A DNA stretch of 64,000 nucleotides from a virus: the IMG/VR virus record IMGVR_UViG_3300032313_000840, positions 1 to 64,000 of that record, one strand, 5' to 3'. Below the pieces are notes generated by a model. That model worked only from the letters and a program-made list of their open reading frames with translations, was not told the origin of the DNA and did not search any database. Below are positions 1-64,000 of the stretch, in pieces. Both the position numbers and the translations under genes were made by a program. How positions within the stretch are numbered: position 1 is the stretch's first letter; every line of letters begins with the position of its first letter.

Positions 1-268
1 ATATACTTTTATTGCAACAGATAATGGAAAAATAGTTACGTTTAACAATGGTTCCACTATAACAGTCACAGTGCCCACTGGACTTCCGGTTGGATTTAAT
101 TGTACGGCAATTCAGTTGGGTGCAGGACAAGTAGGATTTACTGCAGCGTCCGGCGTTACATTAAATAGTTATTTGTCTCAGTATAAGATTCTTGGACAGC
201 ATGGTGCTGCAACTTTAATTTCCTATACAACAAATGTTTATAATTTGTCCGGTAATTTGACTATATGA
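1..268 (+). CDS. C-terminal part of a tail fibre/virion structural protein (truncated by the window edge)
   Basis: Frame is open from the window start; Gly/Thr/Ser-rich beta-strand pattern (VPTGLPVGFNCTAIQLGAGQVGF) typical of tail-fibre C-terminal modules. Confidence 0.55.
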   Translation, partial: YTFIATDNGKIVTFNNGSTITVTVPTGLPVGFNCTAIQLGAGQVGFTAASGVTLNSYLSQYKILGQHGAATLISYTTNVYNLSGNLTI

Positions 269-1017
269 TAATTCCTTCCAATTCCATAGGATGTGTTGCT
301 GGGTTTGAACCATTTTCTCCAAGTGGTTTAGTTATTCATGTTGATGCCAATAATAGAAATAGTTATTCGGGTTCTGGTACTGCGTGGATTGATTTAAGTG
401 GTTTAAATAATAATTTTACACTAACAAATAGCCCTACATTTGGAACAGTAAATAACGGAAGTTATTTTCAATTTAATGGAACCAATTCCTATGCTTTATG
501 TCCAACAAATGCAAGTTATAATGCATTGACAACTATGACCACAGAAATTTTATTTGCAGATGATAATATTTCTGGTACTCAAGCACTTTATGGTGATGGT
601 TCTGGTGTTATAGGAGCTAATCAAGGATTTGGTGTGGTAGTTTCTAGTACGGGTGGTGGTGTTATAGGAACAAGAGATGCTACGGCATTTTCAGGTGCCT
701 CAATTACTGCTACTTGGAGATACAGTGCGGGTAGTTATCTTTGGAATCATTATGTAATAACTTGGACAGTGTCTGGAAGTACAGTAAGTGGAAACTGGTA
801 TTTAAATAATAGTGCGCCAACAGCATGGACTGTTTCTAGAAATAGCATTTCTTCTACATCCCCATTGTCAATAGCAGCAAGACCGGGATCAGGAAGTGCA
901 TTAACAGCATTTTTTAGTGGTAGAATTGCTCTTTTTAGAATGTATAATAAAATAATAGATACTAATGAAATAACAAGAAACTACAACCAATATAAATCAC
1001 GATATGGATTACCCTAA
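265..1017 (+). CDS. LamG/concanavalin A-like lectin domain virion protein
   Basis: GLVIHVDA..SYSGSGTAWIDLSG..FNGTN..WNHYVITW..FSGRIALFRMYN..EITRNYN motifs. Confidence 0.8.
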   Translation: MIIPSNSIGCVAGFEPFSPSGLVIHVDANNRNSYSGSGTAWIDLSGLNNNFTLTNSPTFGTVNNGSYFQFNGTNSYALCPTNASYNALTTMTTEILFADDNISGTQALYGDGSGVIGANQGFGVVVSSTGGGVIGTRDATAFSGASITATWRYSAGSYLWNHYVITWTVSGSTVSGNWYLNNSAPTAWTVSRNSISSTSPLSIAARPGSGSALTAFFSGRIALFRMYNKIIDTNEITRNYNQYKSRYGLP

Positions 1018-1258
1018 TCACTATTATCTAATTTTTGATGTAACCGAACTTCCTTTGGTGGATTTTGATTTTGTATTGGAAACTTCTATAGATACGGTTA
1101 GAAAATCTTTAGATGAAACCAAAACATTTGTTAAATGGGAGGGAGACACTCCCGATTTTGTATTAAATATGCAAACAAAACAAGGTCCATATACATATGA
1201 AGAAATTTTAAATATTTTGAACACAGAAGACTGGACATATCCTGAAGACTTGATATAA
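1004..1258 (+). CDS. hypothetical phage protein
   Basis: Acidic 84-aa ORF overlapping the upstream stop. Confidence 0.65.
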   Translation: MDYPNHYYLIFDVTELPLVDFDFVLETSIDTVRKSLDETKTFVKWEGDTPDFVLNMQTKQGPYTYEEILNILNTEDWTYPEDLI

Positions 1259-1265
1259 TACGCAT

Positions 1266-1787
1266 ATGCTTCTAGAATATTTTAAAGACAATCCATACAT
1301 TCCAGATCCAAATTTTCAGACCAAGATGGCAGCATGTTTTGACCTTGCCGCATATATTCCAAGGAATGAGAAGGTCAAAGTTTACTCTGGCAAGGAATGC
1401 ATGGATGTCTCCCCAATTTATGACTCCGAGAAGGAAGACTCCTATGTCTGCCTGATGCCCGGAGAAAGGGCTCTAATTCGCACAGGCTTGACTTTTAAGC
1501 TGCCCGATGGATATTCCCTACGTCTACACCCTCGGTCAGGGATGGCCCTTAAATACGGTCTTACGCTGACAAATTGCGAAGGCGTAGTTGACGAGGATTA
1601 TACCTACGAGACCAAACTTATTATGATGAATACCAATAGCAAGGATTCTATCAAAATTTATAATAAGGACCGTGTGGCTCAGGCAGAACTAGTTGTCTAT
1701 GAGCAGCCTTTGTTGGCTGAAATACAAATAAGACCTGGTTTGAAGACAGATCGGGTTGGTGGGTTTGGGTCTACCGGAGAACGTTAA
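1266..1787 (+). CDS. dut: trimeric dUTPase
   Basis: Motifs AACFDL, RSGMA, GVVDEDY, DRVAQ, RVGGFGSTG. Confidence 0.95.
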   Translation: MLLEYFKDNPYIPDPNFQTKMAACFDLAAYIPRNEKVKVYSGKECMDVSPIYDSEKEDSYVCLMPGERALIRTGLTFKLPDGYSLRLHPRSGMALKYGLTLTNCEGVVDEDYTYETKLIMMNTNSKDSIKIYNKDRVAQAELVVYEQPLLAEIQIRPGLKTDRVGGFGSTGER

Positions 1788-2476
1788 TTTCTTTGGCGTG
1801 TAGGTGCAAACATTAGCATTGCAAATCCTGTAAGCACCACTGGTCCCGGTGTGGGCGTACTAATAAAATAACCAGTATCTATTCCATAATATTCACCAAA
1901 TCCATAATTGTTTCCTAAAGCAAGTGTGTTGCTATACACATCAAATGGTAATAGACTTGGTGAAAAAAATACAGAATAGTTATCCAAAAATTGTGTAGAA
2001 GTATTTACTACATCCATTGGCGGCAATGGCTCAAAGACTGAATCTTTAGTTAGTGAAACCAAAATTTTATTTGGAATTTTGGCTTCTACAATGTTTACAG
2101 GAATTTCTGGGTCTTCTTTTTTTGGTAGACGAGTGAGTTCATCAATTATTTCATATTTTTTGACAAATGATTTGTCAATATAATTTGGAATTAAAAATGG
2201 TCTAATTGGATTCCATGTATGTTTTTCATTTTTTTTATTTTCTTCTTGTAGTGTTTCTTCTTTGGAATCTTTTTTATCTTCTACAGCAGACATTGCAGAG
2301 TTTACAGTATTGACAGAAGCCATCAAAGCTTTGGCTCCTTGTTCTCCCAATAAAGTTATAGACACAGTGCATACAATAGTCATTGCGTAAAGCTTCTTTT
2401 GAAGTTTTTTTACGTTTTCTTTTGCTTCTTCACATATTAGAAAGCAAGATTGGCAGATATGCGATTTAGTGCTCAT
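1784..2476 (-). CDS. membrane protein with PEP-CTERM-like C-terminal sorting signal
   Basis: Hydrophobic segment near the N-terminus; C-terminus TPTPGPVVLTGFAMLMFAPTRQRN (PxPG, TM, basic tail); GAAAGGA SD before the ATG at 2476. Confidence 0.6.
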   Translation of the reverse strand: MSTKSHICQSCFLICEEAKENVKKLQKKLYAMTIVCTVSITLLGEQGAKALMASVNTVNSAMSAVEDKKDSKEETLQEENKKNEKHTWNPIRPFLIPNYIDKSFVKKYEIIDELTRLPKKEDPEIPVNIVEAKIPNKILVSLTKDSVFEPLPPMDVVNTSTQFLDNYSVFFSPSLLPFDVYSNTLALGNNYGFGEYYGIDTGYFISTPTPGPVVLTGFAMLMFAPTRQRN

Positions 2477-2553
2477 AGTAAAGTCCTTTCGTTCCCCAAT
2501 CACGACAAGACTAATTTAAAATCGCAACTTGCAAATAATCTTAATTATTTAGA

Positions 2554-2856
2554 TTATTGTGGGTCTATTGAGACCTGTTTTACTTCTGATTTTATAAGAG
2601 TGCTGCTTGGTTCTTGTTCAAGGCAATTGATCGGCTTATTGATCAAGTTTCTATATCCCCACATCAATCCAAGCAATGCCACGGGACCATACCAGAACAA
2701 CCAACCATAGGATTCAGTTGTTGATCCTGGTGCAGCAATCTTATCTTTCAAAGCCATCATTACTACATTGTCGCTAGTATTGTCTGGAACAATGAAAGGT
2801 TGAGTAGAGCATCCTGCTAAAACCATCAGTGCAATTATAGATGTTAAAAATTTCAT
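2554..2856 (-). CDS. lipoprotein with an additional TM helix (lysis/spanin-like candidate)
   Basis: Signal peptide II with lipobox LAGC; second hydrophobic segment WLFWYGPVALLGLMWGY. Confidence 0.6.
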   Translation of the reverse strand: MKFLTSIIALMVLAGCSTQPFIVPDNTSDNVVMMALKDKIAAPGSTTESYGWLFWYGPVALLGLMWGYRNLINKPINCLEQEPSSTLIKSEVKQVSIDPQ

Positions 2857-2866
2857 TATATGCTCC

Positions 2867-3301
2867 TTATTTTGTTGTTGCTGCAGCAGTTCCGAAGTAG
2901 AAACCTACGATACTCAATAGAATCTCTCTGTTCTCAGAAGACCAGAAGAATCCATTGATCTCAACGAATCCTTTCTTGGCAGTTGCTGGAATCAAACCAA
3001 ACAAAGCCTCTGGATTTTTTACATCAACTTCTACGAATGTTGGGACACCGAAGAATGGAAGAATAAATGGAGCAGCAAAAGCTCCAAACAAGACTGTGAG
3101 TACGATGATTTGTCTTACAACACGGCCAGCATCAAGTGGAACTCTTTCTGCAGCCTTGTTTTGATTTTCTGTAGTTTGTTTATTCGCTTGAATAAGTTGG
3201 TTGAACATTTCCTTTTGATCTGCGCTCTTCTGAGCCATGAACTTGAAAAGGAAGCCAGTCGCCCCGCCCGCCACCATACTAATCAATTCTGGAGAAAACA
3301 T
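2867..3301 (-). CDS. holin-like membrane protein
   Basis: Two to three hydrophobic helices, ending in SIVGFYFG as in many phage holin-like proteins. Confidence 0.55.
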   Translation of the reverse strand: MFSPELISMVAGGATGFLFKFMAQKSADQKEMFNQLIQANKQTTENQNKAAERVPLDAGRVVRQIIVLTVLFGAFAAPFILPFFGVPTFVEVDVKNPEALFGLIPATAKKGFVEINGFFWSSENREILLSIVGFYFGTAAATTK

Positions 3302-3309
3302 AATTTACC

Positions 3310-3903
3310 TCAATTCTTTTGGTGTGAAAGTTGTAGTTCAATCGAATTACGAATAGATTGGAAAATATCCATAAAATTCTTTTCTTGAATCAAAATTGGT
3401 TCAAAATCTTTGTGCCATTGCACCAACACAAAACCAACATTTATTCCTTTATTTTTTAAAGGCAAGCAAGAAAAATGTGAAATGTTTTCATCATCAAAAA
3501 AATGTCTTGCATGACTATCTGCCTGCATAGAGTCAACACAATGAATATTTGCTTTATTTTGAATAATTTTGTTTAACAAAGGAACAAACAAAGAACACTG
3601 AGTACCTTTAAGTTTGCCTACTTGAGATATATAACCTTTATGAGAAGATTCATGGGTTATTGAAAATTTCATCATAGAGATGCCATCCATGAAATATTCT
3701 CCATTGTGTAGTTGAAGAACAGTTGCCCTCATGCTGCGAGCTTCAAGTCGGAGTTCTGTAAGAAGCTCATGAATTTCTGTATGAATTTCTATGAAATTAT
3801 CAGTTTTTTTCTTAGATTTGAAAAAAGATTTAATTCCAAATCCTAAGCCGAGTAATCCTGCTACTCCATATGCTGTTTTTTCAAAAATTTCCATATAATC
3901 CAT
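3310..3903 (-). CDS. single-TM protein with GAF-like soluble domain (T4 holin T-like architecture)
   Basis: N-terminal TM, then RATVLQLHNG...FSCLPLKNKGINVGFVLVQW GAF-like pattern. Confidence 0.5.
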   Translation of the reverse strand: MDYMEIFEKTAYGVAGLLGLGFGIKSFFKSKKKTDNFIEIHTEIHELLTELRLEARSMRATVLQLHNGEYFMDGISMMKFSITHESSHKGYISQVGKLKGTQCSLFVPLLNKIIQNKANIHCVDSMQADSHARHFFDDENISHFSCLPLKNKGINVGFVLVQWHKDFEPILIQEKNFMDIFQSIRNSIELQLSHQKN

Positions 3904-3968
3904 TGATAAACTCCATGTCTTAATATTTATATTTGACAGGGCGGCAATATGTGATAGAATGAGATTCT

Positions 3969-4292
3969 ATGATGACAAGAGAACAATTATTTAAATTACA
4001 CGAAGAAATTTGCAAGGAAGCCATCGAACTTATGCGTAAAAAGAACAATGATTACGCATCTGGCGCAGATCCTTTCATGAATTTCCGAAGAGCGGAATAT
4101 TTAGGTTTTGCAACTGCAGAACTTGGTGTTCTTATTCGTATGACCGATAAGATGTCAAGAATCTCCACTTATTTGAATAAGGGAGAACTTTCATTGCAGA
4201 ATGAGAGTGTTTATGATGCAATTGTTGACCTAATTAATTACAGTGTTATACTTGCAGGGCTTCTCAAAGATAGAGAACCCAAGAAAGACTAA
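3969..4292 (+). CDS. nucleotide modification-associated domain 1 (DUF1599/Nmad1-like) protein
   Basis: KKNNDYA..DPFMNF..GVLIRMTDKMSRI..ESVYDAIVDLINYS. Confidence 0.75.
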   Translation: MMTREQLFKLHEEICKEAIELMRKKNNDYASGADPFMNFRRAEYLGFATAELGVLIRMTDKMSRISTYLNKGELSLQNESVYDAIVDLINYSVILAGLLKDREPKKD

Positions 4293-6799
4293 TGAAATTT
4301 TATACTGCCTGTGCTTTGAAGGGGAACAAGGTTCTTGTTCGTGGCTATAACAATGGTGTTCGATTTACCGATACCATTGCTTACAAGCCATCCTTATACA
4401 TCAAATCCGATAGCCAATCCAAGTACAGGACTCTCAACAATGTTAACGTCAAACGCATGAAGTTTGACACGTTGTATGATTGCCGTCAATTCCTAGACCA
4501 ATACAGAGACCTAGATGATTGCCCGATTTATGGAAACACTGATTTCGTCACTCAATATCTCATGGAGACTTATCCGACTGAGGTGGAATACGATCTTTCC
4601 AAGATCAAAGTAGCCTACCTAGACTTGGAGTGTGAAACTGAGGGAGGCTTTCCAGATCTAGACAACCCAAATGAACGAATCAACCTTGTGACTATTCGTA
4701 TCTGCGGTGTCAACTATGTTCTTACTATGAAGCCACTCACCTTGCCAGACTGCAAGGTTGTTATGGTTACATCAGAGAAGGAACTGATCAAGAAGATCTT
4801 CGATATCCTTGCTAAGGAAGACATAGATATTCTTACAGGATGGAACATCAAACTCTTCGATATGCCCTATATAATAGGTAGGGCAAAGCTTTTCTTTGAG
4901 GAAAAAGAGATTCAGAGTTGGATGCCGTTTGGTTTGATGAAGATGCGTGAGACTAATATTGGTGGCAAGGATTATAAACTCTTTGAGTTTCCCGGCTACA
5001 CGATCCTAGACTACATGGATCTTTATAAGAAGTTCAGGCTTGTTCCCCGAGAAAGTTACGCTCTTAACTTTATTGCAAAGGCGGAACTAAATGCTCAAAA
5101 ACTGGATTACAGCGAGTATGGATCTTTGCGGGAGTTCTATACGAAAGATTTTCAAAGGTTTGCGGAGTATAACGTCCAAGATGTCGTGCTGGTTGAACAG
5201 CTTGACAATAAGCTCCGACTGATTGATTTGGCGATCTCCATTGCCTACGAGGCAAAGATCACATTTGATACGGTCTTCTTCGCCACTCGGATTTGGGAGA
5301 CCATTTGCTGTGACTATCTTGCCAAGCAATACATCGTTCCACCTCTAAAGACCAAGTATGCCAAGGATGAGCAGTTTGTTGGTGCATATGTCAAGGAAGT
5401 TGTACCGGGACTCTACAAGAACATAGTCAGTTTTGACGCAACCAGCCTGTATCCATCCATCATCATGTCATGGAACATTTCTCCTGAAACTTGCATTCAC
5501 AAAGATTCATCACTCAATGCTGATGATTTCCTTCGCAGCAAGCGTAAGGAGATTCCAGATATTATTGAAGATGCTGAAAGCCAGGATGCATGTGTTACCT
5601 GCAATGGTTCTTTCTTTACCCGTAAAATCAAGGGCTTTATTCCAATCCTTATTGAAACCACTTTCAATCAGCGTAAGGAAGCCAAAAACAAGATGATGGA
5701 ACTGAAGAAGGAATATGAGGAAACCAAAAACAAGGATCTTCTTCCTCGTATATCTGCTCTAGATATTCGTCAGACCGTAAAGAAGATTTTGGCAAACAGC
5801 CTGTATGGTTGCCTTGGTAATCCTGCATTTACATATTCATCTCCTGAACTGGCTACGGCAGTTACCGTGACTGGGCAAGTCATCATTCGTACTGCTGAGA
5901 ATTCCATGAATGACTATATCAACAAGGTCATGAAGAATGAAGAGCCCAAAGATTATGTTATTGCAGTCGATACCGATTCTGTTTATTTGAATCTTGATGA
6001 AGTTATCACAAAGGTTTCCAGCAAGACTCCAATTGAAGATATCACTTCTTTCGTAGATGACATTTGTGAAAACAATATTCAAAAGCAACTAAACAAGGTC
6101 ATGAAAGATTTGACATGGATGCTTGGTTGTACTAATAACAAGATCTCCTTCAAGCGTGAAGCAATTGCTTCTGCAGGAATGTTTATTGCCAAGAAGCGAT
6201 ATGCATTGCTTGTACACGACAATGAAGGAATTAGATATGCTGAACCTCAATTGAAGATCATGGGACTTGAGACTGCAAGAAGCAGCACTCCTGCAGTCGT
6301 CCGCGATAAGTTGAAGGACTGCATCATGATCATCCTGACCAAGACCCCCGAGGAGTTGCGCGAGTTTGTGAATATATTCTCTGATGAATTTATGAAGATG
6401 CCTATAGAAGATGTCGCTGCTCCTCGGGGTGTCAAGGGTATCAGCAAATATACTGATTCCTCAGACATCTATAAGTCTGGTACTCCAATTGCCACCAAGG
6501 CTGCATTGTTACACAATGCATACACCAAAAAGATAAAGTTGGATAAGGAGATTCCACCGATCAAGGAAAACGACAAGATTAAGTTTGTTTTTGTCCGTGT
6601 TCCCAATCCTTATGGCATGGGTGGCAGAGATGCCGTGATGGGTTTCATCGGCAAGCCTCCTCCACAATTTAATCTTGAAAAATATATTGATCGAAAGAAA
6701 CAATTTGAAAAAACTTTTGGTGAGCCTTTAGACAATATTTTACAAGCCATCAAGTGGTCTATAAATGAACAAGTCACACTTGAATCCTTCTTTGGTTGA
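4292..6799 (+). CDS. 43: family B DNA polymerase (T4 gp43)
   Basis: ExoI DLECE, ExoII GWNIKLFD, SFDATSLYPS, KILANSLYG, AVDTDS, KKRY motifs. Confidence 0.98.
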   Translation: MKFYTACALKGNKVLVRGYNNGVRFTDTIAYKPSLYIKSDSQSKYRTLNNVNVKRMKFDTLYDCRQFLDQYRDLDDCPIYGNTDFVTQYLMETYPTEVEYDLSKIKVAYLDLECETEGGFPDLDNPNERINLVTIRICGVNYVLTMKPLTLPDCKVVMVTSEKELIKKIFDILAKEDIDILTGWNIKLFDMPYIIGRAKLFFEEKEIQSWMPFGLMKMRETNIGGKDYKLFEFPGYTILDYMDLYKKFRLVPRESYALNFIAKAELNAQKLDYSEYGSLREFYTKDFQRFAEYNVQDVVLVEQLDNKLRLIDLAISIAYEAKITFDTVFFATRIWETICCDYLAKQYIVPPLKTKYAKDEQFVGAYVKEVVPGLYKNIVSFDATSLYPSIIMSWNISPETCIHKDSSLNADDFLRSKRKEIPDIIEDAESQDACVTCNGSFFTRKIKGFIPILIETTFNQRKEAKNKMMELKKEYEETKNKDLLPRISALDIRQTVKKILANSLYGCLGNPAFTYSSPELATAVTVTGQVIIRTAENSMNDYINKVMKNEEPKDYVIAVDTDSVYLNLDEVITKVSSKTPIEDITSFVDDICENNIQKQLNKVMKDLTWMLGCTNNKISFKREAIASAGMFIAKKRYALLVHDNEGIRYAEPQLKIMGLETARSSTPAVVRDKLKDCIMIILTKTPEELREFVNIFSDEFMKMPIEDVAAPRGVKGISKYTDSSDIYKSGTPIATKAALLHNAYTKKIKLDKEIPPIKENDKIKFVFVRVPNPYGMGGRDAVMGFIGKPPPQFNLEKYIDRKKQFEKTFGEPLDNILQAIKWSINEQVTLESFFG

Positions 6800-6813
6800 G
6801 GTATAATACAAAT

Positions 6814-7065
6814 ATGGGTGAAATTAAATATACACAAAGTCCGCAATTGACTAAACAAGACATTGATTTTGATGAACTTCTTACAGACATAAGAAAAGAC
6901 ATGAAAAGACCTAGATATCAGTCAAAGCATACTCATGTAGATTTTGAAGTATTCAAACTAAAAGATGCAATAATTAAGCAATTGCAAGAAGAAAATGCTG
7001 CTTTGAAGGAAGAGATTGCAGATCTTAAGATGGATCTCAAGACTTTCATTGAAATGGAAAGTTAA
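6814..7065 (+). CDS. hypothetical coiled-coil protein
   Basis: ORF begins just after TATAAT; C-terminal heptad pattern. Confidence 0.55.
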   Translation: MGEIKYTQSPQLTKQDIDFDELLTDIRKDMKRPRYQSKHTHVDFEVFKLKDAIIKQLQEENAALKEEIADLKMDLKTFIEMES

Positions 7066-7068
7066 GAA

Positions 7069-7350
7069 ATGATAAAGAAATTTAAATCTAGATACGGTGA
7101 TGAACGAATTCTCACACTTCTTGAAGACGGATCTTACAAGGTCGAAGGTCGGACTCTATATACTCGCCACGGTGATGGGCTATTTGATTTTGAAGGTGGC
7201 CCATGCTATATTGTTGGCGATAGACTACTTGACGTTGATGATGAACTAATCATTGATTCTTTAAAGGTTGATCAGAGCGTAGACAAAGAAGACTACGCTG
7301 CTGTTATTATTAATACAAGAAAGGCCAAGCGTGGCAAGTCCAAAATCTAA
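7069..7350 (+). CDS. hypothetical protein
   Basis: ORF in operon context. Confidence 0.6.
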   Translation: MIKKFKSRYGDERILTLLEDGSYKVEGRTLYTRHGDGLFDFEGGPCYIVGDRLLDVDDELIIDSLKVDQSVDKEDYAAVIINTRKAKRGKSKI

Positions 7351-7699
7351 AAAGAATAAGATGCCCAAGTTGCTCAGATATCGTCGTCTGTATGATGTTC
7401 TCACGGAATCTGAAACAGATTTCAAGAGCCGCATCACTGGGATGCCCGTATATCTTTTATTGAGTGAACATAGATTGATTTGTGAACAATATGGTGTAGA
7501 ATCATTTAAGGTCAATGATCAATTGACTGACAGAGTATCTAAAATTTATGATAGACTGTCTATTGTTCAAAAAGAAATCATGCAGACCTTTCATAACATG
7601 AACGATCAGTTGATGATATCCGATTACTACGCCGATCAGGCATACGCACAGAAAGAAAAGGAAAAGAATGTCGAAGTATCTACAAAATCTACTAAGTAA
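7331..7699 (+). CDS. hypothetical protein
   Basis: ORF overlapping both neighbours in the operon. Confidence 0.55.
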   Translation: MASPKSKKNKMPKLLRYRRLYDVLTESETDFKSRITGMPVYLLLSEHRLICEQYGVESFKVNDQLTDRVSKIYDRLSIVQKEIMQTFHNMNDQLMISDYYADQAYAQKEKEKNVEVSTKSTK

Positions 7700-8696
7700 A
7701 ATTAACAACCCCGATGCATCAATCGTTGCCGATGGTATCGATGGAGCAGATGTAACTGGGTTCATTGACACGGGCTCCTATGTATTGAATGCCCTGCTGT
7801 CTGGCTCTATATATGGTGGGCTTCCCAACAACAAGATTTCTTGTCTGGCTGGAGATCCCGCAACTGGAAAGACTTTTTATGCAATTGGAATGGCTACGCA
7901 GTTCCTTAAAGACCACAAAGATGGGCTTGTCGTATACTTTGACACGGAACAAGCGGTCACTTCAGACATGTTTGAATCCCGAGGAATTGACACCAAGAGA
8001 ATTGCGGTTGTTCCTGTTGCAACAATCGAAGAGTTCAGGACTCAGGCTCTCCAGATCGTCAATGAAGTTAATGAGACACCTGAAGAAGAACGCAAGCCAA
8101 TCTTTATGGTTCTTGATTCTCTGGGAATGTTATCGACAAAGAAAGAAATGAGCGACACTGCTGAAGGCAAAGATGTTCGTGACATGACCAAGGCACAGGT
8201 CACCAAGGGTGCTTTCCGTGTTCTTACAATTAAGCTTGGCAAGGCTAAGATTCCTCTTCTTCTTACCAACCACACTTACCAAGTAATTGGTTCTTATGTT
8301 CCTACCAAGGATCTCAGCGGTGGCGTTGGTCTGAAGTACGCTGCTAGCAACATCATTATGCTTTCCAAAAGCAAGGACAAGACAGACGAAGGCGTAGTTG
8401 GCAATTTTATTAAGTGCACCAATTATAAGAATCGTTTTGTCAAGGAGAACATGCATGTTGAGACTCGCCTTAACTATACTTCTGGCCTCAGCCGTTACTA
8501 TGGCTTGACGGAGTTTGCAATCAAGTATGGTATCTTTAAAAAGGTATCTACCCGTGTAGAACTTCCAGATGGTAGCAAGGTGTTTGAGAAGAATATTGAT
8601 GAAGAGCCCGAGAAGTACTTCACCAAGGATATCCTAGATAAGTTGGACGCACAGATTCAAAAGGAATTTAAGTATGGAAAAGGCTCCGAAGTATAA
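7668..8696 (+). CDS. uvsX: RecA-like recombinase UvsX
   Basis: DTGSYVLNALLSGS, Walker A GDPATGKT, YFDTE, VLDSLG, DMTKAQ. Confidence 0.96.
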   Translation: MSKYLQNLLSKINNPDASIVADGIDGADVTGFIDTGSYVLNALLSGSIYGGLPNNKISCLAGDPATGKTFYAIGMATQFLKDHKDGLVVYFDTEQAVTSDMFESRGIDTKRIAVVPVATIEEFRTQALQIVNEVNETPEEERKPIFMVLDSLGMLSTKKEMSDTAEGKDVRDMTKAQVTKGAFRVLTIKLGKAKIPLLLTNHTYQVIGSYVPTKDLSGGVGLKYAASNIIMLSKSKDKTDEGVVGNFIKCTNYKNRFVKENMHVETRLNYTSGLSRYYGLTEFAIKYGIFKKVSTRVELPDGSKVFEKNIDEEPEKYFTKDILDKLDAQIQKEFKYGKGSEV

Positions 8697-9000
8697 ATTT
8701 TTACCAGATGATTCAAAGGACATTTCGCAGACATGTCCTATCATAATCACTGAAGGAAAGTTTGAAGGAATTGTTTACCGTTATGGTAAGATTTCATTTA
8801 ATGAAACTGAAACAGGTGATTTAAATGTCACCATGGACATCGAAATGATTACATCCCCTGATAATTTTAATCAACAAGATAAAGATTTTACAGATTACGT
8901 TGGTGAGATATTTGTTGATATTGTTGAGAACCAAGCCGAAGTTGATACGACCCAAGATCTTGAAGCAGATGTTCACGAAGATCCTCTGGACAACGCCTAA
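8674..9000 (+). CDS. 40: gp40-like head vertex assembly chaperone
   Basis: Lies between uvsX and gene 41 as in T4; GIVYRYGKISF motif. Confidence 0.65.
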   Translation: MEKAPKYKFLPDDSKDISQTCPIIITEGKFEGIVYRYGKISFNETETGDLNVTMDIEMITSPDNFNQQDKDFTDYVGEIFVDIVENQAEVDTTQDLEADVHEDPLDNA

Positions 9001-9020
9001 AATAGTGATATACTAAAAAC

Positions 9021-10439
9021 ATGGAAACAGTTATTCTAAAGAACTTGGTCCTCAATGAGGACTATGCTCGCAAAGTTGTCCCGTTCCTTCAAGATGAATA
9101 CTTTCACGACAAGGCCGAGAAAACGGTCTTTAATATCGTGAGCAAGTTCATTCTGAAGTACAACAACATTCCAACCAAAGATGCTATTCTCATCTCTCTA
9201 GGAGATGAGAAGGGTCTTGGAGAAATGGAATTCAAGAAGTGCTCGTCTATTGCAGACGAAATGTACAAGGAAGGTGAGAAGTCAGACACCAACTGGCTTG
9301 TGGAGAACACCGAAAAGTTCTGCAAAGAAAAGGCCATCTATAATGGTATCATGGCCTCCATCGGTATCATCGAAGGCAAGGATAAGGAGCAGACTCAGAA
9401 TGCAATTCCTGAGATCATGTCTAAGGCTCTTTCGGTATCCTTTGATACAAGAGTCGGCCACGACTTCCTTGAAGATGTGGATGAGCGTTATGAATATTAT
9501 CATCGCGTTGAAGAGAGAACTCCGTTCGATCTGGAAATGTTTAATGTCATTACCAGAGGTGGTGTACGCAAGAAGACGCTGAACGTTGTCATGGCCGCAT
9601 CTGGTGTTGGTAAGAGTGCATTCCTCTGCCATCACGCAGCAGCCTGCCTATCTCAAAACATGAATGTTCTGTACATCACGCTTGAGATGGCCGAAGAGGA
9701 AATCGCCAAGCGCATTGACGCCAATCTTCTTGATACAGACATGCATGTCCTTGAGCAGATGCCTCTCAAGCAGTACGAGAGTAAGGTTGACAATCTTAAG
9801 CGTACCTGCCGTGGTAAACTGATCATCAAGGAATATCCCACTGCTGCTGCAAACGTGACTCACTTCAGAGTGCTCATGGAAGAACTGAAGATCAAGAAGA
9901 AGTTTGTGCCTGATGTCATCTTTGTAGATTATCTGAACATTTGCTCTTGTGCTCGTTTCAAGATGGGCAACGGCATGAATAGTTACACCTACGTCAAGGG
10001 CATTGCAGAAGAACTTCGTGGTATTGCCAAGCAGTTCAATGTTCCTCTGTGGACGGCTACTCAGGTCAACCGTGAAGGTGCGAAGAGCAGCGACATGGAG
10101 ATGACAGATACATCTGAAAGCTTTGGTCTACCTCAGACTGCAGACTTCTTCTTTGCTCTGATTGAGAATGAAGAACTTGCGGAAGCCGGCCAACTGGTTG
10201 TTAAGCAACTGAAGAACCGTGGTAATGATACCACTAAGAACCGTAAGTTTCTTATTGGTGTAAACAAATCTAAGATGAAATTCTACGATGTTGACAACTC
10301 CAGCAACAATCTTGTTGAAGCCAATAATACTGGTGAAGAAGGATTTGGTTCAGGTTCAGATCCAATTGCGTTTGATCCAAAATTTGGTAAGAAGAAGAAC
10401 AAGGCAGTCAATTGGACTTTTGAAGACGCTGCAAAATGA
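9021..10439 (+). CDS. 41: replicative DnaB-like helicase (T4 gp41)
   Basis: Walker A AASGVGKS, YITLEM, IIKEYPT, VDYLNI, TATQVNR, SESFGLP. Confidence 0.97.
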   Translation: METVILKNLVLNEDYARKVVPFLQDEYFHDKAEKTVFNIVSKFILKYNNIPTKDAILISLGDEKGLGEMEFKKCSSIADEMYKEGEKSDTNWLVENTEKFCKEKAIYNGIMASIGIIEGKDKEQTQNAIPEIMSKALSVSFDTRVGHDFLEDVDERYEYYHRVEERTPFDLEMFNVITRGGVRKKTLNVVMAASGVGKSAFLCHHAAACLSQNMNVLYITLEMAEEEIAKRIDANLLDTDMHVLEQMPLKQYESKVDNLKRTCRGKLIIKEYPTAAANVTHFRVLMEELKIKKKFVPDVIFVDYLNICSCARFKMGNGMNSYTYVKGIAEELRGIAKQFNVPLWTATQVNREGAKSSDMEMTDTSESFGLPQTADFFFALIENEELAEAGQLVVKQLKNRGNDTTKNRKFLIGVNKSKMKFYDVDNSSNNLVEANNTGEEGFGSGSDPIAFDPKFGKKKNKAVNWTFEDAAK

Positions 10440-11422
10440 GCATATATATTGATAAGAAATATGTGAACATGGTTTCTGGAGCCCTTCAGAAGTTTAAGTG
10501 GAAGAAAGACAACCTAGCCACCTGCAGATGTTTCGCATGTGGTGACTCAAAGAAAAATAGATCCAAGACAAGGGGATATTTCTTTGAGAACAAGGGAAAA
10601 TATGTTTACAAATGTCACAATTGCGGTATTGCTTGTAATTTATATTCTGTTCTTGAAAGTGTCAGCCCATCTCTCTGCAAAGAGTATGCGTTTGAAAACT
10701 TCAAGGACAAAAATCCAGAGCCGATTGAACGAGAGAAAACAGTTGTGCGTCAACCTATGTTTACGAATCTCGGAACCCGGCTTGACTTGCTCGACCCAAC
10801 TCATAAGGCAGTAAAGTATGTTAAATCTAGAGAAATTCCTGAAGAAAAGTATTGCAATTTTTATTACTGCTCTGATTTCAGTCGGATCATGGCGGATTTT
10901 GACCGTGAAGGAACCAAGGAAGACAGACTCGTCATACCGTTCTATGACGAGGATGGGTCACTACTTGGCGTACAGGGGAGATCCTTTGAAGAAAAGAAAG
11001 ACTCCATTAGATACATCACGCTCAAAAAAGACGGCGAAGAACGGCTTTGGTACAACCTAGATAAAGTAGACCCTCGGGAAACTGTATATGTTACTGAGGG
11101 TCCGATTGACTCCATGTTCATTCCAAATGGAGTGGCGATGCAAGGTGCTGGTTGGCTTGATACGATGCCTGCAAAGATTGCAAAGTCAAAGATTGTGTTT
11201 GTGTTTGACAACGAGCCTAGAAACTTTGAAATTGTCAACCTGATTGGTAGATATATTGACGCCGGACGAAATGTAGTAATCTGGCCCGAAGAAATAGAAA
11301 AGAAAGATGTCAATGATATGGTAAAGGTCTATGGAACCAATTTGACCATAAAATTGATTATCAACAATGTTTATTCTGGACTAAAAGCCAAAATGAAGTA
11401 TACTTACTGGAAGAAGGTTTAA
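10436..11422 (+). CDS. 61: DNA primase (T4 gp61)
   Basis: Zn finger CFACGDS..CHNC; TOPRIM EGPIDS, DNEPRN, KDVND. Confidence 0.96.
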   Translation: MSIYIDKKYVNMVSGALQKFKWKKDNLATCRCFACGDSKKNRSKTRGYFFENKGKYVYKCHNCGIACNLYSVLESVSPSLCKEYAFENFKDKNPEPIEREKTVVRQPMFTNLGTRLDLLDPTHKAVKYVKSREIPEEKYCNFYYCSDFSRIMADFDREGTKEDRLVIPFYDEDGSLLGVQGRSFEEKKDSIRYITLKKDGEERLWYNLDKVDPRETVYVTEGPIDSMFIPNGVAMQGAGWLDTMPAKIAKSKIVFVFDNEPRNFEIVNLIGRYIDAGRNVVIWPEEIEKKDVNDMVKVYGTNLTIKLIINNVYSGLKAKMKYTYWKKV

Positions 11423-11423
11423 A

Positions 11424-11651
11424 ATGGATGATAATGAAGACATGACAGAAGAAGATATCTTAAAGGCCAGTGAAGCCTATCTTACTTTTGTGCAGCGATT
11501 TGGTGAATACGTAAAAGAGATGGACCCAGGTCTGTGGTCCCGAGCACGAGAATACGCTGCGGACTTTACAAAGATTGATGGTGTGAGAGTTGAACTTGTA
11601 GATGAGGATGAAGATGACACAGATTCAGAACATAAAAATGGAGCAGACTAA
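11424..11651 (+). CDS. hypothetical acidic protein
   Basis: ORF between primase and thyX. Confidence 0.6.
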   Translation: MDDNEDMTEEDILKASEAYLTFVQRFGEYVKEMDPGLWSRAREYAADFTKIDGVRVELVDEDEDDTDSEHKNGAD

Positions 11652-12324
11652 GTACTTTGTCCTAGATCACGGACATGTTGATCTAGTGGACTATATGGGT
11701 TCTGATCTGAGTGTTGCAAATGCAGCCAGAGTTTCTTTCAATAAAGAAAGTTATATGGCAGATGACGGTTCTCTCTTAGAGAGAGACGCAAAGCTTATTC
11801 GCTATCTTGCAAAGCACAATCACTTCACTCCATTCTGTCATGCACAGATTAGTTTGCGCATCAAGTGCCCAATCTTTGTTCGTGCACAACTTGGCAAGCA
11901 TCAGATTGGTCTTGTGATGAATGAGGTCAGCCGTAGGTACGTCACCTATGAGCCCGAGATCTATACTCCACTGTGGAGAAGTTCTCCTACTGATGGAGCA
12001 AAGCAAGGCAGCAGTGGTCCAATTGAAGATATGGATACATGCATCAAACTTCGTCAGGAGTATGATGGTGTTGCAAAGGAATGTTTGGATCTTTACAATA
12101 AACTTTTGGCCGATGGTGTTGCACCTGAACAGGCGCGTTCAATATTGCCACAAGGAACTTATACGGAATTTGTGTGGACTGGTTCTCTCTATGCATTTGC
12201 CCGCGTTTATAACTTGAGAATCGATGCACATGCTCAATGGGAAATTCAGGAATATGCAAAAGCAATTGACAAATTAATTGCTCCTCTTTTCCCGGTTTCG
12301 TGGCAGACATTAACGTCTAGATAA
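11638..12324 (+). CDS. thyX: FAD-dependent thymidylate synthase ThyX
   Basis: AARVSF, HFTPF, KHQ..NEVSRRY, APEQARSILP, AQWEIQEYA. Confidence 0.95.
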   Translation: MEQTKYFVLDHGHVDLVDYMGSDLSVANAARVSFNKESYMADDGSLLERDAKLIRYLAKHNHFTPFCHAQISLRIKCPIFVRAQLGKHQIGLVMNEVSRRYVTYEPEIYTPLWRSSPTDGAKQGSSGPIEDMDTCIKLRQEYDGVAKECLDLYNKLLADGVAPEQARSILPQGTYTEFVWTGSLYAFARVYNLRIDAHAQWEIQEYAKAIDKLIAPLFPVSWQTLTSR

Positions 12325-12329
12325 TCTAT

Positions 12330-13223
12330 ATGTCTATTATTTTTACAGGCGGTAGTGGGTTTTTAGGTAAAACATTTAAAGACTACAATTTTACTGCAAA
12401 TTATTTGAGTTCGAAAGATATTGATCTTAAAGATCAAAAATCTACATTTGAATATTTATTTGCACAAAAGCCAAATTGTATAATTCATGCAGCAAATAAA
12501 GTTGGTGGTATTTTAAAAAATAGCCAATGTATGTATGAATTTTATCATGATAATCTATTAATGAATACAAATGTAATTGATTATTGTGTAAAAACGAATA
12601 CAAAATTAGTTTTAATGAGTAGTACTTGTGTTTATCCTAAAAATGCAAGCAGCTATCCAATGACAGAAAATATGCTTCATAATGGATTGGCAGAAGAAAC
12701 AAATTTAGGATATGCTTTTTCTAAAAGAGCCGCAGATATTCAACTATGGTCTGCCAATAAACAATATGGATATAGCAACTATACTATATTTTATTTGAGC
12801 AATCTTTATGGAAAGCATGATCATTATTTTTCTAAAGATTCTCATTTTGTTTCATCATTCATAAGTAAAATACTTTCTTCAGAAAATAATACAATTGAAA
12901 TGTATGGAACTGGTGCCCCATTAAGACAATTTACATATTCAGATGATATTGTAAAAATAACAAAATATTTTATTGAAAATAATATATTGGGATCATTTAA
13001 TATTTCAACTCCAGAAAATTTGTCTATTCGCACCATGGCAGAAATCATTTTGGATAAATTTAATATTAAAAAAGAATTGTCATTTAATGGTACATTGGAT
13101 GGAGTTTTTAGAAAAGACGTTTCATCTGAAAAATTGTTGACTATGATGCCAAATTTTCAATTTACAAAATTCAGTGAAGGTATAGAAAAATTAGCAAAGG
13201 ATATTACATGTTTTGGAATTTGA
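12330..13223 (+). CDS. GDP-sugar epimerase/reductase, Fcl/WcaG/ColC-like (extended SDR)
   Basis: TGGSGFLG Rossmann motif, HAANKVGG, SSTCVYP, YxxxK (YAFSK), NLYG, SH; AT-rich. Confidence 0.85.
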   Translation: MSIIFTGGSGFLGKTFKDYNFTANYLSSKDIDLKDQKSTFEYLFAQKPNCIIHAANKVGGILKNSQCMYEFYHDNLLMNTNVIDYCVKTNTKLVLMSSTCVYPKNASSYPMTENMLHNGLAEETNLGYAFSKRAADIQLWSANKQYGYSNYTIFYLSNLYGKHDHYFSKDSHFVSSFISKILSSENNTIEMYGTGAPLRQFTYSDDIVKITKYFIENNILGSFNISTPENLSIRTMAEIILDKFNIKKELSFNGTLDGVFRKDVSSEKLLTMMPNFQFTKFSEGIEKLAKDITCFGI

Positions 13224-14341
13224 TGCCCAAAGAAAATATAAGTGAATATGAACGTAAAGAGTTGTCTAATTTCATTTTGAATACAGACAAATATACTCAA
13301 GGCCATTATGTAAAACAATTTGAACAGGAATGGTCAAATTGGCAAGAATGCAAGTATTCTGTATTTGTAAACTCAGGTTCTTCTGCTAATTTGATGTTAG
13401 TAAAATCTTTGTATGATTTATATGGTCCTGGTGGTATGATTTGCCAAGCATGTACTTGGCCAACAAATATCAATCCAGCAATGCAATTAAAGGAAAGTAC
13501 TTTTTTACAACTTTGTGACAATAATTTAAACAACTTTGGTTTTGATATTGAACAGTTAAAAAATTATATTGTTTCTTTGAAACCAGATTACTTGTTTTTA
13601 ACTCATATTCTTGGATTTAATGGTGCTACCGAGGAACTTATTGCTCTATGCCAAGAAAACAATATCAAAATTATAGAAGATTGCTGTGAATCTCACGGTG
13701 CATTGTTCAATGGTAATAAAGTAGGAAATATTGGTTTGGCCGGAACTTTCTCGTTCTATTATGGTCATCATATAACGACTATTGAAGGTGGTATCATTTC
13801 AACAAATAATGAAGAATTGTATCATCAACTACTTTTGAATCGATCTCATGGATTTTTAAGAGAACATCCAAATAAGGAAGCGATAGAAACTTCATGCGAC
13901 CGTAGATTTACATTTTTGACAGATGGATTTAATTTTAGAAATACAGAAATAAATGCATATCTTGGTATAATGCAATTAAAAAAATTGGATAATAATATAA
14001 AGGTTAGAAATAGTAATTATAACTATTATATTTCAAAATTGGACCCATCAAAATATGAGACTAATTTTAATTCAAATGGAATAAGTTCATTTGCAATGCC
14101 CATTATATCAAAAAAGAATAATATTAAAGACTTGTCATCCAAATTAACTGATGCAGGTATAGAAAACAGACCATTTATTGCCGGAAATCTATTTAAACAA
14201 CCATATATGAAAAAAGTAAATATGTACAATAGTTTTCCAAATGCAGACTATCTGCATAATAATGGATTATATGTTGGCAATAACCAATTTGTAGAGTATA
14301 CTATGATTGATAAATTGTTATATATTCTTAATAATGAATAA
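13208..14341 (+). CDS. DegT/DnrJ-family PLP enzyme, ColD-like GDP-4-keto-6-deoxymannose 3-dehydratase
   Basis: VNSGSSANL, EDCCESHGA, GTFSFYYGHHITTIEGG (His where aminotransferases have the Schiff-base Lys). Confidence 0.8.
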   Translation: MFWNLMPKENISEYERKELSNFILNTDKYTQGHYVKQFEQEWSNWQECKYSVFVNSGSSANLMLVKSLYDLYGPGGMICQACTWPTNINPAMQLKESTFLQLCDNNLNNFGFDIEQLKNYIVSLKPDYLFLTHILGFNGATEELIALCQENNIKIIEDCCESHGALFNGNKVGNIGLAGTFSFYYGHHITTIEGGIISTNNEELYHQLLLNRSHGFLREHPNKEAIETSCDRRFTFLTDGFNFRNTEINAYLGIMQLKKLDNNIKVRNSNYNYYISKLDPSKYETNFNSNGISSFAMPIISKKNNIKDLSSKLTDAGIENRPFIAGNLFKQPYMKKVNMYNSFPNADYLHNNGLYVGNNQFVEYTMIDKLLYILNNE

Positions 14342-14536
14342 AAGTAAAAAATTAAAATATTTGGTACTATATGATTTTTATAGAAAACCATATTTTATAA
14401 CAGTTTACAATAAAAAAGAATTAAAATATGTTAAAAGTATTTTAAAAGACGGAGAAGTATACAAAATTTTAAATACAACACCATTTATAGGATGGTGAAT
14501 TAATATAAATAAGAAACACTTACTTAGGATTTAACT

Positions 14537-16426
14537 ATGGCAGAAATTTTATCACCATTTCAATCGTTTATTTTCATCTCTCGCTACTCTCGCTGGCTCA
14601 ACGACCAAAATCGTCGTGAGACTTGGGATGAATGTGTAGACCGTTGGTGGAAGTATTTTACTGGTAAGGTTCCACAACTTGCTGAACGTCCAGATGTAAA
14701 GGAAGCAATTCTCAATCTAGAAGTTCTTCCTTCCATGCGCAGCCTCATGACTGCTGGTCCTGCACTGGACCATGACAATACTTGCTTGTACAATTGTTCT
14801 TATCTACCTATTGATTCCATTGATTCATTTGCAGAACTGTTTGTTGTTTTGATGAATGGAACTGGAGTTGGTTATTCTGTTGAACGTCAATACACAGATA
14901 AGCTTCCAACCGTATCAAACAAGATTGTAAAAGATTTTGATAATGTAATTGTAGTCGAAGACTCAAAGGAAGGTTGGGGAAATGCAATCAAGACCATTTT
15001 TGCAAACCTTTATGAAGGCAAGCATCCTAAGTGGGATCTTTCAAAGATTAGACCTGCTGGTGCACGACTTAAGACTTTTGGTGGTCGTGCTAGTGGGCCT
15101 GCTCCTCTAGACAATCTATTCAAGTTTGTCGTGAAGATTTTTTACAACGCACAAGGACGCAGACTGACTGCTCTTGAATGCCACGATGTTTGCTGTGCTA
15201 TTGCGAATGCAGTTATCGTTGGTGGGGTTCGTCGTTCTGCCATGATCTCGTTGAGTGATCTTGCTGATCGTGAGATGGCACTCTGCAAGAGCGGTGCATG
15301 GTGGGAGCAGGCTGGCTTCCGTTCATATGCCAACAACTCTGCTGTGTATCGTGGGCGTCCTCCAATGGGTCAATTCCTTGAAGAGTGGACCTCGCTATAC
15401 AATAGCCACAGTGGTGAGCGTGGAATGATCAATCGTAAGGCACTACAGGAACAGGCTGCAAAGTCTGGCCGTGATCCAGACTGCGAGTATGGCACCAACC
15501 CATGCTCAGAGATCATTCTTAAGCCATTTGAATTCTGCAATCTTTCTACAGTCGTAGTTCGTCAAGACGATACTGCAGCAACACTGAAGAAGAAGATTGA
15601 GATCGCTACAATCATTGGTACTGTTCAATCTACCTTTACCAACTTCCCATACCTTCGTCCAGAGTGGAAGAAGAACTGTGAAGAGGAAAGACTGCTTGGC
15701 GTATCTATGACAGGTATTTTTGACAACAAGCTTACCAGTGGTTTGGAAGGCAAACCAAAGCTTGTTCGTCTTCTTGAGACTCTTCGTGATCATGCGACTG
15801 CGACGAATCTCAAGTGGGCAGAGAAGTTGGGAATCAATCCTAGCAAGTCAGTTACTTGCGTGAAGCCTGAAGGCACTACATCGTGTTTGGTGGACTCTGC
15901 CTCGGGTCTGCATCCTCGCTATGCGGATTATTATTACCGCAGAATTCGTCTGGACAAGAAAGATCCTCTGTACAATTTAATGAAGGATCAAGGCGTCCCG
16001 TGCGAGGATGATGTCATCAACCCAACTTCTACTGCCGTCTTTACGTTTGCGATGAAGGCTCCAAAGGGAACCATGACCACTGAGGAACTTCGCGCACTTG
16101 ACCATCTTGATTTGTGGAAAACTTATCAAGAGCACTTCTGCCATCACAAGCCATCAATCACCGTCAACTACAAGGACTCTGAATTCCTTGAAGTCGGCAA
16201 CTGGCTTTGGGAAAACTTTGATGTCGCAACAGGCATCTCGTTCCTTCCCGGTGGTGACAGTCATACCTATGCTCAGGCACCCTTTGAGCAGATTGATTCT
16301 GCAACCTATTCAGCACATCCTAAAGTTAAAGTTAACTTTAAAGATCTGTCTAAATACGAGGCAGAAGACAATACTGAATCCGCAAAGGAATATGCTTGTA
16401 GTGCAGGCGGATGTCAGATAGTGTAA
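14537..16426 (+). CDS. nrdJ: class II (adenosylcobalamin-dependent) ribonucleotide reductase
   Basis: PSMR, YNCSY, GTGVG, GGVRRSA, TNPCSEI, FCNL, KPEGT, C-terminal CSAGGC; no nrdB nearby. Confidence 0.93.
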   Translation: MAEILSPFQSFIFISRYSRWLNDQNRRETWDECVDRWWKYFTGKVPQLAERPDVKEAILNLEVLPSMRSLMTAGPALDHDNTCLYNCSYLPIDSIDSFAELFVVLMNGTGVGYSVERQYTDKLPTVSNKIVKDFDNVIVVEDSKEGWGNAIKTIFANLYEGKHPKWDLSKIRPAGARLKTFGGRASGPAPLDNLFKFVVKIFYNAQGRRLTALECHDVCCAIANAVIVGGVRRSAMISLSDLADREMALCKSGAWWEQAGFRSYANNSAVYRGRPPMGQFLEEWTSLYNSHSGERGMINRKALQEQAAKSGRDPDCEYGTNPCSEIILKPFEFCNLSTVVVRQDDTAATLKKKIEIATIIGTVQSTFTNFPYLRPEWKKNCEEERLLGVSMTGIFDNKLTSGLEGKPKLVRLLETLRDHATATNLKWAEKLGINPSKSVTCVKPEGTTSCLVDSASGLHPRYADYYYRRIRLDKKDPLYNLMKDQGVPCEDDVINPTSTAVFTFAMKAPKGTMTTEELRALDHLDLWKTYQEHFCHHKPSITVNYKDSEFLEVGNWLWENFDVATGISFLPGGDSHTYAQAPFEQIDSATYSAHPKVKVNFKDLSKYEAEDNTESAKEYACSAGGCQIV

Positions 16427-16433
16427 TTCACTT

Positions 16434-16507
16434 TCCTCGGTAGCTCAGTGGTAGAAGCATTCGCCTGTTAAGCGAAATGTCGCTGGTTCGATCCCAGCCC
16501 GAGGAGC
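16434..16507 (+). tRNA. tRNA-Asn(GUU)
   Basis: Acceptor TCCTCGG/CCGAGGA; anticodon arm TTCGC-CT GTT AA-GCGAA; T-loop TTCGAT. Confidence 0.95.
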
Positions 16508-16515
16508 ATAAAATA

Positions 16516-16546
16516 AAAAATTCCACCCCACAAGGGTGGAATTTTT
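16516..16546 (+). terminator. intrinsic (bidirectional) terminator
   Basis: AAAAATTCCACCC-CACAA-GGGTGGAATTTTT hairpin. Confidence 0.75.
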
Positions 16547-16560
16547 ACATAAATATTTTA

Positions 16561-16647
16561 GGCAGAGGTGGTGGGTATTCCACGCAGTCCTTTTGGAATG
16601 GTCGAAGTATATTTCATCAGACTGCTAAAGAACCACCACTTCTGACC
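16561..16647 (+). ncRNA. candidate late-transcribed pseudoknotted ncRNA
   Basis: ATAAATA at 16549-16555; long terminal stem; inner hairpin whose loop GCAGTC is complementary to GACTGC. Confidence 0.55.
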
Positions 16648-16671
16648 AAGGTATAAATATATATGTTCCAT

Positions 16672-17211
16672 ATGTTAATCGGCATTGATTACTCTATAAC
16701 CTGCCCCTGTCTTTGTCTTTATGATGAACGTAGGGAATTTAAATTTGAAAATTGTTTCTTTTATTATTTGACCAATACAAAGAAATATGCTGATAAAATT
16801 GCCCCAAATATTACCGGGGAATCTTTTCAGGAATATCATATTGATGTGGACAGATTTGACAGTATATCTGACTGGGCCATCAATCTTTGTATTGGGGCCT
16901 CAGAGGTTGCCGTAGAAGGCTATTCTTTTGGCTCTAAAGGCCGTGTATTCAATTTGGCAGAGAACATGGGGATTCTGAAGCACAAGCTGTACAAACAGGC
17001 TATACCGGTCACCATAGTCGAACCTTCCAAAGTTAAAAAATGTGCCACTGGGAAGGGAAATTCAGACAAACTTGCAATGTACGAAGCCTTCAAAAATGAA
17101 ACAAAGACCGATCTATTGACGGTCTTTGGTCAAAAAACTTTGAGTAATCCTGTTACAGATGTTATTGACAGTTTTTATATTTTAAAATCTTTGGTCAATA
17201 ACAAAAATTAA
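16672..17211 (+). CDS. RuvC-like Holliday junction resolvase/RNase H-fold nuclease
   Basis: IGIDYS, VAVEGYSFGS, PSKVKKCATGKGNSDK, DVIDS. Confidence 0.85.
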   Translation: MLIGIDYSITCPCLCLYDERREFKFENCFFYYLTNTKKYADKIAPNITGESFQEYHIDVDRFDSISDWAINLCIGASEVAVEGYSFGSKGRVFNLAENMGILKHKLYKQAIPVTIVEPSKVKKCATGKGNSDKLAMYEAFKNETKTDLLTVFGQKTLSNPVTDVIDSFYILKSLVNNKN

Positions 17212-17510
17212 TATGCTCGGCCATTTCTAAAATCTGAAGATCTATCCAATCTTTCATGGAATCTCTTTGGAACTTGGCCACTTGTTTTGATTCTATCAAT
17301 AACTTCTTTCCATGCACTGCCATTTACTTTGGCCGGTGACATTGTAGAATCGAATTGTATTGCATTTGCCTGTACAGACCAGTTCTTTTGAATTTTCTTC
17401 TTCTTGCATTTGGGGCATGGCTTCTTCATAGGAAGATCATGGTCTTTCATCAAATGAGTTTCTTCAAAAGTATGATCACAGTTTTCACAAATGTAAGAAT
17501 AATTAGGCAT
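17208..17510 (-). CDS. FmdB-family zinc-ribbon protein
   Basis: MPNYSYICENC..PCPKC. Confidence 0.8.
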   Translation of the reverse strand: MPNYSYICENCDHTFEETHLMKDHDLPMKKPCPKCKKKKIQKNWSVQANAIQFDSTMSPAKVNGSAWKEVIDRIKTSGQVPKRFHERLDRSSDFRNGRAY

Positions 17511-18000
17511 ATTTGTCTCTCTTAAAACTAATTAGCATGTGTTCAAAAAGGAATCCATAACTTGGTTCCTTTGGTTTATTTCTTAAAGGCATTTTTGCAT
17601 CTTTTGGATTTCGATTGCCTTTTTTTAGATTACAATCTTTGCATGCTGCTACCATGTTAGTCCATGTAGAGCCACCACCTTTTGAGCGGGGAGTCACATG
17701 GTCAATCGTTGCAGTCTTATCACAAAGTTCAATACCACAATATTGGCAGCAATAACTGTCTCTTCTCAAAATATTTTTACGAGATGCTGCCGCCTTCTTA
17801 TATGGCAACTTGACATAATATTTTAAAATTAAAACTTTAGGAATCTTGACAATCTTTGAAACAGATACAACTTCATAGCATTCGGCTGAAGTTTCATCTC
17901 CGTACACTTTGTCACGACTTAATAGTTTAAAAGCTTTACCAATAGTGATAATATTGAGTGGGCTATTATCTTGGTTTAACAGGAGTACCTGTTTCTTCAT
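17503..18000 (-). CDS. HNH endonuclease (McrA-like)
   Basis: VLLLNQD, RDSYCCQYCG, TIDHVTPRSKGG, NMVAACKDCNLKKG; probable start MKKQ at 18000. Confidence 0.92.
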   Translation of the reverse strand: MKKQVLLLNQDNSPLNIITIGKAFKLLSRDKVYGDETSAECYEVVSVSKIVKIPKVLILKYYVKLPYKKAAASRKNILRRDSYCCQYCGIELCDKTATIDHVTPRSKGGGSTWTNMVAACKDCNLKKGNRNPKDAKMPLRNKPKEPSYGFLFEHMLISFKRDKYA

Positions 18001-18040
18001 ACCTTTTAAGTATTTATGTAAATCTAAATATTTCATAGCC

Positions 18041-19441
18041 ATGGATAACATCAAAGATAGACAATTTTATTGGGAAGTCAAGCAATTCTTCAACGGAAAG
18101 CCTGAAAACAATGTTCCTGCACAACCAAAGCCTTCTTTGAAGGATGCAGTATCTGGAGTGTTAAAAGAAAACAATCCATATAAGCAAACAAACTTTAGCA
18201 ACAACCAAACTTCTGTGAATGCTGCTCAGAATGCCATGAAGAATCTTGGTGCTATGGATGCAGCAAACAAGCCATCATGTGTTGCATATACAAAGAATGC
18301 AATCAAGAATCCATTCAATTTAAATGAAGGATTTTGGGATGCTCCATCTATGGCTGCTCCAGGGGCATTAGAAGTTGAAGATAGAAGAAGACAAGCAAGA
18401 GCAAACAGCACACAACAAAATTTTGGTTCTCCCACTGCTCCTAAAACCGCCGGACAACAACAATTAGAAAGAGACGCAGCATCTGGTAAACCAGGAACAC
18501 AAAGGCAAGCATATTATTCCAGTGCTCCTCTTGTACAAGATTCAATTGACAAATACAAAGAACAAAATACAGCACAACAGCCAGTAAATACTGATAATAG
18601 ATCATTCTTTAAAAAAGCAGCAGATCAGGCTAACAATCCAGAAAAATATGATTTAGGTGTTGTCGGTAAATTATCAGCAAATGTAGCAAATTTTGTAGGT
18701 GGTTTAGCTGGCCAAAATATTAAAGCAAGAGAATCTACAGGCACGGCAAGTACAGATAAATCAGGTAATACTGTATTTAATCCAACACCAGTTCAAACAC
18801 AAACATCTAAGACTGCTTCTACAACAACACCAGTTCAAGGCCAGTCTCAGGCACCAGATGCTCAAACTAAAGTACCAGTTCAGGGTCAACTACAATCTGT
18901 TCCTGCGAAGAATCAACCTACTGCAACCAGCACAACCCCATATACGCGCCAATATGTATCAAGTGAACCTGAGGGACAGCCAAAGCGTGGTCCCGGTGGT
19001 GGAATAATTGCACCTCCAGTTTCTCTGGACGATAGAAAAGCAAGTGATATGCCCGGTGCTTATCAAGATAAACGTCTGCAGGTAATGCTCGATCTTCCTC
19101 CAATTAAAAATGATATTCGTCTTCCCAATATGAAAGGTGGACCATCTTTAGCACAAAGAACACAGCCAATGGTGAGTGCGGGCCAATATAGAGGAAGCTC
19201 AAATATGGGTATGGCTACCAGACCAAATCGCCCAGAAGCAATGACTCTTCAATCTGCCATGGCTCAACAAAATCAACAAGCCACCAGAAATACATTGGGA
19301 CAAATGGGCGCGGTTCAAGGAACTGCTAATTCTTCAACTGGCTTCCAAGGTTCTGTATTACCTCCTGCTGGTCAACTTACTAGCATGGGAACCCAAAAGG
19401 AAAATGAGTTTAAATACTCCAGAGGATCGCGTTTAGCCTGA
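18041..19441 (+). CDS. low-complexity late protein, probable capsid-internal protein
   Basis: TAAATA upstream of ATG 18041; Q/T/P/S-rich; FNLNE putative protease site. Confidence 0.6.
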   Translation: MDNIKDRQFYWEVKQFFNGKPENNVPAQPKPSLKDAVSGVLKENNPYKQTNFSNNQTSVNAAQNAMKNLGAMDAANKPSCVAYTKNAIKNPFNLNEGFWDAPSMAAPGALEVEDRRRQARANSTQQNFGSPTAPKTAGQQQLERDAASGKPGTQRQAYYSSAPLVQDSIDKYKEQNTAQQPVNTDNRSFFKKAADQANNPEKYDLGVVGKLSANVANFVGGLAGQNIKARESTGTASTDKSGNTVFNPTPVQTQTSKTASTTTPVQGQSQAPDAQTKVPVQGQLQSVPAKNQPTATSTTPYTRQYVSSEPEGQPKRGPGGGIIAPPVSLDDRKASDMPGAYQDKRLQVMLDLPPIKNDIRLPNMKGGPSLAQRTQPMVSAGQYRGSSNMGMATRPNRPEAMTLQSAMAQQNQQATRNTLGQMGAVQGTANSSTGFQGSVLPPAGQLTSMGTQKENEFKYSRGSRLA

Positions 19442-19451
19442 GGAAATTATT

Positions 19452-19814
19452 ATGCTAAGAAACATACTAATAGAAAAAATTCTCTGCGAACGTTATCAAA
19501 CTAAAACAGAAAAAGATTGTGGTTGTAAAAAATTAATTGAAGAAGCAGAAGCTACTACATCTGATGATGTTACTAATCAAATTATTTCATGGGTTGCGAA
19601 AGGATTAATTGGTGCACAAGCAGCTGGTCAGCTAATATCAGATGTAAGCAAACTTTTGAAACCATATAATCCACCAGAATCCAGCGATAGATATTCACCG
19701 ACAGACACCCCGAGTGTACGTTTGATTCAATCAGATCCCGGTCTAAAAACTCCAAGAAAGTCAAAAATCAAGGAATTTGGTCAAGCATCTGGACAAGTTA
19801 TTTCCCCTTCATAA
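19452..19814 (+). CDS. hypothetical protein
   Basis: GAGGA SD; ILIE/LIEE motifs. Confidence 0.55.
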   Translation: MLRNILIEKILCERYQTKTEKDCGCKKLIEEAEATTSDDVTNQIISWVAKGLIGAQAAGQLISDVSKLLKPYNPPESSDRYSPTDTPSVRLIQSDPGLKTPRKSKIKEFGQASGQVISPS

Positions 19815-19834
19815 TATCTGTGATATAATATAAT

Positions 19835-20503
19835 ATGACTGTGAATTTATCTAAACAATTTAAACATAATTTAATAGAATCTAATGTTACCTTATCTGAA
19901 GTACAGAAAGAAGGTAAGAGATTTTATAGCACTCCAGATGGTGAGTTTCCAAGCGTAACGACTGTTGTTGGCTACGGCAAGCAACAGTTTTTTGCTGAGT
20001 GGAGACGAAAGAATCCTGAAGAAAGCCGTAGAGTAACATCACGTGGAACAAAGTTTCATAGTATTATAGAAACTTATATTCGTAATGAGCCTTTAGACAT
20101 GGAAAATATGTTTCCAAACTTCAAGGCTCTTTTTAATTTAATAAAACCTGCTCTTGACAATATAGACAACATAGCAGCAATAGAAACTCCACTATGGTCA
20201 AAAATTCTTGGTCTGGCAGGAAGAACAGATTGCATTGCTGAATACAACGGCAAACTTTCTATTATTGACTTTAAGGCGAGCACTAAAGAAAAACGTAAGC
20301 AAGATATTGAAAATTATTTTCTACAGGCAACAGCCTATGCTTTAATGTATCAAGAGAGAACTGGTGTTATAATACAAAATTTTGTGATACTGATTGCATG
20401 TGAAGATGGGCTATTCCAAGTATTTGAAGACAATCCCATCAAGTATGTAAAGAAGTTAAAAAAGGCAATCAACCATTATAGGAAAGAAAATGGAATACAT
20501 TAA
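19835..20503 (+). CDS. PD-(D/E)XK exonuclease (Cas4/RecB-like phage exonuclease)
   Basis: PSVTT, RGTKFH, AGRTD, IIDFK, QATAYA. Confidence 0.9.
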   Translation: MTVNLSKQFKHNLIESNVTLSEVQKEGKRFYSTPDGEFPSVTTVVGYGKQQFFAEWRRKNPEESRRVTSRGTKFHSIIETYIRNEPLDMENMFPNFKALFNLIKPALDNIDNIAAIETPLWSKILGLAGRTDCIAEYNGKLSIIDFKASTKEKRKQDIENYFLQATAYALMYQERTGVIIQNFVILIACEDGLFQVFEDNPIKYVKKLKKAINHYRKENGIH

Positions 20504-21065
20504 TATAAGAACACCACAAGAAGAAGTGAACCGCAAAGGATCCAGATGGTGGATCAAAATGAATGACAATTCCAAAGCAAAAGCCTGCAGAGAAGATTTT
20601 GTCAAAACATATGGTGGATTCTTTAAGCAAGAAGCAAAAATCTGGATTTGGGTTTCTCCAGTTGTTGAACAAAACGGCTACTGGTTGAAAAATATCATTA
20701 CAAATGAAAAGGTATTTTTTACCAGTATGGCTGAGTTTGGAAGACAGCATGGACTCACTTCAGTAAAAATTTGTGAACTATTAAATGGTAAAAGGAAGAC
20801 CTACAAGGGGTGGACGGCTTCTGAGGTCCGCGCAATCAAAGAAACTACCGGACAGCATATAAAGGCAAAGGAACCTAAAAAGAAGAAGATAATGGTTCCC
20901 AAGATAGTCACTCTTCAGAATATTGATACTGGTGAAGTTATCGTTGTCATCAATCTTAAACAATTTGCTAAGCAACACGGCATTTTTCCTGCAAATTTGT
21001 ATAAATTGGTGAACGGAAAAGCCAAAACTGTCAAAAACTTCAAATTATTTACTCCCCTATCTTGA
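20490..21065 (+). CDS. DNA-binding protein with two NUMOD1-like/HTH repeats
   Basis: FTSMAEFGRQHGL..LLNGKRKTYKGW and NLKQFAKQHGI..LVNGKAKTVKNF. Confidence 0.65.
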   Translation: MEYINIRTPQEEVNRKGSRWWIKMNDNSKAKACREDFVKTYGGFFKQEAKIWIWVSPVVEQNGYWLKNIITNEKVFFTSMAEFGRQHGLTSVKICELLNGKRKTYKGWTASEVRAIKETTGQHIKAKEPKKKKIMVPKIVTLQNIDTGEVIVVINLKQFAKQHGIFPANLYKLVNGKAKTVKNFKLFTPLS

Positions 21066-21099
21066 ATAGCATGCTTCTTTTGGTTCATAAATATTTTAA

Positions 21100-23424
21100 A
21101 TGAACTTCAAGACCTTATTGCAAATTATTAACGAAGAGTCCCGAGAACGCGCCGATTCATTTAGAACTACTGGCGAGGCTGTTTCCAAGGAAAAGGCCAC
21201 AGATAAAGCCGGGGACTATAAAGCCAAGGATGCTGCTCGTAAGCGTGAAGAACGCTCCAGACAAATTCCTAGAGATAGAAAATCTAAGGCAGAACTTCTT
21301 AAGGATATTGTCATTGTAAAAACAAAGTCCGGTAGAGTTCAGATTATCTTCAAAGATTCATTTAACAAAGAACAACACGAAGATTTGACAAAATCCGGTT
21401 CTATCACTTTTGAAGAAGCTAAAAAGATTGCTGGCGATCCTAACTTTGAACAAACTCGTGCATCTAAACTTCTCTTGGGCAATATGAAAGAAAAGCCAAA
21501 AGAAGAAAAGAAAGAAAAAGCACCCGAAGCCGAACAAGAAGATAAGCCACGCAGACTTTCAAAGAAAGAAATGTTTACTGCGATGACTCAAATGTCCGCA
21601 GAGCAATTGGCTGCATTGCCCCCAGAGGCAAGAGAAGAATACTTCAAGTCTCAAAGAAATCCACCAACAAATAAAGAATACGACAACAATAGCTTCGAAG
21701 GATTGAGTATTCAATTTGGTATTAGCCCTATTTCTTCCTTGCCTTTCAACCAACAAGTACTAAATGCTATCTTGTTCTTGAGCAAACTGAAGGTTGGTGC
21801 AGGTCAGCAAGAGATGCAAACTTTTGCTACACTAAATCCTGCTTCGACGGACTTTACCAAGAGAGCATATCTTCAAGCCAATAAAATTCTTTCACAGATT
21901 GGTGATGAATGTCTCACTAATCTTATTTCTGCAACTGAAAGCGGAAGCAAACAAATGTATTCCGAAGGCTCAGTTGACATGAAGTGTGGTGAATATAGAT
22001 TTAAGATTGAAGCTGGTGGTGAATTCAGCGTATCAACAGATAAACTAAATCAAAGCAATAAGCTATTCAAAGGTATTCTAGCAAATTCAATCAATGCAGC
22101 GCTATCAGACCCAAGAATAATGGAATCTGATCCCGGTGTTAAGAAGATGCTTGCCAATATCAATCAAAGCAAATCAAAAGTCTCAAACATTTTGATTTCA
22201 AATGAAGCATTGCCAATAATTTTGCAAAATGAAAAGTACGTTCAACAGTTGCAAAATACTCCAGTTGTGCTCGGTGATGGAACTGAATCTGGAACCATTC
22301 TTGATGCAGAAGGAAATCTAAATCCTGCAGCATCATTGGAAAACTTGAATAATATTGTTCAAAAAGCCAGTAAGGGAATCTTCAAGAAGGATATGGATAC
22401 TGGAAAGTCGGCAGTCGGTAATTACATTGCCTCTTCCATACTTCGATCATATTTGAGAGGTGATGGGCTCAAGGATCCAAAAGAACAACCAAATCATTTG
22501 GTAACAGCCAATGGTGTTTTTGCACTTTCTGATGACTATATTCAAGAGATTTCCAACAATGCAGTTCTGAATGCAAAACCTTCTGAGACTCCATTAGATG
22601 GCGACAATATTTCAAACTTTAAAGGAAAGTCTGTCGAACAATTGAAAAAATGGCGTTCTATCATTGAAACAAAAGAAGAAAAAGGTAAAGAAAAGACTCC
22701 TTCATTGAAGGAGTTGATGATAGACATCAATACACTCAATCCAATGGAGATTGCTTCAAATTATCTACAAGCAAACATGGATTTTGATTTTGATGCCAGT
22801 TTGATCCCTGGATTTAAACCCGATGATCTAAATGCCGTAGAATACAACTATGTTCGTATTGGCAACAAGGTTACCAAAATACCAGTAACCCGTGCAGATA
22901 AACTTTCAAATCAATTGTTGGGCGAAACATATTTGTTCTTGAACAGCATGTTGGTAGAATCCTTATCCAATAACTTTGTTCTTTCATCTTTGGTAAAGGT
23001 AAACTTATTGACTTCCAATGAAGCCAATATCCTTGAACAATCCACCATGCTTACAGAAAGCGATAGCAATCCACTCAAAGAGATGCTGGATAAGGTTATC
23101 GAAAGAGCTACTGCCGTTCCTTTCAAAATATCTCTTCTTGAACAAATTCTTGAAGAATACAAGAGGGATTACAAAATGGAATACCGTAACTACCACGGAA
23201 AACCAAAACAAAAGAAAGAACGTGCAGCTAGAACCCGTGCCAGAGAACTTATGATCAAAAAAGGTCGTGCCAAAAGAGGCGATGGAAAAGACATTGACCA
23301 TAAAAAGCCCCTGAGATCCGGTGGTTCGAATGGCATAAATAACTTGCGCAAGCGTGAAAAGTCTGACAATAGATCAGACAATGGTCATCATAAAGGTGAG
23401 AAACAAAGCAAGGATTGGAAATGA
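21100..23424 (+). CDS. large late protein with internal-protein-like leader and C-terminal HNH-like domain
   Basis: ATAAATA 6 nt upstream; MNFKTLLQIINE; C-terminal KDIDHKKPLRSGGSNGINNLR..N. Confidence 0.75.
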   Translation: MNFKTLLQIINEESRERADSFRTTGEAVSKEKATDKAGDYKAKDAARKREERSRQIPRDRKSKAELLKDIVIVKTKSGRVQIIFKDSFNKEQHEDLTKSGSITFEEAKKIAGDPNFEQTRASKLLLGNMKEKPKEEKKEKAPEAEQEDKPRRLSKKEMFTAMTQMSAEQLAALPPEAREEYFKSQRNPPTNKEYDNNSFEGLSIQFGISPISSLPFNQQVLNAILFLSKLKVGAGQQEMQTFATLNPASTDFTKRAYLQANKILSQIGDECLTNLISATESGSKQMYSEGSVDMKCGEYRFKIEAGGEFSVSTDKLNQSNKLFKGILANSINAALSDPRIMESDPGVKKMLANINQSKSKVSNILISNEALPIILQNEKYVQQLQNTPVVLGDGTESGTILDAEGNLNPAASLENLNNIVQKASKGIFKKDMDTGKSAVGNYIASSILRSYLRGDGLKDPKEQPNHLVTANGVFALSDDYIQEISNNAVLNAKPSETPLDGDNISNFKGKSVEQLKKWRSIIETKEEKGKEKTPSLKELMIDINTLNPMEIASNYLQANMDFDFDASLIPGFKPDDLNAVEYNYVRIGNKVTKIPVTRADKLSNQLLGETYLFLNSMLVESLSNNFVLSSLVKVNLLTSNEANILEQSTMLTESDSNPLKEMLDKVIERATAVPFKISLLEQILEEYKRDYKMEYRNYHGKPKQKKERAARTRARELMIKKGRAKRGDGKDIDHKKPLRSGGSNGINNLRKREKSDNRSDNGHHKGEKQSKDWK

Positions 23425-23666
23425 GTAAGGCTAAGAAGTTGGTAGAAAAAATCTTTGAGAAGTCTCAGTATTCTCATTTGTATAAAAAAGAGTCCACTGT
23501 TGCCAATACCATAACAGAAAGTTTTCATTCTAGCAGCAAAAAGCTTGGAAAATGGGATGAGGTATCGAAATGCTTTGTAAGCAAAATAATGAAATCTTTG
23601 AATGAACACACTTATAATCCCAATCTATATGGGTTGATGGATATAAACAAGGATAAAAATAGATAA
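23415..23666 (+). CDS. hypothetical protein
   Basis: ORF in operon. Confidence 0.5.
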   Translation: MEMSKAKKLVEKIFEKSQYSHLYKKESTVANTITESFHSSSKKLGKWDEVSKCFVSKIMKSLNEHTYNPNLYGLMDINKDKNR

Positions 23667-23679
23667 ATAAGAGGAAGCC

Positions 23680-24240
23680 ATGAAATTTAAACAATTACTC
23701 ACAAAAATTCAATCCCTACAAGAAAACGCTCCTGAAGAAACAGAAGGTGGTGGTCTTTTCATTGGTGATCCCCAAGGAAAGAAGGGCCCAAGTGCCCTAA
23801 CCAACAAGGGAACATTCAATCTCAAACTTCCTCGTTCTTTGGATGCAATCAATGCAATGCTCCAAGGCTTCTCTTCCAAGGATTATATCGATCCTGATGA
23901 AGTAGTAGCAATCATCAAGCAGAAGTTGAACCACTTTGGCTTTGACTTTGAGATGAGAAACAGCCTTCAAGACGGTGAAAATGTCTTCCAACTTGTTCAA
24001 TATGGAAGCCCCCAACTCGGAGTCTATGGTCAAAACCCATATGATGATGTTAATGAGAAGGGCTTCAAGCAAGGTGATGGCATCAAGGAAAAACTAGGTT
24101 ACTCTCTGGACATGGTTGTAAATGTACAAAAGGGTTCTAACATGCTTCGTAAGATAAACGTGATGATCGTCCCCGCTATGGACGACAGTATAAGAGATGT
24201 TGATAATGGTACAGACCCCGGTTGCGGTTGCCAACACTAA
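23680..24240 (+). CDS. hypothetical late protein
   Basis: ATAAATA plus GAGGA SD; MKFKQLLTKIQSLQE leader. Confidence 0.7.
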   Translation: MKFKQLLTKIQSLQENAPEETEGGGLFIGDPQGKKGPSALTNKGTFNLKLPRSLDAINAMLQGFSSKDYIDPDEVVAIIKQKLNHFGFDFEMRNSLQDGENVFQLVQYGSPQLGVYGQNPYDDVNEKGFKQGDGIKEKLGYSLDMVVNVQKGSNMLRKINVMIVPAMDDSIRDVDNGTDPGCGCQH

Positions 24241-24247
24241 TAATGTA

Positions 24248-24649
24248 ATGAATTCAAAACAATCCTTGACAGAAGATAATTTTTTGGACTTCTGCAAGGA
24301 TTGTTATTTCAATCCTGAGTGTTCAGGTAAGAATGAATTTATTGATGATTTGAAGCGAATTAAGTACATAAAAAGACTTATACAGAAGATTCATAAACAG
24401 AAAACCCTGAAGTCTATTCGGGAAAGACTGATTCTGAACCATCTTATAATTTTAAGAAATGTGTTCGGGGAAGAAAAATCAGCTAGAATTTTGTTTTTCA
24501 GACTTGAGCCAAGACTTCATTCTTATTTGAAGTCTTTCTTGGTTTATTTGGAATTCAATCTTCAAGGTATACCAGAAACAGACTATAAACTTCTGAATAC
24601 TGATGTCAGAGTGGATAGAAAATTGTTTCTGATGGATTCCGAGAAGTAA
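24248..24649 (+). CDS. conserved T4-like phage protein
   Basis: LTEDNF..YFNPEC..EFIDDLKRIKYIKRL..ERLILNHLIILRNVFG..LKSFLVYL, a pattern I recognise from T4-like phages. Confidence 0.75.
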   Translation: MNSKQSLTEDNFLDFCKDCYFNPECSGKNEFIDDLKRIKYIKRLIQKIHKQKTLKSIRERLILNHLIILRNVFGEEKSARILFFRLEPRLHSYLKSFLVYLEFNLQGIPETDYKLLNTDVRVDRKLFLMDSEK

Positions 24650-24664
24650 ATCTAAATATTTTAT

Positions 24665-26191
24665 ATGAACTATGGTTCTCTAGTCCCCTCATTCTATTTT
24701 TACAAGTTTGCTGAGTCAATCAGCCAACCATATACATCTTTTGCAGCCTATAGAGCTGGAGCCATTGATGCCAATGGTAATCTAGTGAAGCCCGAGAGCA
24801 GCATAGATCCATATGAATACTTCATCATCAAATTAAAGAAGATCTTTGAGCAGCTTCCTCCGGGTCTCACAAAGTATCAGTTGGCAAACTATACATCCGC
24901 CTTGAATTATTTTGCTGAAGAAGCAGAAAAGTTCAACATCGAGAAAGAACATTATATTGCATTGGTCGAAGGTATTCTTGCAGCCCAATGTGGCCCCGAA
25001 GCAAGTTACATCGAACTATTAGAAGACATGAGTGCAGGTGGAATGGCTGTTGCTGGTGATTCGGCTGGTTACAATACTGGTGGTGTTTCAGGCTTTGATC
25101 CCGTAATGGCTCCAATGCAAAGACGTAAACCAGTCACGGATGAAATGTTCCATATGTTTGATGTTTCTGACAATGATTTTTCAAAAATATCAAATAATCA
25201 AATGAATGATATTGAGTATCTTCGTAGATTTGGAATTCGTAATCCTGATTCTACCCTGATCGTAAGAAATAGCAAAGATGGAAATCTTTATACTGTGCCC
25301 AAAAAAAAGAAATTAAAAGAAGAATATAATTTAGATTTTTTGTTTGAAGAAAGTGCAGTTGCAGACTATACAGATAAAACAACTGATAAAGATAAAAATG
25401 TTGCAGTATTGACAAATGCACAAGAATCAAATTATGACATACCAGAACATCTTCATCCAAAAGTAGCTGATTTCATTAGTACATCTTTAAATATGAAATA
25501 TAGAACTAAAGATAATCAAGATGCTGGTCGTATAGTTGATAGGAAAGATTCTCATAGTACAGAACTTCATGCCAGAATGCTTTTATTTGCCGGCGGTTTG
25601 GAAGATATTTCAAAAATACCTGATACGGCAAAAAGACATGAGACATTTTCAAATTTTATTAATGCAGTTCATGTCGGAAGACACAAGAATCCTTCTGTTT
25701 CAGATCAACGTTCCAAAGAAAAACACCCAGATGCATGGGCGTATCACCCTGAACATGGTGTAATAGGAGCAGAAATTAAAACTGATAGATACGAAGGAAG
25801 TTTTCCAACTAAACTTTCAAATACCGCATCCTCGGAACAAATAGAACAAGAAAAACAACGGAATATAAGTAACATCCAAAGTCAATGGAAAAATGGAGTT
25901 GTTGTTCAAAGAAAAGCTTCTGGCAAATTCTTTAAAGTTTCACCCGAAAATATTACAGGACTTTGGGCTGAACATCCTGCACGTATTAAATCAAGAAAAC
26001 GTGGAAGCTCTGTTAGACAAGAAAATAAAGAAACTGCAGGAAATGTTTTAAAAATAAAATCTCTCAGAAGTCTGACATCAAAAAGAGAAGATCCATTAAA
26101 AATAAGTAATCAAACTATAGAATTACTTAAACAGCATACAAATGCAGAGCACCATGATTTGTTAAGCGGAATACTTGGGGTTCATGTATAA
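24665..26191 (+). CDS. late protein: conserved N-terminal domain plus C-terminal putative PD-(D/E)XK domain
   Basis: AYRAGAIDANGNL..KLKKI N-terminal domain; HPDAW..GAEIKT in the C-terminal half. Confidence 0.65.
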   Translation: MNYGSLVPSFYFYKFAESISQPYTSFAAYRAGAIDANGNLVKPESSIDPYEYFIIKLKKIFEQLPPGLTKYQLANYTSALNYFAEEAEKFNIEKEHYIALVEGILAAQCGPEASYIELLEDMSAGGMAVAGDSAGYNTGGVSGFDPVMAPMQRRKPVTDEMFHMFDVSDNDFSKISNNQMNDIEYLRRFGIRNPDSTLIVRNSKDGNLYTVPKKKKLKEEYNLDFLFEESAVADYTDKTTDKDKNVAVLTNAQESNYDIPEHLHPKVADFISTSLNMKYRTKDNQDAGRIVDRKDSHSTELHARMLLFAGGLEDISKIPDTAKRHETFSNFINAVHVGRHKNPSVSDQRSKEKHPDAWAYHPEHGVIGAEIKTDRYEGSFPTKLSNTASSEQIEQEKQRNISNIQSQWKNGVVVQRKASGKFFKVSPENITGLWAEHPARIKSRKRGSSVRQENKETAGNVLKIKSLRSLTSKREDPLKISNQTIELLKQHTNAEHHDLLSGILGVHV

Positions 26192-26212
26192 AACCCCCTT
26201 TCGGGGGCTTTA

Positions 26213-26428
26213 TCAATCCTGAATAAAGTTCTTACAGCACTTTGGCTTTGTGCATCCAGAGTTTGCTCTGGCTTCATTGATGATCTTATTGTGGGCATCT
26301 TCCCAACCAGCAAGCCATTCTTGCCAGTATACGGAATTAGATTCAAAAATGTTGGAAGTCTTGTCGCCGCCATTCATTCTAGTATCATAACCCTTTTTAT
26401 ATGCTGAACCTGGAACGTAATCTGTCAT
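26213..26428 (-). CDS. ribosome modulation factor (Rmf)-like small protein
   Basis: AYKKGY..G..WLAGWEDA matches the Rmf GY..G..WLGGWREA pattern. Confidence 0.55.
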   Translation of the reverse strand: MTDYVPGSAYKKGYDTRMNGGDKTSNIFESNSVYWQEWLAGWEDAHNKIINEARANSGCTKPKCCKNFIQD

Positions 26429-26859
26429 GGCTTCTCCTTTGGATCAATTGGAACCATTACGATTTGACTAAGAAGCTTGTCAAGAGCCTTAACGTGAGCA
26501 CGTTGCTCAGTAATGTTTAGATATCCACGAATCTCAATAAGCTTCTCATAATCTTCACGAGAGAAGGTAGTCGTGGTCTTTGCGGGCTGTGACTTCTTCA
26601 TTGGACGACGATTGTTCATGGGATTCTTGGGTTTAGAATTATTCTTGCTCCATTCCTTCATGATGTCATCAATGTTCAGGTACTCTTTCATGCTCTCAGT
26701 GAAGTCTTGCCCACTGTTGATGTCATTCCACATCTTGCGGAACTCGGGGCTCATGTTGCCATAGAAGAAGAACCCATTGGGATTATTGTTTGGGTTGTTG
26801 GCGTCATCATCATCGCCATTCTGCCAGTTCTTGAAATCATTAAAATCTGAATTATTCAT
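26425..26859 (-). CDS. hypothetical protein
   Basis: N/D-rich ORF with GAGGAA SD. Confidence 0.65.
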   Translation of the reverse strand: MNNSDFNDFKNWQNGDDDDANNPNNNPNGFFFYGNMSPEFRKMWNDINSGQDFTESMKEYLNIDDIMKEWSKNNSKPKNPMNNRRPMKKSQPAKTTTTFSREDYEKLIEIRGYLNITEQRAHVKALDKLLSQIVMVPIDPKEKP

Positions 26860-26867
26860 ATCTTTCC

Positions 26868-27167
26868 TCAGTTAGTGTCAAAAATTTGTTCGTAAACCAA
26901 CTTGCCCCGATTGTCTGTAACAGAGACATATCGAACGTGACGGCTCATTGCATCACTGATATTTAGTGGATCCTTTGGACCAAATGCCATGTGCTTGATC
27001 CAAGCAGGGCATCCACCAAGGGAAATACGAACTTCGGCACCAGTTGCATCAGTACCATAAAAATCAAATGCAGCCTTCTCACCATCATAATAGGTGAAGA
27101 AGCAATCGATAGAATCATACTTCTTGCGAACATCCGCAAGAGTCATTTCTGTAGCGGTCTTAGCCAT
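26868..27167 (-). CDS. hypothetical protein
   Basis: ORF in minus-strand operon. Confidence 0.65.
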   Translation of the reverse strand: MAKTATEMTLADVRKKYDSIDCFFTYYDGEKAAFDFYGTDATGAEVRISLGGCPAWIKHMAFGPKDPLNISDAMSRHVRYVSVTDNRGKLVYEQIFDTN

Positions 27168-27333
27168 TAGGCAATCTCACTTGCTTGACTGAAATAGGTA
27201 GTTGGCCATTCGCGTCAAGCGCACGAAGAGTACCAACTTTAGCCTCCATGAGGCTCTTGTGACGGTTATTACGAAGACGGGTCTTACGCTTTCTATGCGT
27301 CCGAGAAGTTACACGTTGTTTTGAATTAGGCAT
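27160..27333 (-). CDS. small basic protein, 57 aa (not in ORF track)
   Basis: Manual translation MPNSKQRVTSRTHRKRKTRLRNNRHKSLMEAKVGTLRALDANGQLPISVKQVRLPNG; TTGACA..TATACT promoter directly upstream. Confidence 0.55.
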   Translation of the reverse strand: MPNSKQRVTSRTHRKRKTRLRNNRHKSLMEAKVGTLRALDANGQLPISVKQVRLPNG

Positions 27334-27394
27334 ATGAATAGTATACTCCTTATTTATGGCCTGTCAAATAACAAAACCCCTTTTGAGGGGGGTT

Positions 27395-27712
27395 CAGGGT
27401 CGATTCAGATGCGGGAGACCAAACCCCACTGCTTCAAGCAGCCATTGCTAATTGGTTAGCAATTATTTTTTGCAACTGTTTATTTGCGACACTTGTTACC
27501 CGTGTCGGGTATCTCCTTCTTCATTACTTTGCGCCAATCTATTCCTTTCGACCCCGGTGACCCGAAGCCTAGGACTTCGGGAAATGCCCCGCTGCTACGA
27601 GGACTTGATTCGCCGTTTTCAGAGGATTGCAGATTCTCTGACTTAGGCTAATGGAGTCGGGGGGATTCGAACCCCCGTCTTGTACGCATTTCAATCCAAT
27701 ATCAACAATACC
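27395..27712 (-). ncRNA. ssrA: circularly permuted two-piece tmRNA (outer ends approximate), tag (A)ANQLAMAA
   Basis: GAC-GGGGG TTCGAAT CCCCC-CGACTCC-A (3' end 27652) precedes GGGGTCG (5' end 27555); G3-U70 pair; pk1; ATAATT-GCT resume site; tag 27460-27434. Confidence 0.88.
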
Positions 27713-27723
27713 ATTTTATTTAG

Positions 27724-27805
27724 TGCGAGCTGAGGGATTCGAACCCCCGTAGGCGATGCCATCTGATTTACAGTCAGACCTCGTTGGCCACTTGAGTAAA
27801 CTCGC
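27724..27805 (-). tRNA. tRNA-Tyr(GUA)
   Basis: Anticodon arm TCTGA-CT GTA AA-TCAGA; long variable arm; GGTTCGAATCC. Confidence 0.93.
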
Positions 27806-27809
27806 TAAA

Positions 27810-27940
27810 GTCGGGCATTGAATCCTTTTTCCAGCCCTGATCAAGGTCTGGGAAGTATAGTACTAGCCCTGCGCGTTCTTCTAAGGTATTCCGCGCCCCA
27901 CCTCTGATTACTGCTAGGGTATCAGTTATCCCTATACAGT
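27810..27940 (-). ncRNA. candidate structured RNA between tRNA-Gly and tRNA-Tyr
   Basis: Three hairpins with two possible loop-mediated pseudoknots; no ORF. Confidence 0.4.
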
Positions 27941-27962
27941 TTTATAGTCTTTAATTGTCAAA

Positions 27963-28034
27963 AGCGGGAGAAGGGATTCGAACCCTCGACACTTGGTTTG
28001 GAAAACCAACACTCTACCACTGAGTTACACCCGC
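27963..28034 (-). tRNA. tRNA-Gly(UCC)
   Basis: Anticodon arm TTGGT-TT TCC AA-ACCAA; GCG acceptor start; U discriminator. Confidence 0.94.
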
Positions 28035-28040
28035 AAAAAT

Positions 28041-28166
28041 TTACTTCTTAACCTTTTTTGCCTTCTTCTTTTTCTTGAAGATTGCTTCAAAATTCTTACC
28101 ATATTGCTCCAAATTTACAGGTCTTGGAGAACTTCCTTTTCCAGCACCATGTGATCCGTAATCCAT
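28041..28166 (-). CDS. small basic protein, 41 aa (not in ORF track)
   Basis: MDYGSHGAGKGSSPRPVNLEQYGKNFEAIFKKKKKAKKVKK; TTGACT..TATACT promoter upstream. Confidence 0.55.
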   Translation of the reverse strand: MDYGSHGAGKGSSPRPVNLEQYGKNFEAIFKKKKKAKKVKK

Positions 28167-28214
28167 GCCACTAGTATATATCATGGATACATTAAGTCAA
28201 ATATAAATATTTGT

Positions 28215-29273
28215 ATGGCTCATAATTTATCTTCAGATCAGCAATATTTGTTATCGATGGTTCAACAGAACAATCCAGAAATTTTGTCTAAATTTTTGAA
28301 TGAAGTGACACAACAAGAAAGAGAAGAATGGCAAGCAGCTAAAGAAAACCCACTAGGCGCAGTTCAATTGGCAAAAGCTCGTAAAGATATTTTGCACGCT
28401 ACTCCAGACCAAAGAGCTGCATTAGCTGCTTCTGATGCCAAAGAAGCAAAAAGACAAGCTTCTGCCGCAGAACATTATCAGGATGTATTTGCCAGCATAC
28501 CAGAGAATCCTAGTGAAATGACACCGCAACAGGCTGCTGAAGTAGCAATGTATAAAACTATGACTAATAAAAAACTAGGTGGGAACACAGCTAGAAAATT
28601 AAAAATAGCTGTTGAAACTAATCCTGATATTGATGTAGATAATGTACTTTCAAAAACAAATGATCACTTTCTTAGAACACAATCGGTACAGACTGGCAAT
28701 CCTCCAGTTCCCAGTACACAAAATAAAGTAGCTTTGCGTTACCAAAAGAAAGCTGAAGAAAATGCACTTCCACTAGGAGATAGACCAATTTCTCCTTTCT
28801 ATAAAACAACTCGTAATGAATTTCAAGCACAATTTGGAAGAGACTTTGATGCATCAGGTGGTGCAACTCCAGCAAATATGAGAGGGTTGGTAAATATTAA
28901 AACAAATTTGGCGGGAAGATTAAAAGATATTGAAACTGGTTGGCAAGATAAAATGTCATGGGAAAAACAACTTGCTGCTGCTGGTAAATATAAAAACCAA
29001 TTTGCAAAAATGGCAGCATCATTGGTAGCCAAAGGAGAAGCCGAAAAAGAAAATCCAGTTTACGATTACATACCAAGCGATTTTGATGTTCCCGAAGTTG
29101 GAAATCCAGGAGAACCCGAGGGAATGGAACGCACCCTTCCAACTAAGCCTGTAGATACTGGCCGCAAAACAGAATGGCTTTTTAGTGGTATTGGTGAACC
29201 TTTGGCTGGAGATAAACAAGCCTCAAATCTATCTGGTAAATCAGTAAACCAAAAAATCAGTAGAATAGCGTAA
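28215..29273 (+). CDS. late protein, probable capsid-internal protein
   Basis: TATAAATA 5 nt before ATG; KFLNE site. Confidence 0.65.
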   Translation: MAHNLSSDQQYLLSMVQQNNPEILSKFLNEVTQQEREEWQAAKENPLGAVQLAKARKDILHATPDQRAALAASDAKEAKRQASAAEHYQDVFASIPENPSEMTPQQAAEVAMYKTMTNKKLGGNTARKLKIAVETNPDIDVDNVLSKTNDHFLRTQSVQTGNPPVPSTQNKVALRYQKKAEENALPLGDRPISPFYKTTRNEFQAQFGRDFDASGGATPANMRGLVNIKTNLAGRLKDIETGWQDKMSWEKQLAAAGKYKNQFAKMAASLVAKGEAEKENPVYDYIPSDFDVPEVGNPGEPEGMERTLPTKPVDTGRKTEWLFSGIGEPLAGDKQASNLSGKSVNQKISRIA

Positions 29274-29296
29274 TTTAAGAAAAGATAAATATTATT

Positions 29297-29950
29297 ATGA
29301 AAAACAAAGGTTATTATAGCTGGATTCATGCCATCAATCAAGCTGGCTTACAAGCCCAACAAAATGGGCGTGATATGCTCAATGAAGCCAAGGCTGGAAA
29401 GATTACAGATTCTGCCAAGAAAGCTATTATCCAAGCTCAGTTGAGTCCAACACCTGCAAAAAAATTAGGTAGTCATATTGACGATGTATACATGGGTAGT
29501 AAGGGTGCACCATTAATTACGGATCCTGTACATGCGAGAGAAGTTGCTGGAGCCGATGAAAAAGTATATGATGAACTTAGAGCTAAACAAATACGAAATG
29601 AAATTACAAATCCAACTCCAGCATCTATAAGTTCTGGAAAACATAGATCTGTTAGATCCGAATTTGGTGTGGAAGGTCCACATTCTGGTACAGAAGAAGT
29701 TCCATATGGAAAATTACCTTACTTTGCATGGGCTCATGATTCTAAACCAACTGATGTTGATGGAGATGGTGATGCCGATGCTAAGGATGTAATACTAGAT
29801 GTATCTGATAATGTAATCGGTGATGAAGAAACCCCAGAAGATAAGTACGAAAGAGACGAAGAAGCTCGTCGCTTGAGTGATTATAGCGGACGTACTGGAG
29901 AGATGTACGAATCACTATCTCAGAAAATCAATAGAATTTTGAAGGGTTAA
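29297..29950 (+). CDS. late protein with EF-hand-like DxDxDG motif
   Basis: ATAAATA 5 nt before ATG; MLNE site; DVDGDGDADAKD. Confidence 0.65.
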   Translation: MKNKGYYSWIHAINQAGLQAQQNGRDMLNEAKAGKITDSAKKAIIQAQLSPTPAKKLGSHIDDVYMGSKGAPLITDPVHAREVAGADEKVYDELRAKQIRNEITNPTPASISSGKHRSVRSEFGVEGPHSGTEEVPYGKLPYFAWAHDSKPTDVDGDGDADAKDVILDVSDNVIGDEETPEDKYERDEEARRLSDYSGRTGEMYESLSQKINRILKG

Positions 29951-30153
29951 AGATCAGGATACCCGATCTCTCGGGACCATTCCCATTCTTGCCATAATAA
30001 TTTAGCAAATTCGTCGTCAGGATCATGACGACGAATTTCTATTTCTGCGATACCTTGTGCTGAGATGGCAGCATCCATTTCCCAAGATAACCAAAACCAT
30101 TCCTTGGGCCGTAGTATCTGATTAGTTATCAGACAACGGATTTCTTTTGGCAT
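29947..30153 (-). CDS. hypothetical Trp-rich protein
   Basis: Probable start MPKEIRC at 30153. Confidence 0.5.
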   Translation of the reverse strand: MPKEIRCLITNQILRPKEWFWLSWEMDAAISAQGIAEIEIRRHDPDDEFAKLLWQEWEWSREIGYPDL

Positions 30154-30154
30154 A

Positions 30155-30427
30155 TTATAACAATATAAATGCGCAAACACCATTAATTGTAGTAACGGCA
30201 TATGCTTCAATTGGAATGATGTCTTGGCGAACAGTTGCAGAGTTATAAGTTATAGGAATATTAAATGTTGCTCCTGCTGATGGTCTGGCAGGATCTCCTG
30301 AAAATGCCCAAAAAGTTAAACCTGATGCTCCTGAACTAGCAATATTGGTAATTAATAAACCTTTATTTTTTGGAAGTCTGGCTGCGTTTGCGGTTGCACC
30401 GATTATTTGAGTATATTTGTCGTACAT
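30155..30427 (-). CDS. hypothetical protein
   Basis: TATAAATA upstream of MYDKY. Confidence 0.55.
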   Translation of the reverse strand: MYDKYTQIIGATANAARLPKNKGLLITNIASSGASGLTFWAFSGDPARPSAGATFNIPITYNSATVRQDIIPIEAYAVTTINGVCAFILL

Positions 30428-30472
30428 GTTATTAATATTTATAATAACATATAACAACCTTTATAAAGGCAC

Positions 30473-30751
30473 TTATTCAAATTTCATATCCCAAAATTTG
30501 TCTAATTCTTCTTTGGTTTTGGCATAAGAGGCTATCCATATGCAATGCCAAACTTCACCATTCTGTTTGAGCACTCCCACCTGATATCCAGAATCGATGC
30601 TGTACTGAACAGCCCTGACAATATAAGGTGTCTTTTCCTTTACTTCATTTATGAAGTTTTGAACATAATCGGGATAGATTACTTCAGGAAGTTTGGGAGC
30701 CTTTTTAATTTTGCGTTTTGGTTGAGTGGAAGTTTTTCTGATTCTTGGCAT
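30473..30751 (-). CDS. hypothetical protein
   Basis: ORF with basic N-terminus. Confidence 0.55.
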   Translation of the reverse strand: MPRIRKTSTQPKRKIKKAPKLPEVIYPDYVQNFINEVKEKTPYIVRAVQYSIDSGYQVGVLKQNGEVWHCIWIASYAKTKEELDKFWDMKFE

Positions 30752-30764
30752 GATAAATATTTTT

Positions 30765-30968
30765 ATGAAACAAGTAAGTGAAGGTAATGTTTACAATATG
30801 GAAACTTCTTACATGGGTCCAAATAGATCAAAAGTTGGTCTGCAAGATTGGTCCACTGAAGTTCGTAAACAATTGATGCAGCATCTGTCTGATAAGTCGC
30901 CCGAAGAAGTTGAGAAAATCATTAAAGCAACATTTGGAGATGTGTTAGACAAGCCCAAGGGTCTTTGA
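30765..30968 (+). CDS. small late protein
   Basis: ATAAATA 5 nt before ATG 30765. Confidence 0.5.
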   Translation: MKQVSEGNVYNMETSYMGPNRSKVGLQDWSTEVRKQLMQHLSDKSPEEVEKIIKATFGDVLDKPKGL

Positions 30969-31136
30969 CAATTTTTTATTGTTTCCTTTGAAGTGGCTAT
31001 CAAAATAATCCTTTAATTCTTCTTTTCTTTTCAAGAATTTGTTGTATTCTTTTGTAGTCTCTTTTCCATCGGTTTCAAGTCTACCAAGTTTGTACATGGT
31101 ATGGCCATATTCGTAGATGAGTTCTTCTAGATCCAT
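30945..31136 (-). CDS. hypothetical protein
   Basis: TTGACT..TATAAT promoter directly before ATG. Confidence 0.55.
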   Translation of the reverse strand: MDLEELIYEYGHTMYKLGRLETDGKETTKEYNKFLKRKEELKDYFDSHFKGNNKKLSKTLGLV

Positions 31137-31189
31137 GAATACATTATACCCTACCGGGGAAACGAGTCAAGAAAGGTATAAATATTTTT

Positions 31190-33340
31190 ATGACGCATCC
31201 GAATAATGATTTTATCAAGAGATTTTTGGGGGAAGACAAAGTATCTCCAGAACAGCAGAAGGCTTTGTTGAAAAAACAAAGAATGGAAAATTACTATAAG
31301 TCTCTTGAACAAAAAAATATATTAGTTGAAGAAGATAAAAAAGCAATTGATTATACTACTCGTAAGATTTTTTCAAATACCAAACCAAAAACATTGGTAG
31401 ATCTTCAAGAGGCAAAAAAGGCTGCTGCACAGTGGATTGAAAAATTAACACCATATGGTGTGTTCTTTTACAATAAGGAACAAGATGTATGGATGAACAA
31501 TTTTGGAGTAATTAAAAAGACTCTTGATGAACTTATTCAAATGGTACGTTCTGGATATGAAATTGTTTCCGGAGATTCTTCCACATCCTCTGAAGTAACA
31601 ACCTTACAATCATTCTTTTCAGATAGTGGGTCAAAATTAGCTCTATTTAATTCTTTGGAAGAAACAGTATCGGTGTATGGCATATCATATTCACCAGCCG
31701 TTTCTACCACACTTTTAAATATAGTTAACATAGGTGGTATTCCTTTTAGTGGATCTTCAAATGAAAAATGTTTTGTTTCCGATGATGGGGATTATTTAGT
31801 TCTTTCATCTCCAAATAATAATTCTGTATATTTCTTTGATGTAAATGACGATGCACTGTTGCAGACAATAACCGAAGACCAACCTTTGTTTGGATCTTTA
31901 ATTGCTGTGGATAAAGATTTTTATGGTATTGCAATAAGTAGCACATATTTAAATCGCAATCCTAACGTGTATGATACAAGATTAAGTGCTCTGGGGGCAT
32001 CATCAAAAGTTTCATATTATGAAAGAAATTACGATTCTTTGGCTCCAGCATCTTTTAAAAGAGTACATAGTCATAATGCATATGGCATAATGAGGAAAAC
32101 TGGTATGGAGAGAGCAAATGAGTTTTTGTTTGCTCAAAACTCCGTATCAGATCAATTTGTAGACACTGGTGTTTTTAGATCAAGTGATTTAACGTGCAAA
32201 GGATATAATTTTGCAATTGCTGCCGTAGGACTTACAGCAGATCAGATAAATTATAAATCATTTTCTTATAACTATGACTCTCAAAGATATCTACCTTTAA
32301 GCACCTATACTGATTTGTCTGGTTTAAGTCAAGGAAGTGCTCAAATGAGACTGCAATATATCAATGGTCCATCCGCAAGTCCTGCGGTACCAACTGATGT
32401 ACAATCAGCAGCTTTATTGCAAATTTTAAATTTACCTTCAGTAAAACAATTTAGCATTGTTAGAAACATAGATGGAAATTATTATAAAGATAAGTCTTAT
32501 TATATGCCGGGATGCCAAGCTCCAATTTTGACTTACAAAAACTATGCATATAATAATTTTAAAAATCAATACGGTATAACTTACTTTAATCAAAATATTG
32601 TAGGAACATTTGCAGAAAAATCATTTATACGTGGAAATGGTCAAACAATATCAAGCTATGCCCCAGTAATTGAAGAAGAAGTAATAAATACAAAAGTTGG
32701 AATAAATGATACACATACATACCATGTTTCTCAACTTGTAACGCAAAGATCTACAAACAATATTAAAAATATTAGAATATACAGATTTTCAAATACAAAC
32801 GCAGCTGGAACTAATACTTTTCATTATCAGGATTATTCAAGGCCATCATTAGTTTCTGGTGTTACTGCAGATCCATCTTTAATAGTAAATGGTCTTATAA
32901 AAATACTTTATAAAACTTCTGATGCTTCTACTTTAGAAAATTCATTTTTTACACAGTCATCATTAACAAATGACCAAAAAACCCAACTTGGTTTAGTTGC
33001 AACCAAATCTTATTTATCCGATCCTACTGGATACTCTACTTCTTCTGAATTTGCATATCCAATAGATCAATCTGGTATAATAGATGGAAATATACAAAAT
33101 ATATATGTTAGCAATGATAATATTTTTATAAATTTTGAAAATAAAACTTTAGTATTTAAAATATTTTCAACTGGAGCAAATATTCAAAAACCTTTAATTT
33201 ATCAAACTACACTAACTGAATCACTTTATACGTATAATTTTACATATTCTGGTACAGTTAGTTATTTTTCTAAAGAAAATAAAATTTACAAATATAATGA
33301 TTTTACTTTGAGTATTGATTTAATAGGGACAATAGGATAA
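31190..33340 (+). CDS. large late/virion protein, beta-rich C-terminal part
   Basis: TATAAATA promoter; S/T/N/Y-rich; propeller-like SDDGDYLVLSSP..VYFFD. Confidence 0.7.
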   Translation: MTHPNNDFIKRFLGEDKVSPEQQKALLKKQRMENYYKSLEQKNILVEEDKKAIDYTTRKIFSNTKPKTLVDLQEAKKAAAQWIEKLTPYGVFFYNKEQDVWMNNFGVIKKTLDELIQMVRSGYEIVSGDSSTSSEVTTLQSFFSDSGSKLALFNSLEETVSVYGISYSPAVSTTLLNIVNIGGIPFSGSSNEKCFVSDDGDYLVLSSPNNNSVYFFDVNDDALLQTITEDQPLFGSLIAVDKDFYGIAISSTYLNRNPNVYDTRLSALGASSKVSYYERNYDSLAPASFKRVHSHNAYGIMRKTGMERANEFLFAQNSVSDQFVDTGVFRSSDLTCKGYNFAIAAVGLTADQINYKSFSYNYDSQRYLPLSTYTDLSGLSQGSAQMRLQYINGPSASPAVPTDVQSAALLQILNLPSVKQFSIVRNIDGNYYKDKSYYMPGCQAPILTYKNYAYNNFKNQYGITYFNQNIVGTFAEKSFIRGNGQTISSYAPVIEEEVINTKVGINDTHTYHVSQLVTQRSTNNIKNIRIYRFSNTNAAGTNTFHYQDYSRPSLVSGVTADPSLIVNGLIKILYKTSDASTLENSFFTQSSLTNDQKTQLGLVATKSYLSDPTGYSTSSEFAYPIDQSGIIDGNIQNIYVSNDNIFINFENKTLVFKIFSTGANIQKPLIYQTTLTESLYTYNFTYSGTVSYFSKENKIYKYNDFTLSIDLIGTIG

Positions 33341-33343
33341 TAC

Positions 33344-35566
33344 ATGGCATTTATATCTAATTTAATATCAACGGCAGTTCCACATAATGTCGCATATGCT
33401 ACATCCGAATGGCCTTATACAACCAATGATACATTGCTTTGTACAGATCCAATTTATTTTGCAACAAATTTAACTTTATTAAATTCCTATAGAACTACTG
33501 CAGGAGTATCTACGATATCTTCTTCCAGTATTAATGCAGGGAATGTTTATGTGTTAAAAGTATTTTTATGTGCTAGCATTGATGGAAGTTTAAATTTTGT
33601 GAATGTTGCGGCAACACAATCCTCTAATTTAACTTCCAGCAATTTATCATCCAACATTTTTTCTCAATCACTTTCTTCATTATTTCAAAATTTAAAGCAT
33701 AGTGATTTATGTGCTTCTATGACTCAAGAAGAAATTTTGCAATTATGTCGTGAATACAAAATTATTTTTAGAATTACATCACAAAGTTCTCCAGTACTCA
33801 CACAGTCTGTTCAAGATGGTGATATTGTACAGGATTTTAAATTAGTTTTAGACATATCTTCTGCCGGCCCTTATGAGGTTGAATTTGAATGGCTTGATAT
33901 GCTTAGTCCTTTTGATTTTACTGAAGCTGAAAGATATGCCATATATAAAAGTAATTTTAGACTTCCTGGGGCAGAAGTCCAAAGATGTTTTTACCCTAAA
34001 AATATTTCTTCTTTGACTGGCGTTCCCATTGCTATATTAATGCACGGTGGAGGCCATCAAAGTCAAATGTATGATTCATACGGTAGCCTATTAGCATCAT
34101 ATGGATATTTTGTAATTCAACCTACTTTTGGTGCTCCCGGAGATTATAGTGGAAGATTTTTTGGTATCTTAAAACAATTAAAAGAACAAATATCAAAAAT
34201 TAAATCTGGAATTTTTTCAGGAAAGTTAAATTACAATAAAATTGTTTTATTTGGACATAGTGCAGGTGGTGCAGCTGCTTGTAACGCAATATACTATTTG
34301 CAAGAAAATATAATAGTACCACCAGTTAGCGGTTTATCTTTTTCTGATATTTTATGTGGTATATTTTTAGAACATGCAAACCCAACCGTTCCTATTTTTT
34401 ATAATAGCCCAGGATTTACATATGCCAATATTCCTTCTATTACAATCACAGCATCTCCTTCTACAACAAACAATGCAACACCACAGTATTTTTTAAATGT
34501 AAAAGAATTAAGATCTCCTGCTTCTGCAACAGATTCTTTTAAAGCACATATTAATGTAAGACATACAGCCCATGATGATCTTGGACATCCAATATGCAGT
34601 ACTCAATTATCAGTATTTTCTCCCCAAATAGAAGCAGCACCAAATGGTTCTGGTGGAATAACTTCTATAGGATATTATGTGACAGGAACAGGATATGTAT
34701 TTAACTCATGTACACCAACATTAGATTGGGTATCCCAAAATGTATTAAAGTATATAAGTATTATTTTTAAAAATAAAATTACTAATTTATTAAATAATAG
34801 TTCGAATGACTATTTGCCTTCAACAGTACAAAATTTACAAGCTAGTGCAACTATTCACCCTAAAATGACTTTAGGGTCAAATTTGTTTAATATAGATGCA
34901 TTGGCAAATACTGGTGGATTTTGTGCAGGTACCACGTATGATTTTATTAAAGAATCGTATAAATCAGACTCAACATCCACCACAAATGATTTTGTTGGAT
35001 TAATAAATTCAGAATATGCAGGTGCAGTAAATTTTAGTGATTATGTAAATCTTTATTATGATAAAGGTAATGTAGTTTTTGGTTATGACGGAACTGGAGA
35101 AAAAGGATTTACATATGCATATTCGGCTGGTTCGCCATTAGATCTTACTATAAGTAATACTGCAAAATATTTAAATGTTGTTGTAGGGCTAGCAGCATTA
35201 ACATATCCAACTTCTACTTTAACAGATGTATTATCTCAAACCTTTTATAATCATTTTTGTATACATGCTACAGATATAAACGGTCAGTCTTCTATAGTAA
35301 ACAGCAAACAAAGAAACATGGGTATTCCAAATTCAAATAAAGATGGATATGCTTATTCAGATGGAGCATATATTAATAATTTAAATATTTCATCTTCTTA
35401 TATGCCTGGAACAAATTTAGCATTTAATCTTCAAGATTTTAAAATAATAAATCCAAATATTGATCTTACACAAATAACAAATCTTCGATTGCGATTTAGT
35501 CCAACACATGGAACTTCTGCATTAAGTTACAATAGATTTGTATATAATGGGATATTTTTAAGTTAA
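33344..35566 (+). CDS. large protein containing an alpha/beta-hydrolase (chlorophyllase/esterase-like) domain
   Basis: PIAILMHGGG, LASYGYFVI, nucleophile elbow GHSAGG, later AHDD. Confidence 0.75.
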   Translation: MAFISNLISTAVPHNVAYATSEWPYTTNDTLLCTDPIYFATNLTLLNSYRTTAGVSTISSSSINAGNVYVLKVFLCASIDGSLNFVNVAATQSSNLTSSNLSSNIFSQSLSSLFQNLKHSDLCASMTQEEILQLCREYKIIFRITSQSSPVLTQSVQDGDIVQDFKLVLDISSAGPYEVEFEWLDMLSPFDFTEAERYAIYKSNFRLPGAEVQRCFYPKNISSLTGVPIAILMHGGGHQSQMYDSYGSLLASYGYFVIQPTFGAPGDYSGRFFGILKQLKEQISKIKSGIFSGKLNYNKIVLFGHSAGGAAACNAIYYLQENIIVPPVSGLSFSDILCGIFLEHANPTVPIFYNSPGFTYANIPSITITASPSTTNNATPQYFLNVKELRSPASATDSFKAHINVRHTAHDDLGHPICSTQLSVFSPQIEAAPNGSGGITSIGYYVTGTGYVFNSCTPTLDWVSQNVLKYISIIFKNKITNLLNNSSNDYLPSTVQNLQASATIHPKMTLGSNLFNIDALANTGGFCAGTTYDFIKESYKSDSTSTTNDFVGLINSEYAGAVNFSDYVNLYYDKGNVVFGYDGTGEKGFTYAYSAGSPLDLTISNTAKYLNVVVGLAALTYPTSTLTDVLSQTFYNHFCIHATDINGQSSIVNSKQRNMGIPNSNKDGYAYSDGAYINNLNISSSYMPGTNLAFNLQDFKIINPNIDLTQITNLRLRFSPTHGTSALSYNRFVYNGIFLS

Positions 35567-35599
35567 TATCTTTAAATTTATTCAAATATAAATAATATT

Positions 35600-36361
35600 A
35601 TGAAACACCTTGAACAATATTACCGTAATCTTTCCGAGCAACTTGAGCGCCAAATTGCCATTCTTGAAGCCAAACTCAAGGATAAGAAGAAGGGCAAGAA
35701 AGAAAAGTTAGCCGGTAAGGACTATGACAAGGACGGAGAACTTGAAACTTCTAAGGAAGAGCACAGGGGTGCTGTTGACAATGCAATTAAGAAGGCTGTT
35801 GCCAAGAAGAAGGGTGTTCTCAAAGAAGGCCGCGAAGTCTCAACCGGAAACATCGTATATGGTGGCTTCCCAAGAGTCATGAATGAATCCCAAGAATCCT
35901 ATCTGGTTCCTGTTCAGTCAACCCCAAATTCAGGTGCGCTTCCACCCCAAAAGCCAACCAATTTGATGCCAATGGATAATAATAGTAATGGTATACATGA
36001 TAAATTAGATGCAATAACATGGAATGCGAAAGCATATGGCACACCATATCCATCAGAATCATTTGCTGCTGCTGCTTCAGCTGCCATAGCTGCTGGTGAT
36101 GCAGTAGGAAAGCTTCATGCTACTGCCAGAACTGCAATGGGTCCAAATTACCAAGAAAGAGGATTTTTAAAAGATCCAGCATTTTTAGCTGCACGTGAAA
36201 AACAATTAGCAGCAGAAGCAGCAATGAAAGCACATCCACATTATGGTGAAGCCCAAAAAGGTCATCCATCAACTCGTAGAGGTCCTTTAACAGATGAAGA
36301 AAGAACTGAAATGCGTGGTTACGGAATGCCCGGGTCTGGTTCTAGATGGACTGGCGACTAA
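35600..36361 (+). CDS. late protein, probable capsid-internal protein
   Basis: TATAAATA 5 nt before ATG; MKHLEQYYRNLSEQL leader; DYDKDGELETSKEEH motif. Confidence 0.7.
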   Translation: MKHLEQYYRNLSEQLERQIAILEAKLKDKKKGKKEKLAGKDYDKDGELETSKEEHRGAVDNAIKKAVAKKKGVLKEGREVSTGNIVYGGFPRVMNESQESYLVPVQSTPNSGALPPQKPTNLMPMDNNSNGIHDKLDAITWNAKAYGTPYPSESFAAAASAAIAAGDAVGKLHATARTAMGPNYQERGFLKDPAFLAAREKQLAAEAAMKAHPHYGEAQKGHPSTRRGPLTDEERTEMRGYGMPGSGSRWTGD

Positions 36362-36440
36362 TCCCCTGTAAAGATCGCAAGGTCTTTCGACCCCTTCTAA
36401 TCTCTGCGCAGAAGGGGTTTTTCTTTCCATAAATAATTCT

Positions 36441-37295
36441 ATGATCAAGGCTGTAGGCGACAAATTTTATGTTATGGACTCCACAGGTAAAAAAATACTG
36501 GGAAAACATGCCTCTAAGAAGAAAGCAATTGCCCAACTACAGGCCATTGAAATCTCAAAGCACAGAAATGAATCAAGAATTTTAAGATTTTCTGAATATC
36601 TTTCAGAAAGCCTACAGACTCTTCAATATCATGATGTATTGAATCCAGATCTTTGGGATGGTTTTGAACTCAAGGATGATGTAAGACAAAAGTTGCTTGA
36701 GATAGGTGATGAATGGAGCCATTGGGCCAAATTGCCATTACATGCAATCAAGGATTATATTTTTGTTGGAGGCAATGCAAACTTCAATTACACACCTCAG
36801 TCAGATGTCGATCTGCACATTCTAATTGATTCAAAGGTTATTGCTGACTGCCCAGAGTTTATTGAAGATTACTTCAATGACAAAAAGGATTTGTGGAAAC
36901 TCAAACATGACATATCAATCTACGGCCATCCCGTAGAGATTTATGCACAAGATATAAACAACAAGATTCCAGAGAATCAAGGAGTCTACAGCCTGACAAA
37001 GAATGAATGGCTGTCCAAACCAGTTCATTTAGATATTGATATAAACAACATTGCCAATGATACTGATGTCGAAGAATTAAAAACCAAAATAGATTCTTTG
37101 ATTGCACAAAATGCAGACACCACAGAAGTTCAAGAACTAAAAGATCAGATCAAGGCAATGCGTGGCCAAAGCATCTCTGCAAAGGGAGAGTTTGGTGAAG
37201 GCAATCTGATCTTCAAAGAACTTCGTAATCTTGGATATCTTGACAAGATGAACGATTATATCGAATTGAATAGAGATAAAAAATTATCTCTTTGA
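36441..37295 (+). CDS. Pol-beta-superfamily nucleotidyltransferase-like protein
   Basis: GGNANFNYTPQSDVDLH, PVEIY, NLIFKELRN; late promoter; internal RFSEYLSE leader. Confidence 0.75.
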   Translation: MIKAVGDKFYVMDSTGKKILGKHASKKKAIAQLQAIEISKHRNESRILRFSEYLSESLQTLQYHDVLNPDLWDGFELKDDVRQKLLEIGDEWSHWAKLPLHAIKDYIFVGGNANFNYTPQSDVDLHILIDSKVIADCPEFIEDYFNDKKDLWKLKHDISIYGHPVEIYAQDINNKIPENQGVYSLTKNEWLSKPVHLDIDINNIANDTDVEELKTKIDSLIAQNADTTEVQELKDQIKAMRGQSISAKGEFGEGNLIFKELRNLGYLDKMNDYIELNRDKKLSL

Positions 37296-37556
37296 TCAAC
37301 GTTCGACTGCTTCAACCCAATCTTGGTGCACTAGATGATTTCCTTGAAATCCATCTTTGATCTTTGATAGATCCCAAAGAATCACATCACCTACTTGAAT
37401 GTCTTCAGTGAGTTTGTTGCCGACTGCCAATACCTTTGCACGAATGATCTTGTATTTAGATCTCTCTTGAAAGATAATTCCGGCTTCAGTGGTTTTTTCT
37501 CCACCAACCAAAGACTTTGCGACGATCCACTTGCCGATAGGTTTCATATTACTCAT
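37296..37556 (-). CDS. groES: GroES-like co-chaperonin
   Basis: MKPIGKWIV..EKTTEAGIIF..AKVLAVG..IQVGDVIL. Confidence 0.8.
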   Translation of the reverse strand: MSNMKPIGKWIVAKSLVGGEKTTEAGIIFQERSKYKIIRAKVLAVGNKLTEDIQVGDVILWDLSKIKDGFQGNHLVHQDWVEAVER

Positions 37557-37670
37557 ATTATTTCTTTCTTGAATCACTAATCATGCACCAGATGCCATAA
37601 CCGATTAACCAAAAACCAGGAATGGATGCAACAGTACATATTAATAATACTATAATTTTCTCAGTCATAA

Positions 37671-37741
37671 TTCCTCAGATAGGATTCGAACCTATACAAA
37701 GAGATCCAAAGTCTCTGGTGCTACCATTACACTACCGAGGA
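37671..37741 (-). tRNA. tRNA-Gln(UUG)
   Basis: Anticodon arm AGAGA-CT TTG GA-TCTCT; GGTTCGAATCC. Confidence 0.93.
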
Positions 37742-38275
37742 GTGAATTTTAGCGCAATAATTATTCATAATAATTGAACTTGCGCAACCAACATTGATGC
37801 TTCTTACAGATCCGTACTGAGGGATATACAAGACATCATCACACATACTTAGCACATCCGTAGGAACGCCAATTTGTTCCTGCCCAAAGATCATAATATA
37901 ATGCACATTTGGATCAAAGTCAAATGCATTTACATCCTTGGCTTCAGGAATGTTGTCTATTCCAATTAGTCTGACTGGTCCTGATTCTTGCTTGGATTCA
38001 AAATAAGATCCAAGATTATCAATACTTCGTACATGATAAAAATTGGTATAATGGTGAGTACCAACAGTACCACGACGATCATATTTTTTATGCCCATAGA
38101 TTACTACTTCTTTCGCAAGAAACGCATTAGCATTTCGAATGACCGTGGCGATATTAAAGTCATTGCCAATATTGCAACACACAACACTGAAGTTATGTCT
38201 TTTAGTATCAAGGTCAGCCCTGATTGCATCGTCGTTCCAATAATGGTAATGATCAATAATATTACGAGTTTCCAT
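37727..38275 (-). CDS. SpoU/TrmH-family SPOUT RNA 2'-O-methyltransferase
   Basis: NIATVIRNANAF, FGQEQIGV, YIPQYGSVRSINV. Confidence 0.9.
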   Translation of the reverse strand: METRNIIDHYHYWNDDAIRADLDTKRHNFSVVCCNIGNDFNIATVIRNANAFLAKEVVIYGHKKYDRRGTVGTHHYTNFYHVRSIDNLGSYFESKQESGPVRLIGIDNIPEAKDVNAFDFDPNVHYIMIFGQEQIGVPTDVLSMCDDVLYIPQYGSVRSINVGCASSIIMNNYCAKIHSSVV

Positions 38276-38714
38276 CGGTCTTCTGCCAATTATTCAAAAT
38301 CCAACTTGAAGAATTTTTCTTATCTTCTCCACCAACTCCAAACATGAAAGAAAGATTATTGTCTTGATAATCCATCTCAGGAATGTTTTTTCCATTTCTA
38401 TCTCCACCATTGGCAAAGATAATATGGGCATCGGGATATTTCATTCTCACTCTGTGAATTGCATCTTTTGCACTATTGTCAGAATCATCAAAGTCAATAA
38501 CTTCATCAACTCCCTTAATGTTCTGCATGATGGTTGCTCTTTCCTCAAATGGTAAGAAACTTTTACCTTTTTTTCTTACAAGCCATTCGTCGGAATTTAC
38601 TCCAGCGATTAGATGTGTTCCATGTTTACGTGCAGCAGCAACATATGCAATGTGACCACTGTGAACTGGATCAAATCCACCTGTAATCAAAACGATTGTT
38701 AAACTTTTATTCAT
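38262..38714 (-). CDS. cytidylyltransferase-family (HIGH) nucleotidyltransferase
   Basis: TGGFDPVHSGH, GVNSDEWLVRKKG, FANGGDR, KKNSSS. Confidence 0.9.
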   Translation of the reverse strand: MNKSLTIVLITGGFDPVHSGHIAYVAAARKHGTHLIAGVNSDEWLVRKKGKSFLPFEERATIMQNIKGVDEVIDFDDSDNSAKDAIHRVRMKYPDAHIIFANGGDRNGKNIPEMDYQDNNLSFMFGVGGEDKKNSSSWILNNWQKTDGNS

Positions 38715-38731
38715 TGTGGTTAATTACTTTC

Positions 38732-39175
38732 TTATTCCACAACCTCATAGCCATTCTTGATTCTAACTTCTTCGCAAAATGTATGACAATCAATTGCAGA
38801 TCTGCATAGTTTTCCGGGCTTTCCGGTAACCTCACAAATCTTGTAAGATTCATCTTCTGCAGTATCAATCAACTTTCGAACATCATGATATAGTTTGTCA
38901 TTGTCTGTGTTCATCATGTAATAGAACCGAAGACCACCAAACTTTTCTTTGATCTGAAGAAGCATGAACATAGGCTGTTCAGGATTTTCCTTGATATTCT
39001 TTCTCTCTTCATCAAGAAGAACAGAAAGATCAGAGCAGAGTTTATCAACAAGTAGATACCAACCACTTGGAAGATTATATGGCGAACTATGAACCATACC
39101 CTTGAAAACAGAAGGATAGTCTTCAATCAGTTTATCAATTGGATCTGCGTACTCTTTTAGTTCAATAGGATTCAT
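38732..39175 (-). CDS. conserved hypothetical phage protein
   Basis: GWY..QIKEKFGGLRFY..S..ICEVTG. Confidence 0.7.
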   Translation of the reverse strand: MNPIELKEYADPIDKLIEDYPSVFKGMVHSSPYNLPSGWYLLVDKLCSDLSVLLDEERKNIKENPEQPMFMLLQIKEKFGGLRFYYMMNTDNDKLYHDVRKLIDTAEDESYKICEVTGKPGKLCRSAIDCHTFCEEVRIKNGYEVVE

Positions 39176-39372
39176 TCGTCTTTTCCTTTCCCCCAACCAG
39201 TTCCATGGTTGTAGGCAGTGATTATAGATTCCTTAGTCTCCAGTGCACAGTTACGCTGCACACGGAGTACACGAATTTCTTCTGCGGCATCTCGGCAAAC
39301 TTCAAATACTTCTCGGTTTGCATCGTGCCACTTATCGGCCATATTTCTCAAACGTAGTTCAATGTCTTTCAT
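39172..39372 (-). CDS. hypothetical protein
   Basis: DIELRLR..CRDAAEEIRVLR, a common phage pattern. Confidence 0.55.
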   Translation of the reverse strand: MKDIELRLRNMADKWHDANREVFEVCRDAAEEIRVLRVQRNCALETKESIITAYNHGTGWGKGKDE

Positions 39373-39380
39373 AGGTTTAG

Positions 39381-39455
39381 TGATCCTGACGGGATTCGAA
39401 CCCGTGTTGTGGCCTTGAAAGGGCCGCGTCCTTGACCAGACTAGACGACAGGACC
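39381..39455 (-). tRNA. tRNA-Glu(UUC)
   Basis: GGTCCTG TC GTCTAG..AGGAC; loop CT TTC AA; GGTTCGAATCC. Confidence 0.92.
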
Positions 39456-39461
39456 ATTGTA

Positions 39462-39626
39462 TTAGTCAAACTTTGCGCGAATTTCGTTAGCGAGGAAGGC
39501 GACCATCATACCAATAATGCTGCCAACCAATGCACCTTCGTAGTTAAAGTGATATGCCATGCCAATCATGTTAATCATGGCAAGAAGAGTCAGAGGAACG
39601 GTAAGTTTGTTGATTACGGTTTTCAT
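39462..39626 (-). CDS. small two-TM membrane protein
   Basis: TTGACA..TATACT-6nt-ATG; two hydrophobic segments. Confidence 0.55.
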   Translation of the reverse strand: MKTVINKLTVPLTLLAMINMIGMAYHFNYEGALVGSIIGMMVAFLANEIRAKFD

Positions 39627-39676
39627 GCCTTCAGTATACACCATATAGAACCCCTGTCAAACATAAATATTGTAGT

Positions 39677-39982
39677 ATGAAGTCTTTTAAAGAATTTCTT
39701 ATTGAATCTTCGGCTGCATGGCAACGCTCAGAGGGCAAAGATCCTGAAGGGGGCCTGAACCGTAAAGGTGTTGCATCTTACCGTAGAGAGAATCCTGGCT
39801 CAAAACTCTCCATGGCCGTGACAACCAAGCCATCCAAGTTAAAGCCAGGATCAAAAGCCGCAAAAAGAAGAAAATCCTTCTGCAGCCGCATGAAGGGTAT
39901 GAAAGCTAAACTTACTTCTGCAAAGACCGCAAGAGATCCCGATTCAAGAATCAATAAGTCCTTGCGTAAATGGAATTGTTAA
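39677..39982 (+). CDS. basic internal-protein-like late protein
   Basis: MKSFKEFLIE leader; GGLNRKG..RRKSFCSRM..SRINKSLRKWNC. Confidence 0.75.
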   Translation: MKSFKEFLIESSAAWQRSEGKDPEGGLNRKGVASYRRENPGSKLSMAVTTKPSKLKPGSKAAKRRKSFCSRMKGMKAKLTSAKTARDPDSRINKSLRKWNC

Positions 39983-40230
39983 TTTTTACTTTCTTTGAAG
40001 TAAATTAAAACTTCTGCAATTCCCAAAGCAATTACTGGTAGAAACGTAGCCCCAGCAAACCACCAAAATGGTACGGTATGTTCTACCATTAGACTTCACA
40101 TCCAGTCTTCTTTTTCTTTGTAAGAAAATATTTTATCATTCCTTCGATCATTCCAAAGATCATCAAAGGAAATATAATCATGAAACAAAGAGTGAGTACA
40201 GAAACTCTTTTAAATTCTTCAATGAAAAGA

Positions 40231-40989
40231 TCAATGGATCGCATATGTGTCCAGTTTTAAAGATCCATCTGAATCTTCATAAAGAAATGTGCAGTTGTCT
40301 TTTTCTGTCCAGCAGCCACAGTTGGCATATGTAATATTATTTACAGTATACAACTTAGGTTCGTGCAAATGACCACAGACAACTCCATCATATTTTTTTT
40401 CCTTGGCGTATTTGATAACAACGCTTTCAAAGCTTTCGATAAACTGGGCTGCTCTCTTTACTTTAATCTTCACATACTTTGAGATAGACCAGTATCTCAT
40501 TCCCATCATTCTTCTGCACCAATTGAACCAATCATTGATTTCCAATATTAGTTCATATGCATAATCACCAAGTTTGTAGATATAGGAACTGACAGGAAAC
40601 TTTGTAAGAAAGTCAAACTGATGTCCATGAAGAATAAGAAACTTCTTTCCTGAAGAAGTAGTATATTCTTCTCGTTCACTCAAACTGATATTACCAAAGA
40701 TATGATGGCCTGAAAACTTTGCCATGAACTCATCATGATTTCCATAGATGTAATGAATCTTTGTTCCCTTGCGAGAAAGTTTGAGCAATCTTTCGATCAC
40801 TTCCATATGGTGATTTTGTTTCTCGGCATTCATTGAGAATGCCTGTTTGAATCTCCATATATCGATAATATCTCCCACAAGGAAGATATTATCAAATTCA
40901 TTATTTTTTAGAAAAGCAATAAGAGGCTTTGTCTTTGCTTTCTTGGAAGCCAAATGAAAGTCTGAAAGAAAGACAGTCTTGTAATGCAT
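40231..40989 (-). CDS. calcineurin-like metallophosphoesterase, LpxH-like
   Basis: SDFH, GDIID, GNHD, HGH, GHLH, NCGCW. Confidence 0.88.
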   Translation of the reverse strand: MHYKTVFLSDFHLASKKAKTKPLIAFLKNNEFDNIFLVGDIIDIWRFKQAFSMNAEKQNHHMEVIERLLKLSRKGTKIHYIYGNHDEFMAKFSGHHIFGNISLSEREEYTTSSGKKFLILHGHQFDFLTKFPVSSYIYKLGDYAYELILEINDWFNWCRRMMGMRYWSISKYVKIKVKRAAQFIESFESVVIKYAKEKKYDGVVCGHLHEPKLYTVNNITYANCGCWTEKDNCTFLYEDSDGSLKLDTYAIH

Positions 40990-40998
40990 TTCTAATAT

Positions 40999-41433
40999 TT
41001 ATCGCCGTCTAGAGAATGCAACCACGGAAGCCATCGCTACAAGCAATCCAATTCCCGGAGCAGGGACATGAGGATGGGGATCGTCAGTGAGTTCTTCAGG
41101 CACAAGATTCATGCAGACGTTTTCAATGCGGTCATACTGAATCGGAATAGTAAAGTCTTGGTCAACCATCTGAATGGTCTTGACAAGATTGCCATTGTTG
41201 TAAATCTTGTAGATCCAATAGCCTTCAGCCCTACCCATGAATAGATTGTTTCCAATAATCAACACTGGAACCGTAGGTAGATTGATTGCTTCCGTAGTCG
41301 GCACAGGCATTGTATAAGACAAATCAAAAGTCAGAGGCTTATCAAAGTGTTCTCCAAGATAAGTCGAACCCTGATAAACGGAACGGTCAATAACCTGACC
41401 GGACATATAAAGAGTAGAAACAGAAGTAATCAT
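40999..41433 (-). CDS. PEP-CTERM-like (VPAPG) sorting-domain protein
   Basis: C-terminus HVPAPGIGLLVAMASVVAFSRRR. Confidence 0.75.
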   Translation of the reverse strand: MITSVSTLYMSGQVIDRSVYQGSTYLGEHFDKPLTFDLSYTMPVPTTEAINLPTVPVLIIGNNLFMGRAEGYWIYKIYNNGNLVKTIQMVDQDFTIPIQYDRIENVCMNLVPEELTDDPHPHVPAPGIGLLVAMASVVAFSRRR

Positions 41434-41469
41434 ATTTTATTATACCTTAATAAAGAAGACAGTCAAGTA

Positions 41470-42072
41470 TCAATTAAAGAACTTTTCCAAAGAGTTATTC
41501 TCTACAGTTTGTACAGATTTAATTTCACTGATAAACCTGTCAATCGTATAAGATTTGGACAATTCCATGTGATCGTCAATTCCAAAAGTAATTAAAGGAC
41601 AGAAAAAATTATAGATATCATTTTTAACCATTTGATCGAATTGATCTATGACTTTATCAATAATTTTTTTGGGCATCAATAAATTGTTTTCTCTTTTCAA
41701 AGTGAAAACCATCAGATATCCCAATTTATATTCATTGTCATAATGTTTTACATCAATGGCAGAACCAATAGCCTCTTCTATTCTGTTTCCTATATTTCTT
41801 TTTAAATTTCCGTATGGGCTTGAGTTTTTATGGGCCGTTAAAATAAACTGAGATTGCTGTTGTGTTGCAATAGTCTTATACTCTATTGCAACTTTTTTCA
41901 ATGGGAAATGAATATCCCATTTTTTTGATCCTCTATACAATGTTTTTATTTTATCTTCAGTAATTGAATTGCAGTTTACTTCTCTGTGTAAATGTGAATT
42001 GAGAGAGTTAAAATGTTTATTGCTAGTAACACGGACCTGAGTCCAATAATCATTTAAAAAACTCAGGTCCAT
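41470..42072 (-). CDS. PaeR7I/XhoI-like type II restriction endonuclease homologue
   Basis: YRGSKKWD..VAIEYKT..GNRIEEAIGSAID..LGYLM. Confidence 0.65.
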   Translation of the reverse strand: MDLSFLNDYWTQVRVTSNKHFNSLNSHLHREVNCNSITEDKIKTLYRGSKKWDIHFPLKKVAIEYKTIATQQQSQFILTAHKNSSPYGNLKRNIGNRIEEAIGSAIDVKHYDNEYKLGYLMVFTLKRENNLLMPKKIIDKVIDQFDQMVKNDIYNFFCPLITFGIDDHMELSKSYTIDRFISEIKSVQTVENNSLEKFFN

Positions 42073-42075
42073 AAT

Positions 42076-42459
42076 TTATTCCATATCCGTTTTGCGAAAC
42101 TGATTATTATTGTCGTCAGCTTCCCAAACCATCCCGTCCATTTCATTATTGTCATTGGGTCCAAAGAATCCCAATGCGTTGTCTATATCTGCCTTATCGT
42201 CCAAAGCCTGCTGCTGCTTCATCTTCTCCATGCGCTCCGGTGTACGGAACTTCTTCATGAAGTCACACTTGCAATGGTCAAACTCACGATCATCAGCGTG
42301 AATGAGAAGCCCGTCCCATTCATTGCACCAATGCCATCCATCGTCAAGTTCCTGTGCGGTCAGCATGACGCTCTCATCGCCATTAAAGGGCTGCATGAGG
42401 TAGTTCCAACGCTCTTGAGTCATTTTGTGTTTGTCAATCATTGGAAAATTACTTTCCAA
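42076..42459 (-). CDS. hypothetical protein
   Basis: LTAQELDDGWHWCNEWDGLLI. Confidence 0.6.
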   Translation of the reverse strand: MESNFPMIDKHKMTQERWNYLMQPFNGDESVMLTAQELDDGWHWCNEWDGLLIHADDREFDHCKCDFMKKFRTPERMEKMKQQQALDDKADIDNALGFFGPNDNNEMDGMVWEADDNNNQFRKTDME

Positions 42460-42631
42460 AAGTAATGGTGATCTTCTCAGCCAATTGAACGCACAGCATC
42501 ATCATCATGAATGCCGTCCCAAGAAACATGACGGTGACGGCAACATCCACGAGGAAGCCCAACACACCCTGTTCGGGAAAGAGGCTGAGGGTTTTGGTGA
42601 CGGTCTTGGTGTTCTTTTTCTTGGTAGCCAT
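42449..42631 (-). CDS. small membrane protein
   Basis: Basic N-terminus plus TM helix. Confidence 0.5.
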   Translation of the reverse strand: MATKKKNTKTVTKTLSLFPEQGVLGFLVDVAVTVMFLGTAFMMMMLCVQLAEKITITFGK

Positions 42632-42633
42632 GT

Positions 42634-42864
42634 TTATTTCTTTTCTGAATGATTGATAAAGTCGGTTTCGTGCTTGAGGAAATCATCTTCAACCACATAG
42701 ATGTTATGCGAGATCTTGTCCAACATATCTTGAATCTCAACCTGCGAGATGGTTCCATCCATGACATCATTACGCAGAAGATCAATCTGTTCAATGACGA
42801 TGGAAAGTTTTTCCATTGCTTTGAAGAAGCGCTTCGGGCTCTTGGTCTTGGTCTTGGTAGCCAT
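42634..42864 (-). CDS. hypothetical protein
   Basis: AAGGA SD; operon context. Confidence 0.55.
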   Translation of the reverse strand: MATKTKTKSPKRFFKAMEKLSIVIEQIDLLRNDVMDGTISQVEIQDMLDKISHNIYVVEDDFLKHETDFINHSEKK

Positions 42865-42865
42865 G

Positions 42866-43129
42866 TTAGTCCTTGTTGTATTCCTGATTGGTCATACGAT
42901 TGATGCTACGAATATAGCCGTAACGACGACGAGCGCAAGCAACTATGCGCTTGTATTCCTTGGCGGTGCAGTAGAAGTGAAGGTCGAATGCCTTGCCTCC
43001 AATCATCATACCGGAGCCAACGAACATTCGACTGTAACGCTTTTCCAACCCACGGGAAATTTCAAAATAGTTTCCACGGTTGTACTGGAAAAAGTAGTGG
43101 TACTTGGGTTCTTTCTTGGTCTTAAGCAT
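42866..43129 (-). CDS. hypothetical basic protein
   Basis: AAGGAG SD before MLKTKK at 43129. Confidence 0.55.
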   Translation of the reverse strand: MLKTKKEPKYHYFFQYNRGNYFEISRGLEKRYSRMFVGSGMMIGGKAFDLHFYCTAKEYKRIVACARRRYGYIRSINRMTNQEYNKD

Positions 43130-43310
43130 TGTTGTTCTCCTTGTAGCAGTCCCAGCCGCGCACTGCTGCAGTCTCGCGGGGCGTATTACCAGTATCCAAG
43201 CCCTGCCAAACGCACACCTCCCGGCGAGCCTCATCGCGTTCAGCACGGAGTTGTTCAATTTCGTCAGCGATCTGTTGACCAGTAGTAGGTGGTTTGATTC
43301 TCATGCCCAT
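43122..43310 (-). CDS. hypothetical protein
   Basis: ADEIEQLRAERDEARREVC..RGWDCY pattern. Confidence 0.6.
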   Translation of the reverse strand: MGMRIKPPTTGQQIADEIEQLRAERDEARREVCVWQGLDTGNTPRETAAVRGWDCYKENNNA

Positions 43311-43361
43311 AGTATAGCCCTTACCCAGCCGAAGTCAAGCAAGAGAGTGATAAATATCTAC

Positions 43362-43766
43362 ATGAAAAGTTTTAAACAATTTTTGCTTGAATCAACCAAT
43401 CTCTACGAAGAGAAGGATGCCTGCTACCGCCAAGCCATGAAGTCATACGGCAAGTGGTCAGCAAGAGCAGCCCAAGCCACCGCCAAGTGCCGCAAGGCCA
43501 AGGGTGATGTACGCAAGAGCAAGGAAGGGGCCAACCTCAAGCGTTGGGAGAAGGAAGATTGGAAGGATACCAAGTCAGGCAAAGATTGTGGTGCAGGGGG
43601 CAAGAATGAGTATTGCAGACCCACCAAGCGGGTCAGCAAAGAAACCCCCAAGACACGATCAGAGATGTCATCAAAAGAGTTGAAGAGCAAGAAGGCCGAG
43701 AAGTCAAGAGTGGGAATGCATGGGGCATCAGGAAAGAAAGTCTCACCAACAAAGAGAAGCACATGA
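43362..43766 (+). CDS. basic internal-protein-like late protein
   Basis: ATAAATA 5 nt before ATG 43362; MKSFKQFLLE; DACY..WSARAAQ..LKRWEKEDW..YCRP. Confidence 0.75.
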   Translation: MKSFKQFLLESTNLYEEKDACYRQAMKSYGKWSARAAQATAKCRKAKGDVRKSKEGANLKRWEKEDWKDTKSGKDCGAGGKNEYCRPTKRVSKETPKTRSEMSSKELKSKKAEKSRVGMHGASGKKVSPTKRST

Positions 43767-44308
43767 AGAAATTTAAAGAATTTTTAAGTGAGGATGCACA
43801 GGAGTTCTCATCAGCCGGAACCAGCATCAACAAGAACAAACTTCCAACTGGCTACTCAACTGTGCATAAGAAGATTGGCTGGCAGAAGGGGACTACCCAC
43901 ATTGATATTGGTGGGGGTAAGTTTGACAATGGTGTAGAATTTTTACAAAATTTGGGAGTGAATGCTCATGTCTACGATCCCTACAACCGCCCAGCAGAAC
44001 ACAATCAGAAGGTCATGGAGACTGTAGGGAAAGAAGGGGCAGATACCGCATCTCTCTTCAATGTTCTGAATGTCATCAAGGAACCCGAATACCGCCATGA
44101 GGCTCTGAAAACTGCACATAGCACACTCAAGCCCGGTGGAAAAATATTCATTTCAATCTACGAAGGCGACAAGTCAGGCCAAGGAAAGAAAACCAAGAAA
44201 GATTCGTGGCAGAACAACGCCCCAACACAAGCATACCTAGAAGATGTAAGAAAGGTGTTTCCTAATGCAACAATGCAGCATGGAATCATACACGGAGTCA
44301 AACAATGA
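43763..44308 (+). CDS. class I SAM-dependent methyltransferase-like protein with internal-protein-like leader
   Basis: MKKFKEFLSE; IDIGGG, YDPY, NVLNVI, LKPGG. Confidence 0.78.
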   Translation: MKKFKEFLSEDAQEFSSAGTSINKNKLPTGYSTVHKKIGWQKGTTHIDIGGGKFDNGVEFLQNLGVNAHVYDPYNRPAEHNQKVMETVGKEGADTASLFNVLNVIKEPEYRHEALKTAHSTLKPGGKIFISIYEGDKSGQGKKTKKDSWQNNAPTQAYLEDVRKVFPNATMQHGIIHGVKQ

Positions 44309-44478
44309 AGAAATTTAAAGAATTCTTAGAAAATTTTGAAGCATACATGGATAAGCCAAAGGGAAAGGGTTGGAGAAGTGCAAAATCAAAGATTGCACCA
44401 ACCACAGAGATTACATCTCAAGAGGACACCTCTCAAGAAGAGATAGCCAATGGATTGGACATGGAAGGTACGAAGTAA
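44305..44478 (+). CDS. small protein with internal-protein-like leader (not in ORF track)
   Basis: MKKFKEFLENFEAYMDKPKGKGWRSAKSK..., 57 aa. Confidence 0.55.
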   Translation: MKKFKEFLENFEAYMDKPKGKGWRSAKSKIAPTTEITSQEDTSQEEIANGLDMEGTK

Positions 44479-44482
44479 GCGA

Positions 44483-45022
44483 TTATCTTTCCCAATAGAC
44501 TGTCTCGCCTCTTTCGTAAAATTTTAAATTATTCTTGGAATCTTCTTTCACGAAGTGCTTATCCTTCACCGTGAAGTGATTATTGGGAACAAGGGCAAAG
44601 TACCCACAGTCAAGCGTTATCAGACTCAAGGGCTTGTGTTCGGCTGGGTAGCGGGAATATCCGTCCTCCCAGTCGATTATTATTCCAGTATGTCTACCAT
44701 TCAACCCCGTATGAAAGACACTCACAGGTAGCCCCTCCAAGTAGGTTGTCATAAAAGTTTCAATATTATTGCCCATTCCACCCCAAGGTTGAATATTAGC
44801 ATTACTGTTATTATCAAAGACAGCAGTAGTGGACAAGGCACAAAGGGGAAGACCAGACCAATGTGCGCCAGATTCAAGAAGCACATGGCAGTATATTAAC
44901 TGACCCGGACGAGAATATACACCATGCCATATAGCAGGAGTATATCCATCAGGCATATTAGGTCCAAGAAAAGAATTTTTAACATTTACATATAAATGAT
45001 ATGGTAAAGTAGCATTTCTCAT
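44483..45022 (-). CDS. hypothetical protein
   Basis: CHVLLESGAHWSGLPL..QPW; probable start MRNATL. Confidence 0.65.
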   Translation of the reverse strand: MRNATLPYHLYVNVKNSFLGPNMPDGYTPAIWHGVYSRPGQLIYCHVLLESGAHWSGLPLCALSTTAVFDNNSNANIQPWGGMGNNIETFMTTYLEGLPVSVFHTGLNGRHTGIIIDWEDGYSRYPAEHKPLSLITLDCGYFALVPNNHFTVKDKHFVKEDSKNNLKFYERGETVYWER

Positions 45023-45070
45023 TATAAAGAAATATACAATAAAATACAAGAAAGTCAATGAACAAAGAGA

Positions 45071-45920
45071 GGGATATACAGGGGGGTAAAGGTGGGGGAG
45101 AGTGGGAGTGTGTGGGGTAAAGAAATTTTAAGAATATTTTGAGAAGATTGAGTTAGACCCCATCCCTCAAAGCCCCTTCGTTTGCCCTTTAACGCCCTTT
45201 AGAGCCCTTTTAAGCCCTTCAAGGCCCCTAGAGAGCCTTTAAAGCCCGTTCGCCTATAAGGCATTCTAGCCTGTCAAGCAATTCTTAGAGATATTATACA
45301 ATTTTTAAGAAATTTTAGACAATTATAGAAACCGTCCATACAATCCTAGATACCGTCCAGGCAATCCAGGCTCTGTCCAGCTCAATCCCGTCCAAGGGGA
45401 GAGCAATTATTATAATTTCCAGAATACCGTCCTATATCCCGTCCAGACCATGTCCTGGTGTGTGCCATACGGTATACCCCCAGGAACCCCTGATAGTAGC
45501 CAGGATTTTCAGAAATTTTTGAATCCTGTCCTGAATCCCGTCCGCTAATATTTTCAATTTTATTTGAAACTTCCAAGGGACGGATAACCATGGCACCGGC
45601 CAGACCGATAACCACGAGTCCGATAAGTATAGCACCGATAACGGTCAACGTCCGATAACCCCCTGCCTCACATCTGACGATTATAGGACACAGAGGCTGG
45701 GGGGTTATCGGTCGCATGAACAGTCTGATAACTATACACCAGATCTGGGGGTAGTCAAGTACTAGACCACAAGTCCGATAAGACGTCTGAGCTGGAGCTC
45801 CTGGATCCAGGAACCCGGTCCAGTGAATTAATTAAATTATTATTCTGTCCCAGAGACGCTCGCCGGCCTCTCCCAGCTCCAGCTGCACGCCGTCCCGTCC
45901 AGACTGCTAATATCGCCCCG
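45071..45920. repeat. non-coding repeat-rich region: G-tracts, phased GCCCTT repeats, oriented GTCC and CCGATAA repeats (candidate origin/terminus)
   Basis: Repeats read directly; no convincing ORF. Confidence 0.6.
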
Positions 45921-45924
45921 TCCA

Positions 45925-45985
45925 GACTACTATCAGGGGACGCGGAAATAAATCAAATTTCCTCGGAGGAAATTTGATAGTAGTC
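45925..45985. repeat. palindromic cassette-boundary element, copy 1
   Basis: GACTACTATCA..ATCAAATTTCCTC-G-GAGGAAATTTGAT-AGTAGTC. Confidence 0.8.
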
Positions 45986-46057
45986 CAGGTACACAGCCAC
46001 CCAGGACTGGCTCTCTCCTTCCAGTCCTGGGCGACCATGTATGAATTAAAAACGATC

Positions 46058-48235
46058 TTACCTGCCCTTGCGATCCCGGAACTTCATGCCCTCCGGGAAG
46101 CAGGGGAGTCCGTAGATCCCGGAGTCCATCTTGCGGATGGGCTGACCCGCCACGATGTCCACATACCGGGTGAGGAACACGCGGCTACCTGCCCGCTTGC
46201 CCATCGTCTTGATGAACTGGTTCTTCACCTTGGTGAAGTTACCTCCGGTGGCAATCGCCTCCTCGTCCTTGACGGGCTTCGGGGTCTGAATGAGGAAGTA
46301 CGAATCGTAGCCGGGGAAGGTATCTTCGTGCAGGACGAGGCATCCCTCCTTGAACGCTTCAGCCGCAGCCTTGTACCGCTCCGAATCTCCAACGGTCACA
46401 CCACCCTTGTAGTGATGGGAGATCGAATCGGCATTCTTCTGCTTCTCCTGTTCGCTCAAGCAGAACTGCTCAAAGCAGCGTTCCGTCAGGATACGAGTGG
46501 GCATCACATACATTCCAACGCATCGGGCGTTCAACTTGGTGCGGAGCGAATTGAGCATGGCGCAGATGACGCCATCGGGCAGATTCGTCCTGCCGTTCTT
46601 GTTGTCGATGACGGTGACCGTATCAAGGATCTCGTTCGTCACGGTGAGGGAAGTACCTTCGCCGTACCAGTAGACTCCATCCTCCTTGGAGGTGCTGATG
46701 TGGTTGGGGCAACCGTCCGTCACGACCATGATCGTGGGGATCTGAATGTTGTTCTCCTGCACCCATCCCGCCATAAACTGGGAAGTGAGGGCAATGCACT
46801 CCACCGTGGGCGTACCGTTCAGGGTGAGGTAACGGGAAGTGGGGCGGGTCTGCTGCACATAGGTTTCGTAGATGTACGCACACAGACGCTCACGCTTGGC
46901 CGCATCGTCCTTGGAGGAGGCAATGTTCAGCAGCCTAGCCGTCCCGATGTGCATACCCGTGGGGCAGTCACGATTCAAAGCCTGCGCGCACCATTCACGG
47001 TCGAACTCGTAGGAGAACTTGTCGGGGTTTTGCTTCCTCCATGCATCACACGCAGCCTGATACTCGGGATCAAGGTTGCCGTAGACATCGGTGTAGCCGA
47101 ACACCTCAAACGGGATCTTCGCCTTCTCGCAGAACCACACCAACTGGAGAACCTGAAGGTAGGCGTGGCCGATGGTCTGACCCATGCTGCCGCTGAAGTC
47201 AAGCATGAACACGATGCCGTGGTTCTTGCCGTCCTGCTTGACGATCTTCGACAGGAAGATATCGTCATGGGTGCGGTACTGGTGGAGGCGGTCAAGGTTC
47301 AGCATCCCGGTCTGCTTCGGACGCTCACGGCGGATCTCGTCCGCAGCCTTCTTGCGCTCAAACTGCGCGGCCATCTGACGGACGAACGCATCGGACTCAC
47401 GGACGAACTGGCGGTACTCCTCAAGGAGCAGCGGCCTGTTGCTGTTGCCCTCGTAGTCGTTGAGGATGGTTTCCGTGCTGATGATGTGCTTGGACAGATC
47501 CTTGACCCCGGTGATGGTGACCACCGCGTCCTGATACTGCGAACCGTCCTTGCGGCGGAAGTCACCGGGGACATCGTTCTTGTCGCCCATGATCTTGTCC
47601 TGCTCCTTCTCACCCTGCTTGCCACCCTTGGCAGCAGCAGCCTCCATCTCCTCGCGCATCTTCTTCATGGAGGGGTGGTCGTACAGGAACTTGGCGACCT
47701 CAAAGACCTGATCGAAATTGACCACACCGTCCACCATGTCCACGACCTCCTGCTCCGTCCCCTCAAAGGTCATGGGGATGAAGCCGGGGATGCCGAACTT
47801 GAAGTGAATGTTGAGACGATTGAGGAACCCGGCCTTCGCCAAGTCCATCTTCTTGAAGCCGAACAGGTCAAGGTCTGCGATCTCCTTGTAGCCAAGGAAG
47901 AAGTCACGGCGAGTGCCGGGGAACTTCTGCTTCATCAACTTCTCGATGCGGACATCTTCGATGATGTTGGCGATCCGCTGAAGGAGCATGGCGTTGTAGC
48001 CGTCCGCCTCCGCAGCCTTCAACAACTCCTCGCTGCGCTCGTAGGGAGTCCACATGGCGTGGCTGATCTCGTGGGCCACGAGCATGGTCTTGACGGTTTC
48101 GGTCACATCCCACATCGGCATGATGAGGTGACGCGACTTGACATCGAACGATGCGGTTTCAGCGTCCTTGGAGAAGGAGAACGAAATGTTCTCGGATGCG
48201 AGAGCCTTGGCAAAGATGGAGAGAGAGGTGTTCAT
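46058..48235 (-). CDS. VWA-domain/HExxH protein, CobT-like partner of the MoxR ATPase
   Basis: AHEISHA, NIIEDVRIE, MIDAS DFSGS, GTPT, VTDG; true start at leaderless ATG 48235. Confidence 0.85.
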   Translation of the reverse strand: MNTSLSIFAKALASENISFSFSKDAETASFDVKSRHLIMPMWDVTETVKTMLVAHEISHAMWTPYERSEELLKAAEADGYNAMLLQRIANIIEDVRIEKLMKQKFPGTRRDFFLGYKEIADLDLFGFKKMDLAKAGFLNRLNIHFKFGIPGFIPMTFEGTEQEVVDMVDGVVNFDQVFEVAKFLYDHPSMKKMREEMEAAAAKGGKQGEKEQDKIMGDKNDVPGDFRRKDGSQYQDAVVTITGVKDLSKHIISTETILNDYEGNSNRPLLLEEYRQFVRESDAFVRQMAAQFERKKAADEIRRERPKQTGMLNLDRLHQYRTHDDIFLSKIVKQDGKNHGIVFMLDFSGSMGQTIGHAYLQVLQLVWFCEKAKIPFEVFGYTDVYGNLDPEYQAACDAWRKQNPDKFSYEFDREWCAQALNRDCPTGMHIGTARLLNIASSKDDAAKRERLCAYIYETYVQQTRPTSRYLTLNGTPTVECIALTSQFMAGWVQENNIQIPTIMVVTDGCPNHISTSKEDGVYWYGEGTSLTVTNEILDTVTVIDNKNGRTNLPDGVICAMLNSLRTKLNARCVGMYVMPTRILTERCFEQFCLSEQEKQKNADSISHHYKGGVTVGDSERYKAAAEAFKEGCLVLHEDTFPGYDSYFLIQTPKPVKDEEAIATGGNFTKVKNQFIKTMGKRAGSRVFLTRYVDIVAGQPIRKMDSGIYGLPCFPEGMKFRDRKGR

Positions 48236-48291
48236 GCGCACATTGTAACCGATGCGGGGGAAGAAGTCAACCCACAAACAAAGTTTATTTT

Positions 48292-48372
48292 GCGTCCCAT
48301 AACGTCCTGTCTGGCTACTATCAGGGCGTCCAATAAAATCAGAAAGCCCAGACGGGCTTTCTGATAGTAGCT
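48292..48372. repeat. palindromic cassette-boundary element, copy 2
   Basis: GCGTCCCATAACGTCC..GGCTACTATCAG..ATCAGAAAGCCC-AGAC-GGGCTTTCTGAT-AGTAGC. Confidence 0.85.
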
Positions 48373-48421
48373 CACAGATGCTGCCTCTCCCCCCGCAAGG
48401 GGGGGAGAGGCATGAACAGCA

Positions 48422-48643
48422 TCAGACGGTGACGGGAGCAATCAGAGGCGTCAGATCGTAGACGCCCTTGCTGTCCGTCTTGCAGTCCTTCAGCACCCAA
48501 GTCGGGATGCCCTTCATGTTGATGGACTGTGCGACTGCGAGGAGGTCGGCCTTGCTGAAGTTGTTGGTGTTACCGCCGTGAACGGTATCCGCGAACTGCT
48601 TGGCTGCGGCGACGAAACGATTGCGCTTGTTGAGGTATGGCAT
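48422..48643 (-). CDS. hypothetical early protein
   Basis: ORF downstream of the CobS-like gene, followed by a GC hairpin; IPTWV motif echoes the LPAWL of the CobS N-terminus. Confidence 0.6.
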   Translation of the reverse strand: MPYLNKRNRFVAAAKQFADTVHGGNTNNFSKADLLAVAQSINMKGIPTWVLKDCKTDSKGVYDLTPLIAPVTV

Positions 48644-48665
48644 TTTCTTTTTCTTTCTTTCTTGG

Positions 48666-50015
48666 TTAGGCGTTCATGGCGTACTGGGTGTCGGTGTCGG
48701 GGTTGGACAACTTATCCAACTGTGCTTTCAATTCTGCGATCTTCTTCTGCTCTGCGGTCAGAGAGTTCACCGGGTTGCTCACCGGGGCATCCTTCATCCC
48801 CTCCGGGACAGGGAGGATCGTGGGGTCGATCTTCGTGTAGAGGTTGAAGAACGCCTCCTTCGTGGACGCATCGAACCGCGTCAGCGTCAACTTGATGGCC
48901 TTCTCCTTGTCGCCAAAGATGGCGAACGCCTTGCACACTTCCTCCAAGCGGCGGGTGGTGATGATGTCATCCAGTCCGCCCTCCTTGAAGCCCATGCGGA
49001 TCGTTTCCGCCCACTTCGTGAGGTACTGGGCGAACTCCTTGTCCTCCTTGCCGTATGCCTTCATCTTGCGGATGATGATACGCGCTTCGATGGTGCGATC
49101 CGCGTAGTCCTGCTCAAACCAGTAGGAGAAGCGGTCAAGGAACGCCTCGTTCATGCAGCGCGTACCCACGAACCGATCAGACTCGCCCTTGCCCTTGGTG
49201 TTGGCAGTCGCCACCACATTGAAGCCGGAAGCGGGCTTGATGAACATACCGATCTTCTTGATGTAGATGCCCTTGCCCTCAAGCACGGGCTGAAGGCACA
49301 TCATGCGCTCCGTCCCGAGGTCGATCTCGTCCAACAGGAGGATAGAGCCGCGCTGCATGGCCTGAACCACGCCACCGAACACGAACTTCGTTTCGCCGTT
49401 GACGAGGCGGAAGCCACCGATGAGGTCATCCTCGTCCGTTTCGGCGGTGATGTTGACGCGAATGCACTCGCGGCCCGTGGAGGCGCAAATCTGCTCCACC
49501 ATCGTGGTCTTGCCGTTGCCGGACATACCCGTGATGTAGACGGGAGCGAACTGCTTGGAGGCGAGGATGGTGGAGATGTCATCGTGGTGACCCCACGGAA
49601 CGAAAGTCTCGTTCTTGACGGGGACGAGCGAAACATCGGAGGACGGCATGACGAGGTTGTAGGTGTTGCTGTTCATGTTGCTGATTGTATCACAAGTTTC
49701 GGAGGAAGTCAAGGTTTCGGAAGAAGATTCGGAAATATTTTCTTCCACGGTATCGGACTCTGCGGGATTGTATTCAAGCACGACCATCTCCGGGATGATG
49801 TACTTGCCACGACCTGCACGGCGGTTCTTGGGCTGAACCAGCCAAGCCGGGAGGACTCTGTAGGAATGCTCGCTACTAAGGGCATAGGACTGGCCAAGTG
49901 CCTCAAGGCATTGCTCACGGGTGTAGACTGCTTCCCCGATGGTCTGCGGAGTGCCGAACAGGATCTGAAGGGCATTGAGGAAGTTACGCTTGCGAATGTC
50001 GATGTTGCTGTTCAT
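48666..50015 (-). CDS. cobS: MoxR/CobS-like AAA+ ATPase
   Basis: Walker A GMSGNGKT, ETDEDDLIGG, Walker B LLLDE, ATANTKG, EAFLDRF, TTRRL. Confidence 0.92.
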   Translation of the reverse strand: MNSNIDIRKRNFLNALQILFGTPQTIGEAVYTREQCLEALGQSYALSSEHSYRVLPAWLVQPKNRRAGRGKYIIPEMVVLEYNPAESDTVEENISESSSETLTSSETCDTISNMNSNTYNLVMPSSDVSLVPVKNETFVPWGHHDDISTILASKQFAPVYITGMSGNGKTTMVEQICASTGRECIRVNITAETDEDDLIGGFRLVNGETKFVFGGVVQAMQRGSILLLDEIDLGTERMMCLQPVLEGKGIYIKKIGMFIKPASGFNVVATANTKGKGESDRFVGTRCMNEAFLDRFSYWFEQDYADRTIEARIIIRKMKAYGKEDKEFAQYLTKWAETIRMGFKEGGLDDIITTRRLEEVCKAFAIFGDKEKAIKLTLTRFDASTKEAFFNLYTKIDPTILPVPEGMKDAPVSNPVNSLTAEQKKIAELKAQLDKLSNPDTDTQYAMNA

Positions 50016-50076
50016 GCCGCAATCTTACCACACAATCTTTCTAAAGTCAAGTTTGGTCTGAAGATTTTTTATCCAG

Positions 50077-50168
50077 GTCCGATAACCGGTCCGATAACGT
50101 CCACTACTATCATAATAATATAAACAGCCTCAGAAATTCGCTTAAAGGGCGAATTTCTGATAGTAGCT
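50077..50168. repeat. palindromic cassette-boundary element, copy 3
   Basis: GTCCGATAAC x2, CTACTATCA..TCAGAAATTCGC-loop-GCGAATTTCTGA-TAGTAGC. Confidence 0.8.
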
Positions 50169-50241
50169 CAAAGAAACAACCCCCGCTTGCGCGGGGGTTG
50201 GTATGAAAGGGAGTTTATCTCCCCGGCATCTCACCGGGTAC

Positions 50242-50487
50242 TTACACTCCCGTATTGTAGTAGTTCTTCTCGGTCTTGGACTCGCTGACCCTGCAAATCT
50301 TTTCAAGGGCCACGATGCGCTGCCACAACTTCTCTTGCTCAAGGTAGAGATCCTTGACCATCTCGTCTTGATGACGAACGATGCTGTTCAACTTCTCGTT
50401 CAGTCGAACGCGGAAGTAGGCGATGGCGAAGTAGGCGGCACCTGCGAGGGTGATGATGGTGACGAGCGTGTTGAGATCAATGTTCAT
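50242..50487 (-). CDS. small single-TM coiled-coil early protein
   Basis: TTGACA..TATAAT-6nt-ATG; N-terminal TM. Confidence 0.65.
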   Translation of the reverse strand: MNIDLNTLVTIITLAGAAYFAIAYFRVRLNEKLNSIVRHQDEMVKDLYLEQEKLWQRIVALEKICRVSESKTEKNYYNTGV

Positions 50488-50589
50488 GTCTCTATTATAC
50501 CTCTTGGTTTGGGGTTGTCAAGTCTCGGACGGAAAAAAAGTTTCTTTTAGTTACAACATCTGACCTAAATATAAGGAGGTGTTATAACT

Positions 50590-50967
50590 ATGAGACCAAA
50601 GAAAAATTTTTGGAAATGTCAGGACTGTGGAGTGGAACTAAAACGGAAACAAGTTCGATGCCGTGGATGCCATGATATCAGGCATCCTGATATGACCATT
50701 GAAGAATCGGCTTATGGTGACAAAGGTTGGCCAAACACTTATGCACGTATCAGAGATAAGGCCAAGTATGTCGTTAAGCATCTTGAATGGACCTGCTGTC
50801 GCAATTGTGGGTATGACAAACATTTTGAAATTTGTCATATCAAAGCCATAAAAGATTTTTCAAAAGACACTTTATTAAGTGTAGTGAACGATCCTTCTAA
50901 CCTTGTTCCTCTATGCCCAAATTGCCATTGGGAGTTTGATAGAGGAATCTTAAAATTGGACGGGTGA
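50590..50967 (+). CDS. HNH endonuclease
   Basis: CRNCG..EICHIK..NLVPLCPNCH; TAAATA plus AAGGAGG. Confidence 0.88.
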   Translation: MRPKKNFWKCQDCGVELKRKQVRCRGCHDIRHPDMTIEESAYGDKGWPNTYARIRDKAKYVVKHLEWTCCRNCGYDKHFEICHIKAIKDFSKDTLLSVVNDPSNLVPLCPNCHWEFDRGILKLDG

Positions 50968-51038
50968 GATTCGAACTCACGATGCCGAAGCGGGCAATTA
51001 TAAGTCGCCTGCTGCTCTCCACCGCAGCGCGCCGTCCA
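50956..51038 (-). tRNA. atypical tRNA with UAU anticodon (Ile, AUA-reading)
   Basis: Acceptor TGGACGG/CCGTCCA; arm GGCGA-CT TAT AA-TTGCC; extended variable loop; GTGAG TTCGAAT CTCAC. Confidence 0.75.
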
Positions 51039-51039
51039 G

Positions 51040-51118
51040 TGGTGGAGCCTTCATACGGATGCTCCGGTGTCCGTGCAACCGTAGGTTGCCTCTATACGGT
51101 TGTTGTAGTTACCGCCAA
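51040..51118 (-). ncRNA. candidate structured RNA ending in a pseudoknot plus ACCA
   Basis: CAACCGTA/TACGGTTG stem; ACGGA/TCCGT stem whose loop GGAGC can pair with GCTCC-ACCA. Confidence 0.4.
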
Positions 51119-51177
51119 ACTCATTAATAATATATCTGATTGAGGTACATTGTACCACCTCTTTCTTGTTTGTCAAG

Positions 51178-51251
51178 CGTTCCCGGCAGGATTCGAACCT
51201 GCAACCTACAGATTAGAAATCTGTGGCACTATCCAGTTGTGCTACGGGAAC
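51178..51251 (-). tRNA. tRNA-Arg(UCU)
   Basis: Anticodon arm ACAGA-TT TCT AA-TCTGT. Confidence 0.94.
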
Positions 51252-51378
51252 AAATCGGAAGGGACTACTTCAACGGTACTAGGGGAAGAATGCATTTTTC
51301 TTTTAATACATTCCGCAAACCCACCGACCGTCTTCATACCCTTCCGGGTTGGGTGCCTTGAAGAAGGACACCCGGTAA

Positions 51379-51463
51379 TAGCGCGGGCGGGATTCGAACC
51401 CGCAATGTTTCTTATGTATCAGATTTTGAGTCTGACGTGTTTCGCCAGTTTCACCACCGCGCC
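51379..51463 (-). tRNA. tRNA-Leu(CAA)
   Basis: Anticodon arm TCAGA-CT CAA AA-TCTGA; long variable arm. Confidence 0.93.
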
Positions 51464-51477
51464 ATGTAGGTATTGTA

Positions 51478-51948
51478 TCATACCTTTGTTGTCTTGTCAA
51501 GTCTCTTTTTGTTTCTGAAGTTATCGGTTGTTGAGTGACAGTTTGGGCAGAGAAGTTGAAGATTGGTTAGTTCGTTGTTCACTCTGTTGCCATCTACATG
51601 GTGAACTTCCAAAGCAATCGGAGACTGTAACCAAGTATCATTGTTGCAGGACTCACATCTATGTCCTCTCAATTTTACTAAATTGATTTTAAGTCTGTGA
51701 TTGTTTGTATACTGAGACCAATCTTTTTGCTGTGCGTCTTTATTCCATGCTTGGCCCTTCCAATGGCTAGTATCGATGGAATATTTTTGCAAATACTTTT
51801 TAGCAGTTTGGTAATTGCTTCCAGCCCTGCTGTCGTTCAATCCCAACTCTCTCAAGAATCCTGCAAGAGATGTAACTTTTGCAGCAATCTCGGCCAGTTC
51901 TTCTTTGGTCTTGCTCCCGATGGTGTTGTATTTCTTTCTCATAGGCAT
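51478..51948 (-). CDS. HNH endonuclease
   Basis: CESC..LEVHHVDGNRVNNELTNLQLLCPNCH. Confidence 0.92.
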   Translation of the reverse strand: MPMRKKYNTIGSKTKEELAEIAAKVTSLAGFLRELGLNDSRAGSNYQTAKKYLQKYSIDTSHWKGQAWNKDAQQKDWSQYTNNHRLKINLVKLRGHRCESCNNDTWLQSPIALEVHHVDGNRVNNELTNLQLLCPNCHSTTDNFRNKKRLDKTTKV

Positions 51949-51982
51949 AGGCTCCTATACCTATTTAGAAACCTATGCCATT

Positions 51983-52279
51983 CTAAAACAGATCGGGGGT
52001 GCTGTCAAGATTTTTCTTTTTGTTTTCCGTCAGCCCAAACTTCTCATGCAGTTCCTCGTAGAACTCTGCGTTGGGTCGAACCACCTGCTCGTGGAGTCGG
52101 TTGCCGTTGATGGCAATCTGCGCTCCCTCTACTGCATCGTAGTAGGCGGTGATCAGATCCTGTGGAGGGTTGGCATTGCCTTCAAGCCAATGTTCCATGA
52201 TCAGGTCTGCGACAATTGCAACCCTGTCGTACATCTGCAGGGCGAAGATTTTTTCATCGAAGTCTAGTGGGGTGTTCAT
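51983..52279 (-). CDS. hypothetical protein
   Basis: GGAG SD; start MNTPL. Confidence 0.55.
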   Translation of the reverse strand: MNTPLDFDEKIFALQMYDRVAIVADLIMEHWLEGNANPPQDLITAYYDAVEGAQIAINGNRLHEQVVRPNAEFYEELHEKFGLTENKKKNLDSTPDLF

Positions 52280-52294
52280 GTTGTTTTCTCCGAA

Positions 52295-52367
52295 TGGGTC
52301 CGGTGGGACTTGAACCCACAACCAATAGATTAAAAGTCTACTGCGCTACCAATTGCGCTACGAACCC
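52295..52367 (-). tRNA. tRNA-Lys(UUU)
   Basis: Anticodon arm GTAGA-CT TTT AA-TCTAT; TTGACA..TACAAT promoter upstream. Confidence 0.94.
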
Positions 52368-52405
52368 GAATGCCCATTGTAACCGATGGGCTGCGGTTTG
52401 TCAAG

Positions 52406-52762
52406 TCAGGATTCGAAGTCCTCGTCCGCATCCGGGTCGAACGGGTAGTACTCCCGCTCCATCTGACCTGCGTACTCCTCGTAGGTCATCTCCATGACCT
52501 GTGCGATCATCATCATGAAGGCGGCGAAACCCAAGTGAATCTCGGGCACCCTTCCGTCTGCCTTCTCGGTCAACATCCAGTTGGTGACGTACTGGATCCC
52601 GTTGGCGACGATCATGCGCTGACCCTCGTCCTTGTAGAAGTTCGGGTGTTCACCTGCGAACTGCATCAGGGTCTTGACGACATCCAACGGGTCGGGCTTG
52701 AAAGCCCCCATGTCGATGTTCTTGCGGGTGAAGAAACCATCGTACTTGTTCTGCGGTGACAT
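52406..52762 (-). CDS. hypothetical early protein
   Basis: AAGGAG SD; acidic C-terminus. Confidence 0.65.
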   Translation of the reverse strand: MSPQNKYDGFFTRKNIDMGAFKPDPLDVVKTLMQFAGEHPNFYKDEGQRMIVANGIQYVTNWMLTEKADGRVPEIHLGFAAFMMMIAQVMEMTYEEYAGQMEREYYPFDPDADEDFES

Positions 52763-52980
52763 TAGCGAATCTCCTTGAGGGTGGTGTGCAGGGACATGAC
52801 GAACTCGTATTCTTCTTCGGTGACCATATCAGGGCCGCTGATCTGCGTCAGGATGAAGTAGCCTTGAGCGAGGCGGGCAATGTCCTCATCGTACTCGGCC
52901 CAATCGGGGTGTTCGGTGACGAAGTTTGCGATCTCGTTGATGAGGTCGGAGATGTCGGTGGTGGTGGTGGGCTTTCTCAT
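52762..52980 (-). CDS. hypothetical acidic early protein
   Basis: Leaderless after TTGACA..TACAAT. Confidence 0.65.
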   Translation of the reverse strand: MRKPTTTTDISDLINEIANFVTEHPDWAEYDEDIARLAQGYFILTQISGPDMVTEEEYEFVMSLHTTLKEIR

Positions 52981-53294
52981 GTCGGTATTGTAACAGATTC
53001 GGGGACTGGTGTCAAGGTCACGCTGTGAAAATGTTTTACTTGTTTTGCGTACCGGATGAAACTGTGCATCTTGTCATCCGGCAGTTCGACCGACATGTTT
53101 ATTGTGTAGGTGTCGATGCCGAAAACAAAACTTTGATCTACGTGCGTGTTCATTCGAACATCGAACATCCCGGTCGGATCTGCGAGGGCCAGGCATTGGA
53201 ACACACTCTTGACCATCTTCTGCAACCTGCGCTTATGCCATCCCATGGAATGGGTCAGCGGGGAATGCATCTCAATGGTGACGGTGGCGATCAT
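52977..53294 (-). CDS. hypothetical protein
   Basis: GGAG SD; overlaps the upstream stop. Confidence 0.5.
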   Translation of the reverse strand: MIATVTIEMHSPLTHSMGWHKRRLQKMVKSVFQCLALADPTGMFDVRMNTHVDQSFVFGIDTYTINMSVELPDDKMHSFIRYAKQVKHFHSVTLTPVPESVTIPT

Positions 53295-53527
53295 TCGAAG
53301 TCTCCGTCATCGATGAAGTCGGGAACATCCCGGTCAAGGTCATCGTCGCCGTAGCAGTAGTCATCGTCAGAGTCGTACAGCCCGACCATGCGCTTGGCTT
53401 CTTCTTCGGTGTAGCCATCTTCCACCAGTTCAGCAACGGCTTCTTCCTCGGTAACATCGTCAAGGCAGGAGTCGTAGGCGTGATCGTCGTTGTCGTAGTC
53501 GCTGTCAATGTCGTAGGAGTTGTTCAT
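53291..53527 (-). CDS. extremely acidic early protein
   Basis: Leaderless ATG 53527; D/E-dominated 78 aa. Confidence 0.65.
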   Translation of the reverse strand: MNNSYDIDSDYDNDDHAYDSCLDDVTEEEAVAELVEDGYTEEEAKRMVGLYDSDDDYCYGDDDLDRDVPDFIDDGDFE

Positions 53528-53583
53528 GCCGGCATGGTAACACAGGATCCAAGGGAAGTCAAGAGAAAGAGAAAATATATTTG

Positions 53584-53665
53584 GCGTCCCATAACGTCCT
53601 GTCCGGGCTACTATCAGGGGGCGCATAAAAATCAGATTCCCTCAGAGGGAATCTGATAGTAGCCC
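53584..53665. repeat. palindromic cassette-boundary element, copy 4
   Basis: GCGTCCCATAACGTCC..GGGCTACTATCAG..ATCAGATTCCCTC-A-GAGGGAATCTGAT-AGTAGCCC. Confidence 0.85.
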
Positions 53666-53804
53666 AAAGAACATGACCCACCCTAAAGAGGATGGGTCAG
53701 AGGTTTTGGAGGCTCGGTTACCTCCATGCCTTCTCCCGTTGCAACCGGAAGAATTGGTTTCAGGGCCCAGACCTAGGCCAACGCTCAAGCCCATCCCGTA
53801 TTTT

Positions 53805-54104
53805 TTAGTTCATGTTCAGCATCTTCTCCGTCTTGCGAGAGTATGCTCCGATCCCGTCGATCTTATCCTCACCGATCAGGATCCAGTCCTTCTTGATGAT
53901 GTCGAAGGCGCAGATGTAGCCTTCGATGGTGTGACGAGCACCAGTCGGCAGGTTGCCTCCCAGTTGCTTGATGAACACGGGGTCAGTCGTGATCTCACGC
54001 GAGGTTGGGGTGCCGTCCTTCTTCCTGAACGACACAAAGAGCGTATCGTTGTTGGAGAGAGCAACGCGAAGAATCGTGGACATCGGAAGTTCGGTGGTGT
54101 TCAT
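53805..54104 (-). CDS. WYL_2/DUF2693-like SH3 beta-barrel protein
   Basis: VSFRKKDGTPTSREITT..AFDIIKKDW. Confidence 0.65.
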   Translation of the reverse strand: MNTTELPMSTILRVALSNNDTLFVSFRKKDGTPTSREITTDPVFIKQLGGNLPTGARHTIEGYICAFDIIKKDWILIGEDKIDGIGAYSRKTEKMLNMN

Positions 54105-54210
54105 GTGGGTATTGTACCTTGTGTGAGTGCGAAAGTCAAGTGGCGTGTAGATTTCTTTTAAACTTCCTCCCGGCCCCTTGCGGGGCCGGGAGGCTACATG
54201 CACCACCATG

Positions 54211-54600
54211 TTAGATCGGGAGGTTGACATTGCCGAACTGGGCGAAGTGACGGTTGAAGCATTCCGTCACGATGTTCTCAAGCGGCATGATCCTGACGCC
54301 AGTCTCCTTGAAGGAGGCGTCCGCTGCCTGTGCGTAGTAGGACACCGATCCGTCACGGATGTTGTCCACGAACTCCTGCCAGTCCAAACCCAGTTCCGTC
54401 ACGATCATGTAGACGAGGGTCTTTTCGGCATCGGTGAACCAGTCGAACGGCAGGGACACGGTGATCTCGCACAGGGCGAGGGCGGCGTTGATCTCGGCGG
54501 GTTCGTTCTTGAACTCCGGCGTCTTGTTGGCGGTCAGGACGAGGGAAACAACGAGGTCATCGATCTTGGCGAGGCGGACGGGCTTGGTGGTGTTCTTCAT
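54211..54600 (-). CDS. hypothetical early protein
   Basis: AAGGA SD; followed by a GC hairpin. Confidence 0.65.
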   Translation of the reverse strand: MKNTTKPVRLAKIDDLVVSLVLTANKTPEFKNEPAEINAALALCEITVSLPFDWFTDAEKTLVYMIVTELGLDWQEFVDNIRDGSVSYYAQAADASFKETGVRIMPLENIVTECFNRHFAQFGNVNLPI

Positions 54601-54618
54601 GGTGGTGTTCCTTGTGGG

Positions 54619-54867
54619 TTAGGCGGCGAGAATCTTCTTGATGCGTTCGTCAGCACGGCGGGACATATCGGCGTCCAGTTCACGGGCCTTCTTCGCCTCC
54701 TCCTTGATGCGGCACAGGAGATACTGCAGTCCTTGGAGGTCGTTTTCTTCCATGTAGTCTGCGATGCCCTCCAAGTAGAGGAGCGAGGAGGCGAGGTAAC
54801 CGTAGGCGTAGGCGTGGTCGTGGGTGACGGAGGCGGGGATCTTGACGGTGGTGGTGCTGTTCTTCAT
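54619..54867 (-). CDS. hypothetical early protein
   Basis: Leaderless after TACAAT; HAYAYGYLAS motif. Confidence 0.65.
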   Translation of the reverse strand: MKNSTTTVKIPASVTHDHAYAYGYLASSLLYLEGIADYMEENDLQGLQYLLCRIKEEAKKARELDADMSRRADERIKKILAA

Positions 54868-54948
54868 GTCGGTATTGTAACAGGTCGGGGTGCGAAAGTA
54901 AAGGGGGACAGAAAGAATATTTCGCTTTCTGTCCCCCCATGCAGGGGT

Positions 54949-55212
54949 TCAGGTGAGCGGGATTCCGTACTTCGCCTCAAGGGCTTCCTTCATGCCGGCG
55001 AGAACCTTCTCGCGGTTGCCCTTCAGACCGTACTCCTTCTTGGCGAGAGCGTAGCAGGAGACGCCACGGGTCAGGCGCATCGGGGTGCCACGGGCTGCGG
55101 TCTTGATTTCGAACTTCAGACCGTTGTAGATCATCAGTTCCCGGTAGGCGCAGATCTGTTCGGGGGTGTCGAGCATGATGCCGCCGTCGTTGTTGTTGGT
55201 GGTGCTGTTCAT
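54949..55212 (-). CDS. hypothetical early protein
   Basis: Leaderless ATG 55212; LKFEIK..MRLTRG..KKEYGLKGNREKV. Confidence 0.7.
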   Translation of the reverse strand: MNSTTNNNDGGIMLDTPEQICAYRELMIYNGLKFEIKTAARGTPMRLTRGVSCYALAKKEYGLKGNREKVLAGMKEALEAKYGIPLT

Positions 55213-55268
55213 GCGTACATTGTAACACACCTCGGTTGAAATTGCAAACGCAAAGAAAGAAATATTTG

Positions 55269-55359
55269 GCGTCCTATAACGTCCACTGGGCGGCGGGCTA
55301 CTATCACGCGCCGTCCAATAAAAAATCAGGAAGTCCCTAGGGACTTCCTGATAGTAGCT
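55269..55359. repeat. palindromic cassette-boundary element, copy 5
   Basis: GCGTCCTATAACGTCC..GGCTACTATCA..perfect palindrome ATCAGGAAGTCCCTAGGGACTTCCTGAT-AGTAGC. Confidence 0.85.
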
Positions 55360-55499
55360 CAGCCCTCGCTGGCCACTTCCCTTTTCCCCTCCCTCCGCGC
55401 CTTCCGGGGGTCCCGGCTCTTCTTGCCCCAGGTTTTGGAGCGAAGCCGGATTCCCTCCCGGAAGGCGTCATGGACGAATTTGGCTGGGCGGTGGTTCAT
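55359..55499 (-). CDS. small basic protein
   Basis: MNHRPAKFVHDAFREGIRLRSKTWGKKS...; overlaps the upstream stop (ATGA). Confidence 0.45.
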   Translation of the reverse strand: MNHRPAKFVHDAFREGIRLRSKTWGKKSRDPRKARREGKREVASEG

Positions 55500-56062
55500 T
55501 CGGCCTTCCCCCGAACGATGATCCACAGCAGGGCCTGCAGCGTGGCGGGGGCCATGCACACGGCACCCGTTCCGGCGATGGTGCGGATCGCGTCCGCGAT
55601 GGCCCGGTACTCGGTCGCGTTGGGCGCATCCTTGCCCAGTCCCGCAGCGCGGCACATCCACACATCCACGACCACCGCGTCACGGTCTCCGGCGATGGCA
55701 CGTGCGAACGCGTTGGTCTTCGGGCCGCGCAGGCCGTTGAAGCCCTGCCGGACGCATCGGTCGGCAGCGTCCACGTGGGAGCGGAGACCCTTCGGCGTGA
55801 TGCCCTGCGCGTACTGGTATGCCTTAGCCTTGTTGTGCGCCCACGTCACGCGGGGCGAGAATGCGGACACAACGGACGCGGACACTTCCATGCTCCACTC
55901 GGGGCGCAGTACGCGCAGCGACTCCGCGAAGTCTCCGGCCTCAACGTACCACTTCTGCGCGGCAGCGTAGTCGAAGAGGGTAGCCGATGCGAGGTGGCTG
56001 ATGAAGGATTCGATGGCGCGGGTGCGGACGGTTTCGTAACGGTTGGTGTGGGTGGTGCTCAT
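55496..56062 (-). CDS. HhH-GPD DNA-glycosylase-like protein (DUF7178-like)
   Basis: WY..SAFSPRVTW..N..GPKTNAF..VVVDVWM..Y..QALLW; leaderless ATG 56062. Confidence 0.7.
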   Translation of the reverse strand: MSTTHTNRYETVRTRAIESFISHLASATLFDYAAAQKWYVEAGDFAESLRVLRPEWSMEVSASVVSAFSPRVTWAHNKAKAYQYAQGITPKGLRSHVDAADRCVRQGFNGLRGPKTNAFARAIAGDRDAVVVDVWMCRAAGLGKDAPNATEYRAIADAIRTIAGTGAVCMAPATLQALLWIIVRGKAE

Positions 56063-56128
56063 GCGTACATTGTACCATGCCATGCCGGCTATGTCAATGG
56101 GTGGGGGCGGAATATTATAAATTCTTTC

Positions 56129-56223
56129 GCGTCCCATAACGCATCCAGGTGGGCCGGCTACTATCAGGCTCACCGCGTCCAGTCCCATAACATCAGCGGC
56201 CTCTGAGGCCGCTGATAGTAGCC
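56129..56223. repeat. palindromic cassette-boundary element, copy 6
   Basis: GCGTCCCATAACG..GGCTACTATCAG..ATCAGCGGCCTC-T-GAGGCCGCTGAT-AGTAGCC. Confidence 0.85.
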
Positions 56224-56314
56224 CCGCCCCATAAACAACCTAGCCCCGAACGAATCGGGGCAGGGACGAATCCTTTTCGGTTGGTACGAGCACCACCTCG
56301 TTAGTTTATTGAAA

Positions 56315-56398
56315 GCGTAGTGGAGGACTTGCACCTCTGTTGCTCTGTATCAGATTGCTTTGATCAAAGCAACCCTAGCAGCCTGACGCTGGCTACGC
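56315..56398 (-). ncRNA. tRNA-like RNA lacking a normal anticodon loop
   Basis: GCGTAG/CTACGC acceptor-like stem; GAGG TGCAAGT CCTC T-arm; long palindromic arm. Confidence 0.45.
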
Positions 56399-56407
56399 GA
56401 AGTTTGG

Positions 56408-56638
56408 TTATTTGCGAGTGTTGCCCCGGTGGCCGTAGGCCACAAACAGAATCCCATCCGGGCTTCCTGCGAACAGCATCGTGAAGAAGCAGAGGAAGCA
56501 GGTGGAGGGCAGGAGCGCCCACCACAGCCATGCGTGGGGAGCGGGTTGGGTCAGCGCCCAGACCATCACGCCCGAAACGAATGAGCCGAGGAGGATGACG
56601 AGGGCAGAGAAGAGACGATTGCGAATGGTGGTGTTCAT
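56408..56638 (-). CDS. two-TM early membrane protein
   Basis: Leaderless; two hydrophobic helices. Confidence 0.65.
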   Translation of the reverse strand: MNTTIRNRLFSALVILLGSFVSGVMVWALTQPAPHAWLWWALLPSTCFLCFFTMLFAGSPDGILFVAYGHRGNTRK

Positions 56639-56689
56639 GTCGGTATTGTATCAGTTCGTGGTGCGTATGTCAAGTGCGCCGAAAGAAAT

Positions 56690-57037
56690 TTAGTGATTGT
56701 TCTCCGGGCAGTCCGCCGGGATCGCCACTTCGATAACGTCCTCAATAACGAAGGAGCGGATGCCGCCACGAGTGTAGTCGTAGTAGACGGTGACCGTGGC
56801 GTCCCAGTCGTTATCGCTCTTGGCGATGGCGATCTGCTCCATGCTATCACCGAACGCGGCGACAAGCGTGGGGTTCCGCGTGGCGAGCCGGCATTCGATC
56901 TGCCCGTTAGCCTTCTTGTAGGTGACCTGCACCCACCCGGAGGCGAGGAGGGACATCATGCGATCATGACGCTCGGAGAGAGTGCCCGTGAAGAAGGGGA
57001 GGACGATGCGCGAACGATTGGTGCGAGTGGTGCTCAT
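56690..57037 (-). CDS. WYL_2/DUF2693-like SH3 beta-barrel protein
   Basis: VTYKKANGQIECRLATRNP..VYYDYTRGGIRSF. Confidence 0.75.
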   Translation of the reverse strand: MSTTRTNRSRIVLPFFTGTLSERHDRMMSLLASGWVQVTYKKANGQIECRLATRNPTLVAAFGDSMEQIAIAKSDNDWDATVTVYYDYTRGGIRSFVIEDVIEVAIPADCPENNH

Positions 57038-57059
57038 GGCACCATTGTACCATAGACTG

Positions 57060-57159
57060 CTGCTGATGTCAACCCTTCGGAAAGAAATTTCTCAAAGTTT
57101 GTTCTAGGACTCAGGAGCACCGCTACAGAAATTTCTTTCCGAAGGGTTGACATCAGCAG
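57060..57159. promoter_or_regulatory. perfect 33-bp inverted repeat carrying divergent sigma70 promoters
   Basis: 57060-57092 is the exact reverse complement of 57127-57159 (AGAAATTTCTTTCCGAAGGGTTGACATCAGCAG). Confidence 0.9.
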
Positions 57160-57181
57160 AGAAGTATGCTACCATACTCAC

Positions 57182-57454
57182 ATGAGCACCACCACCACCG
57201 ACCCGAACGAATTCGAACACTTCCCCTGTGACTGCCACCGCCCCGAGCACGCCTACACGGATTCGTTGTGCCCGATGTGCGAGGAGAACGCGGAGCGGGA
57301 GCGCGAGGCCAAGCGCGAGGCCCGCAAGGCGCAGGATGACGCGGAGCGCGATGCCGACAACGCGGCATTCGGTGCGGCCTGCGCGAGCATGAGCCCCGAA
57401 GACTGGGACGCGGACAACGACTGGCTAGCCAGCGCAGGATGGGGGGAAATGTAA
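57182..57454 (+). CDS. acidic early protein with Cys motif
   Basis: Leaderless; CDC..CPMC; C-terminal DNDWLASAGWG. Confidence 0.65.
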   Translation: MSTTTTDPNEFEHFPCDCHRPEHAYTDSLCPMCEENAEREREAKREARKAQDDAERDADNAAFGAACASMSPEDWDADNDWLASAGWGEM

Positions 57455-57586
57455 CCCCTATGGGAAGCCCGTGACCTGCAATGCCTAGCCAACCTGCCGG
57501 CCCCCTCAGAGGGGGCCGGCAGTGTTATTATAGAAATCTCTACCATGCAGGTTGCAATGCGCGGCCTGGTGTGGTATCATACCTGC

Positions 57587-57829
57587 ATGAGCACCACTCA
57601 GAACAACACGGCTGAAACCTCTCGCCCCTGCTGCTGCGTTTGCGGCGCTGATCACGTGGACGATAACGTTCGCGCTACCGAGTATGGCGCCATGTGCGTC
57701 ATGTGCGTTGAGGATGTTCGCGCAGACATGTGCGCGGACGCGCATGAGCGCGACATGGGCGACTGCTACTGGGACCGCGTTCGTGAGTGTGACTCGGATG
57801 CCTACGCGGACTCAATAGACCGGGACTAA
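57587..57829 (+). CDS. Cys-rich acidic early protein
   Basis: Leaderless ATG 57587; CCVC..CVMC. Confidence 0.6.
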   Translation: MSTTQNNTAETSRPCCCVCGADHVDDNVRATEYGAMCVMCVEDVRADMCADAHERDMGDCYWDRVRECDSDAYADSIDRD

Positions 57830-57904
57830 CCCTCCCGCAAACAAATCAAATAAATTTCCACCGACCCCCTTGCAACCGAGGGGGCGGTGTGTTACAATAC
57901 GCGC

Positions 57905-58072
57905 ATGGAAAGCACCACCCACATCGAAGAAACCACCCGCCCCGTTGAGGTTCGCCTCGCCCAGCGCCCGAAGAATCTCGGGCCGGATGCTGCCTGGATC
58001 ACCGAGGAAGGCGTTGAGTACGCGGAGGCGCCAGACGAGGACACCTACTGGGACTGGTACTGGGGCCAGTAA
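57905..58072 (+). CDS. small acidic early protein
   Basis: Leaderless ATG 57905; hairpin terminator follows. Confidence 0.6.
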   Translation: MESTTHIEETTRPVEVRLAQRPKNLGPDAAWITEEGVEYAEAPDEDTYWDWYWGQ

Positions 58073-58461
58073 CCCCCCAGCCCACCAGATGCCCCCCGCG
58101 AAGCGGGGGGCATCTTTATTATTAGAGGTAGGGGGGAGGGGGGTATAGGGTAGGGGGGATGTGTCCGAGTAGTAATTTGGGTCCCATACACGGGGGGGTT
58201 ATCGGACGGGCTAGCCCCACCGACCCCTTCTAATTTTCTCTAATATTCTCAAAAAAACTTTTTGGCCACCAAATATCTCAAAAACCTTTTTGACCCCCTA
58301 TTGTCAAATACCTCACATATAATAAAAACTTTTTGGCCCCCCTAAGCCTCTCAAAGTCCATTTATAAAACGACTCCCTTTTTCAAAATACATGGAATGCC
58401 ATAAAAAAAATTTGGGCCCCCGAAGGAGCCCAAAAGTTTATTCAAAAATTTTTAAGTTATT

Positions 58462-58923
58462 TTATTGTCCTGGAGTTCTATAGACAGGAATGTTATCAGT
58501 TGGATTGCTGTCATGCTTAGCAGCAGAACCACCAAGTCTTTCTTGTGCACCCATCATTCCTCTTGCAATCTCTGCCTGTCCTGCGGGAGTTTGTGAGTAG
58601 GCTTCAATTCTTGCTCTGGTTGCTGCTTCACGCTCAGTACGTCTGGCTGCATTCTCGGCTCTTGAATGTTTTGCATACTCATCCATGTTGGCAAATGGCT
58701 TTTGGCCTGCCTTGGTTCTGCGGGCGTTTACTTCACCAAGTTGTCTGGCTAGTTCGGCTGCTTTCTGTTCGGGAGTCATGGCTTTTCTTTCAGCAGCCAT
58801 TTCTTTGTGAATGCTGCTGTCTCCAGCATAGCCGGATGTTTCATTGAGAATATTCTCAAGATGGTTTACTTTGGCTTGTAGTTGTTCGCAGAGATTCTTG
58901 TAGTAATTTGTTAGGTAATTCAT
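58462..58923 (-). CDS. late protein, probable capsid-internal protein
   Basis: MNYLTNYYKNLCEQLQAKVNHLENILNE leader. Confidence 0.7.
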   Translation of the reverse strand: MNYLTNYYKNLCEQLQAKVNHLENILNETSGYAGDSSIHKEMAAERKAMTPEQKAAELARQLGEVNARRTKAGQKPFANMDEYAKHSRAENAARRTEREAATRARIEAYSQTPAGQAEIARGMMGAQERLGGSAAKHDSNPTDNIPVYRTPGQ

Positions 58924-58942
58924 AAATTTATTCTTTCTTGTT

Positions 58943-59431
58943 TTAGCGTAGGCGAATGTTAGATGGCTTTCTTCCTTGAGCGAAGAAATTTGCAGTCATT
59001 TCTGATGGTGTTGGAAATGGTCTTTGTAAGTTTCCAGAAAATTGATTTTGCTGTTGGGCTGATTGGACTTCTTCTGAAGAACCTTGATCATCCATGTCAG
59101 GACCATCAAAGTTGTCTGGATCCATGTTGTCACCCCATGGTTTTTCTGTGGGAAGCTGACTGAGCTTTACACCAGTCTTGATGCCTTGTGCTTCAAGTGG
59201 CATGGTAAGATCTTCGATTCCGGGCTTGAGTGCACCTGCTTGTGCAAATTTTGTATGAGCGGCTAGTGCGCCTTTGTGTCCGGGAAGTTGATTCAGTCTT
59301 GCTGCGTCTGTTTCCAATCTTCCGAGTCTTTCTGTTCTCTTTGCAAGTTCTTTCTGCATCATTGCAGTGTCACCTGTATCAAGTGCCTTCTTCAACCCGG
59401 ATTCCTGTAGATATTGAATGAATGATTTCAT
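58943..59431 (-). CDS. late protein with internal-protein-like leader
   Basis: ATAAATA 5 nt before ATG; MKSFIQYLQE. Confidence 0.7.
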   Translation of the reverse strand: MKSFIQYLQESGLKKALDTGDTAMMQKELAKRTERLGRLETDAARLNQLPGHKGALAAHTKFAQAGALKPGIEDLTMPLEAQGIKTGVKLSQLPTEKPWGDNMDPDNFDGPDMDDQGSSEEVQSAQQQNQFSGNLQRPFPTPSEMTANFFAQGRKPSNIRLR

Positions 59432-59501
59432 GAAATTATTTATCAAAACCGAAAAATTGGAGGGGTGGCGGGTGGCCTAAATAGTCTTTTAAGGAGATAC
59501 T

Positions 59502-59660
59502 ATGTTAGATAAGATTAAGAATTTTGTAAAGTCTGTTTCGTCCACCACTTGGATCGTCGTTGCCGTAGGTGTATTGGCTGTGGTTATTTTGACCCTAGCA
59601 AGCCGTACCAAGGCTCCCGAGGCTGCTCCTGCAGCCGTAGAGGCTCCTGCTGCCAAGTGA
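59502..59660 (+). CDS. small single-TM protein (not in ORF track)
   Basis: AAGGAG SD; MLDKIKNFVKSVSSTTWIVVAVGVLAVVILTLASRTKAPEAAPAAVEAPAAK; terminator follows. Confidence 0.6.
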   Translation: MLDKIKNFVKSVSSTTWIVVAVGVLAVVILTLASRTKAPEAAPAAVEAPAAK

Positions 59661-59732
59661 GCCTATAAGTCACTATAGAACAAAAAGGGATCCAAGAAAT
59701 TGGATCCCTTCTTATTTTGAATTTTGTTTAAT

Positions 59733-61379
59733 TTATCTAGTTTTAAATTTGGTGGACAACAATGTTTCCATATATGTGTTGTCTACGGCTGATTTGGAAT
59801 TTGGAAGTCTTCCGAATCTTCTTACAAACTCTTCTTGTGCAGCTTTTTGTGATGCATTTGTTTTTACGCTTTGGGCATATCTGGCTCTTGCCATGGAATC
59901 GTTTTCCAATGCCTGACCTTCCATATTTGATCCTTTGGGAGATTGCTCACCTGTCATTGTGAGAGGCATGGATGATGTTCTTGCATTACGATCTTGCCAT
60001 GCTTTAAAGGCAGAATCAAAGGATGAAACTTCTTCCTTGGGTGCTACTGCGGCTTGTGGGGCTGCAGGTGCCTTAGAAACTCTTTTGCCCATTCTGTTTG
60101 CATACATCTGAGCAAGTTGTCTTGAACTTTCTAATGCTCCTGCTGATGTTGCCGATGGAGATGCGGTTGGGATTTCTCCTTGGCTTGCTTTTGCAGCAGC
60201 ATCATTTGCATTTAACAATTGATTTAACATTTTTGCTTGACGGTTGAGTCTTGCAGTTTCTTCTGGAGTTTGACCAGAATTATCTTCGCTAAATCTATAA
60301 GTTCTTTCGCCACCAATGCCTAAGAAGCCGCCCTTCTTTGCTTCACGGCCTCCAAAGAATTTATGTCCTTCTCCTCTTTGCAAAGCAGTCTGTGCCATTG
60401 CAACTTGTTCTTCTGGAGATAGTTTACCCCAATCTTCAGATTCGGGAACAACATAAGTTGGTGCAGTGTGTTTTGGTCCACCAATACCAATTTCAGTAAT
60501 TTTATCTTCTTCGGCTTTTGGTTGTTCTGCTTGTGCTGGTTGCTTTGAATATTTTCTACCAAATACATCTCCACCAGTCATTCTAGCAGTATAGAGGTTT
60601 GCAAGTTGTTTTGCACTCTCTGTTGCTCCAGTTTGAACGGGAGCCTGTGCAGCAGGTTCACTATAGGCTGAATCTTCTTGACCTTCTGGATAGATTGGGA
60701 ACTGACCGCGTTCTACATCAATTCCCAAACCTCTTTCTTCTTTTGGAGCAGGTGTGGTTTTTGGTGCGGCAGCTGGTGCAGCAGATGGAGTAGAAACTCT
60801 TGCAGGAGCAGATGAAGGCGCAGTTGCTGGTTTAGCTGCCTTTGCTTGATTTTGTAAATTTACAACATAATCTTTTGCTTTATTATAAGCATCGACTCCT
60901 CTTTGAGCAACTTGAGTAGATGTCATGGAAGTGTCCATGGGTCTTCCGGCATCACCACCCAATGTGTCAATGACTCCACGGCGCATTGCTTCAATTTTAC
61001 GAGGATCTTCTCCAAGTTTCTGGGCGTATCTCTCAACCCAGTCACCAGCAACGCGATCAGTTTTATAATCTGATGATTGTTTGATAGATGGATCTAACTC
61101 TACCTTAGCACTTGCACCTTGTCTTCTGGCTAGTTCTGCTTGAGCATCTCTATATGCTTGGTTTTGCTTATCATCAGAAATTGCTGGACCAAATGCATTT
61201 GATCTCTTATTTTGTTTCATCTGATCACGAAGTTGTTCATCACTGAAAGTTTGTTGGCCTTGACCAGTACCACTAAAGGTTGATGCAGGAGCATCTTCAT
61301 TCAATAAATTTTTAAGAATGTTAATTTTGCTTTGATATTGTTCGCACAAATTTCTATAGTGGTTAGTTAAGTAATTCAT
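59733..61379 (-). CDS. large A/Q/P-rich late protein, probable capsid-internal protein
   Basis: TATAAATA; MNYLTNHYRNLCEQYQSKINILKNLLNE leader. Confidence 0.7.
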   Translation of the reverse strand: MNYLTNHYRNLCEQYQSKINILKNLLNEDAPASTFSGTGQGQQTFSDEQLRDQMKQNKRSNAFGPAISDDKQNQAYRDAQAELARRQGASAKVELDPSIKQSSDYKTDRVAGDWVERYAQKLGEDPRKIEAMRRGVIDTLGGDAGRPMDTSMTSTQVAQRGVDAYNKAKDYVVNLQNQAKAAKPATAPSSAPARVSTPSAAPAAAPKTTPAPKEERGLGIDVERGQFPIYPEGQEDSAYSEPAAQAPVQTGATESAKQLANLYTARMTGGDVFGRKYSKQPAQAEQPKAEEDKITEIGIGGPKHTAPTYVVPESEDWGKLSPEEQVAMAQTALQRGEGHKFFGGREAKKGGFLGIGGERTYRFSEDNSGQTPEETARLNRQAKMLNQLLNANDAAAKASQGEIPTASPSATSAGALESSRQLAQMYANRMGKRVSKAPAAPQAAVAPKEEVSSFDSAFKAWQDRNARTSSMPLTMTGEQSPKGSNMEGQALENDSMARARYAQSVKTNASQKAAQEEFVRRFGRLPNSKSAVDNTYMETLLSTKFKTR

Positions 61380-61407
61380 AAAATTATTTATAAGCATAAA
61401 TATCTTT

Positions 61408-62760
61408 ATGGATCATATCACTCAACTGTACCAAAATCGTGCCAAAGTTCTACAAGAAGAAGTCAATCGTCTTGAAGCATTATTAGAGGCAGTGAAAGAT
61501 ATTGAAGTTGGAGATACTGAAGACGTTGAAGGTACTCCATCAAGAGAAATTTCTACACCAGCAGCTGGTGGTTCCAAAAAGAAAAAAGATGAAGATACAG
61601 CAGGACTTACAGATCAACAAATAGCACAATTACAATATGATCGTAATTTAGAAGCAGTTGGTAGCATAATTCCAAATACAATTAAAGGTGGTGTCGATCT
61701 AGCTAAATTAGCATACGACAATCCTAAGGGAACTCTTGCAGTTGGTGCGGGAGCTCTTGCTGGTCTTGTGGGACTAGATTATCTTACAAATAAAATAGCC
61801 AAAGCTGGAGCAAGGGCAGGCACAAATTTACCAGGGACTAGTAAAGTTCTTCAAGCAGGTTGGGAAATGCTACCACCTGCACGTATAGCTAGAGAAAAAG
61901 CCGAAAAAGCAATTGAAGCAGAAAGACTTGCAAAAGAAGCCGCAAGACAAGTTAAATTAGCAGGAGAAATGGGAGAATTGGATAGATTTGGTCAAACATT
62001 ACTTCCTGGTATCGATAGAGAAGCATATGATCCAAATACTTGGATAGAAGGTAGACCCCAAGGAATGGGTGCACCTAAAGAAACCCGTGGTATACCAGAT
62101 AAAGCTTTCGCAGCTGCTCGGCGTGTGGGTGGTGGAAATGTTCCTCTAGAACCAGAAACTTTAGCTAGATTAAGAAATAGAGCATATAGTGGGCTACCAA
62201 TAGGCGATCCTGAAGTGTGGAAAGAAGCTGGAGAAGGATTAAATGATTTGGTAATGACAGGTAAAGAAGTTGGAAAAAGAAGTGCTCAAATTGCCAAAGG
62301 TGCATTGGGTGCTGCAAGCAAAGGTTTAAACGCGATAGATCCATTATCATTGGGTGCAGAAGTCATTACACCACTTCTTGCAGGTAGTGAATTTGCTGCC
62401 GGTGTTGCAATGGCTCCACTTGCAATTGGTGCATTTACTTCAGAAGCCGGTAAAGGTTCCGATATAGTGGCACCGACTGAATATGAAATAAAAGCCAAAG
62501 AAGACTTGGCAAAAGAACAAGAAGAACAAAGAAAACAACAAGGGTTGGCTCCAGTAGATTCCATTACTTCTCCAACATCTTCTGTTGACGCTGCATCATT
62601 GGGTGCAGTTACAGTATCTCAACAAGATAGAGCGAAATTGGAAAGACAAGCAATGGGTGCAAAAACATCAACACCAAATTTAGATAGAATTCAAAAACAA
62701 AGAGAAATGTTACAAAGGCTTCAATCTGGGCCTAGAATGTTTGGTGGGGGTGTAAAATGA
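61408..62760 (+). CDS. late protein with Gly/Ala-rich hydrophobic helices, probable ejected protein
   Basis: ATAAATA 5 nt before ATG; MDHITQLYQNRAKVLQEEVNRLEALLE leader. Confidence 0.7.
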   Translation: MDHITQLYQNRAKVLQEEVNRLEALLEAVKDIEVGDTEDVEGTPSREISTPAAGGSKKKKDEDTAGLTDQQIAQLQYDRNLEAVGSIIPNTIKGGVDLAKLAYDNPKGTLAVGAGALAGLVGLDYLTNKIAKAGARAGTNLPGTSKVLQAGWEMLPPARIAREKAEKAIEAERLAKEAARQVKLAGEMGELDRFGQTLLPGIDREAYDPNTWIEGRPQGMGAPKETRGIPDKAFAAARRVGGGNVPLEPETLARLRNRAYSGLPIGDPEVWKEAGEGLNDLVMTGKEVGKRSAQIAKGALGAASKGLNAIDPLSLGAEVITPLLAGSEFAAGVAMAPLAIGAFTSEAGKGSDIVAPTEYEIKAKEDLAKEQEEQRKQQGLAPVDSITSPTSSVDAASLGAVTVSQQDRAKLERQAMGAKTSTPNLDRIQKQREMLQRLQSGPRMFGGGVK

Positions 62761-62942
62761 AAAGACTAGAAGATACAGTAAAAAAAGTATTGAACGAGAA
62801 TGCCAATAAACCTTCTCCTCTTGCAGAGATCTATAAGAGATCTGCAGAAAGAGTAAAGTTTTTAAATCCTGCTGCACAGACTGCTGATACCATCGCAGCC
62901 AAGTATGGCAATATGTTCAAAAAGAAATCTAATGGTACTTAA
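62757..62942 (+). CDS. hypothetical protein
   Basis: MKRLEDTVKKVLNE. Confidence 0.5.
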   Translation: MKRLEDTVKKVLNENANKPSPLAEIYKRSAERVKFLNPAAQTADTIAAKYGNMFKKKSNGT

Positions 62943-63071
62943 GGTTACTCTATAGTATCTTTAGATATACTTCTGTAGTATTTCTTTATAATTTATCTAT
63001 AGTAACTTTAAAGTTTCTGTAAGTATATCATGTACTTAGAGGCTGTCAAGTAACAATAAATACTTTTGGCA

Positions 63072-63317
63072 ATGATTAACAAAACCGAGAACAAAATTGG
63101 AATTTTCTTGACCCTGACTTACAACAGTAAGAATGAAGACAAGATGATTTCAGATTACATTGCTGAAATTCAAAAATTGAAGAAGTATCCCTTCAGCAAT
63201 GTGTTTATCAAAATTCCAATATATATTCTTGAGAAGTTTTTGAATAAAACCAAAGAGCGTGATTTAATGTATAAAGAGCTTCAATTAAAAGATAAAATTG
63301 CAGTAATACATTACTAA
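63072..63317 (+). CDS. hypothetical protein
   Basis: ATAAATA upstream. Confidence 0.5.
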   Translation: MINKTENKIGIFLTLTYNSKNEDKMISDYIAEIQKLKKYPFSNVFIKIPIYILEKFLNKTKERDLMYKELQLKDKIAVIHY

Positions 63318-63988
63318 TGCCAATACAAAAACGAACAACTGGTGCAGACAATCAAGTATATTCAAACTATAACATTGAACCTACTCAATTAAGCCCTGTT
63401 GACTATAACCAAGAAGATCAACAAAAATATTTACTTGCTTCAATAAATGAAGCAATGAAAAAAGATCTGTTTGTAAGCAAATTCAATCTTGGTGAAAAAC
63501 AAAAATACAATGGTTCGGATGAACAGATCCAGACATATGAAAATCTTGAAAATTCGGATCCAACATATGCAAGATACATTGTATCTCAATATGGATCTTA
63601 TCAGAATTTTTTGTTTGTGAATCAAATTCAAAAAAACTTCGACAGTGTATTTGATCCAAGATACGATATCAAAACAGATGTTACTGTTTATACAAAAGAA
63701 AAAGCATATAAGAGCGACCATATATCACCAAATGAAATAATCATGGAAGGTCTGAGTGGAATTTGTACAATTGATTATTTGAAGAAAAATGGAAACAGTG
63801 ATAGGTTTATTGGTACTTTAAACAAAAATATTATTGATTCCAACAAATCTTCTGAAAGAGTTCAATTTTTCAGTCCTCTAAAAGGCAATAGAATTGTAAT
63901 GTGGAATTTGATCAAAAAAGATTGGTCTTCATTTTATGTTGGCGGTCTGATTCGATTTGTCCGTGATGACACAATCGGAATTGAATAA
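63317..63988 (+). CDS. protein with C-terminal WYL_2/DUF2693-like domain
   Basis: CTIDYLKKNGNSDRFIGTL..VMWNLIKKDWSSF. Confidence 0.6.
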   Translation: MPIQKRTTGADNQVYSNYNIEPTQLSPVDYNQEDQQKYLLASINEAMKKDLFVSKFNLGEKQKYNGSDEQIQTYENLENSDPTYARYIVSQYGSYQNFLFVNQIQKNFDSVFDPRYDIKTDVTVYTKEKAYKSDHISPNEIIMEGLSGICTIDYLKKNGNSDRFIGTLNKNIIDSNKSSERVQFFSPLKGNRIVMWNLIKKDWSSFYVGGLIRFVRDDTIGIE

Positions 63989-64000
63989 ATAATATTGATG

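Follow-up and report, generated by a model that had tools for sequence, protein, structure and literature searches.

The closest known counterparts of the element studied here are the promoter-early stem-loop (PeSL) cassettes found in phages of the T4 type (Arbiol et al. 2010, PMC2839356; Comeau et al. 2014, PMC4122927). A PeSL, as these papers define it, joins a terminator in stem-loop form to an AT-rich region and a promoter of sigma70-like type, and indels are associated with it (PMC4122927; PMC2839356). The module reported here is probably a terminator/insulator and upstream promoter module of the same kind, because its parts match that definition: a stem-loop is followed by an A/T-rich stretch and then a sigma70-type promoter, in gaps between early genes of like orientation. 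As in the PeSLs so described, it is a repeated intergenic module amid the small, variable early genes of a T4-type phage, its stem-loop lies just 5' of the A/T-rich stretch and a -35/N17/-10 promoter, and its stem is variable with conserved flanks, some indels between close relatives ending in the module. It differs from that description in having no Shine-Dalgarno sequence (only 6 nt separate the -10 from the ATG, so leaderless genes are predicted), in a strict palindrome that is nested within an inverted repeat of 10 invariant nt, the last 4 nt being duplicated, and in an extra TTATNGGAC box at -63/-73. Moreover, each genome has just five to seven elements, which occupy fixed orthologous positions and are confined to one arm of the island.

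Integron attC sites also combine variable sequence with conserved pairing and lie between gene cassettes. Unpaired bulged bases are typical of attC sites, whereas the elements here are perfect palindromes without bulged bases, each cassette has its own promoter, and cassettes do not take the elements along. No integrase was visible to an earlier sequence-only reading of this DNA, and the tyrosine recombinase family PF00589 was indeed unmatched in all five records searched, which are 44-70% complete. The elements resemble REP/BIME sequences and their RAYT partners in having a short conserved head adjoining a palindrome, in lying between genes and after them, and in a plausible role as 3' hairpins. 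They differ in number (five to seven copies in a phage versus hundreds in a chromosome) and in having the head on the opposite side of the hairpin, and the Y1 transposase family PF01797 found no match in the same five records (44-70% complete). In one Gemmataceae MAG, the same 11-mer adjoins GC hairpins in a REP-like family; the 11-mer was not enriched in 80 other genomes of that MAG's phylum (58 matches versus 48 in the control). Like intrinsic (Rho-independent) terminators, the elements form a coding-strand hairpin after a stop codon, followed in most copies by a T-rich tract, but the A/U-rich stem base, the invariant flanking 10-mers, the near absence of G-U pairs, the palindromic apex, and the missing T tract in about a quarter of the elements (29/115) set them apart.

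The window, by which we mean the whole 64,000-nucleotide stretch analyzed, belongs to an uncultured freshwater T4-like phage whose DNA polymerase is of the T4 type (phrog_262 match, 4.7e-261; 41% identical to cyanomyovirus gp43). Between 45.5 and 56.2 kb it contains six copies of the element and one half-site (Table 1). A covariance model (R1) run against the 82-kb contig retrieved exactly six elements, all on the gene (minus) strand at 45.5 to 72.8 bits, and at E<=1 the whole contig held nothing beyond these except weaker plus-strand mirror images at 21 to 27 bits. The strict pattern GCTACTATCA-N28-58-TGATAGTAGC matched four times in the window and never in 100 shuffles; with up to one mismatch, GCTACTATCA has 15 matches in the 81,931-base contig, 13 of them within 45491-56213. 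Given the strict matches, the clustered near-matches, and the R1 result, chance is no explanation for the copies. The six copies and the half-site near 45490 that had been proposed from the sequence alone are thus all present, and the covariance model suggested at that time finds, besides the six, a cluster of five to seven elements in the same order in each of four related viral contigs. A relative, G089, likewise has one half-site; the distance to the first element is 388 nt there and 435 nt in this phage.

Table 1. Positions of the repeated elements, their palindromes, and the neighboring features in the window
Feature	Position	Strand	Details
Element copy 1	45926..45984	-	Outer repeats 45926-45935 and 45975-45984 (A/T variant at outermost position); R1 58.2 bits
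Copy 1 palindrome	45952-45978		13-bp arms, perfect, 1-nt apex; coding-strand T-rich tail
Element copy 2	48292..48371	-	Box 48292-48304; outer repeats 48314-48323 and 48362-48371; R1 71.3 bits
Copy 2 palindrome	48338-48365		12-bp arms, 4-nt loop; coding-strand tail TTTATTGGACGCCC
Element copy 3	50077..50167	-	Two GTCCGATAAC boxes, at 50077 and 50089; outer repeats 50103-50112 and 50158-50167; R1 45.5 bits
Copy 3 palindrome	50130-50160		12-bp arms, 7-nt loop; T tail weak
Element copy 4	53584..53663	-	Box 53584-53596; outer repeats 53607-53616 and 53654-53663; R1 62.4 bits
Copy 4 palindrome	53631-53657		13-bp arms, 1-nt apex
Element copy 5	55269..55358	-	Box 55269-55281; outer repeats 55297-55306 and 55349-55358; R1 72.8 bits
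Copy 5 palindrome	55325-55352		14-bp arms, no apex
Element copy 6	56129..56222	-	Box 56129-56141, second box at 56182 within tail; outer repeats 56157-56166 and 56213-56222; R1 59.9 bits
Copy 6 palindrome	56192-56216		12-bp arms, 1-nt apex; no T tract 3' of hairpin
Solitary half-site	45491..45500	-	GCTACTATCA on coding strand, TGATAGTAGC on plus strand; inside box-rich non-coding stretch
Non-coding stretch	45060..45920	-	Downstream of copy 1; dense same-orientation GGAC-type boxes (TTATCGGAC, YTGGACGG); contains half-site; terminal run of AAAGGGC-like repeats, spacing ~10-11 nt
Promoter of 725-aa gene (copy 2)	48236..48270	-	TTGACT-17-TACAAT, 6 nt, ATG 48235; predicted leaderless
Promoter after copy 3	50022-50050	-	ATG 50015
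Promoter after copy 4	53534-53562	-	ATG 53527
Promoter after copy 5	55219-55248	-	ATG 55212
Promoter after copy 6	56069-56097	-	ATG 56062
Separate GC-rich hairpin with T-rich tail	53674..53699	-	Between upstream stop codon and copy 4
Analogous GC hairpins	45990-46041, about 48384-48410, 50177-50200, 56243-56261	-	

On the coding strand the module reads, in order, the 10-mer GCUACUAUCA, a variable perfect hairpin of 10 to 16 bp, a T-rich tail, the inverted 10-mer UGAUAGUAGC, a TTATNGGAC box, an A/T-rich stretch, a promoter, and the ATG. This layout is identical across copies and polar, with one orientation relative to the genes throughout, and R1 scores are correspondingly asymmetric (45-73 bits on the gene strand versus 21-27 on the opposite strand). 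Each module lies 3' of a stop codon and usually of a GC hairpin; copy 1 follows the stop codon of the 725-aa gene and the GC hairpin at 45990-46041 and is the one copy with no promoter after it. The base of the hairpin is conserved (AUCAG/CUGAU) and its interior varies freely; the 5' 10-mer overlaps this base in every copy. The two 10-mers are 47 to 56 bp apart, center to center, in the window and 43 to 68 bp overall, with no helical phase, and the 10-mer is invariant even beside flanks of just 66-80% identity. Covariation of the outer repeat, claimed previously, holds for the end position only: among 115 distinct versions collected from IMG/VR and lake metagenomes, the outermost pair is G..C in 86, G..T in 18, A..C in 6, and A..T in 5, whereas the other nine positions were fixed by the search pattern, which allowed only G/A and C/T at the end position.

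As had been noted, the six stems all differ and yet remain perfectly palindromic (arms of 12 to 14 bp), and the apex measures 0-1 nt in four copies (1, 4, 5, and 6), 4 nt in copy 2, and 7 nt in copy 3. In an alignment of 46 distinct elements, standard pairs fill 97.6% of 460 cells (10 scored stem pairs), compared to 27-56% in slid controls; double-sided changes number 137 cells versus 33.5 in shuffles, none of 500 shuffles reaching 137. The 115 distinct elements contain 87 distinct arms, and in 52 the palindrome reaches within 0-1 nt of the center. A single G-U pair occurs in the 460 cells, versus 9% in the neighboring GC hairpins, which were scored by another method, the element set itself having required perfect arms. 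Loops are inverted to their exact reverse complement in five of the nine arm groups with more than one loop (AGAC/GTCT and CAGA/TCTG among them). Because of the few G-U pairs, the palindromic apexes, and the loop flips, the hairpins look more like DNA palindromes than RNA stems. These same features, including strict Watson-Crick palindromy and the palindromic apex in 52/115, are left over by a terminator-promoter reading.

Copies 2 to 6 each sit just upstream of a sigma70-like promoter on the minus strand, as reported earlier. TTGACN-17-TACAAT-N6-ATG follows copies 2, 3, 4, and 6, and copy 5 has an extended -10 form; 30 promoter-like sites were found versus 8.6 expected. The GCGTCC(C/T)ATAACG box is exact at 48292, 53584, 55269, and 56129 and, in keeping with its description as degenerate in copies 1 and 3, is replaced by two GTCCGATAAC in copy 3 and has no exact form in copy 1. 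The contig's minus strand carries 13 TTATNGGAC and its plus strand 2, and 12 of the 13 lie at 45.6-56.2 kb, always with elements. By arithmetic from the coordinates, the box spans -69 to -57 relative to the predicted start in copies 2, 4, and 5 and -79 to -67 in copy 6, so that its center is near -63 or -73, one helical turn apart. About 16 promoters lie in the island, and 5 of them have boxes upstream.

A consensus scan rated five of the six window hairpins terminator-like on the minus strand. In the 8 nt 3' of the stem, 86 of the 115 elements have at least four T and 65 at least five, tail positions 1-5 being 60-75% T; 50 have fewer than five, and 29, about a quarter, have fewer than four and thus no T tract. 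The ATAA(A) motif of the sequence-only reading exists, but it is the complement of this coding-strand tract. The stem base beside the tail is A/U-rich, which is atypical for strong terminators, and the orthologues of copies 4, 5, and 6 in relative L027 are simple palindromes, GCTACTATCAG-stem-CTGATAGTTGTC (in mirror form at copy 4), without any T tail, although the distance from the 3' 10-mer to the box is kept. GC hairpins adjoin copies 1, 2, 3, 4, and 6, as earlier stated for several copies; they look like ordinary terminators that tolerate G-U pairs, and those with T tails just upstream might themselves be the actual terminators. In the island's plus-strand arm, plain hairpin-plus-T terminators occur without 10-mers or boxes; therefore, termination as such needs neither. 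Given the weak or absent T tails, the A/U-rich stem base, and the nearby GC hairpins, termination may not be the core function of the module.

Flank matching of the 111 elements from outside the window assigned both flanks in 71, of which 70 have both matching the same window position and 1 has flanks from two positions; the elements are, on this comparison, positional orthologues at six fixed positions across the clade. Relatives differ in their arms at the copy-4 position, some having GATTCCCTC and others GCGGCCCCC, within flanks 77-92% identical, and in L027 copies 5 and 6 have an identical stem at two different positions of one genome. Three indel edges between relatives map to copies 4 and 5, either internally or at their borders (53617, 53664, and 55265). 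Gene content was expected to change at the element between relatives, but just 3 of 16 synteny breakpoint clusters are located there (p about 0.06) and 13 are elsewhere. Structure-recognized shuffling of the attC type is not supported, in view of the perfect palindromes, the unmatched PF00589 and PF01797 in five records (44-70% complete), the promoter of each cassette, the fixed orthologous positions (70/71), and the 13 distant clusters; the element does not resemble a mobile site of the integron type. Of the original attC/PeSL comparison, the PeSL-like half stands, with the T4-type polymerase, the stem-loop, A/T stretch, and sigma70-type promoter, and the indels at the module.

Boxes found solely with elements, at a position fixed to the start (-63 or one helical turn further) and upstream of only some island promoters, could instead mean that the 10-mers and GGAC-type boxes are duplex sites for a regulator switching an early-promoter subclass (a temporal class), the palindrome being nothing but the preceding unit's terminator. 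The constant 10-mer-to-box distance in tailless simple forms and the dense, same-orientation related boxes with a lone half-site at 45.06-45.92 kb are consistent with this idea. We nevertheless consider it unlikely, as the 10-mer spacing varies without helical phase, a variation that disfavors bridging of the two by a single protein on duplex DNA, an incidental hairpin leaves the overlap of the 5' 10-mer with the hairpin base unaccounted for in all copies, and a Pfam scan of 10 island proteins, 8 of which matched no family, yielded no candidate regulator. It is quite improbable that the element is a DNA-level site, whose palindrome would extrude as a hairpin or cruciform and whose conserved hairpin base and flanking 10-mers would be read by a dedicated protein of phage or host (recombinase, nuclease, or replication factor) by attC/REP-like logic, starting cassette exchange or recombination-dependent replication. 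The strictly Watson-Crick stems, palindromic apexes, flipped loops, stems replaced whole at copy 4 or shared by copies 5 and 6 of L027, three indel edges in or at copies 4 and 5, and a 10-mer unchanged amid diverged flanks all point that way. Against this, the recombinase and transposase families were unmatched in the incomplete records, the elements are not mobile, most breakpoint clusters lie away from them, and strict polarity to transcription is unexpected for a symmetric DNA site. In addition, templated correction of quasi-palindromes during replication, described for T4, can yield loop flips and perfect arms without any function.

RNase III cuts the early processing sites of T7, and by analogy the 10-mers might pair around the hairpin in read-through RNA, giving a stem of two tiers, with an internal loop on its 3' side, that a double-strand-specific RNase would cut, leaving the upstream mRNA a protective 3' hairpin. 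With 10-nt flanks, the nested outer-plus-inner stem is the minimum-energy fold in three of six copies (2, 4, and 6) and the centroid in copy 5, fold Z-scores are -2.2 to -4.4, and an outermost G..T, a coding-strand G-U, is three times commoner than A..C (18 versus 6). We hold such processing to be very improbable all the same: with nine of ten outer positions set by the search pattern, outer pairing draws no support from covariation, the simple forms pair just four of the six outermost positions, and a cut there would bring no benefit to leaderless downstream genes.

Returning to the terminator-promoter reading, the six copies would make up the upstream, conserved half of cassettes that combine terminator and promoter and that punctuate the minus-strand arm of a GC-rich early gene island. 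The hairpin and T tail would end or attenuate transcription of the upstream unit and insulate the next, leaderless unit; an internal AUG lacking a ribosome-binding site would be of no use on read-through RNA. The box, and probably also the invariant 10-mers, are putative recognition sites for a protein that would single out some early promoters as a subclass, namely 5 of the roughly 16 in the island, and the two 10-mers could close a second stem tier around the hairpin in read-through RNA or single-stranded DNA. The conserved flanks probably double as passive homology patches, at which whole hairpins are swapped between copies and some indels end; the elements themselves remain at six fixed positions. 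Putative control of early transcription is the part of the earlier reading that we keep. The module is an unusual variant of terminator-promoter cassettes already known, and its nested conserved repeat and its box are two additions to the known PeSL design.

The repeated element in the early region of this phage is probably a terminator-promoter cassette of the PeSL (promoter-early stem-loop) type. Six intergenic copies and a lone half-site lie where a sequence-only reading had placed them. The strict pattern matches four times in the window and in none of 100 shuffles. With 46 distinct family members as its basis, a covariance model picks up six elements and no more over the full contig; every one is on the minus strand, with scores of 45.5 to 72.8 bits. 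Because the plus-strand mirror images of the six score far lower (only 21 to 27 bits), the element is polar. The arms of the perfect palindrome measure 12 to 14 bp in each copy; as had been described, the apex is 0 to 1 nt in four copies, and the six stems are all different.

The elements sit between minus-strand open reading frames. Read on the coding (minus) strand, the order runs from the upstream stop codon, behind which there is usually a GC-rich hairpin, through GCUACU-AUCA(G/A), a variable stem, loop, stem, and (C/U)UGAU to a tail that has 60 to 75% T at its first five positions and often runs on as GGAC(G). There follow UGAUAGUAGC, one or two TTATNGGAC-type boxes, an A/T-rich stretch, and finally the two promoter hexamers (-35 and -10), with ATG 6 nt further on. 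The final four bases of the 5' member of the invariant 10-nt inverted repeat (the 10-mers) also serve as the hairpin base, which is why the 3' side carries UGAU two times. This is the layout first proposed, read on the minus strand; its "ATAA(A)" is the complement of the T tract 3' of the hairpin. Rfam at the gathering score returned only tRNAs and the permuted tmRNA, with nothing on the elements even at E ≤ 5. The motif was not found in the searchable literature, where the 10-mers as text are unrelated primer or small interfering RNA uses among the papers listed; the listed entries and abstracts on leaderless genes, T4-like phages, early promoters, freshwater, and cyanophages contain nothing on this element.

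Coordinates of the module copies and of other features of the window
Feature	Position	Strand	Remarks
Module copy 1	about 45925	minus	
Module copy 2	about 48292	minus	
Module copy 3	about 50077	minus	
Module copy 4	about 53584	minus	
Module copy 5	about 55269	minus	
Module copy 6	about 56129	minus	
Half-site (lone 10-mer)	45491-45500		
Non-coding stretch	45060-45920		860 nt, downstream of copy 1, on the border of the GC-rich island
AAAGGGC-like repeats	~45160-45260		about eight, spaced 10-11 nt, then an AT-rich stretch
Island genes	~57.0 kb down to 46.06 kb	minus	
Short arm of the island	starts at 57.18 kb	plus	
725-aa protein and AAA_5 ATPase	46058-50015 region		adjoining genes
Inverted repeat	57020-57199		73 nt, 81% complementary, 34 nt between arms, at the island centre
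Unit ends in the short arm	57494-57530; 58087-58125	plus	plain GC hairpins, then T-rich tails
Permuted (two-piece) tmRNA	27434-27712		75.2 bits in Rfam
Breakpoints near an element	53617; 53664; 55265		
Other breakpoints	50522; 51978; 52285; 53802; 54609; 55490-55500; 56306		at promoters, gene ends, tRNA borders

The 81,931-base viral contig, of which the window is the first 64 kb, is linear by its IMG/VR class and 44% complete by CheckV. Its DNA polymerase is of the T4 type (phrog_262 at 4.7e-261; 41% identity to gp43 of Synechococcus myoviruses, that is, cyanomyoviruses), and the contig also encodes a DnaB-like helicase, a ribonucleotide reductase, nine tRNAs, and a permuted tmRNA. The tmRNA is phage-borne, with a tag peptide predicted by ARAGORN as ANQLAMAA. 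Near-identical or related DNA occurs in lake and freshwater metagenomes of 10 studies; megablast of positions 45000-57000 against 50,697 phage records gave no match, so no isolate relative was usable. G+C is mostly 30 to 45% over the contig but, outside the tRNA stretch (50-52 kb), 52 to 63% at 46-58 kb. Within this GC-rich island two units are more conserved than all others: the 725-aa protein, which shares 27 to 31% identity with a "peptidase"-annotated protein of a cyanomyovirus and has matches in 463 phage records, and the MoxR/CobS-like AAA_5 ATPase. The inverted repeat at the island centre bears two divergent promoters, both predicted to be leaderless. Small proteins encoded in the island include the Cys-rich open reading frames at 57182-57454 and 57589-57829.

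The element belongs to a family that is conserved in place. Searches with the strict pattern yielded 29 loci on 18 IMG/VR contigs, of which 17 show the phage-type layout, and at least 119 metagenome stretches; with unrelated matches removed, the family set comprises 115 distinct elements and 87 distinct hairpin arms. Four related contigs (91 to 126 kb) carry five to seven elements each, on one strand and clustered within about 10 kb, with spacings that mirror those of the window for the first two intervals. We compared the 400-nt flanks of all 111 non-window elements with the island by BLAST: both flanks fell beside the same window copy for 70 elements, and one element had flanks from two copies. 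Another 31 matched on one side only (29 of them with at least 80 nt on both sides), and nine matched nowhere. By these matches the elements are positional orthologues that stay put, with the sequence on one side often unrecognisable. The six positions are kept across relatives whose flanks are 66 to 98% identical. As the 10-mer is invariant even in relatives with flanks of 66 to 80% identity, its conservation points to sequence-specific recognition.

The stem arms vary yet stay paired, as the sequence-only reading had held. In a MAFFT alignment of 46 distinct elements, with ten stem pairs scored (460 cells), 97.6% of the cells are paired, only one of them as G-U, and 137 have changed on both sides. 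Shuffles give 33.5 such cells, and none of the 500 attains the observed count; slid controls are 27 to 56% paired. Compensatory steps occur among orthologues, as at copy 2, where GAAAGCCC/GGGCUUUC in the window corresponds to GAAAGUCC/GGACUUUC in the relative L027. In some orthologues the whole stem has been replaced at one position, and identical stems occur at two positions of one genome. All 115 elements have 10 to 16 consecutive perfect pairs (the set required at least 9), and complementarity reaches the centre in 52 of them. Loops are exact reverse complements in five of nine multi-loop arm groups, including the 4-nt pairs AGAC/GTCT and CAGA/TCTG. Neighbouring GC hairpins have 9% G-U, a contrast that is partly circular, the element hairpins having been chosen as perfect arms; the non-circular G-U figure is that of the 46-element alignment. 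A pattern keyed to the base and tail of the hairpin, with the 10-mers left free, matched six known elements, all with canonical 10-mers, and five unrelated coding sequences, too few to bear on the further claim that the outer repeat covaries.

Ordinary transcriptional punctuation is the most likely role of the module. By consensus scan, five of the six window hairpins are terminator-like on the coding strand, where a stem-loop and U tract follow the stop codon as in an intrinsic terminator, and the 8 nt after the stem contain at least four T in 86 of the 115 elements and at least five in 65. The genes themselves are predicted to be leaderless: the next AUG on a read-through transcript would be internal and would lack a ribosome-binding site, so tight punctuation between units would make sense. 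The two-tier nested stem is the minimum-energy fold in three of the six copies. The spacing between the 10-mers is variable and unphased; this speaks against one protein that spans the two on duplex DNA and favours pairing in RNA or single-stranded DNA. Contigs from RNA libraries (set X15) cover parts of the island; being assembled, they are silent on ends, strand, and level. The T tract is missing from copy 6 and about a quarter of the family. In L027, copies 4, 5, and 6 have as their orthologues long palindromes of a simple form (GCTACTATCAG-stem-CTGATAGTTGTC, or its mirror image) that have no T tail, and hence no intrinsic-terminator form, and are complementary at only four of the six outermost positions. 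Termination could instead fall to the GC hairpins with T tails that lie just upstream. The terminators of the plus-strand arm have neither 10-mer repeats nor GGAC boxes.

It is unlikely, in our estimation, that the strict palindromes act as DNA hairpins or cruciforms. The idea draws on the sequence-fixed base with its extra inverted copy of the flanking 10-mer, on loops that flip to their reverse complement, on stems swapped whole between copies, and on the near absence of G-U pairs together with complementarity that reaches the centre in so many elements. Yet templated correction of quasi-palindromes during replication, a mechanism described for T4, could yield all of these palindrome features without any DNA-level function. 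We are doubtful that a dedicated phage or host protein reads the palindromes as signals governing recombination, the start of replication, or promoter-class switching. A DNA site recognised by structure plus sequence, following an attC- or REP-like logic, would be new to T4-like phages, and we give it an equally low probability; were the palindromes indeed DNA hairpins, they would represent a new kind of structure-recognised site in lytic phages.

As had been noted, copies 2 to 6 are followed by predicted promoters, sigma70-like -35/N17/-10 consensus matches, with A/T-rich stretches visible before the -35 hexamer. Island genes are preceded by TTGACN-17-TACAAT, 6 nt, and ATG, which leaves no room for a leader; they are therefore predicted to be leaderless. 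At least 14 promoters at 46000-58000 share this pattern, and the promoter-start blocks of about 50 nt are themselves a repeat family (families D1-D3), at which several synteny breakpoints lie. Across the whole contig the minus strand has 13 TTATNGGAC boxes and the plus strand two; 12 of the 13 fall within 45.6-56.2 kb, always at elements or in the non-coding stretch after copy 1, and no box was found at island promoters that lack an element. By simple arithmetic, the 13-nt box spans -69 to -57 relative to the predicted start at copies 2, 4, and 5 and -79 to -67 at copy 6, positions that put it on the same helix face, as for an upstream activator site. The non-coding stretch contains at least 15 GGAC-type boxes in the same orientation (TTATCGGAC, YTGGACGG) along with the half-site, and it has the look of an array of iterons that would serve as an origin or as a regulatory hub.

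Among known systems, PeSLs are the closest kind. As described in the text of two papers (PMC4122927; PMC2839356), they occur near indels in T4-type phages and join a sigma70-like early promoter to an AT-rich region and a stem-loop that acts as a terminator. Compared with this text, the module resembles them in its T4-type phage genome and its intergenic places in a variable early region, and in a sigma70-like -35/N17/-10 consensus match with an AT-rich region upstream. A covarying stem-loop also lies just upstream of the promoter and may end upstream transcription: five of the six copies are terminator-like by consensus, and copy 6 and the simple forms have no T tract. Because a Shine-Dalgarno sequence is absent, with ATG only 6 nt after the -10 hexamer, the module departs from PeSLs in one defining feature. 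To the PeSL plan it adds leaderless starts, a phased upstream box, and a nested invariant inverted repeat. It is thus distinct, although it is predicted to work like a PeSL.

The PeSL half of the first reading therefore stands in its layout; its other half, an attC-like site for shuffling cassettes, is not supported by flanks, breakpoints, or the recombinase search. An attC site is an imperfect hairpin in which unpaired bases mark the recombined strand, whereas every element of the set here has 10 or more perfect pairs in a row; attC cassettes are promoterless and move with their site, whereas each unit here has its own promoter, and of the 71 elements whose two flanks could be assigned, 70 retain the pair. 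Breakpoints were placed where BLAST matches to IMG/VR loci (identity of 84% or more) end. Of the 16 clusters in 45.9-56.4 kb, three lie within 10 nt of an element core (p about 0.06 versus uniform placement), where indels between close relatives would be expected of a PeSL; the other 13 lie elsewhere, those not in the table being inside genes. Contig joints 53665->53802, 53617->53805, and 56299->56407 agree with this comparison. We rejected joints 53599->55291 (only 20 letters on the shorter side) and 55286->53605 as a cassette deletion and its reciprocal: both run between repeated boxes, and the latter, the only back-joint seen in assembled contigs, is not reliable as a trace of the mini-circles that recombination between neighbouring PeSLs yields. 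Tyrosine recombinase PF00589 has no match in the record of the window (44% complete), in line with the earlier remark that no integrase is visible, or in those of four relatives (all five 44 to 70% complete), while the control matched in 14 of 14 genomes. The Y1 transposase PF01797, which would be expected of a REP/RAYT system, likewise has no match at E ≤ 0.01 in these five records. Taken together, the flank, breakpoint, and recombinase results speak for conserved modules that would be used passively as homology patches, as proposed for PeSLs, and against an attC-like system.

By the features tested, the module belongs to none of three other kinds, attC sites, REP elements, and MITEs; the last was set aside by inspection, there being no target duplication and the interiors differing. 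Inspection also led us to reject a bidirectional terminator, the other strand having no T tract; a promoter within the 10-mer (TACTAT as -10), which stands at anything from 11 to 17 from the box; and identity with NtcA, Fur, IHF, or DnaA-box sites, whose consensus sequences do not fit the module.

Prokaryote genomes (596 billion bases) contain nine loci of the strict pattern versus about 17 expected by chance from simple arithmetic; none of the nine has the phage layout, and three are in Planctomycetota metagenome-assembled genomes. One such genome (G002, Gemmataceae) has a REP-like intergenic family in which the 11-mer of the phage, TGATAGTAGCC, lies directly against a GC hairpin (CGCCAC..GTGGCGG), in many cases as inverted pairs; the longer 14-mer is present in 7 exact copies, or 31 when one mismatch is allowed. 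Across 80 other genomes of that phylum the 11-mer shows no enrichment (58 matches versus 48 in the control), and matches in four further genomes (G025, G067, G078, and G082) have unrelated contexts. This family may be a coincidence or a host clue; we did not use it as evidence of host or function. Separately, an unrelated metagenome repeat (L072, L078, L084, and L090; JGI24700J35501 and Ga0099364 contigs) has the same 10-nt inverted repeat with a different interior. Its 24 occurrences usually lie about 25 to 80 nt from a contig end, which suggests that it breaks assemblies.

We conclude that the module is real, conserved, and oddly built, a well-documented regulatory repeat and not a new mobile system; the shuffling that had made it look exceptional was not borne out. 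PeSL-type cassettes are proposed linkers for the modular evolution of T4-like phages, and little is known of their recognition. This uncultured freshwater clade presents a sharper version, in which an invariant 10-mer occurs twice, inverted, around a freely evolving perfect palindrome, and an upstream box stands in helical phase with a promoter predicted to be leaderless. As a defined cis-element, the module could help to identify whatever factor singles out one subclass of early promoters and to separate terminator function from the DNA-level dynamics of palindromes.
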